DNA of 64,000 nucleotides. Source: Selaginella moellendorffii (lineage: Eukaryota > Plantae > Lycopodiophyta). The DNA lies in contig NW_003314280.1 of the NCBI RefSeq assembly GCF_000143415.4, positions 1,967,549 through 2,031,548 on the forward strand, read 5' to 3'. Position 1 is the stretch's first letter. Every line of letters begins with the position of its first letter. Made by a program: the position numbers and the translations under genes. The notes beneath the pieces were generated by a model. That model was not told where the DNA came from. It worked only from the letters and a program-made list of their open reading frames with translations, and ran no database searches. This document shows positions 1-64,000 of this stretch, piece by piece.

Positions 1-1137
1 GGCCACCGCTCGCGCGTGGATCGCCTTGCCTTGCGAGAGATGCTCGGGATGGCGGCACGATCCAAGCACGAGCACAAAACTCTCCGGATCTGGAGAAGTT
101 GCTCGAGCTCGCATCACAGTGTAGAGCTCCAGTGCGTCCACAGAGAATCCACCGCGAGCACACACCTCAAAGCAGTAGTTCCAGCACGCTCCTGACATCC
201 TGGCCGCCGCGGCTTTCACTCGATCAAACCGCCGGCACTGTGCGTAGATCTTCACCAGCGCGAGCTGGAGATCACTGCCGCAGACCCGGTCCAGTCCCTC
301 GCTCGCGATCCTCTCCACCACCCTGCTCCCCAGCTCCAATCTCCCCGCCGCCACGCAAATCTCTAACACAGCCGCGTAGGTGGTGCTATCCGGCCTCTTC
401 CCCTCCACCGCCATCGCCCAGTAGAACTCCAGCGCGCGATCGTGCTGCTTCCACCGCCACAAGGCCGCGATCACCGCGTTCCACACCGGCGTCTCCTTGA
501 ACCTCACGTCGCCAAACACCTGGATGGCGGTGTCGAGCCGGCCACACTTGCCATACATGTAGATGATCGCGCTCTGGAGCTTGTGATCCTGCCGGACGCG
601 CCGATCGATGAGCAAGTTGTGGAACTCGGTGCCGGAGGAGAGATCGCGCAGCTGGCCGCACGCCCGGATGGCGAGCGCGAAGGAGACGGCGTCCGGGACG
701 GCCCTCTGGAGGAGCATCCGCCGGAAGTTCCGGTAGACCATCTTGCCAGATCCATCGTTGCGCGCGAGCATCCCCAGGAAGGCGTTCCAGGACTGGACGG
801 TCCTCTTGTCCATGGTCTCGAAAACCTGGCTGCCCCATTCCAGATTGCCGCACCGGGAGTACATCCGGATCAAGAGATTGGCCATGGATGTATCGTCCAG
901 GTACTTGGTGGCGTCCATGTGGCGGTGGATGCGAACGCCGTAGGAGAATGCGTGCTCGCGGGCGCAGCGCCGGAGGAGGGAGGCGTAGACGGAGGGATTC
1001 ACCCGGTTTGGCGAGTAGGATTGCTCCAGCGAGTCGACGGCGTCGGCGAGGCCCTGGGACACCCATGGCTCGCGCGGGTACCTGATGCGCCGCCGCCGCT
1101 TGAAGCTCAGCTTCCTCCGGTGTAGCCCTCGCAGCAT
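1..1137 (-). CDS. PLS-class pentatricopeptide repeat protein, intronless, runs off the left edge
   Basis: Hand translation from ATG at 1137 (absent from the ORF track because there is no stop in the window): MLRGLHRRKLSFKRRRR...YASLLRRCA...ANLLIRMYSRCG...MYGKCGRLDTAIQVF...WNAVIAA, which are typical P/L/S motifs. Confidence 0.9.
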   Translation of the reverse strand, partial: MLRGLHRRKLSFKRRRRIRYPREPWVSQGLADAVDSLEQSYSPNRVNPSVYASLLRRCAREHAFSYGVRIHRHMDATKYLDDTSMANLLIRMYSRCGNLEWGSQVFETMDKRTVQSWNAFLGMLARNDGSGKMVYRNFRRMLLQRAVPDAVSFALAIRACGQLRDLSSGTEFHNLLIDRRVRQDHKLQSAIIYMYGKCGRLDTAIQVFGDVRFKETPVWNAVIAALWRWKQHDRALEFYWAMAVEGKRPDSTTYAAVLEICVAAGRLELGSRVVERIASEGLDRVCGSDLQLALVKIYAQCRRFDRVKAAAARMSGACWNYCFEVCARGGFSVDALELYTVMRARATSPDPESFVLVLGSCRHPEHLSQGKAIHARAVA

Positions 1138-1139
1138 TC

Positions 1140-1360
1140 CCAAGAGCCCTAAACCCCGTGAATATTCGGCGGGATATTCGATTCTTTGAGTTTAAACCAA
1201 AAAACGGCGGGACTTCGCAGTCGTGATCGGTGGGAATTTCTATTGTCTCGCTGGCGCGCATTAGAGTGGAGAAAGGGTTCCTCGTCTTCCAGAGGCAATC
1301 TAATTTGCTCGCATCCATAACTGTTGCAAGAGTCGAGTGAGTCCACTGCCAAAAATTGGC
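1140..1360 (-). pseudogene. Remnant of the HIBCH last exon and downstream region (paralog of ~21170-21445)
   Basis: ttcctcgtcttccagaggcaatctaatttgct...tgcaagagtcga...ccactgc matches 21329-21440; translation EQIRLPLEDEE vs EQIQLPLEGEE. Confidence 0.7.
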
Positions 1361-1493
1361 ATGGGCACAAGAGATCTTTGTCGGAAAAAAAGTGTAGGTT
1401 GCTCTCATCCCCGAGTAAACTTTAAAGTCGATCATAACAGTTATAAGTTTGTTGACAAGGAAGAATGATTTAGAACAGGCATCATAAAAGGTA

Positions 1494-3122
1494 CTACTCT
1501 GAAGTTAGCTCTATTGCGCTCTTGGGAATGTGAATGGTAAGCAAGCCATTTTGCAAAAATGCTCTAGTCTTCTTCAGGTCAGCAGTAGTGGGAAGCTTGA
1601 ACTTCCTTTGCTTGAAGACGTTGGCACTGGTCTTTACGGTGAGTTGATCCGGACCTGAACATACCACAATCACTTCCTCTCGTGATAAGCCTGCACAATT
1701 GCAAAACCAAAAGCTCTTGGGAAGGCGTGGAAGTGGGGAAGAGACATACCTGGAACTTCGATATAAAGGGTGTGGTGATGCTCCTCATCTACAGTAGTTG
1801 CCTCAATACGTTTGTTCGTGGCTGTAGCAGAGAATAAAAAAAGGAAATTAGTGGAGGTAAAAAGAAAAACAGAAAAATACTCGTGTCCAGCTCAGCCTCA
1901 TCACGGTCCTCAATTGGCACTGTCGAAGCTGTCCGCTTGAGCGCAGCGGCCCCCTTGGGAAAGCGAATAGTGAGAATCTCATCCTGGAGATTCACTATTG
2001 CACCATTGACGTCAGCGTGAGGAGGAACCACAAGGTTCTCGGGGCGGAATACGTCCTTCTCCGTGGAAACACGCACGCCCTGTCCATCGTTTGCAACACG
2101 CACTTGATCCAGAGACGTGAGACCTGTACAATAGTAGGCAAGAATAAGAAAATTTAATAAGATATGTCTGCAAATGACTTACCGGGCACTTGCACATCGA
2201 CAGTGTAGAACTGCTGGTTCTCGAATGACGAGCACAAGAGCTTGCGCTTGTCATATCCTGCAAGCCACAGCAAGGAGAAATAAAAAACTCCAGGCAGGAT
2301 CAAAGCCATACCTTTATTGTGCTTGAGGCAGTTTAGCAGTAGTTGTTGTGCATGTTTCTTCTCAAAGTTGTAGAGAGCAATGAGACCTCCGTGCTGAGAG
2401 AACTGCGGGAGTCCCCCGGCATCAGCCACCTCTTGCGCCAACCTGAGGCCCCTGGCACACCTTTTCAAGTGATCACTGGAGAAGACAGCGTGTGGGACGA
2501 CCGGTGTAGCATATGATGGAGAGCGCTCATGGATCAGAGAGGTGAGGCTTGTTGATTGCAGACCAAAGAGGTTGGGATAAGACTCAGCAGCAAACACACG
2601 CGCCTGCTCCTGCAACTCTTGCATGTTTGGCTCCCCGGAGAAGACTTCCTTCTCAGCTCGGCAAGCAGCACTCCGGCAAAAGTCATGCACGAGGCGAGTT
2701 TCTTCCTGTGTAGGGTGGTGTATGGGTGGCTCTCCACGAAAGTGGCGGAAGTCATCCTCTGAGGCGATGTTCACGAGCTGGATCATGTGTGGATACGGGC
2801 AGGGGTAGTCGCCGCAGTCGTCAAACCCAAGTGGTTTTTCGGAAGGTGGAGGGAAGTCGCCGCTCACGATTTCGGTGTACCTGAGCGTGTGATCCAGGAG
2901 ATGCGCCTGGAAGCAGCCGGTGGCACGATCAGAGTCACCTAGCGCCCGAAAGACTTGGCCGAGGACACGGTTGTTTAGGCGGAGCATCACCATCCACAGA
3001 AACTCTCCATATTCATTGTAGGCATCGTCCGTCGGTGGTTTGCTCACCTGAGGGAGCTTCTTGCCTTTGCTGCTGCTGCTGCTTGATGCCCTCCTTGCTG
3101 TGTGGACAAGCCACCTTAACAT
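1494..3122 (-). CDS. Unknown N-terminal domain + two tandem alpha-crystallin (HSP20-like) domains; family copy 1, apparently intact, 5 exons
   Basis: GT-AG splicing gives a continuous frame from ATG 3122 to TAG 1494. ACD1: FENQQFYTVDVQVPG|LTSLDQVRV...VPPHADVNGAIVNLQDEILTIRFPK. ACD2: DEEHHHTLYIEVPG|LSREEVIV...RKFKLPTTADLKKTRAFLQNGLLTIHIPK. Both resemble the HSP20 LP..AD...A...NG.L.I..PK motif. The N-terminus is R/S-rich and acid-free. Confidence 0.8.
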
Positions 3123-3166
3123 TTTCTAGGGTTAAACGTGTGTTCTGCTAGGGTTTTAGGAAGGGC

Positions 3167-4152
3167 ATGATGTGGGGTGCTCGTTTCAAGCGTTTGCAGC
3201 AGCCAAGTTTAATGTTGTTTCGTCTCCATAGCACTCATGGTCATGCTCGGGTGTTCTTGGACACGGGAATTGATATAGAAGTAGATCAATCGGAATGGGA
3301 TAAACGTGTAACACGGACTTTTGGAGAAACATGTACGACTTCAATGCTACAATTGCTCTATTTTAAATATTTAAGGCAAATCCGGGTGAACACTCTCTAC
3401 AGGATGAGGCACGAGGTACGATTTCAATACTAGAAATAATATTGATTGAATTTTATAAAGATAAATTTTTTTTTCAGGTTTGGAAAAAAATGATAAGTAT
3501 TAATCCATCAAGAAAGGATATAGACCAAGCAGTGACCCTGTTGTTACGCAAAGGAGGTTTGAATGTTTTTTCCTTTATTTCTTTGATTTCTTTTTTCTTC
3601 ATAGGGATAAAAACTTTTGGAGACCTTGCTCAGTTTCATCATACTTTTAATGCTTTTTGGACAATTGCACGAAATCCTCACAAGGATTGGGCACTGCTTA
3701 CTCCTGATAAAGCAAGGCATTTGGCACAAGCTTATTTTAAGGTATAATTTAGATTAGTTTTTATATGATAATTTTTCTTCTTAGGCAGCTATAGATGACT
3801 TGTGGAGTGGTTGCAATCCACTTACATTATCTGAAATCATGGACATTCTTATGGGTGGACAAGTATATTTTATTGCTAAGCAGTATAGGTTTGCTCTCAA
3901 AAAATTTCTTTATTATATTTGAAACAATTTTACAGTGACGAGGGAGCTCATCATGATAACAATATTTACAATGTGGTATGGCATTCCTATTCATCTCCAA
4001 ATCCACCAATTATCAAGATCAACGGATACACTCCATTAGAGGATATGGAAACAACAGATGTATTAATCCAAATTGGTGAAGCTTTACACAACAAGGACTC
4101 TCGGCAATTTCCATTTTTGAAGGCATTTACAGCAAGTGTGAGAAGATGTTAA
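3167..4152 (+). CDS. Unknown protein ('partner', copy A), divergent from ACD copy 1, at least 5 exons
   Basis: Exons ~3167-3415, 3478-3556, 3605-3741, 3785-3888 and 3936-4152 join in frame across GT-AG introns. Exon boundaries and motifs (FGDLA, DWA, LWSGC, ALHxKD..PF) are conserved in the paralog at 49688-50470. The 3' end is uncertain. Confidence 0.7.
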
Positions 4153-4277
4153 TATTTTTCTGTATTTACACAATAAAGTTTGCTTTAGAGTAATCCATAA
4201 TATATTATATTAAATAAATATATTTTTGGTTTGCTTAAGCAAACCAAATATACTTAGAATATGCTTAGATATTCATT

Positions 4278-4490
4278 ATACAATGGTATGGCATTCCTAT
4301 TCATCTCCATATCAAGATCAACAGATACACTCCATTATAGCATATGGAAACAATAGATGTATTAATCCAAATTGGTGAAGCTTTACACAACAAGGAATTT
4401 CTGTTTTTAAAGGCATTTATAGAAAGTGTGAAAGGAAGAGGTTAATCTTTTTCTGTATTTATAGAGTTTAATTACACAATAAATTTTGCA
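4278..4490 (+). repeat. Local degenerate duplicate of the partner last exon (3966-4190)
   Basis: tggtatggcattcctattcatctcca...gatgtattaatccaaattggtgaagctttacacaacaagga occurs twice. Confidence 0.85.
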
Positions 4491-7266
4491 ATAATCTCTA
4501 ATAAATTATATAGCATATATTATAAATATTATATTAAGTCTGAGCTGGTGGTAGTGAATATATTTAGAATATACTTAGATATTCAGAGATATTCTTCCAT
4601 TTAATGGTTGTTATTTATTGAGATTAATCATGTATTTATAATTTATAAATATGTTTTGTGAGTGTATGGAATATAAAAAGAGAATATAAGAAATATACAT
4701 ATCAATTAGCCTAAAAACCATAGTTTATATAGAGGAATGAGTGGTTAAGATTGAAACCAATCCAATGGCTACCAAAACTTTATTATGCTAATATTAATAT
4801 ACGGCATTGTAGCCATATACTTGGACCTCACATCATCTTTTCCTCTTAGAATGATGGAAGATCATTAGAATTCTCTCGTGAATGGGTTGAAATCTGAAAG
4901 AATATTAAGAGGAGCCATTGATAGATTTGTAAGTGGTGCCAATTATTCTTGATCCCTTTATACAAAGTGTTTCAATTGCTGTACATGCACAATTTCTGGA
5001 GGATCAACCTATTGGATGTTATGTTGAACTTCATAAACTAGTATTACGAACTTAGCACCAAATGTAACTATGCACATATTGGATAATATCACATTGCATT
5101 TCTAGCCAATAAAAAGATTTGTACAACTTCTCGATCACATAATGATGTCCTATATGCCCACATAGAATAGGAGAATAATAGTAAGTGTGAAGAAAGCATG
5201 GAATAAAGATTAAATGCACCACTAACCATAAATGATCATCAAGATCCGTCCGTAGAAAATACCATTTTCAAGGCTATATTGAGATTGTAAATGTCGAAAT
5301 GGTAAGTTATTAGCAAGTGATATAGGGTTCTCAAACCCATTGTGAAGCTTTCGAATCCACAGCTCAATTTTTTTAGCCTCACAGACCTTGTCAAAAAAAG
5401 GTAAATCCTGCTATACATCTTATGGACATTAAATGTCAAGTATAGCAACTGCTGATAGCACGGAATCCTCATCCAAAAAATCCATAATTTTTAAAACAAT
5501 AAGTTCGTCAAAAACATAAAAAATGAATGAAGAAGGAAGAGGTGCTCAAGAAAGGGCATTAACATCAACCATAGAACTCCCTAGGTGATAAACAATATCA
5601 AAATCATATCTATGAAGCTTTAAAACCCATTGAGCAATACAACCAATAAAATTCTTTTGTTTCAATAATGAAATAGCTACAGTATGATTACCTTCTAATA
5701 ACGTCCAAGAACTATGTAAATATGCATGAAGTTTCTCAAAACCCCAAACTGTTATTAAACATTCCATCTCTATTATAGAGTAGTTCACCTCCGTTGATTA
5801 TAATGTACATCTAATATATACAATGGGATGGCACTAGGATGGTGCTATATGCAATCATCTGTTGGAAAATTGCTAGAGCATTGTTCAAACTAAATGGCAT
5901 CACCAAAAATTCATAGAAACCAAATAGTGTACAAAAAACAGTTTTAGGAATATCCTCTTCGACCATCGGTACTTACCAGTACCTCGAAGCAATTAACTGG
6001 TGAACCAATAACTTCTCCCCAAATGATTCAAGAAATTAACAATATGAGGAAGAGGGTATATATCTAAGATTGTCACTTCATTTAACAGATGATAGTCAAT
6101 GTAAAAATGAATACTCCTATCAGGCTTTATCACAAGATGAGGTTCACACTCCCAAGGATTCCATGACTTCCAAATAATTCCCTTTTCCAATATCTCCTTA
6201 ACGTTTGCATGTAAAATTTTGATCTCTTTGGGTGACTAACGATAAATAGGAACTTTGATTGGACAAGCATCCCTAGTTAAAATAAGATGGCATGTTGCAA
6301 TTTTGGCCTTAGATGATAAGTTAAATTCAAAGAGATTGGCATACTCCTTCATAAGTTGGTCAACTGCTGCAATACAAAGATTGTTAGAGGGATTAGAAAA
6401 GGAAATAGAGGAATAAGATAGAAACTGAGGAAGAAGTAAGGGAGAGATAAAAGTGATAGAAGTAGAGATAAATGTAAAAGGACAAAGAGGTACAGAAGTA
6501 AAAAGAATGGAAAAAATATTATGAAGTATAAGATAGAGAGGAAAAACCTCAAAGTCACACTTGGCATGATTGTGCTACAATTAATCCATACCAAGGATGA
6601 GGTTAAAAAAGCTTGACTCGGCACCACCACAATGATTGCAACTCAAGTTTGAGATCGCCTACACACACAATTAAGTCCACCTCATCCTATGCAAATGTGT
6701 GTGTATGGCTGTTGCCATAAAGAATGAAAATTAACTCTACTGCATGACGCAAAAGTAGACAGCAACATGTGGCAATAGGCCGAGCAATAGAAGATAAACT
6801 CAAGTTTATATCAACCAACACAGAGAGAATAATAAGAGACCTTTTGTTATAAAAATGAACTTGGAAAGTAAACACTAGATAAACTGGTGCCGAGTGAACC
6901 CCTTAATGATACTTCCAAAAGAAAGATGGAGGGGTTATTGCCTTATTTGTGCAAGGTCTTTCTGTTACTCATGTGACTCCTAATTTTCTAGATGCATCTC
7001 AGTCTCCAAACCTTCTACTGTAGCAACACCAATAAAATGTTGTTGATGCCATGGTTTCCATCCAGGAAATGGAGGTCACTAATCTGGAAAATACCGACAA
7101 TACAATAAGTGTGACCAACTTCATCACATGCCCAGCAACAGATATCATGGCCATAACCATGTCCTTGTCCTAATCCTTGAACTTGAGTAATAGGAGTATC
7201 AACCTTCATTGGAACAAGATTATCATGAATGTGACTTCAGGTATCGAAAGATACTTGTCAACTAGT

Positions 7267-7461
7267 TGTAAGGTCTTGAGTTTGCACTTCCCGGGAGGTC
7301 ACCCAGCCTAGTACTATTCAAACCCAAGGACGCTTAACCCTAAATATCCCAAGACCCTTATCTAATTGGAAAAGGGGGTGCACTCTTATTCATGGGCCCT
7401 TTCCCTCTATATTTGAAGCCCTATGGATCGTCTCTCGAGTCGTTCCCTTTGGTTGCTTACA
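7267..7461 (-). mobile_element. Cassandra-type TRIM solo LTR carrying a 5S rRNA-derived segment, 5-bp TSD CTAGT
   Basis: TGT...ACA, 195 bp, flanked by ctagt on both sides and absent from the sister LTR at 13843. The minus strand of 7284-7339 reads GGTTAAGCGTCCTTGGGTTTGAATAGTACTAGGCTGGGTGACCTCCCGGGAAGTGC, the 5S A-box/IE/C-box region. Confidence 0.9.
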
Positions 7462-7979
7462 CTAGTCCTTACGGACACTCTTTCCTTACTGCCACGACGG
7501 CAGGAGGTCGGTACTGCTGGTCCCTTTTATGGTCTAAACCCAAGCTAGTTAAAAAATTAGTCATTGCCTGTGCACTTGATCAAATGAGTATAAGGATGAA
7601 ATTCCTAAATGCTATTTGTCAAGCATACTTGACCTGGTTAGAGAAATTCATTCGTTGACTTGCACTTGCTAGTGTTGGGAACCCCTTTGATATTGAGTTT
7701 AGTCCCTTAATATTGTTACATAATAGCTTACCGTGTCTACTAAACACCCTCGCTATCATACCCTTTTTGTTAGTCTCATTTTGGTCTCAAATGCTATTTA
7801 TGGAAGTGTTTATATTTGCTCATTTTGCACATTTACAGAATGTAAAGATTGTCCTGAACACAATAGTGTTCATCCAGTGTCCAAATTTGCAATCTAGGAA
7901 CATTCCATATTTAGTAAGTTTCGAGTTTGTCCTAAAGATTAACTCCTGGTACTAAGGAAGGTTTAGGGTGAAAGCCCAA

Positions 7980-8040
7980 GGGGGTGGGTGGGGGTGGGTG
8001 GGGGTGGGGGGGTTGGGGGGGTTAGGGGGGCTATGGGGGG
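7980..8040 (+). repeat. G-rich tract, potential G-quadruplex, in the chromovirus 5' leader
   Basis: About nine runs of 3-8 G separated by 1-4 nt. Confidence 0.75.
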
Positions 8041-11000
8041 TTCCAAATATATAGTAAAGATAGTGGTTGGAATGCATATCTAAGCATATGAGACATTAAT
8101 TTGGCTCTCGCTGGGCTGTATCGCTTCTTGTTTTGTGTCCAGCTTGAGTCTAAGCCCAAGCTCCACATTGCTCTAGTCGGTGGGGTACCCTCTTCCTCAC
8201 ATTGGGCCACCAGTATGCCAACATTGTGCCAGACACCGTCTGACACCATTTTGCATGCAAGTGCTGGATACGGGGAGTTGGTGCTCGTGAGATTGTACTG
8301 GACCCTCGTTTTGTAGTGCAATGGGCTTGGAGTTCAGCTCCAAATTCAGGTGCGCTATCAAAGGAATTTTCTCAGTGATTCCTATCCAACTTTTGTTGGA
8401 TTTCTAACTCAAGTTGCATATGCAGAGACTTTTCTAGTAGATCTAAAGTGACATATGTAGAATTAGTTGGATTGCACCATTCAGTAAGAACGTTGTATGC
8501 ATGTTCAGTTATTGATAGAGGCACGCATGCAGCTAGTGGGATGGTGAAAAGGAACCATGCTGATGACGCTAAAACCTCTAGACGGGCGAATCAAGAGGAG
8601 GAAACTCCTGCTAGAGATGCTGCAGAAAAAGCTGAGGTTGAGTTAAAAGAGGAAGAGCCAGATGCTGCAATGCTGCAACATACAATTCATGAAGTTGAGA
8701 TCAAGAATTTGCGAAGGGAAGTTCACAAATTGAAGAAGGAGAACAAAAAGGGGAAGAAAGAAGTTGAGGCAGCTAAACTAGCTAAACATAAACAACCAGA
8801 CTCCTCTTCAAGTTTTGAGGATGATGATGTTTTGCAACCGCCCTCAGTTGCACGAGTTTTAAATTTCAAGCCTTCGAAACCGCCCAATTTCATAGGCATG
8901 CGGGACTATAAGGTTTTGGAAGATTGGGTCTACAATATGGAAAACTATTTCATAGCGGCAGACGTAAATGATCATACAAAAGTTGCGTGTGTGCAATCCT
9001 TTCTCACCGATTATGCCAAAACTTGGTGGCACCAGGTGTGTGTTGAAAAAGGGCAAACTAGAAGTTGGACCAAAATGCAGTCTCATATCTATAAGGAATA
9101 CTTACTAGACGATCTTGATTTGAGACTTTGTGTGGAGTTACGACGGTTAAAGTAGCGAGGGGACCTCATGCATTATGTTAATACGTTTGCTTAGAAGTGC
9201 ATTATGATTGCAAATATGAGTGATAAAGATGCTCAAAGTTATTTCTTGGAAGGTCTAAATTCACTTTCTCACAATGAGATTTTGAAGTTTAAGCCAAAGA
9301 CATACCTAGAGTGTAAGGAGGCAGCACAGCAAGTTGCCTTTAATCACTCACTTATGGAACAATACTAGCAACCGTATGCTGGTACCTTAGACAAAAATAA
9401 GAATTCTACGAATAAACAAGGTGATCGGAAACAAAGGGTGGAAAGAAGGTTTTGCCCTGGAGGCTCACAAACAACAGTTAACAAAGGTGGTGGTGGTTGG
9501 AGACCACTAGCAACTTCTTTTGGTCGTAGGCCCTCTATTCCTCCTCCTAGTGGGTAGCAGCAGCAACTTGTGAAACCTGCTTCTAGTGGAACGGATAGTG
9601 TGGGTCATTATTCCATTGTGGAGAGTTAGGACATAAGTCCTCAGAATGTCCCAACAAACATAAAACAAGATCTCATGTTAATGTTATAAGAGAAGACGGT
9701 GGTGGTGAAACTAAAGGGGTTAACGAGTTAGTCAATGCAAACTATAAAGAAGAAGAGGTGAGTTACTTTCATTACTTCCCTCAAGCTTTTCTTGCAGTCA
9801 ATGCAAGCATTGATCCATTGATGTATCTGGTAAGCTTTGTCCATAGACACTGAATCTGAGTGATGATAGACATGAGAGCTACACACAACGTGATATTCAA
9901 AGACTTAGTTAAGGATTGAATGCTGATGTTAGGATTGAATGTTGAGCAAATATCGCCTATGCACTTCCAGTTTGTGGAAGGTGAGCAAGTAGCTAAAAAA
10001 TTTGTGAGTGATATTCCAATAAAAATATCCAAGTGGAAAGAAAGAGTGGACTTCATAGTGTTGAAGATACCAGATTTTTAGATGGTGTTTAGTATCGATT
10101 TCTTCAACAAATATATTAAAGGGATTTATAGTGTTGGACAAAGTCATATCACATTGAAGTCAAAAGGGCATCCTAATGTGTCCTTTTAGTTGCAAAAGCG
10201 CTCCTCAAAGGATTGGGATGTTAAGTTCTTGACTGCAAGAGCCACTTAAAAAGTAGTTAAGAAGGGATGTCGGACCTTTTGGGTTCAAGTGATGGGAGTT
10301 GAGGGTGTTGGTGACTCGGTTCGAATTGGTGATGGGGTTGATCCTGTACCAAAGAAGATATTGAAGTTATTGGCACAGAATCAAGATATCTTTCCAAAGG
10401 ATTTACCACCAAGGCTACCTTCTAGCCATGAAGTTGATCATCGGATTGAGGTTATTCCGAGTTCTAAACCACCTACGAAAGCTCCGTATTGTTTGAATAT
10501 CAAGAAGATGGCTGAACTCAAGAAGCAACTCACGGAGCTTCTTGACAAGGTCATATCCGACCAAGCAAGTCACCTTATGGAGCACTGGTCCTTTTTGTTA
10601 TGAAAAAGGATAGAACCATGAGGATGTGTATCGACTATCGGGCACTCAACAAGATCATGGTCAAAAATAATTATCCTTTGCCTCCCATTAATGACTTTTT
10701 TGACCAACTCTTAAAGGTTAAATATTTTACATGACTTGATTTGCAGTCTGAGTATCATCAGATATAGGTGGCAGATTAGGACGTGGAGAAGACAGCCTTT
10801 AAGACTTAGTATTGATCTTGTTCCTTATCATGCCATTTGGGTTATGCAATACTCCAGTAATGTTCAACACTATGATGGATAGAATATTCAAGATTATTTG
10901 GACACATTTGTTGTCTTATATATTGACAATGTTCTAGTCTTCAATGAAACGTTGGAAGATCATTTGAAACACTTGGAGCTAGTGTTTCAAAAGTTGCACG

Positions 11001-14000
11001 AACACAAACTATATGCTAAGGAAGTAAATGTGCTTTTGGACAATTATGCATAAACTTTCTTAGACATATAGTTGGTGGTGGCGTACTTGAGGTGGATCCA
11101 AAGAAGCTCGAAACAATGGAGTCCTACGAAGTTCCGACCACTGTAACAAATGTTCATTTCTTTCTTGGTTTAGCAAGATACTATTGCAAGTTTGTCCACA
11201 ATTTTGCAAAAATTACTCTTCTGTTGACTGAGTTGACGAAGAGTAGTATATTGTTTCATTGGACACCAACTTATCAGTATGCTTTTGTACGATTGAAGAA
11301 AATCTTGACTATGGTTCATGTTCTCAAGATCCCAAATCTTAATAAACCCTTCGAAGTGCATTGTGATGCATCTGGCTATGCTATCTGGTGTCGAACCATC
11401 TGCAGGCTGGGAAAGCGGTAAGTGTTACGTTAACGTGACCTAGTTATCCCATTACATTCTATTTCAAAAAATTGCGTGAAACCCAACGAAGATGGCCAAT
11501 GCCCGAGAAGGTGATGTCTGTTATAGTGTGCATTTAGAACACTAGAGACACTACTTAGGTGGACACACCAAGGTTTATACAAATAGTACGACACTAAGCT
11601 ACTGTACTACGTAGCCTAAACTTATGTTGAAGCAGACTCATTGGCAAGAGAAGCTTGCTAGATATGATATTGAGATCATATATAATCTTGGTAAAGACAA
11701 TATTGTTTCGGATGCATTGAGTCATTAGGCTCAATTTCGGGCAATATCGGCAATCATTTCAGACTAGTTGGAGGATGTTCAAGCTTCGTATGGAAGTGAT
11801 CCATTGGCGAAGGCAATCTTACACCATGCGGAGTTGTCGAAACAAAACCCTAATAGTGAAGCAATGAAAGTTGCTAGCCAAACTTCACTTCTCAATTCCG
11901 GATAGGTTTATATTCTATAAGCAAGAAAGATTGTATCTTCCCTCTAAGGATCTGCAGCGCTTTTTTCTGTAGGAACATCATGATGTTCTGGCAATAGGAC
12001 ATGGTGGAAAGCGAAAAACTCTAGCTTTATTAAAAAAAGGGATTTTTCTAGTTTGGCATAGAAGGTGATGTAGCAGACTATGTCTGTTCCTGCCCTATAT
12101 GCCAGCAATGTAAGTGCAAAATCGAGAAGCAGGTTGGAAAGTTGCAATGCATTCCAACACCGGCATGGCCATTTTAGAGTGTGACACTTGATTTCGTCAC
12201 TTGCTTGCCAAAATTTAAAGGTTATGATACTTTGATAATGGTTGTGGATCAGTTGTTGAATATTGCACACTTTATTCCAACTGTGGAAATAGTGAATACG
12301 AAACAAACAGCAAAACTCTTTTTCCATGAAGTAGTGTGAGTTCGCGGTCTTCCTGAAGAGATGATCTCGGATAAAGATTCACGGTTTACGGGGAATTTTA
12401 AGGGCACACTATTCTAGTTGTTTGGTACCAAGTTGAAGTTTAGTACAATTTATCATCCTCAAACTGATATGTAGACCGAACGCATAAATGCTCAAATTGA
12501 GGATAATGTGCGGTACTATGTTTTGGCAGACCAACATGACTAGGTTGAGCATTTGGACACAGCAGAAATTTGTTATAACAACACATTTCACAGCGCTATT
12601 GGCTACTCTCTATGGGAGATGCTACAAGGGAATGCTTGTAGGGTTCTTCAACAGATTGTTGTACTGATACCAATATCCAAAGTGTTGGTCCCAGCTGTTG
12701 AGACTTATGCGGAGTAGCTACACCAAGGTTGGTCTAGAGTTACTGAGGCAATGGGCAAAGCTCAGGATAGGTATCGATATGATAAGGATTAGTATCATCA
12801 GGATGTATTTTATCAAGTGGGAGATCAGGTGTGGCTATCTTCCCGAAATTTGAACATTAAGAGATCTTTATCTCGGAAGTTGTTACCAAGATATGTTGGA
12901 CCTTATTAGGTGTTGAAATGAATTGATGATATATCCTATTGGTTGGATCTACCTGTGGAGATATCCAATGTTCATAATGTATTTCATGCCAATCTATTGG
13001 CTCTTTACACTATGGATGTTGCGTGTTGCAAGGAGATTCGTTTGCCGCTAGATGTTGAACTTGAATACAAAGTTGAAAGCATTCTATCATGTCGCCAAAA
13101 AAGTGATAGTCATTCCAAGGAATATCTAGTTAAGTGGAAAGGTTACCTGGTTTGTGAATCAACTTGGGAACCTCTTAGTAATCTTACACATGCTCATGAG
13201 CTTGTCACAGAGTATGAGAATAGTAATAAAGACTAGCTTTTGTAAACCTTGTAATAAATCTTGCAAATCAATAAAGTAATATATTTCTATAAATTAAAGT
13301 TTTGTTTCTCTCATTTGTTAGTACTTATGTCAATTTTGGTAGGCTGACTTTGGCACTTCGGTGCATGTGTCCAATCCATAACCATGGGGATAACTATTAT
13401 AGACTGATCACAAGTCCCTACCTCTCTCTCGATGACTCATTTTTGAAAAGGGGTGTGGTCATGTAAACAACTTAATCTGTCAGTTTATAATAGTTGTCTA
13501 AATCTTCCCAACGGGGTTGATTTCTTGCTTAGGGGAAATTGGGCCTCTGGCCTTCTCCTTATGTCCCTGCGGGCAGAGATGTATCATTCCTTTGTCAGCC
13601 AAGTGGTACTCGGAGCAACAAAGGTGGTTACTCCATTAGTCATTTCCTTGTCAATGACGGCCGAAGGGTGTCTGAGTCTTAACGTCTTTGGATGTAGATG
13701 AGAGGTCATTCCATAACTCATTTAAGTCGATGTGTTTCCTATATAGTGTGCTTTCCATTAACTTTTGAAGTTGTTTCATTAACGATTTGCTAGAATCAGG
13801 TATGCATCGACGAGGACATCAATCTTTCCCAAGGGGGGAGAGTGTCGTAAATATGACTTTCGGTATTGAAAGATATTTGTCAGCCAATCCTTATAGACAC
13901 TTTTTCCTTACTGCCACGACGGCAGGAGGTCGATACTATTGATCCCTTTTATGGTCTCCACCCAAGCTAGTTGAGAAACTAGTTATTGCGTATACACTTG

Positions 14001-16279
14001 ACCAAATGAGCATAAGGACGGAATTCCTAAATGCTATTTGTCAAGCATACTTGATTTGGTTAGAGAAACTCATTCGTTTACTTGCTAGTGTTGGGAACCC
14101 CCTCGATATTGAGTTTAATCCCTTAATATCGTTACATGATAGCTTACCATGTTTGCCAAACACCCTTGCTATCATACCCTTTGTGTTAGTCTCATTTAAG
14201 GAATTGGAGCTAAAAGATGTGCAATAGAAAGTGGAAGAAGCGACATCTTATAATGTTGTACAAAGCGAAGGGCATCATCAAGGGTGGCTAAAGCAAGTGC
14301 ATGCACAAATCCTATTAAATCTTGACAAAAGCTCTAGCCACAACATTCCCAACTTGATTCGCTCCAACATATTTGTCTCCGCACGAAATAAGAGGCTTCA
14401 AAAACAAATGTTAAATTGCATCACCGACTCAAATGGCCCTTGATGAAGATGATGCAATTATTAAAAAGGTTCATCACAATCATCAGCATATCCAAATATG
14501 CATTTGAAGATGTCAAGAAGAATACTCCAATCCTCATGAGTGGTTGCACTCAAATCATTATACCACTACAATGCTATCATTTAGAAACATATGGGAAACT
14601 CATGTAAATGTTGAGTATCATTCCAGGAATGATATATTGAACCAATGGTACACATCATCCCCAAGATTCCCACAGAAGAACTCCAGCTAGACACAAGGAT
14701 TGGTAGTAAGAGCAAAAGGAATTGTACCACTTGCCGTAAAGGTTGCTATCAATTAAGTTTGATTGTTCAATTACAACCACATAGCATCAAGCAATTGCAT
14801 CAACTGTTGCTTTAAAGTCAAAGGAGGAGGAGGCTACTACTCTACTATGAAGATGAACGAAAAAGAAAGAATAAAAGAGAAAAAGTTGAAAAAAACAATA
14901 GAGAAAAGAAAATTTAAACAATATAAAAGCTAAATCTAAACCAAAATCCCAAAAGCAATCAGAAAAAAGGAGATCTAGACAATGCAAAAGCTAAATTTAA
15001 ACCAAAATCCCAAATCTTGGGACAATTAAAACTACTTCTCACCTCCACCAATGTGAGTGCATGGAATATGAAAAGAGAATACATGAAATATGTATATTAA
15101 TTAACCCAAAAACCCTAGTTTATATATAAGAATGAGTGGTCCAGATTGAAACCACTAAAATCCCACTATACTAATATTAGTATATGGCATCATAGCCATA
15201 CACTTGGACCACACAGTTTATAATTTATAAAACTAGAATATATTAAGAAGTAAATTAATTTACCATCTAACAGTTGATATGTAATATGTTTATAGTTATA
15301 ACTTTCCAATTGATCAATATGATTGATAAAGAGTAAGCACTATTAATAAGAAAATGAAGAATTGCTGCATGTAATGTATAAAAAATTATTTAGTATCTTA
15401 TTGTAAATTTAATGATATAAAAAATTCTAAAAAATATAATATATAGAAGTGGGTTATAAGTAAATATTAAAAAGCTAAAAGGTTTTATGATAGAAGCTCA
15501 GTATAAGATTTAGTAGAAATATTTTAATGGTACATACCTCATAAAGAGGTGCAAGTATTCTATGAATCTTCTCAAAACTGTCCCACCTAAAAAAATTAAA
15601 ATATTTATAATATCAAAAAGCTTTTTTTTATATTATAATAATTAAAACTATTTTAAATTATTATCAGCAATGTAGTTGAACATATTCCATCTGAACCCAT
15701 TGATCATTTTCATGTTGCTACTTAGATTTGTGACTATTGATCACCTGTTTATCAATGTCAATTGACTCTGGTAAGGCCAAATTTACAAAGCAGGCTAGAA
15801 GAAAAGTTATACTAGTCAACATCATCAATGCACTATTCAATTGTTATGTAACCTTGCTATGTCTCTAATGTTCTTTCCAAGGGAGAAAAATGAAAAACTG
15901 AACTCTGAAGATGAATCAGTTTAAGAACTCCTAGGACATGGAGATGGTTCAAATTGTCCCTTTTTGCTAAGATAAGAGAAATTTATCTTAAAATTTAGAA
16001 AGATGAAAACAAAATATTAGGAAAATCTATGTTCCAGAAATACAATCTCTCTAGAATATCTTTGATCCTTTGCCATTCTCCTCCCCTAACTAAAAAGTAA
16101 TGTTAAAAGTAAAAGGTTTAAGATTGTAGATATTATGTTTATAAACACTACAATAATTTGTTGCATGTTGCATGTTACATGCAACAATGTTTGGTTTGCT
16201 TAATAGTAGTGTTTATTATTTACCAATAGATTTAATGAAGTTTATAATTAACACACAAGATTAATCATAATACACTACA

Positions 16280-16345
16280 TACACACACAGATATAGAGAG
16301 AGAGAGAGAGATACATACATACATACATACATACATACACATGTA
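16280..16345. repeat. Compound microsatellite (AC)n/(GA)n/(TACA)n
   Basis: Directly visible. Confidence 0.9.
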
Positions 16346-16679
16346 TGTATGTTTGTATAACTTATTGTTGTAATATTCTCTGAAGACAATGTGAAACCTG
16401 ACATCCAAAGTGCAAGGTTTTGCATTCATCACCACACTATTGTTTCTATTAAAGAAAAAAAATGGCAGTTGTTCACAAGGTGGCATGGACTGAATTCAGC
16501 CCAATAGATTAGCTTATTCTCAAGACAGCAAGTAGTAAAATATTCCATTCGAACTCCCAGCTTAACTCTTGTCTAAAGCTATTTTATTCTTCTAGATTTG
16601 CTAATTATGCATGTAGAGGGTATATTTGGAACTATCGAGACTTCTGCAACTGAGACTTGCAACAAAATGTTCATTGACA

Positions 16680-17847
16680 AGGAAGGATATAACTCCATTG
16701 AGCTCTTGGAATGCAAGCCATTCCCGAAAAAGGCTCTAGCGTCCTTCAAGTCAACACTAAAGGAAATTTTGAGCTTCCTTTGCTGGTGCTGGTCATAACG
16801 ATGGGTTCTGGCCCTTCACAACCCACAATCACTTTCTCTAAAGCAAAAGCTTTTGAGAAAATACGTGAAAGTTTCACGGGACTATATAAAGAATATGGTA
16901 ATAGTTGCCTTGAAACATTGATCCAGTGAAGTGAGACCTGTGCGATAGGAAGAAAAAGAAATAAATAACAACATCTGCAAATGACTTTACCGGGCACTTG
17001 CACATCGACAGTGTAGAACTGCTGGTTCTCGAAGGAGGACCACAAGAGCTTCCGTGCGTCATATCCTGCAAGCCACAGAGAAAAAAGGAAAATAAAACTC
17101 CAGGCATGATTAGAACCATACCTTTATTGTGCTTGCAGCAGTTTAGCAGTAGCTGGTATGCGTGTTTCTTCTCAAAGTTGTAGAGAGCGACGAGACCTTC
17201 GTGCTGAGAGAACTGCGGCAGCCCCCCGGCATCAGCCACTGCCTGCGCCAACTCGAGGCTTTTGGCACACCTCCTCAAGTCATTGCTGGAGAAGGAAGCC
17301 TGTGGAACGACAGTATATGAATCTTCATCGATCAGATTGGAGAGGTTCGTGGACTGCAGACCAAGGAGCTTGGGATAACAATCAGCAACAAATGCTCCTG
17401 CAACTCGTGCACGTTTGGCTCCCCGGAGAAGACTTCCTTCTCAGCTCGGCAGGCAGCACTCCTACAGAAGTGTGTGCGGTGATGTATGGGTTCCTCTTTA
17501 CAGAAGCGGCGGAAGTTATCCTCCCAGGCATCGTCCACAAGCTTGATCATGCGTGGATACGGGCAGGGGTAGTCGCCGTTGTCGTCAAACCCGAGTGGTT
17601 TTCAACGGGTGGGAATTTGCCGCTCACGATTTCGCGGTACTCAAGCGTGTGACGCAAGAGATGCGCCTGGAAGCAGCCGGTGGTAGCATCACAGTCGTCG
17701 AGCGCCCTACAGACTACGGTTCTCTAGACGGAGCATCACCATCCACAGAAACTCTCCATACTCTTTGTAGGCCTCGTCCGTCAGTTTGCTCACCTGAGAG
17801 CCTTTGCTGCCACTCCTACTACTCGTGTGGATGAAGTACCTTAGCAT
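16680..17847 (-). pseudogene. Tandem-ACD family copy 2 (early stop, most of ACD1 exon deleted)
   Basis: ATG 17847 MLRYFIHT...EYGEFLWMVMLRLENRSL then TAG. High similarity to 2100-3120. The LTSL exon is fused directly to second-ACD sequence at ~16920. Confidence 0.85.
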
Positions 17848-17934
17848 TTTTTTAGTTTTTGGCAGAGTGAATACGCCCGGCTCAATTGAATTCCCTAAAA
17901 CCCTAGCCCTGACTCCATAAGAAATAAAAAGGCG

Positions 17935-19542
17935 CTATCATATTTCCGTTGCATGCAAATGGTAAGCAAACCGTTTCTGGAAAAAGCTCTAGTCTGCTTC
18001 ATGTCGGCACTAGAGGGAAGCTTAATCTTCCTTTGCTTGAAGGCGTTGGCATTGCTTTTAACGATGAGTTCGTTCCCTGCACCCACTATTATTTTCTCTC
18101 GCGACAAGCCTACACAGTCACAAACAAACCAACAGCTCTTGAGAAAACTAAAAAGTTTCAAGGGGTATACCTGGAACTTCGACATGAAAAATGTGGTAAT
18201 CCTTGTCATCTTCAATAGTTGCCTTGAGATGTTTGTTCTTGGCTACAAATATGATATCAATACTTTTGTTTAGCTCACCCTCGTCGAAGTCCTCAATTGG
18301 CACTGTCAGATCTGTCTCTTGGCAAATGGTGAGAATCTCATCCTGGAGATTAACTATTGCACCATCGACATCAGCGTAAGGAGGAATGGCAAGCTTCTTG
18401 TGCCAGAACACGTCCTTCTCCGTGGAAACAAGCACACCCTTTCCATCTTTCGCAACACGCACTTGATCCAGCGATGTGAGACCTGTCGCGCACAAGGAAA
18501 AAGAAATAAGATAACAACACCTGTAAATCATTACTTACCGGGCACTTGCACATCAACAGTGTAGAACTGCTGGTTCTCTAAGAACGACCAAAATAGCTTG
18601 CGCTCGTCATATCCTGCAAGCCACAGAGAAAAAGAAATAAAAAACTCCAGGGAGGAAAAGCCATACCTTTATCAACGAGCTTGTGGCAGTTTAGCAGCAG
18701 TTGGTAAGCGTGTTTCTTCTCAAAGTTGTAAAGAGCGACGAGACCTCCGTGACGAGGGAACTCTGGCAACCCCCCGGTATCAGCCACCTCCTGCGCCAAC
18801 TCAAGGCTCCTGGCACACCTCGTCAACTCAAGGCTGGTGACACCAGTATGTGGCACGACCGGTGTAGCATATGATCGAGATTGCTCCCAGACCAGAGCGG
18901 CGAGGCTCGTGGACCGCAGACCAATGAGCTTGATATCAGAGGCAAACAGACCGCCTGCTCCTGCAACTCGTGCACGCTTGGCCCCCTGGAGAAGACTTCC
19001 TTCTCGGCTCGGCAGGCAGCACTCCGGCAAAAGTCGTGCGCGAGGCGAGTTTCTTCCTGATCATGTCTGGATACGGGCAACCGTAGTCGCCTATGTCGTC
19101 AAACCCGAGTGGTTTCCCAGCGGATGGGGGGAATTCGCCGCTCACGATTTCGGTGTACTGGAGCATGTGATCCAGGAGATGCCCCTGGAAGCGAGATGTA
19201 GGGGTGGCTCTCCATGCAAGCGGCGAATTGCATCCTCCGAGGCATCGTTCACGAGCTTGACCATGGATGGAAACGAGTCGCCGCAGTCGTCAAGCCCGAG
19301 TGGTTGTTCAACAGGGGGGAATTCGCCGCTGGTTGTGATGCAGGACATGCGACTGGAAGGCGTCGCTGGCCCACCCACTGCCGTCTAGCGCCCTAAAGAC
19401 TTGGCCGCGGACACGGTTGTTTAGGCCAGAAACTCTCCATACTCGTCATCAGTGTTTTTCTCACCTGAGAGAGTTTATTGCATTTGCTACTGCTGCTCCT
19501 ACTCCTACTCGCATTTGCTATGTGGATGAAGCGCTTTAACAT
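17935..19542 (-). pseudogene. Tandem-ACD family copy 3 (frameshifts, internal duplication)
   Basis: ATG 19542 MLKRFIHIA...; the SGEFPP..PLG.DD.GD segment is present twice (~19090-19150, 19270-19335); both ACD exons are recognisable (NGLLTI). Confidence 0.85.
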
Positions 19543-19603
19543 TCTGAGAAGTCTTTCAAAGAACCCTATACCCCGTAGGATTTCGCCACAACACAGAAAC
19601 AAA

Positions 19604-20377
19604 AACTTACTTCATAGAGATCTTCCGAGACTAGGCTCCTAGAGTAATCCGCAGCATTTCTTCAAGCTCTCCGTCATGCCTCGCTGAATCTGTGTGGACA
19701 ACTCCAATCAAAATCAGCATAAATGTTATGCGTTTTCACTAACCGGTTTGTTTGAGCGCAAGTGGCGAGAGGTGCCTCAGTGACCGAGCAGTTTCTTTAC
19801 ACCATTTTTCATTGGTACTGGCCTAGTTGACAAGAAAGAAATCAACGCAGAGGCTCACCAGAGACTCGATTATCTCTTCAACGCGGTCCTTCGAGAAGCA
19901 GTAAATCATCCTGGAAAAGCATAGAAGCTGGTTAGTTCATACATAAAGTCCCATCAATCAAACTATTGCAGGATGTTCCGGAGCTTGAGAAGACGTTGGT
20001 GAATTTGCAACCGCGAGCTTGAATACAGGAGGCTATCCAGGGATTTGCTAAGATGCCAGAGGCTGGAGAGACCAGTGTCATGAAAAAGTAAGTGTACGAA
20101 GAAATAAGAGAACGGAAAACCACCTTTAAAGGGACAAAATGCGTCGGTCGATGCCACAAGCTACCGTATAGGCCAGCCTTGAGCCCGTGAGCGCAAGGTA
20201 TGCTCCTGCTAAGAATCTCAGAGCGCGTTTCATACCCAGCTGTCGTGAAAGTCGTGGAAGGAAATACGAGGCACTACAATCGGTATGAAAACCAGCGGCA
20301 ACTTCGGACTCTTAGATGTTCTCAAGTAGCATTATAACATTCTCGGTGACGATTCTAAACGTGCTGGGAAACGTAAA
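19604..20377 (-). pseudogene. Partial genomic duplicate of HIBCH with intron remnants
   Basis: Colinear with 21593-22537, e.g. gattctaaacgtgctgggaaacgtaaa and gagactcgattatctcttcaac. Confidence 0.85.
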
Positions 20378-20589
20378 TCCACAACGAAAGCACAAGCAAT
20401 TAAGGCACAGGCTACTGGATAATCTCTTCAACTCTCCTTGAGAAGCATCCATCGTGAAAAAGCATGCCAGAGCCTTACAGCAATTCTAAAATCCTTGACA
20501 CAAGCTTCCAATGTTCTTTTGAAAGGTTTTGGACGCAAAATCAATCCTTATCTCTACCTGCTGGTATCTTCTAGTGTTTTTCTTTTTGC

Positions 20590-20852
20590 AGGTGAGCGAC
20601 CATTGGATACTATGCAGGATATTGGTGCCGGGTTGCTGCTCTTTCCTAGCTGTCAACCTCTTCGACCTCTGTTTTCTCAATCTTCCAGGATCGTGGCTTG
20701 CAATGGGGAGTGAAAGTCGCAAGTCTGTCAATGTTCAAATCATTTCAGTGTTCATCAAATCATCTCTTTCTCGTTAATCTTTCTAGCTTGTCTAAAGTTC
20801 TTCCTTCCACCAGGATTACGCTCTACCTCAATGGCATGTTCGGAACAATCCA
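20590..20852 (+). pseudogene. Fragment of the plus-strand ZIFL gene (copy of ~28145-28520)
   Basis: tactatgcaggat, ggggagtg..tcgcaag, tctagcttgtctaaagttctt and aatggcatgttcggaacaat all match ZIFL exon and intron sequence. Confidence 0.7.
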
Positions 20853-20889
20853 GATGATGAGCGTGACGGACTAATTTGTGGAGCACAAG

Positions 20890-20995
20890 CAGCAGAGCTC
20901 TAAAAGTCGATCAGGATAAGTATAATAAATGTGCTACTGAATTGCGCTCTTTGGAATGCGAATGGTAAGCGAGAAAAAAACTCTACCCTGCTTCG
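20890..20995 (-). pseudogene. 3' scrap of the tandem-ACD family
   Basis: attgcgctctttggaatgcgaatggtaagc (LTIRIPKSAI) matches 1514-1542; taaaagtcgatca matches the 1420s. Confidence 0.65.
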
Positions 20996-21322
20996 AGTCA
21001 TACTCATGTTCTGTTCTTAGGCGGAAGATCACCACCCATCCAAACTCTGAAGACGAATTGCCGCTAGTGACATCCGCCACCACTCGGAGATCACTGCCGA
21101 GATACGTGCTGGTCTCCCATCGAAGTGGTCCTCGGTCCTGCGTCCCCGAGAGTTTCTTCCCCTTCTCGCAAAAACCCTAAGCCTCTAAGCCTCATGAATA
21201 TTCGCGACTATTTTGAATTCAAACAAGAAAATGGCGGGAGTTTGGCTGGATCTCCTAGGCCAAGTATTTGCCACTCCACCTTGAAATGAAGGGTTTGAAG
21301 GGATGACGAAAGGGATTTTAGT

Positions 21323-23210
21323 TTACCTTTCCTCGCCTTCCAGAGGCAATTGAATTTGCTCCCTGGCAGTGTAGGTGTTCAAGATCATCTCTACCATGTC
21401 ATCCGTGACTTCTGCAAGAGTCGATGGATTCCACTGCAAAAGTTTCACCAATTAACATGGCTGAACCTTAACGTTTGAGAGCCAACACAACCAACCTTTG
21501 GAGCGCGATCTTTATCCACAACCACAGCTCTAATCCCCTAGTCATAATTGGAAAGAAGCAGTAAGAACTTTTATGGAACCAGGAAACCGAAGAACTTACT
21601 TCGTAGAGATCATCCGAGACTAGGCTCCTTAAGCAATTTAGAGTAATCCGCTGCTCTCTTTCCAAGCATTTCTTCAAGCTCTGAGTCCTGCCTTGCCGGA
21701 TCTGTGTTGACAATTCCAAACACAATCAGCACAAAAATTGCGTACGCGCGCGCGAGAGAGAGTTTCTTCTAACCGATGCTAAGGCTTGCTTGAGCGCAAT
21801 TGGCGAGAGGCGCCTCAGTGACCGCGCAGTTTCTTTACACCATTCGTCATTGGTACTGGCCTAGTGAAACGGTTGACAAGCGGGATTTATCAAGAAAGAA
21901 ATCAACGCAAAGGCCTCAGGGACTCACCAGAGACTCGATTATCTCTTCAACTCGGTCTTTCGAGAAGCAGCTGTTTATCCAAGTCATCCTGGAAAAGCCT
22001 GGAAGCTTGTTAGTTCATACGTAAAATTCCATCGTGGACGATTAAGAAGTTTTGCCTTTTCATGACACTGCTCGCTTCAGCTTCAGGCATCTTAGCAAAT
22101 CCCTGGATAGCCTCCTGTATTGAGCTTTCCGGTTGTAAATTCAGCAAAGTCTTCTCAAGCTCCGGAACATCCTGCAATAGTTTTTTATTGAAATGTAAGA
22201 AGAGATCAGAAAACGGAAAACCACCTTTGAAGGGACAAAATGCGTAGCGATGCCACAAGCTAGCATATCAGCGCAGTCCAGTTTCGATCCTGTGAGCGCA
22301 AGGTATTCTCCTGCAAAACTTAAGTCTGAGATCAAGTAAGAAAACTCAAAGAGTGATTTTTACCCAGATGTCCTGGAAGTCGTGGAAGGAAATACGAGGC
22401 ACTACAATCAGTATGAAAACCGACAGCAACTTCGGGAGTGGAGAATGCCTGGCAGCGAAACTGTTAGATACTCTCAAGTAGCAATCACAAAACTTACAGC
22501 ATTCTCAGTGACGATTCTAAACGTGCTGGGAAACGTAAAGCCTGCTCCCCCTCCCACAACGAGTCCGTGCCAAATAGCTACCTGTGAAGAACAAAAGTCT
22601 CTAAGTTCCAAGTCTTCTAGGCTTTGAGAAACGTGATGTGAACATACTCTTGTTTTCCTGTAGCTGTACAGGTGATAGTCGAGCCAGTACTTTTTGTACA
22701 CGACTTCCTTCCACGATTCGTCTGGGAAAGACACGCAAGGGAATCAAAACCACCAAAGCTTAATCCTTGAACAAAACCTTTCCTGTGATCGTAGAACATG
22801 CGCAGGTCACCACCAGCAGAGAAAACCTTGCCTGCGGCCTGCGAGCCAGGGATTTAAAAAGAGAAGAATGGTAGGTGGAGCTCACCTTGATGATTATAAG
22901 CTCCACACTCTCATCTCTCTCCCACTGCTCAAACAGCTCCGCGAGTCGGGAGACCTGAAAGAGAAAGCTCAAGAACAAAAACCAGGATGCCGCAAGGCTT
23001 CTTGATCCAAATGCAAACTCTTACAACGGAGAGATTGAGACAATTGAGCACTTGAGGGCGATTGAGGGTCATTACTCGCACCCTATCGTGAGCATCCACG
23101 AGCACCTCCTCCATCTGGAACAGAAACAATCTATGAGAGAACAAGAAACAAAGAGAATGCTTGAGAGCTCCCTCTTTCTCGCAAACCTGATTTTCGTCCG
23201 GCATGCCCAT
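21323..23210 (-). CDS. HIBCH: 3-hydroxyisobutyryl-CoA hydrolase-like protein (crotonase family), multi-exon
   Basis: TLNRPQVLNCL, FSAGGDL, GLVVGGGAG, PEVAVGFHTD, GEYLALTG, GIRAVVVDKDRAPK|WNP; TAA at 21323. Confidence 0.9.
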
Positions 23211-23506
23211 GATGATAGAAATGCGCTCGCTCGCTCGCTCGGCCCCAAACATCTTTTAACTTAAAGAGGTGGTGCTACGCCTCTACGAGTCAAAGCTTTA
23301 CGACCAGCAGGCACACGTTGGTATCCAAACCAAACTCGATCTTCTCGCACGAACTGGTCAGATCATGTCACTGTGGTATTGTAGCACGCGTAAATCTTCG
23401 ACGAATGTTTTTCATTGCGCAGCCGAGTAGTATCGAAGCTCGAGTTTTTTTACATCGCTATGTAGTGGAATGGTTGTCATGCCAGGATCTTGTCACTGGA
23501 TTGACA

Positions 23507-25966
23507 TCAAGCTAGCTGATCCGCTGCTTTCTCGTCTTGAAGCTTGTTGGTGGACGCGGGCAAGAAAGGCCTGAGCGTGGCCAGGACCGTAAGAAAGGCA
23601 AAGAAAATGAGGAAGAAGAACACCAGCTCGTCCCCTGCACATCCAAAGTTGTCAAGTTACTCTCACGCACGTCTCACGAATTTGCAAACTTGTTTCTCAC
23701 CTGGAAGGAAGGCTGCGTGCTGGCGCTTTTGAGCCCAAGCAAACCTGAGAAAAAGAACTGCGTTAGCTCCTTCCTCCTTGGTAGCCAAATATCAGAAACG
23801 AGTACTCACACTGAACCTCCTCCTGCCGGGCCAAGAGCCTTGAAAAGAGAAACAACGCTTAGTGACAGTCCATTTGCAGCACCTCTCTGTTCTTGAGTCT
23901 GCAAGCAAAAAAGAAAAGAGAAGAGAGAAAGAAAAGAGAACGTGAACTTCCGGGGGAAAACCAAGAAATGGACGACTCATTATACCACGGAGTTGTTTAT
24001 CAGAAGAAACGATCCGGTCATTGTGGCCGTCTGCAAGAACAAAGCCCATTAGCATTGAAACATGTAGTAGTAGACTGGTCACGTACGGTGAGCACGAACT
24101 TAAGCACGGAGGCAGTGAGCAAGACTACCCACAGCCAAACGTTTTCCAGCTTTGACATGAGAGGATATATACAAAGTATAGGAATTGCCAGGATCTGAGA
24201 GAAAGGGCAACAAAATCAGAAGAAGGAACTTATAGCATCTTACTTACAGCTGATATCCGAGTCATGAAAATAGGCCCAAGCATGTTCGCAACAGCCGGAA
24301 AAATTGTAAGCTGGAAAACAAGCATGGCGAAACCTGCAACCATAGTTCCCGATCAGTACCTGTCAAAGCCACGGTTACACAGGGATTCACCTGAAATAGC
24401 CAGGACTTCTCCAACGTCAGAACTAGTGAAGCTAAGTCCTCCTTGTAATCTTGGACTAACAGCCCACAGTGAGAAAATCTACAAGCAAACAGAAGTCAGC
24501 CCCCACGGGAAGAAATGGTTGCAACGTATACCTCTGTGTAGGCAATGTCATGGAGGGACCAAAGGCAATACACAGTTGTTGATGCAAGGAATGGCCAGTT
24601 CTTGAGAATCGACTGCTTTCTTGCCGGTTGCTTGTCTTCAGCAGCTGATATGTTCCTTTTAGGATGCTTGTGGAGTGTTTCCTGGCAAAAGGAAAAGAAG
24701 AAAACCTCAAACACTGCACTGCCAAAAGAAAGAGCACTTACAGGTAGAGTAAAACACATACAGAGACCGAGTAACGCTATCGCGGAGACAACCAGAGCTT
24801 GCAATAAGTATGGAAACCTGCCACGCAGAAAGAAGAAGAAGAAGAACCATAAGAAAGAATCAGAAGTGCTGCCAGTTACCGTGCAAAGAGGGATCCATGG
24901 TGGAAAACATTCGGATACTTTACAGCCGGCTGCAAGGGGAAATTTGTCAGCTGTATACAATTCTCCGCATAAATACCTGCGACAGGAACCCCCCCAGAGC
25001 TGGTCCAACTATAAGTCCTAGCCCCCAAGTTGTGCCAACCTACGAGAGAGACATTTTTGCCAGGAGTTAAGAAACTAGTGTAACACCGTACGTTGCCGAG
25101 AGACAAGGTTTTCAAGCAATTCAGTAACTTACGACCGACACACCTAGTGCTTGATGCTCGTCGCTGCAAATCTCCGATGCGTACGCCTGAACAGATTAAA
25201 ACCGTGTCAACGAGATGAACTTCACTAGTAGAAGACCCGTACCTTAACCGGACCAAGCATGCCATTGAAGCTGCCAAGGCAAAACCGGGTCACCAGAGCC
25301 ATGGTGAAGCTCGTGCTCACGCCAAACAACGTGTTGAAGACCAACCTGATTATGAACAGATGCTCAGAATGAAAGATACTAGACAAAGTTTGACAAACGA
25401 TAGAGGAAGTTTGCTTACACTGACACAATTCCAAGCACCATCACTGGCCTCCGGCCAATCCTATCCGCCAAGTAGCCCCAGAACACAGCAGTGAAGAAAC
25501 GTCCAGCCATAAACGACGATCCTGAACAGTCGACTCACTCTCAGTTCCAAAAGTGAACATGTAGACGACAAAGTAGAGAAAGCATTACCAATCCATCCTG
25601 CGTAGAAGCCAATATCGCTCTCGGTTTTCGCAACATGGAAATCACGCACCTGGAAAGAACAAAACGTGTAGCAAGAAGCCAACCCGGAGAGTATCTCACC
25701 ATAAAATATAGAAACGGGTAAAGCACGGAAATCGGCAGCGCTGTCGAAACCATTTGGATCGATGAGACAGAACGAGAAAGAATAACGTAAAGCGCTGCTA
25801 GGATAGACAACGTACCATTGCAAAGAACCACGAATCCCAGGGACACCAGCTGCTTCAGCGGCGGCGGCGATCCCTTCTCGCGGAGCCGCCATATCTGGCA
25901 GCCGGGACAATCCGGGAACTCGAGCTCCGGCTGTTGACGATCGCGTCCTAGCAGCGGCTCCTCCAT
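23507..25966 (-). CDS. ZIFL: Zinc-induced facilitator-like MFS transporter, multi-exon
   Basis: CPGC motif, [49 protein letters not shown]; TGA at 23507. Confidence 0.92.
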
Positions 25967-27796
25967 ATGGCTCGGGGATCGCGCAAAACCCTAGACGCCA
26001 GTGGCGCGCGACACAGCTCTACGATTGCGACAATGCTCCTCTCTCTGAGCTTCTCGCTGGAAAGGAGATGCTTGGAATTGATTATTCCTGTCGACGTGGC
26101 TGGAACGTGTGCGTCCAAAGTGAAACGTGGTTGATTGGGAGAGCTCGACTGGCCACCGCATTGTAATAATTTCGCCTAGCCCTTGTTTGTTTGCAGTTGC
26201 GTAGAAAAACCACACACTAAGTCCACGAGATGAGATCGCACTCTTGTTATGGAAATGTGAGCCGTGTTTGTTCTATATGAGCGTGCTATAAAGTTTGTCT
26301 TCACGTACGTGATGGAGCAAGCTGAGATGATTCTCTCCTTCCCAGGGTGACTGTTACATCGGCTTGATCGGGAAATTTCAATGTGCAAGGCTTTGAAGGC
26401 TCGAGATTTGCTGCAATGCCGGGCATTTCAGATCGAGTTTTCTGCTCGAGCAGAATCTAGAGTAGATGTCCAATCCTCAAATTCCATGGCAAAGGAATTG
26501 TTGTAATAAAGGTGGCAGAACCTTGTCAAACATCATATATACGATCCAAAGAAAACATTTCATGGATCTATCGATCGAGTCAGAGACCCTCTGGCGTGTA
26601 CTCTTGGCCTGGTCTTCCTAATTCGAGGAATGGCATCCATCTCGAGTTTTAGAAATAGCCTGCGCTTTTGTCACAAAGCCAGACCGATAGCTAGATCAAA
26701 AGAAAATTTCTTACTTGTTTTTCTATGGTTCTTGATTCTGACACTGCTCTCCTTACAAACACCCCACCAAACACACAGGCACAGGCACACACGCAGACAA
26801 GGCGAGAAAGATACAAAACAAAACAATCGTATCCAAGTCCTTGGCAATAACTCTCTCTATATAGCTGGATCATGTAGAGCTGCTATATAGATCGATACGA
26901 TACATGTTTCTTCTTTTCATGTGGGCGATCTCATCTCCGCAATGCGCGTGTGGTTTGCTGCCTGTCGGCACAGATTCGCTGGCGAGGAATGGGCTCCTGC
27001 AAAAGAATCCGGATGAAAAACAACCCAAGATGGAGAGAACAGGAGTCCTAAGTGGAGGCCGAAGAACACACTCTCTTAAAAGGTCTGTTCAGTTGTAAAT
27101 GTGGGTGGTCTCAAGTTGGAGGAGCACGGCCAGGCCTGCACTGCTCGTGGGTTCTCGCTGGATCGACTCTCCCCTTTTATCTTTCGCTCGTAAGAAGATG
27201 TTTTGACCCTTGACGTACAATCCATCAGCCATCAATCACCCAACAGGGACAGCAAGTTGTAGAGGAATCCAGCCATCCATGTCCAGTTTTTTTTCCTTTG
27301 CTTTTCCCTTTTCTTCGTTTTCACCCGGTCAGTGATCACACATCGTCTCCTTCTCCTGGTAACAACACCCAGTGTGATACCACAGGGCGAAGGTCTTTTG
27401 CCTGCATGATTGAGCAGCATGGTACAAAAGGAATTGATGAGAGGGCTGGCCTACAGCACCTTTCAGTGCTTCATGAAATCTGACGCTGCTCCAACTTTGT
27501 TCACCACCACCACCACCACAAGATCACTGCTAGCGCATTTCCCGGGTCTCGTCTCGCTTCATACAAACACCCAACATCAGAGGCTCCAACATTCTCCGAA
27601 GAAAACAAAGGAGGATAAAAGAAAGGAGAGAGAGAGAAGCGACAAAGAGGGGAGAGCTCTCAAGCGCGCCTCGAGAGAGTCCCAAGAGATCATCTGACTT
27701 GACTTTCCAAAAGCGTGAAGCAAGGAAAGCATAGAAAAAAGAAGTAGAAGATAGCGAAAAAAGAGAAGAGTTTGTGAGCAAAGATTGTTCAGAGCG

Positions 27797-30322
27797 ATGA
27801 CTACTCCCAGTGAAGATCTCATCAAGGAGCCTTTGCTGCTCAAATCGAGCCGAGAATGCCCTGGTTGCAAATGCATGCCGCACGAGGAGGACGGGCCGCC
27901 GATCAAGTATCTGGTTCTCATCGGATTCATCATGCTTTGCAATGGTGAGTTTGTTGATTCACCAATTTGCGAAGAACTGCTCTAACCATCTCTGTTTTCC
28001 AGCTTTGCCAATCACCATCTTGTTCCCTTATCTCTATCTGCTGGTAAACTCCCGATCTTCCGAAGTTCACGGCTTTTCTTCTTCGAGCAAGTCTAAAGTT
28101 TTTTCTTCCGCAGGTCCGGGACTTTAATGTCGCAGACTCGGAGAGCGACATCGGCTACTACGCAGGATTCATTGGTGAGAGGATTGAATTCGCTGCTCCT
28201 GATCTGTTTCACGACAATGACGATCCCTGCTTTCTCATAATCTCACGTTGGAAACTTTCAGGCTCATCCTTCATGATTGGGAGATTTTTCACCGGCTTGC
28301 TGTGGGGAGTGGCAGCGGATCGATATGGTCGCAAGCCCGTCATGTTCTGCGGAATCATCTCAGTGTTCGTCACATCATCTCTTTCTTTCCAGCTTGTCTA
28401 AAGTTCTTTCTTCCTCCAGGATCATCTTCAACACGCTCTTCGGCTTTAGCACCTCGCTCTGGATGGCGGTGGTCACCAGGTTCTGCCTGGGAAGCCTGAA
28501 TGGCTTGTTTGGAACAATTCAAACCTTCGCAACCGAAATTTGCAACAAAAAGTATCGGAGCTTGGGACTGGCTGTGGTAAGATTCACAAGCAAACCATCT
28601 TGTAGTTAGTAGAACTCGTAGAACTTTAAAAGTCGGTCTTGCTCGATAGCAAAACGTTGGATCTTGGGAAATTCCTCATTCGTTTCGATCCTACAGGTTA
28701 GCACTGCTTGGGGATTCGGACTCGTCCTTGGACCGGCAATCGGCGGCTTCTTAGCCGAGGCAAGCAATGATATCTAGCGAAAACTTTTATCATATCGTCA
28801 TTGAGAAAAACCATGTCAATGCCGTGATTTACAGCCAGCTCTCAAGTATCCGGAATTGTTCCAAGGCTCTTTATTCGACCGGTATGTAGTCTCCTCTCTC
28901 AAGTTGAAGGAATGAAGAATCTCTTTTTCGTTTCCTTCCTTTCCGCGATTCCAATCGATCGAGATTCTCATGGCCGTGCGATCTTCTCCGCAGGTACCCG
29001 TACCTTCTTCCGCCACTGTGTGTTACAGTGTTTGCGCTGCTTGTGCTCGTCGCTTGTCACTTTCTACCAGTAAGTCAAGACTACTATTGGCAAGTTCTCC
29101 AAAAATTTCTTTTCTTTACAGGAGACTTTGCACATCCATGCCAAGGAAGTTGCCAATACCCCTGAGATCGAGAGCGGGGTAATCAGCGATGACTGCGAGA
29201 AGCGATCCATTTTCCAGAACAAGGCGCTCATCGTCTCCATCGCTCTGTTTTGCTTTGCTTCACTTCACGACATTGCTTTCTTAGAGGTAAACAAAGTATG
29301 CTCCAACTTTTTCTAATCTCTTGCTCTCTCCTTTACAGGTTTTCTCTCTTTGGGCTTTGAGCTCCAAGAGTACGGGAGGACTGTCTTTCACGAGCTCCGA
29401 TGCCGGAAGAGTTCTCACAGTCGCTGGTGAGGATCAAACCGTTAACTTTTCTCGTGGACGAGTCTTAATGTGGATGTTGTAGCTTTTATCATGCTGATCT
29501 GTCAGCTAAGCTTCTTCCCTGTGGTCACCCGGCGCCTCGGACCAGCAATGGTCACTCGGATAGCATCCGTAAGTTCTATGGATTCTTGCGATCGCGCTGC
29601 TGAAATGTGAAACTCATTCTGGCAGGGACTTACACTGCCACTTCTCGTCATCTATCCGTTTATGTACGAGCTCACTGGAGTCTGGCTCTGGTTCGTGATC
29701 TTGACAGTGTCAACTCTTAAGTACATTTTCATGGTAAGCTCTCGAGACTCTCCTCGTTTCGGTTGTTTCACCCAGAGTTTCCATCTCCCAGGAAGCAACA
29801 ACGACAGGCCTGGCCATCCTCGTCAACGTCTCGGTGGTAAGCAGCTTTGTTTCTTACAGACCAAAGTGTTGATCCGTCAAAATCGTGGGGCTGCTTTTGT
29901 CACAGAGGCAAGAGGAGCGTGGAACAGCGAATGGATTTTCGCTCAGCCTCTTGTCGCTTTTCAAAGCCATTGGGCCGACAGCTGGAGGCACAGTGTAAGT
30001 TGCTCCATCCATCGATTTGATAGTGACATGTTTCGGTGGTTTCTCGATCCGGATCCAGTGCTTCTCCCCATCTCTCTCGCTTTTTTAATCCAATCAAGCT
30101 TTATCTCTTTGCAGGTTTGCTTGGTCGAGAAACAGGCTGCACGCTCACTTTCTTCCAGGTAAAAAGCCATTCTAATCCTCCGTAAAGATCTCCGCGATTG
30201 ATTTCTCTCTCTCTCTCTCTCTCCTAGGAAACGAGTTCGTCTTCTTCTTTCTCGGAGTTTGGATGCTTATAGTCTGCGTTGGAACGCTGCATCGATCGCT
30301 CCCACGCTCTGCATTGATCTGA
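27797..30322 (+). CDS. ZIFL: Zinc-induced facilitator-like MFS transporter, paralog divergent from the first
   Basis: CPGC, LPITILFPYLYLLVRDF, DIGYYAG, WGVAADRYGRKPV, RGAANG, FKAIGP; TGA at 30320-30322. Confidence 0.92.
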
Positions 30323-31234
30323 TCTTACATCACGCTGACGAGCAAATTCTACGTTTTGTGTGTGTGTGTGTGTGTGCAAGGAGGCAAAACCTCCAGGATA
30401 GAAGAAATCTCGGCCAGTTATGTAGTTACAATGTGAAGTATCAAGCGATAGATGAGATGACAAGAATGTTTAAGTATCGTACCCGGGAATTATAAAATAC
30501 GTACTTCCAGGTCTTGATTGCTCGAAATCGACACCCTTTGACTTTACAGTCTGTATGAGTCAACTCTGGTAAAACTATACTATCTCCATGAATAGAGTGC
30601 ACAGTTCTTGGAATTTTAGAAGAGGCCCAAAAAGGATCACAGATCAATTCAACTCGTAGCGTTTTTTCGGGAGACACACACGACAATGGACAAAACGATC
30701 GACTGGGCACTGGGGATTCGTGTTCCTTGCGGTTGGAGAGCAGCAGGCCCTCTTCGATCGATGGTTCCCACTGTGGACTTATTTCGATCCCAAACCATTC
30801 AATTCGTCGAGATTTCACTGTCGAACAACTCGTCCTCTTCTTCTGAGCGAGAATTTTTAAGCTCTGTTTAGCTAGGCATCAAAGCAATGAGCGCTCGAGC
30901 CCATGGAGAAAGATATTTTCCCTGGCGAGGGGAGAGAGAGAAAATCCCGGCCGTTAATGGTTAAGCATATTCGTCAGGCATAACGCGTGCTAGCCGTCCA
31001 TACGGGGATCATCGTGGCCGTTGCCCACACTCACACGATGGCGCTTTTAAGCTAGTGAAGATCTCTCGCTGGGACGACCAACCGATCCTCTCTTTGGATT
31101 CCAGCGAGACCCAAGGAAAAGCGAGAGAGAGAGATCCATTCCATAGCAGCATTTGGACGATACCATCGGGGTAAGGAAGGGATTTTTGATGCTAGGAGAG
31201 ATTCTAGAGGGGAGGAAGAGGAAGAAGAAGAGGA

Positions 31235-33078
31235 ATGCGGTGCTTCGCCCACAAGAAATCGCGGCACAAGAAGGCATCACTGGCGGGGCAGGACGCCTCC
31301 GCCAAGATGATGCGAACCATGTCGGCTCCACCCACATTCCTGGTCACGGATGACGACCCAATCCCGCCGCCGCCACCACTGGCTCACCCATCGCCATCGC
31401 CCTCGCCATCGCCATCTCCCAGCGCCATCGCCAGAAACCCAAGATCAAAGCCCACCGCCATCGCGGTGCCCAAGATCTCCACCAGGATGGAAGATGGCTC
31501 CACGTCGCCCCTCGTCACTCACTCAGGCCCCAGTGGATACGCGAGCTTGAGCGGCGTGAGGAGGGATCCCATCGTCTTCCGGGGCCAGCCACTGCCGCTG
31601 CCCACGCCAGAGTCTTGCGGCCTCTCGCCAGAACCATCGAGACTCATGGGCTCCCCGGCGGTGACCAGGGATTCCACCGCCGCCAGTGATCACCATCGCC
31701 CCGGCAAGGAGTTCAAGAAATCGGCATCCATGCCACTGCCAAGGCCACCGCCAGTAGCCCACGAGAGGCTGGCCGCCGCGCACATCACCTTTTGCCCCGA
31801 GACCTCGTGCATTGGCGAGTCCGGCAATGGCCCGGCTTTCACTTGCACCGTCTCGATCGATGCCAATCCCCGCGGCGGCGGTAGCAGCAAGGACTCCACG
31901 CAAGCGGTGCTCGTCCGGCTATCGGATACGACAATGCAGGTAAGAACCACGCCATAGCTTGGCTTCCATAGCTCAAAGCGCAGTTTTGATAGGATTCCAA
32001 GGCTTGGATCGAGCACGTCAAGGAGATTGTGTGCCTGCGCGACGCGCACCTCAGCCGGATCCTGGGATTCAGCTTCACCACCGACGAGAAGCTGGTGGTT
32101 TACGAGATCCAGGCCAACGGGAGCTTGGACAGGCTCTTGTATGGCCGGAGCCGCGATCGGCCGCCGCTCGACTGGGCAACGCGGGTGAGGATCGCCACCG
32201 ATGCTGCGCGGGGGCTCGCGTTTCTTCACGAGCGATCGCCCACAAAGGTACGTCCGAAAGCTGGCTACGTCCAAAGTGCTCTCGCGTTCGTTGTTGCTCG
32301 TCACCCTCCACCATAGCTAAAAGCTTGTTTGTGCGTGATCTTCTTCCAGCTCATGTACAAGGACTTTAGAACTTTCAACGTGCACGTCGACAAGGAGCTG
32401 CGAGCACGACTCATGGGCTATGGATTCACGCAGAGGTTTATGAATCCGAGCTCGCTCATGGTGAGATCAAAAGTTTTGGCAGAGAGGATCTTGACAAGAT
32501 GTTGCTCTTTGTGCTTGAAGGTGGCGGCCTACGCGGCGCCCGAGCTTCTCCAACGAGGAGCGCAGTCGCTACCATCGCCCAAGAGCAACGTGTGGAGTTT
32601 CGGAGTGGTGCTGCTGGAGATTCTCACCGGCCGCCAGAACCGGGACGAGATGTTCGCGGTGGAGGAGCAGGACCTGGTCGGCTGGACGGCGCCGTATCTA
32701 GCCAACGACAAGAAGCTCTTCCTGGTCGTGGATCCGGAGCTCAAGGGGATGTTCCCGGCGAGATCCGTGTCGCTCTTTGCAAAGCTGGCGGCGCAGTGTT
32801 TGCAAAGAGACCCGGCGGCGCGGCCCAGCATGGATCAAGTTGTCCAGTCCCTGGAGCACGTCCAGGCCGAGCGCGATCACCACATCAAATTGTTCGATGC
32901 CTCGGTGGGGAGTGACAGTCGCAAGCCACTCATCGAAGCTCTCAGGGAGTGTAGCAGCCCCGGGGCGGCGGTGGCGATCCATCCGGCCTTCTCCACCGTC
33001 AATGGCACTCACGTCCAGAAGAAGATCGTCACCCGGATCATCAAAACGCTGTGTTCTTCGCCAGGAACTTTCGACTAG
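31235..33078 (+). CDS. Receptor-like cytoplasmic kinase (RLCK-VII/PBL-like), probable pseudokinase
   Basis: GSLDRLLYGRS, LDWATRVRIATDAARGLAFLHE, PKSNVWSFGVVLLEILTG, CLQRDPAARPSM. VAIK is replaced by AVLVRL, HRD by YKD and DFG by GYG. Short introns at ~31940, ~32248 and probably ~32461. Confidence 0.88.
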
Positions 33079-33104
33079 ATTGAGGGATGGATGGATGGAT
33101 TGGA

Positions 33105-35318
33105 TCATCGTGCTGCCATCGATGGAGCGCTCGACAGCGCGTTGGCTAGCACCGAGTGAAGCCCACCACTCTGGGAGGAATCCGCGAGCGCTCTCTCCAC
33201 CACCAGCTCTGGCAGCCGCCGGGTGGCGCTGGCACCGATGACGCTCGTCCAGTTGCGAGCATCCGGGACGAAGGGCATGCTCGCGACGAGATCCTCGGCG
33301 TCGCGCAGATGTCCCGCGCGGCAGAGAACATCGATCATACATCCATAGTGCTGCTTCGTCAATCCAAGCCCAAAGTCATAGCCAATGGAACCGAAGCGCG
33401 AGCGCCCGATCCTCACGTCGCCCGCGTGGTTGCAGCCGTGGAGAACGCACGCCAGCGACGATTCGTCCGGCGCCACGCCATGGATCAACATCCTGCCATA
33501 ACTCTCGAAGAGATCATCACTCTGGTGCCTGGCTTGCGCTTGCATCGCGAGGATCACGTTCCAGGCAATGACGTCGGGGGCCTCCGGCGTGGACTGGAAG
33601 ATGGCGAGCGCGCGATCGGCGTGGCCGCTCTGCGCGTAGGCCGAGATCATGAGCGTGCTCGAGTAGAGGCTGCCGTGATCCGGCATTAAATCCCAGAGCT
33701 CTCTAGCTCGTTCCAGCCTGCCAGCGCCGACGAGCGCCGCGAGCATGAGGTTCCAGGAGCCGGTGTTCCTGTCCGGCATAGCCGAGAAGAGATACTCCGC
33801 GTCGGCGAAGCGTGCTGACTGGACGTACCCCGTCAGCAAGGCATTCCACGTGTCGGTGTTGTGCGACGCCATGCTGTCAAACAGGCACTTGGCGCGTTCC
33901 ACGTGTCCTGCGTTCGCTAGCGCCGCCGCCATGGCATTACAGCACACCACGTCCGGGCAAGCAACCACGGTATCGAACGTCCTCTTGGCCTCCTCCACGT
34001 GCCCCCACTGGGAATATGCCACCACGAGCGCGGTGCACGACACCACGTCAAGCTCGGGCATGGAATCGAACTCGCGTTTTGTCTCCTCGAGCGTGCCGTA
34101 TCGTACGTACATGTCCAGCATGGCGTTCCAGCACACGAGGTCCCGTTCAGGGAATCTCTCAAACAAGAGCTTGGCTTGAAAAATATCCCCTTTCTGGGCA
34201 TATGCTGCGAGCATCGTTGTCCACGAGACAAGATCTCGCTGGAGCATGCCATCGAACAAGATCTTAGCTTCGTCAACCCGATTGTTTGCGCAACGCATCT
34301 CCAAGAGTGTGTTCCATGACACGAGATTGAGCTCTGGCATGATTATGGCAAACTTGATAGCTCCATCCAGATGCCCTGATTGGGCATACGCTGCAAGGAT
34401 CAGATTCCACGAGACCATGCTTCTTTCAGGCATCTTGTCAAACAACGCCTTGGCAGTTTCGAGCTGGTAGTGAGCGAGAGCTGTGAGCAAGGTGTTCCAT
34501 GACACCACATCCCAGAAGCTCATCGTATCAAACAGCAACTTGGCCTCTCTCCAGCAACCATTTTGCCCATACGCGGCTAACATCGCGTTCCACGATCGCA
34601 GGTTTGGATCCGGCATGGAATCAAACATGGACTTCGCTCGACCAACGTCTCCATTCTGGGCATATGCCGCGAGCATCGCTGTGCAAGCCACCACGTCGTG
34701 ATCCGCCATAGTCGCAAACAGAGACTCGGCGTCACGCAAATACCCGTGCTGGGCGTAAGCCACCAGCACTGTCGTCCAGGCCACGAAATCGGGGTCGGGC
34801 ATAAGATCAAACACGCGTTTCGCGCCAGAAATATTCCCAGTCTCGGCATATGCTGCGATCATAGCATTCCACGAGACGCGGCTCCTGGACGGCATCTTCA
34901 AGAACGCATCCTCCGCTTCTTTGATGAGACCCTCGTTCGCATATAGTGTAAGCATGGTGTTCCACGAGACCGTGTCTTTCACGGGCATTACAGAGAACAA
35001 CGTTCGAGCGTCCTGGAGATGCCCGTTTCGGGCATATGCCGAGAGCATCATGTTCCAGGAGAAGCTGTCCTTGTGGGCGATGGCGTCAAACACCGATCGA
35101 GCCTCAGCAGCGCTGCCGCATCTACCGTACGCTTGAACGAGCAAATTGGAGAGGTAGGAATGTGATCCAGCATCATTTCTCTCTTCCTGGAGCTTGATAG
35201 AGGCATGAAGACGCCTGGCGTGAGATAGACTGCTACACGATCTTAGCAGCTTGATGGAGTCCTGGTGCTGGGCCGAAAACTCGTGGACCATGGCTTGCGG
35301 AGTAGTATCAGGTATCAT
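33105..35318 (-). CDS. PLS/SS-type PPR protein with E domain, no DYW
   Basis: Single ORF with roughly 18-20 repeats of ~31 aa (D.VSWN.ML.AYA..G....A..LF..MP) ending HYGCMIDVLCRAG...MPFVPD...W. First ATG is at 35318; the ORF track starts at a TTG. Confidence 0.95.
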   Translation of the reverse strand: MIPDTTPQAMVHEFSAQHQDSIKLLRSCSSLSHARRLHASIKLQEERNDAGSHSYLSNLLVQAYGRCGSAAEARSVFDAIAHKDSFSWNMMLSAYARNGHLQDARTLFSVMPVKDTVSWNTMLTLYANEGLIKEAEDAFLKMPSRSRVSWNAMIAAYAETGNISGAKRVFDLMPDPDFVAWTTVLVAYAQHGYLRDAESLFATMADHDVVACTAMLAAYAQNGDVGRAKSMFDSMPDPNLRSWNAMLAAYGQNGCWREAKLLFDTMSFWDVVSWNTLLTALAHYQLETAKALFDKMPERSMVSWNLILAAYAQSGHLDGAIKFAIIMPELNLVSWNTLLEMRCANNRVDEAKILFDGMLQRDLVSWTTMLAAYAQKGDIFQAKLLFERFPERDLVCWNAMLDMYVRYGTLEETKREFDSMPELDVVSCTALVVAYSQWGHVEEAKRTFDTVVACPDVVCCNAMAAALANAGHVERAKCLFDSMASHNTDTWNALLTGYVQSARFADAEYLFSAMPDRNTGSWNLMLAALVGAGRLERARELWDLMPDHGSLYSSTLMISAYAQSGHADRALAIFQSTPEAPDVIAWNVILAMQAQARHQSDDLFESYGRMLIHGVAPDESSLACVLHGCNHAGDVRIGRSRFGSIGYDFGLGLTKQHYGCMIDVLCRAGHLRDAEDLVASMPFVPDARNWTSVIGASATRRLPELVVERALADSSQSGGLHSVLANALSSAPSMAAR

Positions 35319-35362
35319 AGCTGTGATCAAGAGCTTTAAGTTGATCCATAGCCCTGTGACTT

Positions 35363-36852
35363 TCAGCCCGACACCTTTTTTTCACGCTTGGCTTTCGGAG
35401 GAGTCGGCTTGGCTTGCATGACCCAACCATGGATGTCGATAGCAGCAGCATACTTCTCGGCACTGAGGTCCTCGGGTATCACTATCCTGGCGGACGCTTT
35501 CTTTGAGGCGGTCTGATAGACAGTCACGCTGTCGACTCGTAAGCCCATGCCTTGTAGGTGCTGCCCGAGCTCCTTCTCGGTGATGCTGGGATTGAGCTCG
35601 GTGATGGAGATGGAAGGCCCGTCTGCTTTGCCACCTGGACGGACTTGCCTTCCCGTAGGCGCTAGTTTCGGCTTCTCTCCAGTTTCTTGTCCGATCTTCT
35701 CCCTCAGCTCCCGCAAGACGTTCACGCGGAGGTATTTGTCAGGCAGAAGCAAGTCCCAGTAAATTCCTGGCAAGAGGAGAAGATGAGAGAAAACAATGGA
35801 GCCTTGGAAAGGACTTACAAAACTTACCGGTTGGTTTTGGAATTTTGGTGTTCGTGTGATAGATGTAATTTGGTGTGCAAACTATATCGACTGGAAGGTC
35901 GTAAGGGAGCAGCTTGTCCACGGGGATGTCATTCACGAGCTGTTTATCGTGGACTACAACGAAAAACTCAGAGTTATCCATTACCATCACTCGTCAACAT
36001 ACCTGTAGTCACGACAAGTGTGGACTCGTCTATAATTTTCTTGTGACGAAGCAGCGCGTACGCCAGCTCCTCAGTTCCCTGAAATGAAAATCATCCACAC
36101 CTCGCTACAAGAAAAAATGAGATTCTTACATGGCCAACGCCAACGCGAGCACCAGTGTCTGGATCCACCGCAACCGAGCCGATGACAAGAATGTCGACCC
36201 TGAAATCCGACTCAAGCCCCAGCTCTTTTCCCAGCAACTCACCCTCTGCACGACTCTGCTGGAAATAAATCTCACTCACATCGTCTGAGAAACACTGGCG
36301 TACCAATGCGTGCCGAGGTCTCCCTCATCTTGTAGAAGGACAAGTACGTCGGGCTCACAACCGCGTAGAAGCCCTTCTTTAGCCCCGGTGGAGGAACAAG
36401 CAGCACTTTCATATCTGGAAACCAAGAGAAACTCCCATCACAACAAAGAGAAGAAAATTTGTCTGTCGAGATTTACGCCTGAGTGTTATGAATCTCACTT
36501 GTCTCTGCGGCGCATCCGGGCACACGCTCACGAACTGGGCCTCTCGATATTCGGGCAGAAGCAGCACCTAAGAGACAAAAGAAAAAGAGAATGAAATCTC
36601 TGAGGCTGCTACTACTACTACTCTCACCTTGTCAGCTGCCTTGCCGGCTCCACGGAAATTCGGAATTGTGTTGTGCACCGGCCTCGGCATCAAAGCAATG
36701 CCCTTTTTCTCGATCAAATCCCACATTCGCTTCCGAATTCCCCATTTCCAAGCGCCAGGCTTCTCGTCGGCTGGCGCAGCAGCAGGCGCGTGAGCATTCG
36801 AGCAAAAGCCTCTCGATCGGAGCGCGCGCCACCGCTGTGGGAGGCGCTGCAT
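35363..36852 (-). CDS. 5-formyltetrahydrofolate cyclo-ligase-like protein COG0212/MTHFSD with an RRM-like C-terminal extension
   Basis: [11 protein letters not shown]...[54 protein letters not shown]. Confidence 0.88.
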
Positions 36853-38462
36853 TTTCCCTCCCTCCTCCCCTAAAACCCTAAACCTTCCGTACCATGTAAT
36901 CTTTCCGTACGAAAGATATAGGAGCCCTAAATTGCGAGAATATCTTTATTCCGCTCAAACCTATTATTAGCGTCAACCTTCCGATCTTTTGCTGGATCCA
37001 CAAAAATCTCTTGGAATCGTCCGGATCCCTTTTAGAGTTTATAAGGATTCCATTGATGTGAGACTTCTGACATCAATGCATCACTTGGAAAATAGAATAG
37101 ATCCAAATCTCATCGCCCACCCACTGGCGAATCGCCACATTCCAAGCCCTTGTTTATCCCAGCGCCAGAGCTGATTGGCGCGAGCACTCCGCGATCTTGC
37201 GTCCACGTCGTGGCGCGAAGATGTGAACAGCCCCGCGATTGTTGTCAATGAATATGATACTCGATTTCTCGCACTGTGGAGCGATTTGCCGGCACAGACA
37301 CGGTGCTCGATCGATCTCCACGGGATTCGAGAAAGGAGCCCCGACCCACAAACCAGAGTTTAAAGCGGGGGGGACAATTCAATCGTCTAATCGCTAAAGC
37401 GAATCAAATGTTTCCACAGAAAAAAGAGTGTGCGCAAGTATTTCAAGGTGTGGCGTACGGATTGTCTCGCTTTTTCCGGAAGGCCCAGGTTTTTCAAAGG
37501 CTAGAAAACACACGAAGGTGTTCGTCGCCAACAAATGGTCAAGCTTGTCGACATCCCGTTGGATGATTTTCTCCACTGATCGACGAAATCAGCCTCGCGA
37601 AAACAAAGTCTTTTTCTTTGTAGATTCGCCCAACTTGTTGCTAGCTATAGAGTTTAACGTCTAGCAACATGTCTTAAACATTCCGTAATTATCTTTTGAC
37701 TTTGGAACAGCCGATAATTGTTACACCCCGGGGGGTCCATTTCGATGCAACCACATCCATAGCTATCGAAACTTCTCCCCTTGGTCAAAAAGTTTAAATC
37801 GCCCAAAAGATCCCCGGAAACTCTCCCGGCTGCGAAAGCAACTTGGTGACCAATCAAAGCGAGACACGATGCTTCCGGCGGATGCTGCACACGGCACGAA
37901 AAAAAGAAACAAAAAAAAAAAAGAAAAGTGTCTTTGGGAGAGCCAAGCAGTAACTTGGGGCAATTGTTTATTGTTGCAAGAGTCTCTCCAGAGTTTCGCG
38001 ACAACACAAAGTCCCCATCCCTCTTTCTCTCACTCTCTCTTTTAGCACTACTCTGGATGGAAGCACTGGTTCTTTCTCTTCTGGGGGATGGATCATTCAT
38101 GGTGGCTCGCTGGTGGTTTTTTTAAGGTGTGCTTTTCTTTTCTTTTCCACAGTGGGGGAGCTTGTCGAGAAATCCTTGCACACCTTTGGGGAAACACGGT
38201 GGTAAAAGAAGCGCTTCGCTTGGTGCTGTGGGACACTCACACACAACGTGACACAGTGATCACAGTGATATCATATACACGATATAATAGTATTATGTAT
38301 TGTTATATAGTATCATATCATGTAGTATATATAAGTGCTTTCGATCCAGGCAGCAACCCGGTTCCTCACACCGCACTTCGCCGTTCGCTCGCTCTCGCTC
38401 TTGCGCTCTCTCCACCATCTCCACACAAAGACCCTCTTCTTCCAAGAAAGAGATTCTCGAGA

Positions 38463-39050
38463 ATGGCAAGCTTGTGGATGCTCGCGGTGCTTGCCACAGC
38501 GGCCTTTGTTCTACTCCTGCTCCCTGGCGAGGCTGTTTGCGAGGGTGATACCACTACCAAGAAGGAGCAAACAAGAGGTTTGTTTAGCTTGATTTCGCGA
38601 TATATATTTCTATGATTTGCATCCACTTGGTACTTGATCTTTCTTAGATGGCGACCGCAATGTCGCAGATATAGATACCGCACTGGATCATCAGCTGGCG
38701 CGCCAGCTTGCTTCTCGTCCCAAAATCCGTTGGTCTCGGAAGGTGCTTTCAATACAATGTTTGATCACACTGGGCTTTTCTCTCATATGATTCATTCTTG
38801 CTTGCAGATGCTAGATTCTCCAGCGCAGTTTGCAGATCACCCGGCGACGAGCAAGTCGCAAGCAGCACCGGAAGCTCAAGCAAAGGTTTCCAGAACTGTG
38901 AAGGAAAGAGACGCCGCTGGATCAGCAGTACCAAGCACGAGCTCATCCACCAAGAGCTCGTCCAAGCACGACAACACCGAGGACCTGTTCCACATAGATT
39001 ACACACCGGCCGCGATTCACCCTCCTCGCAGCCACGGTCACAATCCTTGA
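38463..39050 (+). CDS. RGF: RGF/GOLVEN/CLEL-type sulfated peptide precursor, 3 exons
   Basis: Signal peptide MASLWMLAVLATAAFVLLLLPGEAVC. Exons join in frame, with SRK|ML at the second intron. C-terminal DYTPAAIHPPRSHGHNP resembles the RGF DY..P.HHPP.HN motif. Confidence 0.82.
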
Positions 39051-40229
39051 GATAACAAAACGATTTCTTCACAGGCTCGATCAAGCACCACATTAAATAG
39101 AGCTTAGCAGCAGCCTGTACAAAGAAAAGAGTAAGAGACCATCAAGCAGAACAAAAAAACAGAAGAGAATAAGCAAGCATATAGTAATCAAATCACTGAT
39201 CAGTATGTCAGTCGATCGAGCTAGATCAAATCTAGCTCCTCCTCCTCCTCCTCCTCCTCGGGTTTGCAAATGGCAATTACAAATGTGAATTCTATTCTCC
39301 GCGACGCTCTCTCCTTCGATCATCATGTAGCTCAAGACTGTGTTCTTGAGGAAGAACGCACAGTGGCGGCATATACCCTGCCTAGTGGACAAATTGGTGC
39401 AGCGCGGTATATTCCTCGGCACTGCGGCCGTGGACTGGATTAAACAAAAGGCCGGATTTGGGGTGGCGATTTGGTCGGCTGGAGCTAAGCAAAAACAAGC
39501 CCGGCCACTGTCTAGAGCTTACGCTCTCGTCATCATCGCCGCTCAGACAGGCCGACCGAGTGCCGACGTGGTCGCCTTGCCTATAGCCTCAAATCTCCCC
39601 CAGTCCACTCTAGTCAAAGCCTGTGGTCAACGGCGTGCGTGGGTGTGGTGATGTCAACGCGCGCAACGTCACTGCAAGTTGGGGGAGCTCTGAGTCCTCC
39701 ACTACAAGCTGTCCGCGATGGGACGGGATTTTGGCGATTGGATCTACGGATACTGCGAGATTCCGGCATCAAGTATTCTGGAAAGGCGATGACTACCGAT
39801 CGATCGAGGGGAATGGGTGAATCACATCACACCCATTTTTTTTTTTTTTGACACCACTGAGAAAGAAGGGTTCATTTCGCTTCTTCGTTTCTAGCTTCGT
39901 CCCCCCTTTGCCTTTAAGTGAGTGCACACACGAGCGTAGAAGAACACTATCATTCCGATACCTAGTGGATGACAGGTATTCCCTGGAGGGCATCATCCGC
40001 CAACGCAATTTGGTGTTGACTTTGTACTTTCTTCCTCCCTCGCATCGCAGCAGTCAGTTCGGGGCAACTTGAGCAAAGCTTCCCATCCCCTCTTTTCTCG
40101 CCACAAGTTGATCAAGTCACGCAAAGATGTGCTGTGGATGGTGGTGGTCACGGGATGGGTCCGGCGTCTGCGCGCTCGCATCCTCTCCAGGCACCTCCAA
40201 ACCGACAAGCTCAGATTCTGGAGCCCAAG

Positions 40230-42110
40230 GGTACGATCGAAACCTTCTCCCTGCCAGCCTTCTGGTGCAGATGCACCGCGGTCGCTGCAATATCGAGGAG
40301 GCCCCGGCCGTGTTTGATGCTCTCCACTCCCGACAGCGTTTTCTCTGGAAACATCATGGTCGCGGCGTTTGCCCAGAACGGGCATATCCCCGATGCGTGG
40401 CAAGTGTTTGATGCAATGCCGGAGAAGAACGTAGTATCTTGGACCACTATTATTGCTGTCTACTGTTCCGCCAGTCACGTCGAGGGAGCAAAGCTACTGT
40501 TTGATGTGGCTGGAACGCTCTCGTCACGGCTTATGCCCAAAACGGGCATGTGTTTGACGCGGCGGTGGTGTTCTACAGGCAGCCCGCTAGAACGCTCGTC
40601 TCCTGGAACTCGATTCTCAAGGGCTACTCTCAAGACGGTGATTTGGATTCAACACTTGGAACGGTTCGCGGCCTTCTTGGGAACTTGAGAAGGATTCTTT
40701 CGCTTGGGCCGCTGCCATCCAAGCGTATGCCCGAGCTGGTCATGTCGGCGATGCAGCAGCCGTTTACGAGGGAATGCCTCGGCACTGTTCCGTTACCGTA
40801 ACCGCGATGATCCAGGCTTTCGGTCAGGCCGGGATTCCCAACAGAGCAAAGAAAGTTTTTGAGAGTCGCTGTCCAGAACGAGATATGATCACTTGGACAG
40901 CTTTTCTTTCGGCACTTGCGGCAAATGGGATGGTGCAAGATGTGAAGGATGCGCTCGAAGATGCCAGAGAAGAATTGCGTTTCTTGGGACGCTCAACAGA
41001 TAGGTGGCTTTTCCTTCGGCGTATAGGATGCCTCAACACAGTTGTCACGGCTTCCAACTTCTTGATCGAAGCGCTCGCTCAAAACGATTCCAAAGTAACT
41101 TTTCTGGCGCTGTCTCACACGTGGGCTGGAGAAATGAAGGCCGCGGCTACGTTACTAGAAAGGATGCCACAGACCACAGTCAACATGGAGATAAGAGGGG
41201 GCCTGGGATATTCCAGGAATGGTGATGCCGTGCGTGCCGTCCAAGTGTTCTTCCGGGAGATGACGCAGCGTAACATCGTGTCGTGGAACTCGATTCTCCA
41301 AGCGCTGTTGGTCTGGATAGAGCTCACAAGCTCTTCGCTCAAATGCCGCAGCACGACGTCATCTCCTGGACGTCGCTGGTGGCCAAGTTCGCTTCGAAGC
41401 CCGAGTTCCAAGACGAGGTGAGGAACTTATTCCAGAGAACGCCTGAAAGAGATATTGCAGCGTGCAGTGCATTGATCGCCGCCTATGCTCACAGCGGTCA
41501 AGCGAGAGCGTCGCTGGAGCTCTTCCGGCTCATGGACTTGGAAGGACGCCGCGACTTTTGTGAGCGCGTTGGACGCCTCTGCTACTCTCTCGGCTCTTCC
41601 CCAGGGCAGGATTCTCCACTCGAGCATTCTCTCCAATTAGCAACCGCGCTCGTGAACATATAGTACCTATTGCTCTTGCATGGACGAAGCTCATGTGTTT
41701 GACAGCATGGAGGAGCGAGACGTCGTCTCCTGGAACGCATTGGTGGCGGCCACTCTCACCACGGCCACGGCAACAAAGTCTTCCTCGAGCTTCTCCCCGA
41801 GATGGTGCTACAGATAGTGCATCCAGACAGCGTGACGCTCACCAGCTGCGCTTACAGTCACGTAGGCCTGCTCGACGGCGGCTTGGAGTTCCTCGGCCGG
41901 ATCCCTGAGGACTTTAGCATGCAAGCGACGCTGGACAAGGGCGATTGGAAGATGCCGAGGAGCTGGTTGAGGTGAGGCCGTTTGAGCCGGACAGCTCTAC
42001 GGGGATGAATCTAGTCGGTGCCTGTGTAAGCCACGGTGGCCATGCCGCAGGAGCTGGAAACCACATAATCGAGCTCCATACGTGTTGCTCGCCAACATGC
42101 TCGCTAACTG
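40230..42110 (+). pseudogene. Frameshifted PLS-PPR pseudogene
   Basis: PPR motifs (VFDAMPEKNVVSWT, RDMITWTA, RNIVSWNS, HDVISWTS, E-domain PFEPD) are scattered across three frames with stops. Confidence 0.85.
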
Positions 42111-42298
42111 CTAGAGGAACTACGACGTGAGATCAAACGATCTCTCGCTTTTGTTTTCTGGAAAGAACCGTGGTGTTGCAAGAGGCTCTTTTAAGAAGGT
42201 GTTACTTCGAAGTCGCGAGAAACAAGAAAGCCTAACAAAATCAAGCATCGATCGCCTTGATCATTCTACGTAAAAGGGATTCTTTGTCTAGGTAATCT

Positions 42299-43283
42299 AT
42301 GGCGCTTGAGGCCTGCGCCAGCATGGCGGTCTCGTTTGTGCCCGCTCGCAATGTTGGTCCTCTTCTTCCACAGGAGAAAACGCGTGTGCTTTCACGCCAG
42401 CGCTTCCGGATTCGTGGGTTGAGTGCTGCGAGTGAGCAGCCGGATGTTCCTCCCAGCACACACGTCCAAGAAAACCAGGTTTCTTCTTCCCCATGTTTCT
42501 TCTCTAAAACTTCACGCTCTACCTAGTTGCCAGGCGGAGGTGAGAATTTTGGATCGCCCAAGAGCTTGCTAGCATCAATCCTCTCACGAAATGACGAGTA
42601 GGCCAACGTCCATTCGATCGGTGCTTCTGTTGAAAGTGAGTGATTCTCTTCCATCTTAACAACGCAGCCTCAAGAGCCAACTGAGGAGATATGGAACCGC
42701 TGGGATACTTTCTTACGGCGTTTTCAACACCATGTACTACCTAGGAACGTTTCTCTTCTTCTGGTAAACGACCACCTGGCCGCCATAGCCAACACCTTAC
42801 AGATAGTGATCGATGAAAACTGGTATTTTTTCACAGGTTCTATGTGGCTCCATCACCAGGAGGCCTTGGCTATGCTGCTGCTGCTCAAAGGTTTGTCCGT
42901 GTGTACTTTCCACTCGTTTTGATCGCGAGAGTTCGAGCTTTGTTACATGTATCACAGGTTTGTGAAGCTCTTTGCGATGGTGTGGGCAGGCAGTCAAGTG
43001 ACGAAACTTTTGCGTGCTGCAGCGTAAGTTTCGCGTCGCTCTCAAATCTAAATTGCTTTCCATTCCAGCGCTCTGGCTCTGGCCCCGCTCGTGGACAAGT
43101 GTCTCAACTGGTTTACAAGCACACTCCACTTCGAATCGAGGGAAAAGGTTGCTTTTGTTCTGGGATTTCTAAGAACTCCACCTTGCGTTTTTGGTTTCTT
43201 TGCAGGCGTTTGGAACTCTAGTAGCCGGCTGCTTTGCTCTGGCTTTGCTCGTCTTCGTTGTCATCACAAGCTTATGGGCGTGA
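42299..43283 (+). CDS. Conserved uncharacterised plastid membrane protein (At2g38695-like), multi-exon
   Basis: Transit-like N-terminus; LRRYGTAGILSYGVFNTMYY, WFYVAPSPG, AMVWAGSQVTK, ALALAPLVD, ending ITSLWA*. Ortholog assignment is from memory. Confidence 0.75.
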
Positions 43284-43463
43284 CTCCAATAGAGCAGAAC
43301 AGGCTTTTGTCCAAACAGGCACTGAAAAATTTCTTTATACATGAGTAACTCCGGCAGTGCTTGTGGGACTCTAGAAACTCGAGGATCACTGCGCAGATTA
43401 TGCGAAATTACGCTCCAAGATTGGAGGAGCAACAAAATACAAACCCTTCTCCACCGCCGCTGC

Positions 43464-45014
43464 CTAATACACGTGAAGCATGGTGTCTTTGTATCCTGCT
43501 GCCGCCTTGTGTTTTTCAAATAGCTCTTGAAGCGCGACTATGAATTTCTCCAGAACATTAGCCACCTGCATTCCATTCCCGTTGCTACAAATGCAAACTT
43601 CGTGGATCATACCTCCTCTCTGGATGGCTGCGAGGTTTTGGTCACCTCAATCGGATTGCCTACAGCTACGTACATCTCCTGCTGGCATGGAACAGGACTC
43701 CTGCACGATCATCGAGTAAGCTACAAGAAAGAAGAAAAGAGAGATCAACGTACCCATACATTCCCCAGAAGACGAGAGGGGTAAACCCGATAGCTCTTGA
43801 GAGCTTGGCGTAGAGCTCTCCTTTCGGCTTCCACCACTTGTAAGCTTCAGTCTGTAAGAAAAAAAGACGGGTGGTGCTAGAAAGAAAAAAAAATCTTTGA
43901 GAAGTTCTTTCATACCTGGCCGAAACAAAACACCGGAACTAATGGAGCACCAGTCTCGATGGCCACCCGCACAAATCCAAATCTTTTCTTCAAGAAAACC
44001 ACCTGGAAAACAGATAAGAGAAATCCAAAGCAGTCATGAAAAGGAGATGACGATGTGGCACAAACCTCGTGTCCATGCTCCATGTAGAGGCACTCTTGGA
44101 CACCTCCAGGCACGACAATACAAGAGTAGCCATCGTTCAAAAGCTTGCCAAAGGTTTTTCGCGAGGCAGGAACGAGACCAAGCCACGTCCAGATGTGACG
44201 CAGGATTGGAGTTGCAAACACCTGGACGTGTCACGGCAAAACAAATCAGCGCAAACTTAGAAAAAATCTTCAAAAAATTCAAAACGCTTTTACGCACAGC
44301 ACTGCTGGCCAACGCTCGGATTTTCGTAAAAGGCATGTAGCCAGTGTAGTGGCAGAGCGAGATAATCCCGATAGGGAGGATGGAGTGTGGCTCCACCGCG
44401 AACACTGTTCAAGCATTTATCTGTCATTCCAAAAAAAAATACATAGAGAGAGAGAATACCATATGCCTTGCTCAAGTCGAAGGATTTTATATCATCGACA
44501 TGGAGCCTGATAGGAAAATGCTTCGGTGCATACTTGCAGATAAACCTACACGATCGAAGCAACAAAAAAAAAAAGAAAAAAATCCAAGCTTTTTGTAAGC
44601 AAGGATCGATCAAAAAAAAAAAAATCGCTACTTACGTCGCGACCTTGCGACCCAAAGGGCTCTCGTGATGGGCCGGAAGAACCATGAGCAGCAAATACAA
44701 GCCCATGACCCTGGATCAAGAAAGAAGAGCGCCCTATAAACCGAGAAGAGCGGGAAAACGAGAAAGAAGAGGAGAAATGCAAATGCTTACGCAATGGCCC
44801 AGGCTCGCCGCAAATTGGCAAGAACGACGAGGCCGACGATGGTGTTAAAATGGATGGCGCCCAGCCATATGAGCACCGCGATCCAGCTCAAAACGCCGCC
44901 GCTCGCCGGCGGATCCACCCGCCTGTGCAGCGAATTGCATGCATCGCTCCCGGCGCCGCCATCGCCATCGCCATCGCCATCGCCGCCCTTGGCGTGAGCC
45001 GCGGCCGCCGCCAT
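43464..45014 (-). CDS. DGAT2: Diacylglycerol O-acyltransferase 2
   Basis: HFP (YFP motif), [36 protein letters not shown]; TAG at 43464. Confidence 0.93.
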
Positions 45015-45177
45015 GAATCGAGTGCTCCCCACACACTCCCCCATTGGCAGCACCAAATGCCCGCCCGCCACCGTCGATTTGCCAATCCTAGGGCTGCGAT
45101 GCTGCCACTAGGTGACAGATCTCGCGGCCCCACGCCTCACAAATGCAGCCGCAGATCTCTGCGCACCGCGGTCGCTC

Positions 45178-45213
45178 CACGTGGGAAGTATCGGTAAACA
45201 CGTGGCGCGCGTG
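45178..45213. promoter_or_regulatory. Two G-box/ABRE motifs plus a CE3-like CGCGTG upstream of DGAT2
   Basis: CACGTG at 45178 and ACACGTGGC at 45198, followed by CGCGTG, 165-200 bp upstream of the ATG. Confidence 0.5.
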
Positions 45214-45299
45214 TAGCCGTCGGTGCTCGCATAGATTGTGCCAAAGAACACGTTACATTCGAGCTATTGAAAGCGAGCTCGTGCCCGGGAATGATGCTC

Positions 45300-47103
45300 T
45301 CAGCATATCTCGCGCTTCCGTACGCGGAGCTTCACCCCGTGGATGGGGCGTACGACAATGCTCAGGCGGACGGCCAGGGGGTTCTCCATGGCCGGCGAGT
45401 GCTCAAACGTGTAGCGCTGGTAGAAGTGGATCAAGGCCAGCTTCATCTCCAGGTAGGCCAACTTGTAGCCGATGCACATCCGGGGCCCGATTCCAAAGGG
45501 GGAGTGAGCGTACGGGTGGCGCTTCTTGGCCTCGGCGCAGTCGGGATCGAAGCGCTCCGGGCGGAAGAGATGCGGCTCCGGGAAATCCTCCTCGTCCTGG
45601 GCGAGCGCATTGATCACCAGCCAAACCCAAGTTCCCTGGTAGAAGAAAGTTTGGCTATCTCTACAAGAAAGAGAGAGGGATGTTACCTTTGGAATGTGGT
45701 AGCCTACCACCTTGATATCCTCCATCGCCTCGCGAGCAACAACTGGGGAGAACGTGATCATCCTCATGGATTCTTTGATCACCTGTTGATCATTGACACT
45801 CTGAAGAGGGAGAAAGATTCGCGAGCACTGACCTGGTCAACGTACTTGAACTTGTCCACGTCCTCGAAGGCCACCGTTGACCCCAGTGGGGCGAGCTCGT
45901 CAATCTCCTTGACCATCTTTGACGCCACCTCCGGGTGCGCGGCGATGAAGTAGAGCGTGTAGCAGAGATTGGTGCCAGTTGACTCCGACCCGGCCATCAT
46001 GAGCTCGTAAGCCAGCGCCAGCACCCGCTCGTCGGTCAACAGCTCGCGCATCTCCTGGCTCTTGGCCCGCGCGTCCAGCAGCAGCGACAGCGCATCGCTC
46101 CTAACAACTCCGTCCCGCATCTCGGCCTCCCTCCGCTCCAGCAGCGCCCTCATCTGGGCCTCGAGCAGCAGATTCCCCGTGTACTGGTTCCAGTCGCCGG
46201 TCCCCGGGATCCTCTTCATGATCTCGCGGATCGGGTGCTGGAGGAAGGGGAAGAAGAGCCCCGCGAAGGTGCTCACCGGGGCCTTCTCGTTCATCGTCAA
46301 CGTATCGAGCGAATTGAGTACCGCATTCACCATGTCCTTGTCCTCGCTGCGACCATCAGCCCAAGAGGGCTTGACGAGCTTGAAGCCGGTGCCAAATGCG
46401 CTCTCCCCGATCACGTCCAGGGCCATCCTCTGGAGGAGCTGGGTCATGTTGACATCCTCCCCGGCGTTTGCGTGCTTGTCCAGGATCTCCACCACTTGGC
46501 CCATCACTCGCTCCATGAGCGGCACGTACGCAGAGAGCTTCTCCGTGTGGAACGTGGGGAGGAGTATGTTCCTCATCCTCGCCCAGTCAGGAGCCCTTCA
46601 GAAGGACACTAGTATTACGAATATTTGCAAGGCAAAGTCTTACTTTGTCATGAACAGCCCGTGTAAGTGGATCCAGCTCTCCTTCATGTAAGGAAGGATG
46701 ACACGGTTTGGGAACACCTTGAACTTCCGTATGGCAATCTCCTGGCAGAGGTCAGCTGAGGCTACAAAGACAATCGGTTGTCTGCCCAGCTGGAACCTGA
46801 TAGCAACCGAGAACTGAGGCTAAGTTAGATCATATCTGTTTACCTGTAAATTGGCCCCAGCTGCTTGGCAAGCTTGATGAAAACGCCGGCTTGGTACTTG
46901 GCCATGAGTGGGAGGTGTCCCAGACCTGAGATGTATGGAGCAGCAGGAATTTTCGACAGCTTCCATGCGGGCCATTGCAAGTAAATCAAGATTGTCACAA
47001 CAATCACAAAGAAAACTGCGATGATCAGCGCCATTTGCAGGCCGTCTATCCAAGGGAGCGCTTTATATATGTGAAACCATGTTTGGACGACTCGGGGTAG
47101 CAT
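45300..47103 (-). CDS. MAX1: Cytochrome P450 CYP711A (MAX1, strigolactone biosynthesis)
   Basis: FQLGRQPIVFVASADLC, FPNR, ALAYELMMAGSEST, KESMR, FRPERFD, HPYAHSPFGIGPRMCIG. Confidence 0.93.
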
Positions 47104-47124
47104 TTTTCAAAGCATCTTACTTGT

Positions 47125-47230
47125 TTGTTAGCTGAAAGGCTTCGTCAAAAGCCTTCGTAAATTACCCTTTCTTAATATATAAAATGTTTTGGAAATAAAA
47201 TTTGAATAGACGAAGCCTTTCAGCTAACAA
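47125..47230. mobile_element. MITE-like 106-bp element with perfect 22-bp inverted repeats
   Basis: ttgttagctgaaaggcttcgtc (47125-47146) and gacgaagcctttcagctaacaa (47209-47230) around an AT-rich core; TSD unclear. Confidence 0.55.
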
Positions 47231-47284
47231 CTTTCTCACGGATAGAATTCTGTTTGGGTTCGATTGGGATGAATTCTTCGGCCG

Positions 47285-47515
47285 CGGCTCACGAGCGGCG
47301 GCGTTTTGAGCTGGATCGCGGTGCTGACATCGCTGGGCGCCATCCATTTCAACACCATCGTCGCCCTTGTCAATTTGTGGCGAGTTGCGTTTGCATTTCT
47401 CCTCTCCTTTATTGTCTTGTTTTCCTGCTCTCCTCGGCTGATATGCGGTGCGGTGCTGGGTCTTGAGTCGAAAGTTTTTGATCGATCGTTGCTTATAAAG
47501 CTTGTATTTTTTGTT
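47285..47515 (+). pseudogene. Inverted duplicate of DGAT2 exon 1 and intron sequence
   Basis: ggcggcgttttgagctggatcgcggtgct...gccatccatttcaacaccatcgtc is the reverse complement of ~44834-44900. Confidence 0.85.
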
Positions 47516-47649
47516 TTCTTCTGTCCATATGGAAGTCTTTTCTTTTTCTCCTTTTTTTCTTAAATGATATAATCGGGATTATCTCTGCAGTAAAACAACA
47601 AGGTTCTACACTGATTTATTTTACGTCCAGGATTTTGCGACGCCAATCT

Positions 47650-47940
47650 CCTAGCGGAGGCTACAAAGACAATCGGTTTTCTACCTGATAAAAACCGAGA
47701 CTAAAGATCATAAATCCAGTGCCTGTAAATTGGACCCAGTTGCTTTGCAATTTTGATGAAAACGCCGGCTTGGTTCTTGGCCATGAGTGGGAAGGAGGTG
47801 TCCCACGCATGAGATGTATGGAGCAGCAAGAATTTTAAGCAATGCAAAACAATTCATACCAGGAACCAAACTCTGATCAACAACAACCAAGATTGCCATA
47901 ACAATCACAACATCAGCGCTATTTAAAAGCCGTCAATCAA
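47650..47940 (-). pseudogene. Duplicate of the MAX1 5' end (exon 1, intron 1, start of exon 2)
   Basis: gaggctacaaagacaatcggtt and ttgatgaaaacgccggcttgg..cttggccatgagtggga match 46757-47050. Confidence 0.85.
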
Positions 47941-49610
47941 ACGGGTGAAGATTGGAACGCTTTTTTCAGTTTTTTCTTGACAAGAGAACAAGCACCATAA
48001 AATAAAAGGCGCTACTGAAAAGTTAGCTCCGTTGCACTCTTGAATTGCACTCTTGGGAACGCGAATGGTAAGCAAGCCGTTCAGGAAAGACGCTCTAGCC
48101 TGCTTCACGTCAGCACTAGAGGGAAGCTTAAACTTCCTTTGCTTGAAAACGTTGCCGCTGGCATTAACAATGAGTTCCGGCCCTGCACAGTCCACAATCA
48201 CTTCCTCTCGCGACAAGCCTGCACTGCAAAAGCTATTCAGGAAACGTGGAAGGTTTCAGGGACATACCTGGAACTTCAACACGAAGAATGTGGTGATGCT
48301 CGTCATCTGCAGAAGTTGCCTTGAGGGGTTGGTTCTTGGCTACAGCAGAGGAGGAGAAGAAAAAAACCGGAAACTATTAGTAGATGCAGAAAGAACAAAA
48401 ACATAAGGTCGATACTCTTGTTCAGCTCAGTCTCGTCGAGGTCGTCAATTGGCACTGTCGAAGCTGTCCGTTTGAGCGCAGCGGCTCCCTTGGGAAAGAG
48501 AATGGTGAGAATCTCATCCTGGAGATTAACTATTGCACCGTCAACGTTGGCGTAACGAGGAACCACAATGTTCTCGGGATGGAACACGTCCTTCTCCGTG
48601 GAAACACGCACGCGGCCTTGTTCATCTTTTGCAACATGCACTTGACCCTGAGACGTGAGACCTGTACAAGTGTACGCAAGAAAAAATTAAGACTACAACG
48701 TCGTCTGCAAAATGACTTACCGGGCACTTGCACACCGACAGTGTAGAACTGCTGGTTCTCGAAGGACGACCACAATAGCTTGCGCTCGTCCTATCCTGCA
48801 AGCCGAAAAAGAAATAAAAAACTCCAGGCAGGATCAAAGCCATATCTTTATCAACGAGCTTGCGGCAGTTTAGCAACAGCTGGTAAGCGTGTTTCTTCTC
48901 AAAGTTGTAGAGAGCGACGAGACCGCCGTGACGAGGGAACTCCGGCCAACGCCCCGGCATCAGCCACCTCCTGCGTCAACTCAAGGCCCCTCGGACACCT
49001 CGTCAACTCAACGCTGGTGACACCAGTATGTGGCACGACCGGTGTAGCATATGATCGAGATTTGCTCCCAGACCAGACCGGCGAGGCTCGTGGACCGCAG
49101 AACAAAGAACTTGGTATAACACTCAGCGGCAAACAGGCGCGCCTGCTCCTGCAATTCGTGCTCCCTCTTGGCAGCACTCCGGCAAAAGTCGTGCACCAGG
49201 CGAGTTTCTTCCTCTGTGCGGTGATGTATGGGTGGCTCTCCACGCAAGCCGCGGATTACATTCTGCGAGGCGTTTTTCACGAGTTTGGTCATGTCTGGAT
49301 AGCCGTAGTCGCCTATGTCGTCAAACCCGAGTGGTTTCCCAGCGGATGGGGGGAGTCGCCGCTCACGATTTCGGAGTACTGGAGCATGTGATCCAGGAGA
49401 TGCCCCTGGAAGCACCTGGCGGCACAATCAGAGTCACCTAGCGCCCGAAAGACTTGGCCGAGGACACGGTTCTCTAGACGGAGTATCACCATCCACAGAA
49501 ACTCTCCATACTCCTTGTAGGCATCGTCCGTCAGTGGTTTGCAGCGGCAGCAAAGGCAAGAAGCTCTCTCAGGTGACCTACTCCTGCTTGCTGTGTGGAT
49601 GCCGCTCGCG
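47923..49610 (-). pseudogene. Tandem-ACD family copy 4, full length but with frameshifts and no start ATG
   Basis: DDAYKEYGEFLWMV..., LYNFEKKHAYQLLLNC, ACD1 NLQDEILTILFPK and ACD2 KFKLPSSADVKQARASFLNGLLTIRVPK; same intron positions as copy 1. Confidence 0.85.
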
Positions 49611-49687
49611 CTTGCTTTTCTCGGGTTTGTCTCTAGGGTTTTGGGTTTTAGCGATCTCAAGCAGAAGATGGTTTCATTGCTCCTCCC

Positions 49688-50470
49688 ATGTTCTCTAGAC
49701 TCGCTGGCAAGTGCAATACTTTGACTGTTTGCGAGACTCGGATGAAGCACGAGGTAAGGCTCTAATATTTTTTTTCTTGTTAGGTTCGAAATCAACTGGC
49801 GCGCATCCAGAGAAGCCGTGGAGAGCGCTGTCTCAAAGCTATTGAAAGCAGGAGGTTTGTGGGTGGGTTGTATTTTATTTGAATTTATTTTACAGCGGTG
49901 AAGAACTTTGGAGACCTTGCGAAGTTCGTAGGAGATACGGACAAGGCTTGGTTTGTCATCCAGAAATACGGGAACACGGACTGGGCTTCACTTTCAGAGC
50001 TCGAGGCAAGGCTTCTTTCACAAGCGTTCTTCGAGGTATGGTCTTAAATCTTTTTCTTTATGTAGTCTAACTTTGTTTATTTTTCAGTTAGCTATCCATC
50101 GGCTGTGGAGTGGCTGTGAGGAACTGGAACAGACTCAAATACGACAGGTTCCCATGGGTAGTTCACAGTATTTCATGGCCAAGAAATACAGGTGGGTTAT
50201 CTAGATTTTCACTTTAATATGTTCAAAAATATTTGTATAGGGACGTGGGAGCTCATCCGTGATCCATGATCCCAGTGCTTACGAAGTGGCTTGGAGCTCC
50301 TACACGTCTGCTGTGTCACCGCTCGACAACAAGGACGTTTGGGGAATTGGCCCTGCACACACTGAAGCAGCTGAAGTGTTGGAGAAGGTTGCTCGTGCTC
50401 TGCATAGCAAGGATTGTAGCTGGTTGCCTTTCATTCAAGTGTTTATGGCTAGCATGAGGCAATTTCTTTC
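49688..50470 (+). pseudogene. Partner gene copy B, divergent from ACD copy 4
   Basis: RMKHE|gt, FGDLAKF..DWASL, LAIHRLWSGC..MG..YFMAKKY and ALHSKD..LPF match copy A exon by exon. Frame breaks at exon 2 and at a short duplication near 50255. Confidence 0.75.
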
Positions 50471-51136
50471 CTTTTTTGTTTTGAGGGACAAAGCCATCAA
50501 ACTAGGGGGTGAGCTCATGGATTGACAGTTATTTTGTTTTCAAGGGACCGATGTACATTTGGAACTGCTGACAGGTATTCCTTTTCATCAACTATGTTCA
50601 TTTATATGAACAGCAGATCAGAGAGCTCGTGGACAACATCAGCAGCAAGCGCGAAAGAAGAAATGGGGCGGAACCCTATCTCCAAGCAGGAAGATGGGAT
50701 AATCTGGGCATCAGAAGATCCTAGATAAGATCCTAGATAAAAGCAACAAATCCATGAGAAAATGCTCTACGCCATCACTGGGAACTTCCCACTTGTTTGG
50801 TATCCTCGAACTTCAACCTTGACCTGTGTTGTACAGTCACTTCCTTCTGGTAATATCTGGTCCTTAGGAAGTACGTTGATGATGCTAGGGGGCCGCCAAA
50901 GGTGATGAAGTCCATCAAACTTCTTATGGGAACTTGTCCCAAGATTGGGGATCTACTCTTGCACAACTGATGATTGAGGAGCCAGACTGGGATCCTTAAG
51001 TAGAAGTGGCTCTGAATCCTGAAGACCAACTAGAATAAAGAGCTTGTCGAGAGTTGTTGAAACTTCCATGCCTTGTACTGTGGCATTTGGTGTAGCTGAA
51101 AGAACTTTGGCATTTACTCGACTTCAGCTGCTAGAT

Positions 51137-51380
51137 CACATTCTTCGTGTCGAAGTTCTGGAACTCTCGCGTTAGCTTTTGGCTTGTTGAACGTCCAGGC
51201 TTGAAGTGATTGTGGACTGTGCAGGGCCGGAACTCATCGTTAAGACCAGCGGCAACGTCTTCAAGCAAAATAAACTTAAGCTTCCCTCTAGTGCTGACGT
51301 GAAGCAGGCTAGAGAGTCTTTCCGTAACAGCTTGCTTACCATTCGCGTTCCAACAGAGCTAGCTTTTCAGTAGTGTCTTC
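51137..51380 (+). pseudogene. Inverted fragment of the tandem-ACD family (second ACD)
   Basis: gaagtgattgtggactgtgcagggccggaactcat...cttccctctagtgctgacgtgaagcaggctagag is the reverse complement of ~48090-48205. Confidence 0.88.
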
Positions 51381-51539
51381 TATTGTTATAAAAAACATTG
51401 TGTTACCTTTGATCAAGCTGAAAAATATGCAATAGAATTGATTGCAGTTTCTTTGAGCTCCATAAATTTAGACTAATTTTTTAAAATTTATTATTACTAT
51501 TATTATTATTATTATTATTATTTATTTCAAATCCAAGTT

Positions 51540-51712
51540 TGTTCAAACTATCTTTACATTTCTTCGTGATCAAAATATTGTAAGAATCGTCGATGTAATG
51601 GTGATGGGCAACCCGGCCTTTGTCTGTACTCCACTTCTTCGGTTGCTCCAGCAAAATCCCATCTGTATGCATACATACACGATTACACTTTGAGGCTGAG
51701 ATGGCCAACCTG
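51540..51712 (-). pseudogene. Duplicate of the CYP707A last exon and intron
   Basis: tgtaatggtgatgggcaacccggcctttg...gctccagcaaaatcccatctgtatg...ggctgagatggccaacctgt matches 52725-52873. Confidence 0.85.
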
Positions 51713-52715
51713 TTTAAACACATCTCTTCCAGTGGCATTCTAGTGTTAGGATTGAGAGGGAGGCATTCCAGTGGAATGCATGCTCCAAGAGCGGATGTCT
51801 CATGGTGGTGGCTGACGCTAACAATCCGTGAGCAATGTAAAGAAGCAGGCTGGTTTTGAGCAGTGTACATGAACTTTATGTCCAGCACTTGACGATAACC
51901 AGTACCTTTTGACAAACTCAAACAATTTGGAAAAGATAGCAAGCTTTAGCACTAGATGGGGAGAAGCAAAGTCTTGATGTGCTCTTTTATAAGGGCGCCT
52001 TGGAATACGCGCCTATACATCATACATTGGTTACCTGATATGTGCTATTCACAGGCAAACATTCAGTTATCAGCAATAGATGAAGACTGATCAGCCTACC
52101 ATAGATCAATGCGTCAAAAAGGATCTAGAAGTCAGAGAGTTGCAGCACAAACCCATATCAGTCAGCCGATCTATTTGATCTGAAACGTCATCTGGTTCTC
52201 TTTCTCTTCGTGGTGCAAGAAAATGATAAAAGAAATGAGAGCTATACCGAGAGCATAACTTGACAATGTCAAAACAGAGGAACTAGGGACGACCTTCAAG
52301 ACGATAGGCTGAGCTGTGAGTGAAGTGAAACTAGTGTACTAATGTTCTCGGCGGCCGAGCTTTCGCTTCGCCGGCTGCTGGTGCTGCTTCTTTCTGTCCA
52401 CCCATATACTGCTTGCAAGCATCTGTAAAAAGTAAATATTAAATTAATGAATAATGTCTGAAACAAAGTGGATTACTAAACAGTAATTTTTTAGAATTTT
52501 CAGTTTTACATAGTGTGTAATTTCCAAAACGGAACTTCATTTTGCGTCTGTTTGTGTTTCAAGGATGCCACCCACAGGTCTAGAACCAAATGGTTTGTCC
52601 AATTTGTTCAAATGAACTATTTTTTCTTTACATTAGTGTTTTTTGAACGTTTTTCAAAATTTTGTAAGAATTGAGTTGTTTTATTTCGATTTTTTTTCAC
52701 TCACTCTTGGGGGTT

Positions 52716-54194
52716 TTACTTGCGTGTAATGGTGATGGGCAACCCGGCCTTTGGCACTGGGAATGGTCTGTACTCCACTCCTTCGGTTGCTCCAGCAAAA
52801 TCCCATCTGTATGTACACATACACGATCACACACATTGTTTGATAAATAAAAAGGCTGAGATGGCCAACCTGTATGTGGTGGTAAGGTGGTGCACAAGCA
52901 CGAGTATTTCCAGCTTGGCCAGCTCGTTGCCTGGGCATGAATGGAGGCCATTTCCGAACGGTATGAACGTGTTGGGCTTGATCGGCTCCTCGAATCTGGA
53001 GGGATCAAACTTGAATGGGTCCGGGAAGAAGTCTGGGCTGTGGTGGAGCATCCTGAACAGCGGCATCACTTTCCAGCCCTTGGGGATTATGTAATCTATT
53101 TGTCACACGCAAGCCAGAGTTGACAGTGTCAACTTTCAAAGCTCGAGGAGAAGAACCAAGACTTGTTTAACAAGTAAAATACCTTTGTATTGGACGTCTT
53201 CCACGGCTTCTCGGAAAGTGAAGGAGAGTATGGTAGCGAGTCGTAGGGTCTCTTGAATCGCCTGCACGGACTTATAATAAGTCGAGGTAGAAAAACTCGT
53301 GCAATACAAACCCGTGAAGTCAATGGCATGTTCCTGGTATCCGACCACGATAAGCTTCTGTCGCCATCAATTATCNNNNNNNNNNNNNNNNNNNNNNNNN
53401 NNNNNNNNNNNNNNNNNNNNNNNNNNNNNNNNNNNNNNNNNNNNNNNNNNNNNNNNNNNNNNNNNNNNNNNNNNNCCTTCGAATTCGCTCTTGCTCCGCC
53501 TGCAAAGCAACAGCTCGAGCGATCAGCCAGATATATACACATAAAAAAACTGCTCCTAAAAGTTGACGACAAGAACAAAAAAACAAACGCCCAAAGCGTC
53601 GAGTGAGTTCCAGTTGGCCTAGTTAGTCGTCACACAACTTACAACAAGAAGACGATAGAAAAGAAGATCCACAAAAATGTGGAACAGAAAAGAGGCGTTT
53701 GACTATTGCTTACCGTGACAGCGTCCAAAAGTACGGGGTTCTCCTTGAGGTACTTGAGGAGCCACGTTAGAACACTGGCGGTGGTGTCCTGGGCCGCAAA
53801 GATAACTCCAATCACATTGTCCCCGATCTGCTCGTCGCTCATGGCGTCCTTAGAGTCCATGAGCCTGGTGAGCAAGTCTGTGTAGTGCAAATCCCCATCG
53901 TGTCCGCGGGCCTCTTCTTGTCGGTGCCTCCTGTCCTTGATGATCTGACTCACGACCGTGCTCAAGTGCTTCCTTGCCTGGACGGGACCAGAAACAAAAA
54001 AAACTCCTCAGAAAGTCAGAGAAAAAGCAAAGCTAGAGAGAAATAAAGGGGGAATCTAAAGTACTAAAGAAGCACTAGGCACGACTTCTCTCCTAGAGAC
54101 CCACTATGACATACAAGTAGACAGCACTATACCATTGTCAACGCAAGGGAGCTCGAGGACGACGGGAGTATATTCTAACGGTATTTTCCCACAG

Positions 54195-54273
<79 letters not shown>

Positions 54274-55293
54274 CACCTTCATGGCTGTATTGTATGGAGT
54301 CCCGGCAATGTCAATAGGAAATGAATTGTATCCTCGCTCCAGTGCTTGATAGGCACGCTTGAGATCCCCTCGATCTAGCCCACGCTCTTGCCCGCCAAAT
54401 ATCTGGTGGACTCCGACGTCAAAGGCATACTGCGGCCGGCAATGAATGGTGTGAGCACAAAAGATCACAAAAAGATAGGTGTAGCAGTTTGACAAGGTAG
54501 CTAATGGCAAGAGAGAGTAAATTGGTGGAGTTACCTTCTTCATCTCGTGGAAGGTGTCGATCGGGTGTTGGGACGACTCCCACAAATCCAGGGCGGCCAG
54601 GGAGACAGCCTCGATGTGCGGGACGAGACCTCGGATGGCCTCTGGAGAGAAGCAGCTCTGCATGAGGCGCTTGAGCCGGCGGTGGTAGTCACCATCGTGA
54701 AAGAAGAGCGCGTGTGGCCCGATTATCCCCTCCTTGCTCGATGGGAATGTGGTCTTGAAGAGGTGGGCGTGCGTGACAAGGATGAACTTGGCGGCCTCGG
54801 GGCTGGCGATCATCACCGAGGGACAGCCCAGGATGTGTGTCTTGAAAATCTCACCATACCTAGAAAAGAACAAACGCCAAGAACACGGACGAGAGGAAGG
54901 AGTCAGTCACGCCCAACCAAAAAAAAAGAAGAAAGAGGCCAAGAAAACAATGGCACGAAAAAGCACAGTGTGTGCTTGGCGAGAGGGAGAGTGAAAGAGC
55001 ATGAGCAGAGTATAGAAGCGCTTGGGTGTTGTAATGGTTTGATTCTTGGATCATGGTCTCTCGCTCTTTGCGTTGGTGTTTTCCCGGGAGGACATTTACC
55101 TCTTGTGCCTGGATGCGAAGAAGACGTTGGGAGACTGCGTGTAGAGCCTCAGTGTTTCGCCCAGGAAAGGCCAGCCCAGCGATCCCGGCGGCAGGTTGAT
55201 CCGCCGCAGGCTCACGCGCTGGTAAATCCATGGCAGCAGCAGGGTCAATGCAAGCGCGTACAGAGCAGCTGCCGCGACGAGGAAGAAAACCAT
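52716..55293 (-). CDS. CYP707A: Cytochrome P450 CYP707A (ABA 8'-hydroxylase), multi-exon, spans an assembly gap
   Basis: LPPGSLGWPFLGETLRLY, YGEIFKTHILGCP, IGVIFAAQDTTASVLTW, ETLR, PFGNGLHSCPGNELAKLE; TAA at 52716. Confidence 0.94.
53376..53475. other. Assembly gap (100 N) inside a CYP707A exon
   Basis: Run of N. Confidence 1.
54195..54272. repeat. (AC)n(AG)n microsatellite in a CYP707A intron
   Basis: Directly visible. Confidence 0.95.
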
Positions 55294-55598
55294 CCCTCCC
55301 TCTGTAGCTCCCGGGCAGAGAGCTTTGCGGAGAGCACAAAAAAACCCGATGGATGGATTGATTGCGCTCGATCGATCGGCCAATTGGATTGGAATGGGCT
55401 CGCTCGGCTCGATTGTGGGCGGGCGGGCGGGCGGGCGATCGCGCAATTTGGCGAGCAGAGCAATCGATTCACAAGGCAAAGAATTTTCGGACTCTTGGAG
55501 AGACAGGAGGAAGAAGAAAGGAGAGACTTGGGAGGAGAAGAAACGCTTCTGTGGGCTCGGCTCTCTCCAGTGATGGAACGAAGGTGTGAGAGAAAAAT

Positions 55599-55688
55599 TA
55601 TATATATACCGCTCAAACGCCTCACCCACTCACCCGCATCCACGTGGCAGAGGATATAACAACTGGCTAACCCTCCCGGACACGTGTG
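55599..55688 (-). promoter_or_regulatory. TATA-like tract and two ABRE/G-boxes upstream of CYP707A
   Basis: tatatatata at ~55599-55608, CACGTGGC at 55641, GACACGTG at 55679; consistent with known ABA induction of CYP707A genes. Confidence 0.55.
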
Positions 55689-56739
55689 TATTTCCACCGC
55701 CGGCGGCTACCCACCGGCGGCACGGCATATTCCGGTGCCTTCCGGGGTTCAATGTATGTGAGCTTGGAATCTTGAAATGTATGGTTGGTGTGCGCTGATG
55801 TTTGGGCTTGCTGATTATGCTTTGCTCGAAAATGGGCAATCGTTCACATCCCACTTAACAAAAATTCGCGACACACAGGGGCATTCATCCCCCTTCTCTG
55901 GCATTTTCATATTGTATATTGGGGGATCCAGTGGTACTTTCCAGCAACACCAACACCCTCTTTTTTTTTTTGGATACACAGTTGTATAGAAAATGTATTC
56001 GACCTGTAAGTTGATGAGTGAGCTTATCCAAGATATATGCTCCGCCAGCCCAGCTTTCCTTTCCTAAAAGAGAGCTAAAGCTTGGAATATTTCACCGAGA
56101 TTGCATGACAACAAGCAAAAGTACCTATAAGTATGTCCTGGGATGGGTCAATTTTGGGAAATCTTTGGTGCGCTACCCCGATTTGATCTCGATTTGGATT
56201 CTCCTCATTTTGGCCTTGACGCTGCCCTGTGCTTGCGACGAAAGCTCACACCAACTTGTACATGGATCTTTCAGGAAAGAAGCACAGTACAAGATGATAA
56301 ATTCGGCTTGGTGTTTTTGCACCTATTGTCTTTGCACTGGGACAGACGCGACGATGCGATTGTAATTCTATCCTTCCAAGGAAGCTGATGGGGAAGAACA
56401 GCACGACGACGCTAAGGGTGAGCTTTTGGAGCGAGTCAGAGGAGAGGGGCTAATCACAGAAAAGGTGCAATCAAGTTGGGAATGATCCATGACATTTGTC
56501 AAGAGCTCAAGGAGTTGGAGCCATTCCTCTTGATTTTATTATAATCTTTCGTGCAGTCTTTACCTTCTCGTGGCAAAGACCCGGGGTTTGCTCCGGTTTT
56601 TAGAAGAGGATCAATCCAAAAGTCAGCTTAGTGTAAATCAAACAAGAAAGATCAATGCTCAAAAAGTCAACATCCAATGCACCCCAAAGGCTTTGACCTT
56701 TTGGGAGGGAGAAGTCCACCCCGAATCCACTCGCTCATG

Positions 56740-57415
56740 CTACCTAGCTCTCCTTTGTTGCCTCGTTGCTACGTAATCAAGCAGAAAGAGTGGATTCTCC
56801 GCGATGTCGTGGAGCGCAGAGCCCCGGAGGTGGTCCAAAAGGGAGACCGGATCACGGTCATGGCCGCCGTCGCTGTGCTGATCGCCATCCTCCTCGAACA
56901 TGGAATTCGTGTAAATCCTGCCGGGCATGGGGATATCGTCCTCGAATCTGCTCGAGGCCGTCGACGCCCTGGTGCATTTGCATCGCATCATCAGGCTCCA
57001 GGGGCTCGACCAGGATCTAGTGCTCGACCGCGACGACGATGGTTGTTCCGCGACGTGGAGCTCGATGGATCGGAAGGAGCTCGTGGCCAGATGGTTGAGC
57101 GACATCCCCAGGATCTCGCCCAGCGTCACGGGCTTGTCATCCGGGAAGAACTTGGAGGAGCAGCTCGACTGCACGATCGAGATCATGATAACCCACAAAC
57201 AGTGTCTTGATGCGTACCTCGGTTTCCAAGTTGGAGGTCTCGTCGGAGTAGCTGGTGGTGGAGATCTTGGCGCCGCCGGCGGTGCCTCTCATTGTGTTGC
57301 TGCTTGGATCTCGATCTTCGTCCACCAGTGTGTCGAGCACTCTCTTCCTCAAGTGCACGGGCTCGAGCCCGAGCGGCCATCCAGACGGCGGTCTCTCTTC
57401 CTCGTCGCGATCCAT
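56740..57415 (-). CDS. Conserved uncharacterised protein, At3g17950-like, 2 exons
   Basis: GWPLGL, SNLETE|S..KFFPDDKPVTLGEILG, NSMF, NPLF motifs; family assignment is from memory. Confidence 0.7.
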
Positions 57416-57981
57416 CGAGACGAGAGCGAGCGTGCCTCTAGGAATCAGCGCGACTCCAGTAGTCTAGCTATCTATCTAGTATCGAATCTTACCTCTCGCA
57501 TTCATTACAAGTGGGAGAAAGGTAGGGGCTTTGGAGAGATGCCCTATAGCCATAGCCAGCCGAGGAGTGCTCCCTCCTCCATCCAAAGTACTTTCTCTCC
57601 GAGGAAAGCACTCTCAATTAAGAACAAATGCTCCTGGGCTGCATTGCAATGCGACACGAGCGAAGGATCCATTCATTCATGCTCAATCCATCCGGTCGCC
57701 CCTCCCCGACGACGAAGCAACGAGTGAGAGCAAGAGAAAGAAAAGCTTTTTAAGGGAGTGGCAAGAAGTTCATGAGACCGTCGTCGGGTCTGCACGGCCG
57801 TTGCCGGGCATTGAATGACAATCAAGGCTCGACACGGACAAACGCAACAGCAGCGACTCCGCGAGCAAACGCTCTCCAAAATCTTTGCTTTCGCGATCGG
57901 TTCCTCTACCTCCTAGGCCTGGCAGCACGCACAAAAACTTTCAGCTCTACACCCACCGGATTGACACTTCTTTCCCTTTGT

Positions 57982-59904
57982 TTAATCCACTCGAGTTTGG
58001 TGGTGGTGGAGCATCGCCTCCTTCCATCTCCTGCAACGAGGAGAAAAGAAGATTAAAGGAATGATCAAACACACCAACGTGCCATGATTCCGCCATACCT
58101 CATGACTAAGTTGACGAAGAACAACCGAAACGCTCGGCGAGAGGGGTTTAACTCTCCTGGATCGCCTGGACGACGACGACGACGATTGGTGGTGAACCTG
58201 CTGCTGCTCGTCCCGGCAGCCATGAGATATCGATGATGGAGCCAGCACGAGCGATGCAATGTCCTGCCTACAAAACGGACATGCTAGTGCTCGCGGCGGT
58301 GATGACGACGACGACGAGGAGCCGTGACAGCAGAGCTTGAGAGCACAGGTTGCACACATCTGGTGGCCACAGTCCTTGATTTGGATGGTGCACAAGTGGT
58401 CGAAGCAAATGCAGCACACGTCTTCGTCCTTGATGGAGCTGCTCCCACTAGCAGCGAGTTCCTGTCCACAGCAGCAGCGAATTAATCTGTGCTTCTCTTG
58501 CCGTGTCACTCGCTCACTCGACGGAGATCATCCACTCAATCGTCCAAAGGAAAAAGAAAGAGAACAAAGTCTCTCGAGACCACTCGCACTCGTGGGGATA
58601 ACAGTGAAAAGTTTGTCTTGCCTGGGATAGATCTCGCTCTTGTTGATTTTGTTTTCGTGGTCGGTGGTGCTGTCGGTGGTGCCGCCGGTTGGCCTCGCGT
58701 AGAGCCGCCTCGAGCAGCTTCTTGGCCTCCGGCTCCAGCTCCTTGATGAACTTGAGAGACGATGGCCACACCAGCGGCTCTGCTGCGTTGGGATTGAGCA
58801 GAGCCGCGCAGGCGAAGTTGTGGTACTCGTTAGCCACTCCGTAAGCAGTGAACCTGTGAAGCAAAAGATGATGAGAAAGAAGAGATCTACGTTTGATGCG
58901 ATCACCCTTCGTTGTCACGATGCCTTCGGTCTGCTCCCCATGAGAGGAGCGCTTGCACGCATTCGACCGAGCCTCCACGAGCAGCAGCATGCAGCGGGGA
59001 CATTCCACCACCAAGTCTGACCAAGTCGAAAGTTTTCTCTTCTGTAAGACAGAAAAATGGATGACTTACTCATTGATCTGGCCATAAGGAATCGTTCTTG
59101 CGGAGACCAGCGCTCCGTTGCTTAGAAGTTCCTGGACGACGGCGGCATGGCCGCTCAAGCTGGCCAGGTGAAGAGCAGTGATCCCGCTCCTGTCTTGCGC
59201 ATTCAGGAATCTCGCCAGACCCCTGGAGAAAGCATACAAGTTGGCCATCGGGGAAACAAAACGTTCAAAGGATTTAGAACGTACCAAGTACTTGAATCGG
59301 CTGCTGCCAAGATCTTCTGGACGCACGAAGAGTTTCCTCCCTTGGCAGCATAGTGTAAGCATGTTCTTCCGCGTGACGAACCAAATACGATTATCTATGG
59401 ACCAAAAGGGCAAGCAAAACTCGTTTAGAAGTCAATCCTGAGTGTAAGTTCCTTACATTCGCTCCGGCGCGATCGAGAAGCCACTCGGCACAAGCCCATT
59501 TCTTCTGCTTGCAAGCAAGCATCAAGGGTGTCTGGAATATGACTTGGAGCACTTACTTCTCACGCACAGATGATTCACGAGCGTGCTTACCTTGCCATAT
59601 CGATCCAGAGGTTCTGCATCGGCGCCTCGCTCGAGCAATGCGATCAAGACCTTATGATCAAAAAGAGAAACCGAGCCATTGAAAAGAGATTTTTTTTGGT
59701 CCACCATACCTCGAGCTGACCAATGGAGGCCGCCAAGTGCAAGGGCGTTAGACGGCGCAGGGACCGAGCTTCATTGAGTAGATGTGGATGCTGCTCCGCT
59801 ACATTCCTCACGCCATCCACATCGCCCTTCCGAATCGCTGCAAACAAGGCATGGGCTTCGTTGCGTTCTTTGTTTGGAGACAAGCTCCACAAGGCGCAAA
59901 CCAT
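57982..59904 (-). CDS. XBAT: Ankyrin-repeat RING E3 ligase (XB3/XBAT31-like)
   Basis: TPLHLAA ankyrins, LLNPNAAEPLVWPSSLKFIKELEPEAKKLLEAALREAN, C3HC4 RING CCICFD...CGHQMCATC...CPFCR. The 3' end is approximate. Confidence 0.9.
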
Positions 59905-60309
59905 GATCGCCCACAAACATCACAGGGACCAGACAAGCCCTCCCGCCCTGTGACAATAATGCTGTGGACTTCAATGGGGATCCCGGATGGCTCCCTGGCT
60001 GCTCTTTGATTTGTTTATAAAAAATCTGTCCCGGGTCATCGTTCGACCGAGAAAAAGGCTGCGAGAAGCAACCAAATTATATATAATATGCGATTGATAT
60101 AAGATTTAGTAACAAGTGGAATGGTGCCTTTTTGCACGACACTCTGATTAACAGATGTTTTCCACGAGCAATCGCCAAGTCCACACGGAATGGACATAAT
60201 CATCAAAACAATCCCTCTGCTGCATCAAAGTTAATTATTTTGATGTTTAATCCTTTTATATTTCTTCCCATAGGTAGGTTCTCATAGAGTGTAAACATAT
60301 GAACTTTTT

Positions 60310-60700
60310 GCATATATATATTTTTGGTTGGCTTTGGCAGTGGATATATCTAGAATATGCTTAAATATTCTAGGATATTTTATTTAACAGTTGTTATTCA
60401 TTTTGATTAATCTTGTATTTATAATTATAAACATGTTTATAATTTATAAACTTTCTTAAACACTTTCTAGTATATTCTTTTTTATTCTACCATCTAATAT
60501 AAGGTTAATCTTGTGTTTATAAATTATAAACATGTTTATAATTAAAAACTTTTATTTGATAAATTGAATTAATAAGTAGGAATAACACTATTATTAAGCA
60601 AACCAAGTGTTCTACATGCAATACGTAGCAAATTATTTTTATTTTTGAGTTCTATGCAAAAATATTATGCACACAATCACCATTTAATTGCTATAAAAAC
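60310..60700. mobile_element. Second copy of the AT-rich TIR-type element end, without the LTR insertion
   Basis: Aligns with 4540-4656 joined to 15220-15400. Confidence 0.55.
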
Positions 60701-61799
60701 AATTAAAATGTGATAATATATATTTATAATATTTTTATATGGGATATACCATGTATAATTAGGCATGACATTTCAAAATTGCCAACTATGAATTTAATAA
60801 GTTTTTATCTCTTGTTTTGGTCATTAAGTGTGAATTTATGATCTTCTAACTATGGCATTCTCTCTCCTCTTTTACACATGCTCCATTCAACTCTCATGTT
60901 GCACAGTTGTGCCTCATTTTTTGTGGTTTAGAGGCATTTAATATACTTTAATGTAAAGTATAGTGCTTCAATTACTTTTGCAAGTGTCATTTCTTTGTAG
61001 CTTATTTCCAGTGCACAAAAAGAATCTAGAATAAAAAACAAACACATTAGCATATACATTAAAAATGAATATATATAAATCAATTACTTATTTATATACA
61101 AATTTTATATTGCAACGCTCATTACTCCCCACACAATCATTACAATAATTATGAAGCTCAAACTAAGAAACAAAAATTCAATAAAGAAAAGCTTATGCTA
61201 TTGCTTTGCAATATGTTTAAGCCTAACAAACCAATACAATGCCAAAATCTTACATATGTGATTAGAGATGTAAGAAATTGATAAAGTTAATACCTTACCA
61301 TAGTTATAACACAATTCACTAACTTACATAAAACCATTGCACTCAAGGCCCCAAGGACCCAAAGAAAAGCTTTATACTAGTTTTGTGCTAGTATGAATAA
61401 CATGCACTTGAGTACATAGTTGTAGTGTAGTAATTTACTAACTTTTTGAGTTTAAAAACTCAGAAACTTTAAGCTAACATTGACATATTTTCAAGCAAGC
61501 CCTTTATTGGTATATTTTGAATTTCAAAATATATGCAAGATTATTCACTTATGAAACCACACGTAATTTTCACCTTATATTCTATAGTGATTAACTATTG
61601 AATAACTATAGAGGAAAATTTAACCCTTAAGGCCAAGGACAATAGAGCAGAACCTAAGTTTTAAGGCCTTAGGCCATTAAATAAAGGGATGAAGTTAAAC
61701 TTTTAAGCATATAACTAAGAAGTAAAAGAACTAGAGCATAGAACAATTTTTTAGCATACAACTAAACAAAAAACATGCGCATAGAATGATATTAGAATA

Positions 61800-63327
61800 T
61801 TCCTAGAGCATTTAACATCTCAATACCAAAACTAACATGCAAAACAAAGCCAAATAAAATTTAACTCTATTTCAATATACCAATGGTTTAATATAAGGAT
61901 ATAAATACTCCACTAGCTAGCATAGTATGGAGCTAGGGTTTAGACCTAAGCTGGATACAAAATAAAAACAGACACATCTTTAAATACATAATTAGCAAAT
62001 CTAGACACTTTTTATAAATGATTTATAAAACTAAATAAAACTAACATATGGGGCATGATAATGAGGGTGTTTAGTGGACACAATAGGCTATTATGTAATG
62101 ATATTAAAGGACTAGTGCTCGATGCTTGACAAACCAGTACAAAACAAAGCAAAAGATAATTAACATACCAAGCTAAGTATGCTTTGGCTAAATAAATATT
62201 TAAAAATTCCTTCCTTATGCTCATCAAGCCAAATATAAATGTTAAATCTAGTTTAGTAACACTTGAACAAGAGGGATTGATAAAAGGAATTAGTAGTATT
62301 GACCTCCTGCCATTATGGCAGAAAGAAAAAAATATTTGAAAGGACTCGTTAATAAGTAACTTTTGATACTCACAATCACATTCATAACATACTCTTTCTT
62401 TTGAGAAGATCGACATCCTTGTCGATGCATACTCTAGTCTAGACCACTATTAAAAAAATAATTCAAGAAAAAGTTTATCAATTTAAATGAGTTAAAGAAT
62501 TACCTCTCTATCTAAAATACATTACCATTCAAACAGCTTCTAGCCATGACATAGAAAAAAAAGCCAAAGGCCATAACCCTTCTAAGCAAACAAACCAAAC
62601 CCATCAGTAAAATTTAAATAAACTATTGTAAATTGGTTGTTAAAGTTTTATATGGCCACACCCTTTTGACGGAATAAAGAACATCAAGTGAGTTATCTAA
62701 TCAGTTTACAATAGTTACCCCATGACTAAAGATTTCATTATACACATGAAGTGTTGAAACTAATTTACCTATACTAGCTTAAACATAAAGATCAATAGAT
62801 GGACAATATTGAAGTCATAGACAAAGATATTTTAGAGACCAAATTATTAGTGAATATTAAAATAAAAATTATTTGAATTAAATTATCATCTAATAAATCA
62901 AATTACTAAGGTTAGGGATTTTGGAAGTGTTGAGTGATATAGGTTCAAACTCTAGCTTAAAACCACCAAGATTATTATATTTTGAAGATATAGGAATAAC
63001 CATCTAACAAAATTTAATAGTAAATATATCATCAAGAAACTTAATAATAATATCTAACTACCAAATATTGTAAAAAACTTGAAAAATAATTTACAAAATA
63101 TAGCTTAAATAACATAAAATATCATTGATTAGACAAGTAAAATATTTGTAAATATATCATTTGAAAAAAATAACATCATAATTTATCAAAACCAACTTTA
63201 ACAACAATAAACAGAATAGAATGAATATTGCAAGGCTAACAAACACCCATTCATACAAAATACCAATCTAGGTAATTTAAATAAATTTTAGTCAATAATA
63301 TAAAGGAATTAGAGTTGGTTAAGCATG
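61800..63327 (-). mobile_element. Highly decayed relic of the same chromovirus family; LTR ~62036-62389
   Basis: Reverse complement aligns with 13790-14194 (3' region, PPT, LTR) and with 7779-7830 and 8125-8225 (5' leader); strongly AT-shifted. Confidence 0.75.
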
Positions 63328-64000
63328 TGTAAACTCCTGAGTCTGGACTTCCCGGGAGGTCACCCAGCCCAATACTATTCAAACCTAAGGACACTTAACC
63401 TCAAATATCCCAAAACCCTTAACCGATTGGAAAAGAGGGTGCACTCTTTTTTATTTATGGGCCCTTTCCCTCTATATTTGAACCCCATGGATCGTCTCTC
63501 AAGTCGTTCTCTTTGGTTGCTTACAATCCACCACGCTTCTTTGCAAATTCATGCCCTCGTGAACGGAAGTTGAGAGCCGCAGCTCTCCCGAGAGCCTCGC
63601 TCTCTTGACACCCTACCCCTCGGGTCGAGCCCAGTAGGAGCAAATTGGACCAGCCAGATGTCAATCAACATGTGGTGTGATTCCCTTAGCCAACTAATAG
63701 AGTCGGACCTGAAACCCCTTTGATACTAAATGTACCCCTCGGGTCGATGTCAATCAACATGTGGTGTGATTCCCTTAGCCAACTAATAGAGTCGGACCTG
63801 AAACCCCTTTGATACTAAATGTACCCCTCGGGTCGAGCCCAGTAGGAGCAAGTTAGACCACCCAGATGTCAATCAACATGTGGTGTGATTCCCTTAGCCA
63901 ACCAACAGAGTCGGACCTAAAACCTCTCAACATGTGGTGTGATTCCCTTAGCCAACCAACAGAGTTGGACCTAAAACCTCTCTGATACTAAATGTAAACT
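63328..64000 (-). mobile_element. Cassandra-type TRIM, near complete: 3' LTR 63328-63525, internal region 63526-63992, 5' LTR from 63993 off the edge
   Basis: LTR matches 7267-7461 including the 5S segment (63345-63400). PPT-like AGAAGCGTGGTGGAT is adjacent. PBS TAGTATCAGAG (tRNA-iMet type, one mismatch) at ~63980-63990. tgtaaact recurs at 63993. Confidence 0.88.
63614..63992. repeat. Four imperfect tandem units inside the TRIM
   Basis: caacatgtggtgtgattcccttagccaac occurs 4 times; tgatactaaatgta occurs 3 times. Confidence 0.92.

Follow-up and report, generated by a model that had tools for sequence, protein, structure and literature searches.

A recurrent head-to-head pair of a tandem alpha-crystallin-domain gene and an orphan gene in Selaginella moellendorffii

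Two genes of S. moellendorffii, one encoding a protein with two alpha-crystallin domains (ACDs) and the other an orphan protein, are transcribed away from each other from start codons only 44 bp apart, and the locus raises the question of what keeps them together: a common promoter, a dependence between their products, or a toxin linked to its antidote. We addressed this question in a window of 64,000 nucleotides on scaffold GL377584.1, the whole stretch of DNA analyzed here, and in the related loci found on other scaffolds. On balance, we favor an old divergent pair whose two genes are driven by the same very short bidirectional promoter with telobox-like motifs, within a birth-and-death family known to date only from S. 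moellendorffii.

Structure of the two genes and their spacer

The features of the first pair (pair 1) are as follows.

1494-3122, minus strand: gene A1 (SELMODRAFT_413077, P0001), 465 aa, intact, with an open spliced frame
2312-3122, 2183-2257, 1881-2123, 1750-1821 and 1494-1690, minus strand: exons of A1, all introns GT..AG
2312-3122, minus strand: exon 1 of A1, encoding a presequence-like N-terminus, MLRWLVHTARRASSSSSS..., then a domain of 230-240 aa without family match
1494-2257, minus strand: exons 2-5 of A1, encoding two tandem ACDs
3123-3166, no strand: A1/B1 spacer, 44 bp between start codons, presumed common bidirectional core promoter
3167-4152, plus strand: intact gene B1, long model of 261 aa with an open frame
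3167-3415, 3478-3556, 3605-3741, 3785-3888 and 3936-4152, plus strand: exons of B1, joined in frame
4269-4433, plus strand: incomplete tandem duplicate of B1 exon 5 that contains a stop codon (75% to 3967-4275 by blastn, 60% by tblastn)

A1 is 100% identical to the 465-aa SELMODRAFT_413077 across exon 1, and its introns at 1690-1749 and 1822-1880 are backed by spliced RNA contigs; we found no paper naming the locus tags. ACD1 is encoded by exons 2-3 and ACD2 by exons 4-5. ACD2 matches the Pfam HSP20 family (PF00011) at residues 387-459, scoring 37.8 bits (threshold 20.8), while ACD1, a diverged copy of ACD2 (27% identity, E 4e-12), is too diverged to reach the Pfam threshold. A phmmer search with A matched the plant small heat shock protein (sHSP) structures 5ds2, 5nms and 1gme. 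The C-terminus, ...LLTIHIPKSAIELTSE, runs eight residues past the last strand and carries I-E-L, without a clear I-X-I/V. Exon 1 encodes 270 aa, and the N-domain within it matched zero Pfam families and had no usable look-alikes in the ESM Atlas; a PDB profile search with the A alignment returned no match below E 0.08, and a word search found relatives in S. moellendorffii alone. An AF2 model of this domain from seven paralogue rows reached a mean pLDDT of 39.8, too poor for fold searching, and this low-confidence model suggests that the domain is probably helical over its length.

The annotated B1 (SELMODRAFT_413078, P0009) begins at the ATG at 3404 and has 182 aa. The 261-aa model, put forward in the original prediction, is the better one: its frame is open and its N-terminal part is conserved coding sequence, sharing the blocks ARVxLDTGIDIE and MLQxxYFxxLxQIR with the intact B copy of another scaffold (B7, P0010). 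An RNA contig of B1 is spliced 3297-3413, 3476-3554 and 3603-3707, and conserved residue blocks span the entire protein. Queries for B1 were single exons, the open frame at 3367-3747 and database proteins. Among 1.84 billion cluster representatives, B occurs in S. moellendorffii only; the fourth match of this large search, a repetitive 1197-aa metagenome protein (P0012, E 8e-5), was rejected as a low-complexity artefact. Pfam gave no match for B or B7, a PDB profile search with the B alignment gave no match below E 0.08, and the ESM Atlas look-alikes of B were not usable (best 0.90, to unnamed clusters). The AF2 model of full-length B7 from four rows, with a mean pLDDT of 42.1, was likewise too poor for fold searching; the B protein is probably helical. 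The idea that B arose from the A N-domain by inversion and divergence was rejected, with an hhalign probability of 2%.

As predicted, the 44 bp between the A1 and B1 start codons contain telobox-like motifs, and both proteins begin with a basic, acid-free segment, which holds for 31 residues in each; an N-terminal motif, MLRRxIHT, is conserved among A paralogues. The TAGGGTT motifs lie at 3127-3133 and 3149-3155, within a window in which this 7-mer has a density of 0.23 per kb. The intact pair on scaffold GL377712.1 has a spacer of 59 bp that likewise carries two telobox-like motifs, and its first motif is as far from the A start codon as the first one in pair 1. Several A copies that have no B carry related motifs upstream. 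The genes are thus head to head, less than 1 kb apart and have conserved promoter elements in common, as bidirectional pairs are defined. In one small RNA run (X1) both genes gave spliced contigs, at depths of 4.3-4.7 for A and 4.4 for B; two large runs yielded 4-5 reads for A and 0 for B. Motif conservation and the small run suggest that A and B may be co-regulated through their common spacer.

Recurrence and decay of the pair

Besides pair 1, the window holds a second pair (pair 2) and further A sequences.

48040-49600, minus strand: A2, a pseudogene of the A family that is 79% identical to A1 in nucleotide sequence, introns included
49601-49687, no strand: spacer of pair 2, containing CTAGGGTTTTGGGTTTT
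49688-50470, plus strand: B2, pseudogene copy of B, 37-48% amino-acid identity to B1
51191-51352, plus strand: isolated piece of the final A exon just past B2, inverted relative to A2
16690-17847, minus strand: A-only pseudogene (wA17) with a frameshift in exon 1 and the ACD1 exon lost
17946-19540, minus strand: A-only pseudogene (wA19) with exon 1 rearranged

The original prediction had described pair 2 as a divergent copy with both members broken and identical intron positions. Both members are indeed broken: exon 1 of A2 falls into 3-4 frames, and in B2, annotated inside the chimeric model SELMODRAFT_413086, exons 1 and 2 do not agree in phase, and exon 5 has an early frameshift and a stop following DVGAHP. 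Intron positions agree for B introns 2-4 and all A introns, and the proposed A2 boundary at 47923 was slightly generous (48040). The two other long ACD copies, wA17 and wA19, are partnerless pseudogenes as had been proposed, with no B matches near either.

At least five head-to-head pairs were located, two intact (pair 1 and the GL377712.1 pair) and three decayed in both members (pair 2 and those on GL377583.1 and GL377727.1). On GL377712.1 (L007), 59 bp separate the 336-aa B7 from a 574-aa HSP20 gene, and both are intact. The GL377583.1 pair (L004) has several stops in B and has lost the ACD2 exon from A, and the GL377727.1 pair (L005), whose flanks are common with those of the GL377583.1 pair, has deletions in both genes. 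Because the arrangement recurs in at least five places, twice intact, the pairing is old and real. Among the loci found on the scaffolds covered, all five B copies adjoin an A copy, though unannotated B copies may exist away from A: the two intact B genes adjoin both of the A genes that are fully intact and have known neighbors (P0003, LOC9651562, an apparently intact A copy, falls outside that set), the three decayed ones adjoin broken or truncated A copies, and no pair combines one clearly functional with one dead member. This pattern of intact with intact and dead with dead would equally be expected of two functionally interdependent genes, and it counts in favor of the reading in which A serves B, its client or cofactor, as a dedicated ACD chaperone or adaptor, both being imported into the same organelle, with adjacency and co-expression selected. 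We consider this reading unlikely. The pairing of all five B loci with A speaks for it, as do the spacer layout conserved across both intact pairs, the presequence-like N-termini conserved among paralogues of A and B and the presence of both genes in one RNA run. However, when two genes are separated by 44-59 bp, nearly any duplication or rearrangement keeps them together, so that adjacency is weak evidence for such a module, and neither protein has a confident fold. A complex prediction for A1 and the annotated B1 scored 0.00 and gave no answer, which weighs neither way on binding.

The claim that the two genes duplicate and decay as a unit stands in part. The five recurrent pairs and their matched states agree with it, but A also multiplies alone: six or more A copies have no B, and the majority of these are broken (wA17, wA19, L003a-c, L004b, L002/L006). 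The haplotype scaffold GL377916.1 carries three A-only copies at the place where the window carries two; no allelic scaffold was found for pair 1. The concern, raised together with that claim, that the pairs might be merely part of a larger segmental duplication does not apply to pairs 1 and 2, whose similarity is limited to the pair itself (1509-4169 versus 48040-50485), but it does bear on the three pairs outside the window, which lie within larger segmental duplications with flanks in common.

Discordant histories of the two genes

The members of the pair differ sharply in their divergence, a second respect in which they do not behave as a unit. Between B1 and B7, pS is 0.715 and pN 0.40, with omega ~0.25; B2 versus B7 gives pS 0.745 and omega ~0.12, and B1 versus B2 pS 0.78 and pN 0.365. 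Judged by these saturated synonymous sites and omega values of 0.12-0.25, the B copies have a long history and evolve under purifying selection. The head-to-head layout has been kept in three B lineages with saturated synonymous sites, which counts against the favored reading of a merely co-regulated pair. In contrast, A gene bodies show dS of 0.24-0.38 and omega of 0.4-0.7, introns are 86% identical versus 83-84% for exons, the tree of A copies is star-like, and similarity blocks stop within 20-80 nt of the A start and stop codons, all of which indicates that the A gene bodies descend from a recent common ancestor. Since B is saturated while the adjoining A has dS of ~0.3, introns included, A has probably been homogenized by gene conversion, an explanation drawn from the discordant divergence itself. 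Only one gene appears homogenized, and synonymous divergence consequently differs at least 7-fold between genes 44-59 bp apart, which makes the pair a natural experiment in gene conversion.

These values bear directly on whether B is a gene at all. It could be a by-product, an ORF or transcript arising from divergent transcription at the A promoter, as its low expression (0 reads in two large runs), the breakage of three of its five copies and its want of a family, a fold or relatives beyond S. moellendorffii might suggest. We regard this as very unlikely: two copies that are only 40% identical retain five-exon open frames with omega ~0.25 at saturated synonymous sites, B splice sites are in use and conserved blocks run throughout the protein. 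Purifying selection on B also counts in favor of the dedicated chaperone or adaptor described above, whereas near-alike A bodies beside B proteins of ~40% identity argue against tight one-to-one co-adaptation. The broader proposal of a co-adapted pair kept adjacent by selection, be it an organellar chaperone with two ACDs and its dedicated orphan client or cofactor, or a selfish killer with its protector, with A kept uniform by gene conversion and B diversifying, strikes us as distinctly improbable.

The selfish version taken by itself, a gamete or spore killer in which one gene is toxic to meiotic products and its tightly linked neighbor rescues carriers, would explain turnover and lineage restriction. 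Linkage is tight, with 44 and 59 bp between the start codons of the two intact pairs, and lineage restriction, many decaying copies and an A copy number that appears to differ between haplotype scaffolds fit as well. The presequence-like N-termini recall the mitochondrial components reported for pollen killers of plants (10.1101/2021.09.08.459474, PMC11761171, PMC10657391). Yet B is old, stable and under long-term purifying selection, whereas genes of drive loci are usually young and turn over fast; expression is low in the sampled RNA runs, and every supporting feature is generic to birth-and-death gene families. The pattern is explicable without killer-protector behavior, and we give that reading hardly any credence.

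Under the favored reading, a shared promoter in a birth-and-death family, the cassette would be copied by segmental duplication and redundant copies would lose both genes, while ectopic conversion between the numerous A copies would keep A bodies alike and leave B copies deeply diverged. Most likely, A would work as a holdase or adaptor that needs no ATP, perhaps in an organelle, and the A and B products may act in one compartment. If the pairing is functional, it brings together a new orphan protein family and an ACD architecture, an unmatched N-domain plus two ACDs, that we have not found described, tied by a bidirectional promoter that is among the shortest to be expected. The pair is a testable candidate for co-regulated organelle proteostasis in lycophytes, with meiotic drive less likely; to our knowledge, neither has been studied at the gene level in this group, and if the killer-protector reading were true, lycophytes would gain their first described system of this kind. 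If the pairing is merely regulatory, the family is an ordinary lineage-specific one subject to birth and death.

Comparison with known systems

Classical sHSPs have one ACD, a monomer of 12-43 kDa and a short N-terminal arm. A resembles the HSP20 family (PF00011; plant class I sHSPs, chloroplast Hsp21) in that its C-terminal ACD passes Pfam and matches plant sHSPs by sequence, so that a holdase-type activity is a natural guess by analogy; with 465 aa, two ACDs and an unmatched N-terminal region of 270 aa, it does not have the classical architecture. Other plant ACD proteins, such as Arabidopsis RTM2, IDM2/IDM3 and the "uncharacterised ACD proteins", fuse the ACD module to other regions and often have non-heat-shock roles. 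A is like them in this fusion, although its family is found in S. moellendorffii alone and Pfam detected no relation of its N-domain to RTM2, IDM2/IDM3 or other plant ACD proteins. Tandem ACDs in one polypeptide are known from animals, as in the flatworm two-ACD sHSP Tsp36/p40. A two-ACD sHSP is also reported from the earthworm Eisenia fetida (PMC13226371). These animal proteins are without a long novel N-domain, unlike A, and common descent of the ACD duplication is unlikely.

Plant killer-protector loci, exemplified by rice qHMS7/qHMS1 and Arabidopsis PK3/APOK3, reportedly consist of linked lineage-specific genes with copy variation (10.1101/2021.09.08.459474, PMC11761171, PMC10657391). The A/B pair is alike in tight linkage, lineage specificity, apparent copy variation and possibly organelle-targeted products; it differs in that B is old and constrained, and the pair is not known to cause transmission distortion, toxicity or rescue. 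Comparable in layout are divergent plant gene pairs on bidirectional telobox promoters, which have very short spacers and AAACCCTA-type motifs near the start codons. A and B share with these pairs their orientation, a short spacer and conserved motifs of the same type beside the start codons, and stand apart from them in the extreme spacer of 44-59 bp and in a pairing kept across saturated B lineages.

The divergent genes and their relatives

Gene A1, the minus-strand member of the head-to-head pair, lies on scaffold GL377584.1 (record position = window position + 1,967,548), and its exon 1 is 100% identical to the 465-aa Selaginella moellendorffii protein SELMODRAFT_413077. The surroundings are gene-dense and ordinary for spikemoss DNA, with PPR, P450 and kinase genes. 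A1 encodes 465 aa in five exons separated by GT..AG introns. The original description as a tandem alpha-crystallin domain (ACD) gene holds in that exons 2-5 encode two ACDs, although these make up less than half of the protein. The second ACD scores above the Pfam HSP20 threshold and matches plant sHSP structures; 27% identity between the two domains (E 4e-12) marks the first as a diverged copy. Exon 1 contributes 270 aa with a basic, serine-rich N-terminus devoid of acidic residues (MLRWLVHTARRASSSSSSKGKK...); the remainder of this exon matched no domain in Pfam, PDB or Atlas, its AF2 model is unreliable (helices throughout, pLDDT 39.8), and a word search found relatives of exon 1 only among S. 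moellendorffii proteins.

The five-exon model of the plus-strand partner B1 predicted from ATG 3167 keeps its frame and encodes 261 aa. Public annotation begins at ATG 3404 (SELMODRAFT_413078, 182 aa). We favour the longer model because the junctions of a spliced RNA contig, which extends upstream to 3297, coincide exactly with introns 1 and 2, all 79 codons upstream of Met80 are open, and the paralogue SELMODRAFT_448992 can be aligned to the upstream part (ARVxLDTGIDIE, MLQxxYFxxLxQIRxxTLY); the public model is N-terminally truncated by 79 residues. Gene B belongs to no Pfam family, the AF2 model of its relatives is poor (pLDDT 42), no relation to the A N-domain was detected, and a word search returned B itself only. 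Since a claim about this gene depends on relatives being absent, we used an exhaustive HMMER search of 1.84 billion representatives, which gave three real hits, all from S. moellendorffii: B1 itself, SELMODRAFT_448992 (336 aa; hereafter B7) and SELMODRAFT_413086, a chimeric annotation spanning pair 2 in the window. The latter (521 aa, 48040-50470) consists of about 320 residues antisense to pseudogene A2 followed by a read-through of the broken B2. Within 10001-10499 of locus L007, B7 has no intron where B1 has intron 1 and carries an additional intron within the region matching B1 exon 5, indicating intron gain or loss between B lineages. At 4269-4433, in very AT-rich DNA (23-27% GC), the 3' portion of B1 exon 5 is partially duplicated in tandem; this copy is 75% identical to the original at the nucleotide level and contains a stop codon.

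Census of copies

The census covers the loci that could be fetched, which are part of the genome, and contains five head-to-head A/B pairs.

Copies of genes A and B, with neighbouring genes in the window
Window 1494-4152: pair 1, A (minus) and B (plus) intact
Window 48040-50470: pair 2, A and B broken
L004, GL377583.1: pair 3, A exon 1 open, ACD2 exon deleted; B with several stops
L005, GL377727.1: pair 4, deleted derivative of the L004 lineage, flanks common to both
L007, GL377712.1: pair 5, 574-aa HSP20 gene and 336-aa B7, 59 bp apart, both intact
Window 16690-17847 and 17946-19540: A-only pseudogenes
GL377916.1 (alternative-haplotype scaffold): three A-only copies
L004b; L002/L006 pair of loci: other A-only copies
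Window 33105-35330 (-), 40774-41421 (+), 45779-46576 (-), 54175-54873 (-), 32329-33078 (+): ordinary neighbours (PPR proteins, cytochrome P450 fragments, protein kinase fragment)

The second divergent pair with both members broken, and two further ACD pseudogenes lacking a partner, are thus present in the window as first described. One more apparently intact A, LOC9651562, is known as a protein without contig placement. The proposal that A and B behave as a unit stands in one direction: in the fetched loci B never occurs without A and intact members pair with intact ones, but A is often found without B.

The window stretch 15431-23509 has two A copies where GL377916.1 has three in tandem, and the two haplotypes, 96% identical in the flank, are only 85-91% identical within the cluster. 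The copy at 17946-19540 seems to join the 5' portion of the first alternative-haplotype copy (L003a) to the 3' portion of the second (L003b), and looks like a product of unequal crossing-over. Elsewhere, a solitary fragment of the last A exon (51191-51352, plus strand) lies just past B2, inverted relative to A2 and nearest to the L002 and L007 types (84-88%). The pair-5 A gene has an extra stretch downstream of ACD2 (L007 7942-8300) resembling the exon 4-5 region, possibly a third ACD, and 6 kb past B7 there is a further incomplete copy of A (L007 15965-16664).

Spacer and expression

The telobox-like motifs first noted between the pair-1 start codons are there, as two copies of TAGGGTT in the 44-bp spacer. 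In pair 5, TAGGGCT and TAGGGTT lie within the 59-bp spacer, and both pairs have the first motif starting 5 nt from the start codon of A. Pair 2 retains one motif beside a degenerate second; in decayed pair 3 the second is gone. Several A-only copies likewise have such motifs no more than 70 bp away, compared with a background density of 0.23 per kb in the window. The two genes likely share a telobox-type bidirectional core promoter, in which leaders would be overlapping or extremely short.

Both genes show low-level expression in the small number of conditions covered. Contigs assembled from one RNA run include fragments of A and of B, correctly spliced and similar in depth. Two large raw RNA runs, of which about 12% each was read, yielded just 4-5 A reads and no B reads, and a third run yielded nothing. 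In the assembled run, 2-4% of positions in the contigs over the A1 3' exons (1456-1793) do not match the reference, possibly because they come from a different allele or accession or from a closely related paralogue; the B1 contig shows zero differences over 301 nt.

Discordant histories of A and B

Similarity between pairs 1 and 2, nucleotide or translated, is limited to the pair itself; pairs 3-5 also have flanking sequence in common and belong to larger segmental duplications. The main new result is that A and B have discordant histories. Across pairs, A gene bodies are 79-84% identical, with introns (86%) and exons (83-84%) equally similar, dS of 0.24-0.38 and omega of 0.4-0.7; the tree of A copies is a star, and their similarity blocks end no more than 20-80 nt from the start and stop codons. 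The B genes, at a distance of 44-59 bp, show just 58% identity in exons and 40-47% in protein, with pS saturated at 0.72-0.78, pN of 0.35-0.40 and omega of about 0.12-0.25. Composition changes abruptly across 3167-4700, from A1 (46-56% GC, GC3 0.59) to B1 (exons 37-43% GC, GC3 0.34; introns 16-23%; downstream DNA 23-35%), and B2-versus-B1 differences are skewed 112:47 toward A/T in B1. However, B2 and B7, of similar GC content, show the same high divergence, so B divergence is not solely an effect of AT-rich drift of B1.

The simplest account of these sequence comparisons would be an ancient pair whose B halves diverged under purifying selection while ectopic gene conversion, acting repeatedly across the many A copies, kept the A halves uniform. 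We lean, with modest confidence, towards an old co-regulated divergent pair within a birth-and-death family. A true functional module, such as a chaperone with its client or cofactor, is a rather improbable reading. In its favour, the integrity of pairs is all-or-none and the layout has lasted long; against it, linkage over 44 bp is trivial and a near-uniform A is paired with very different B proteins. A killer-protector system appears very unlikely and is not favoured by the long-term constraint on B.
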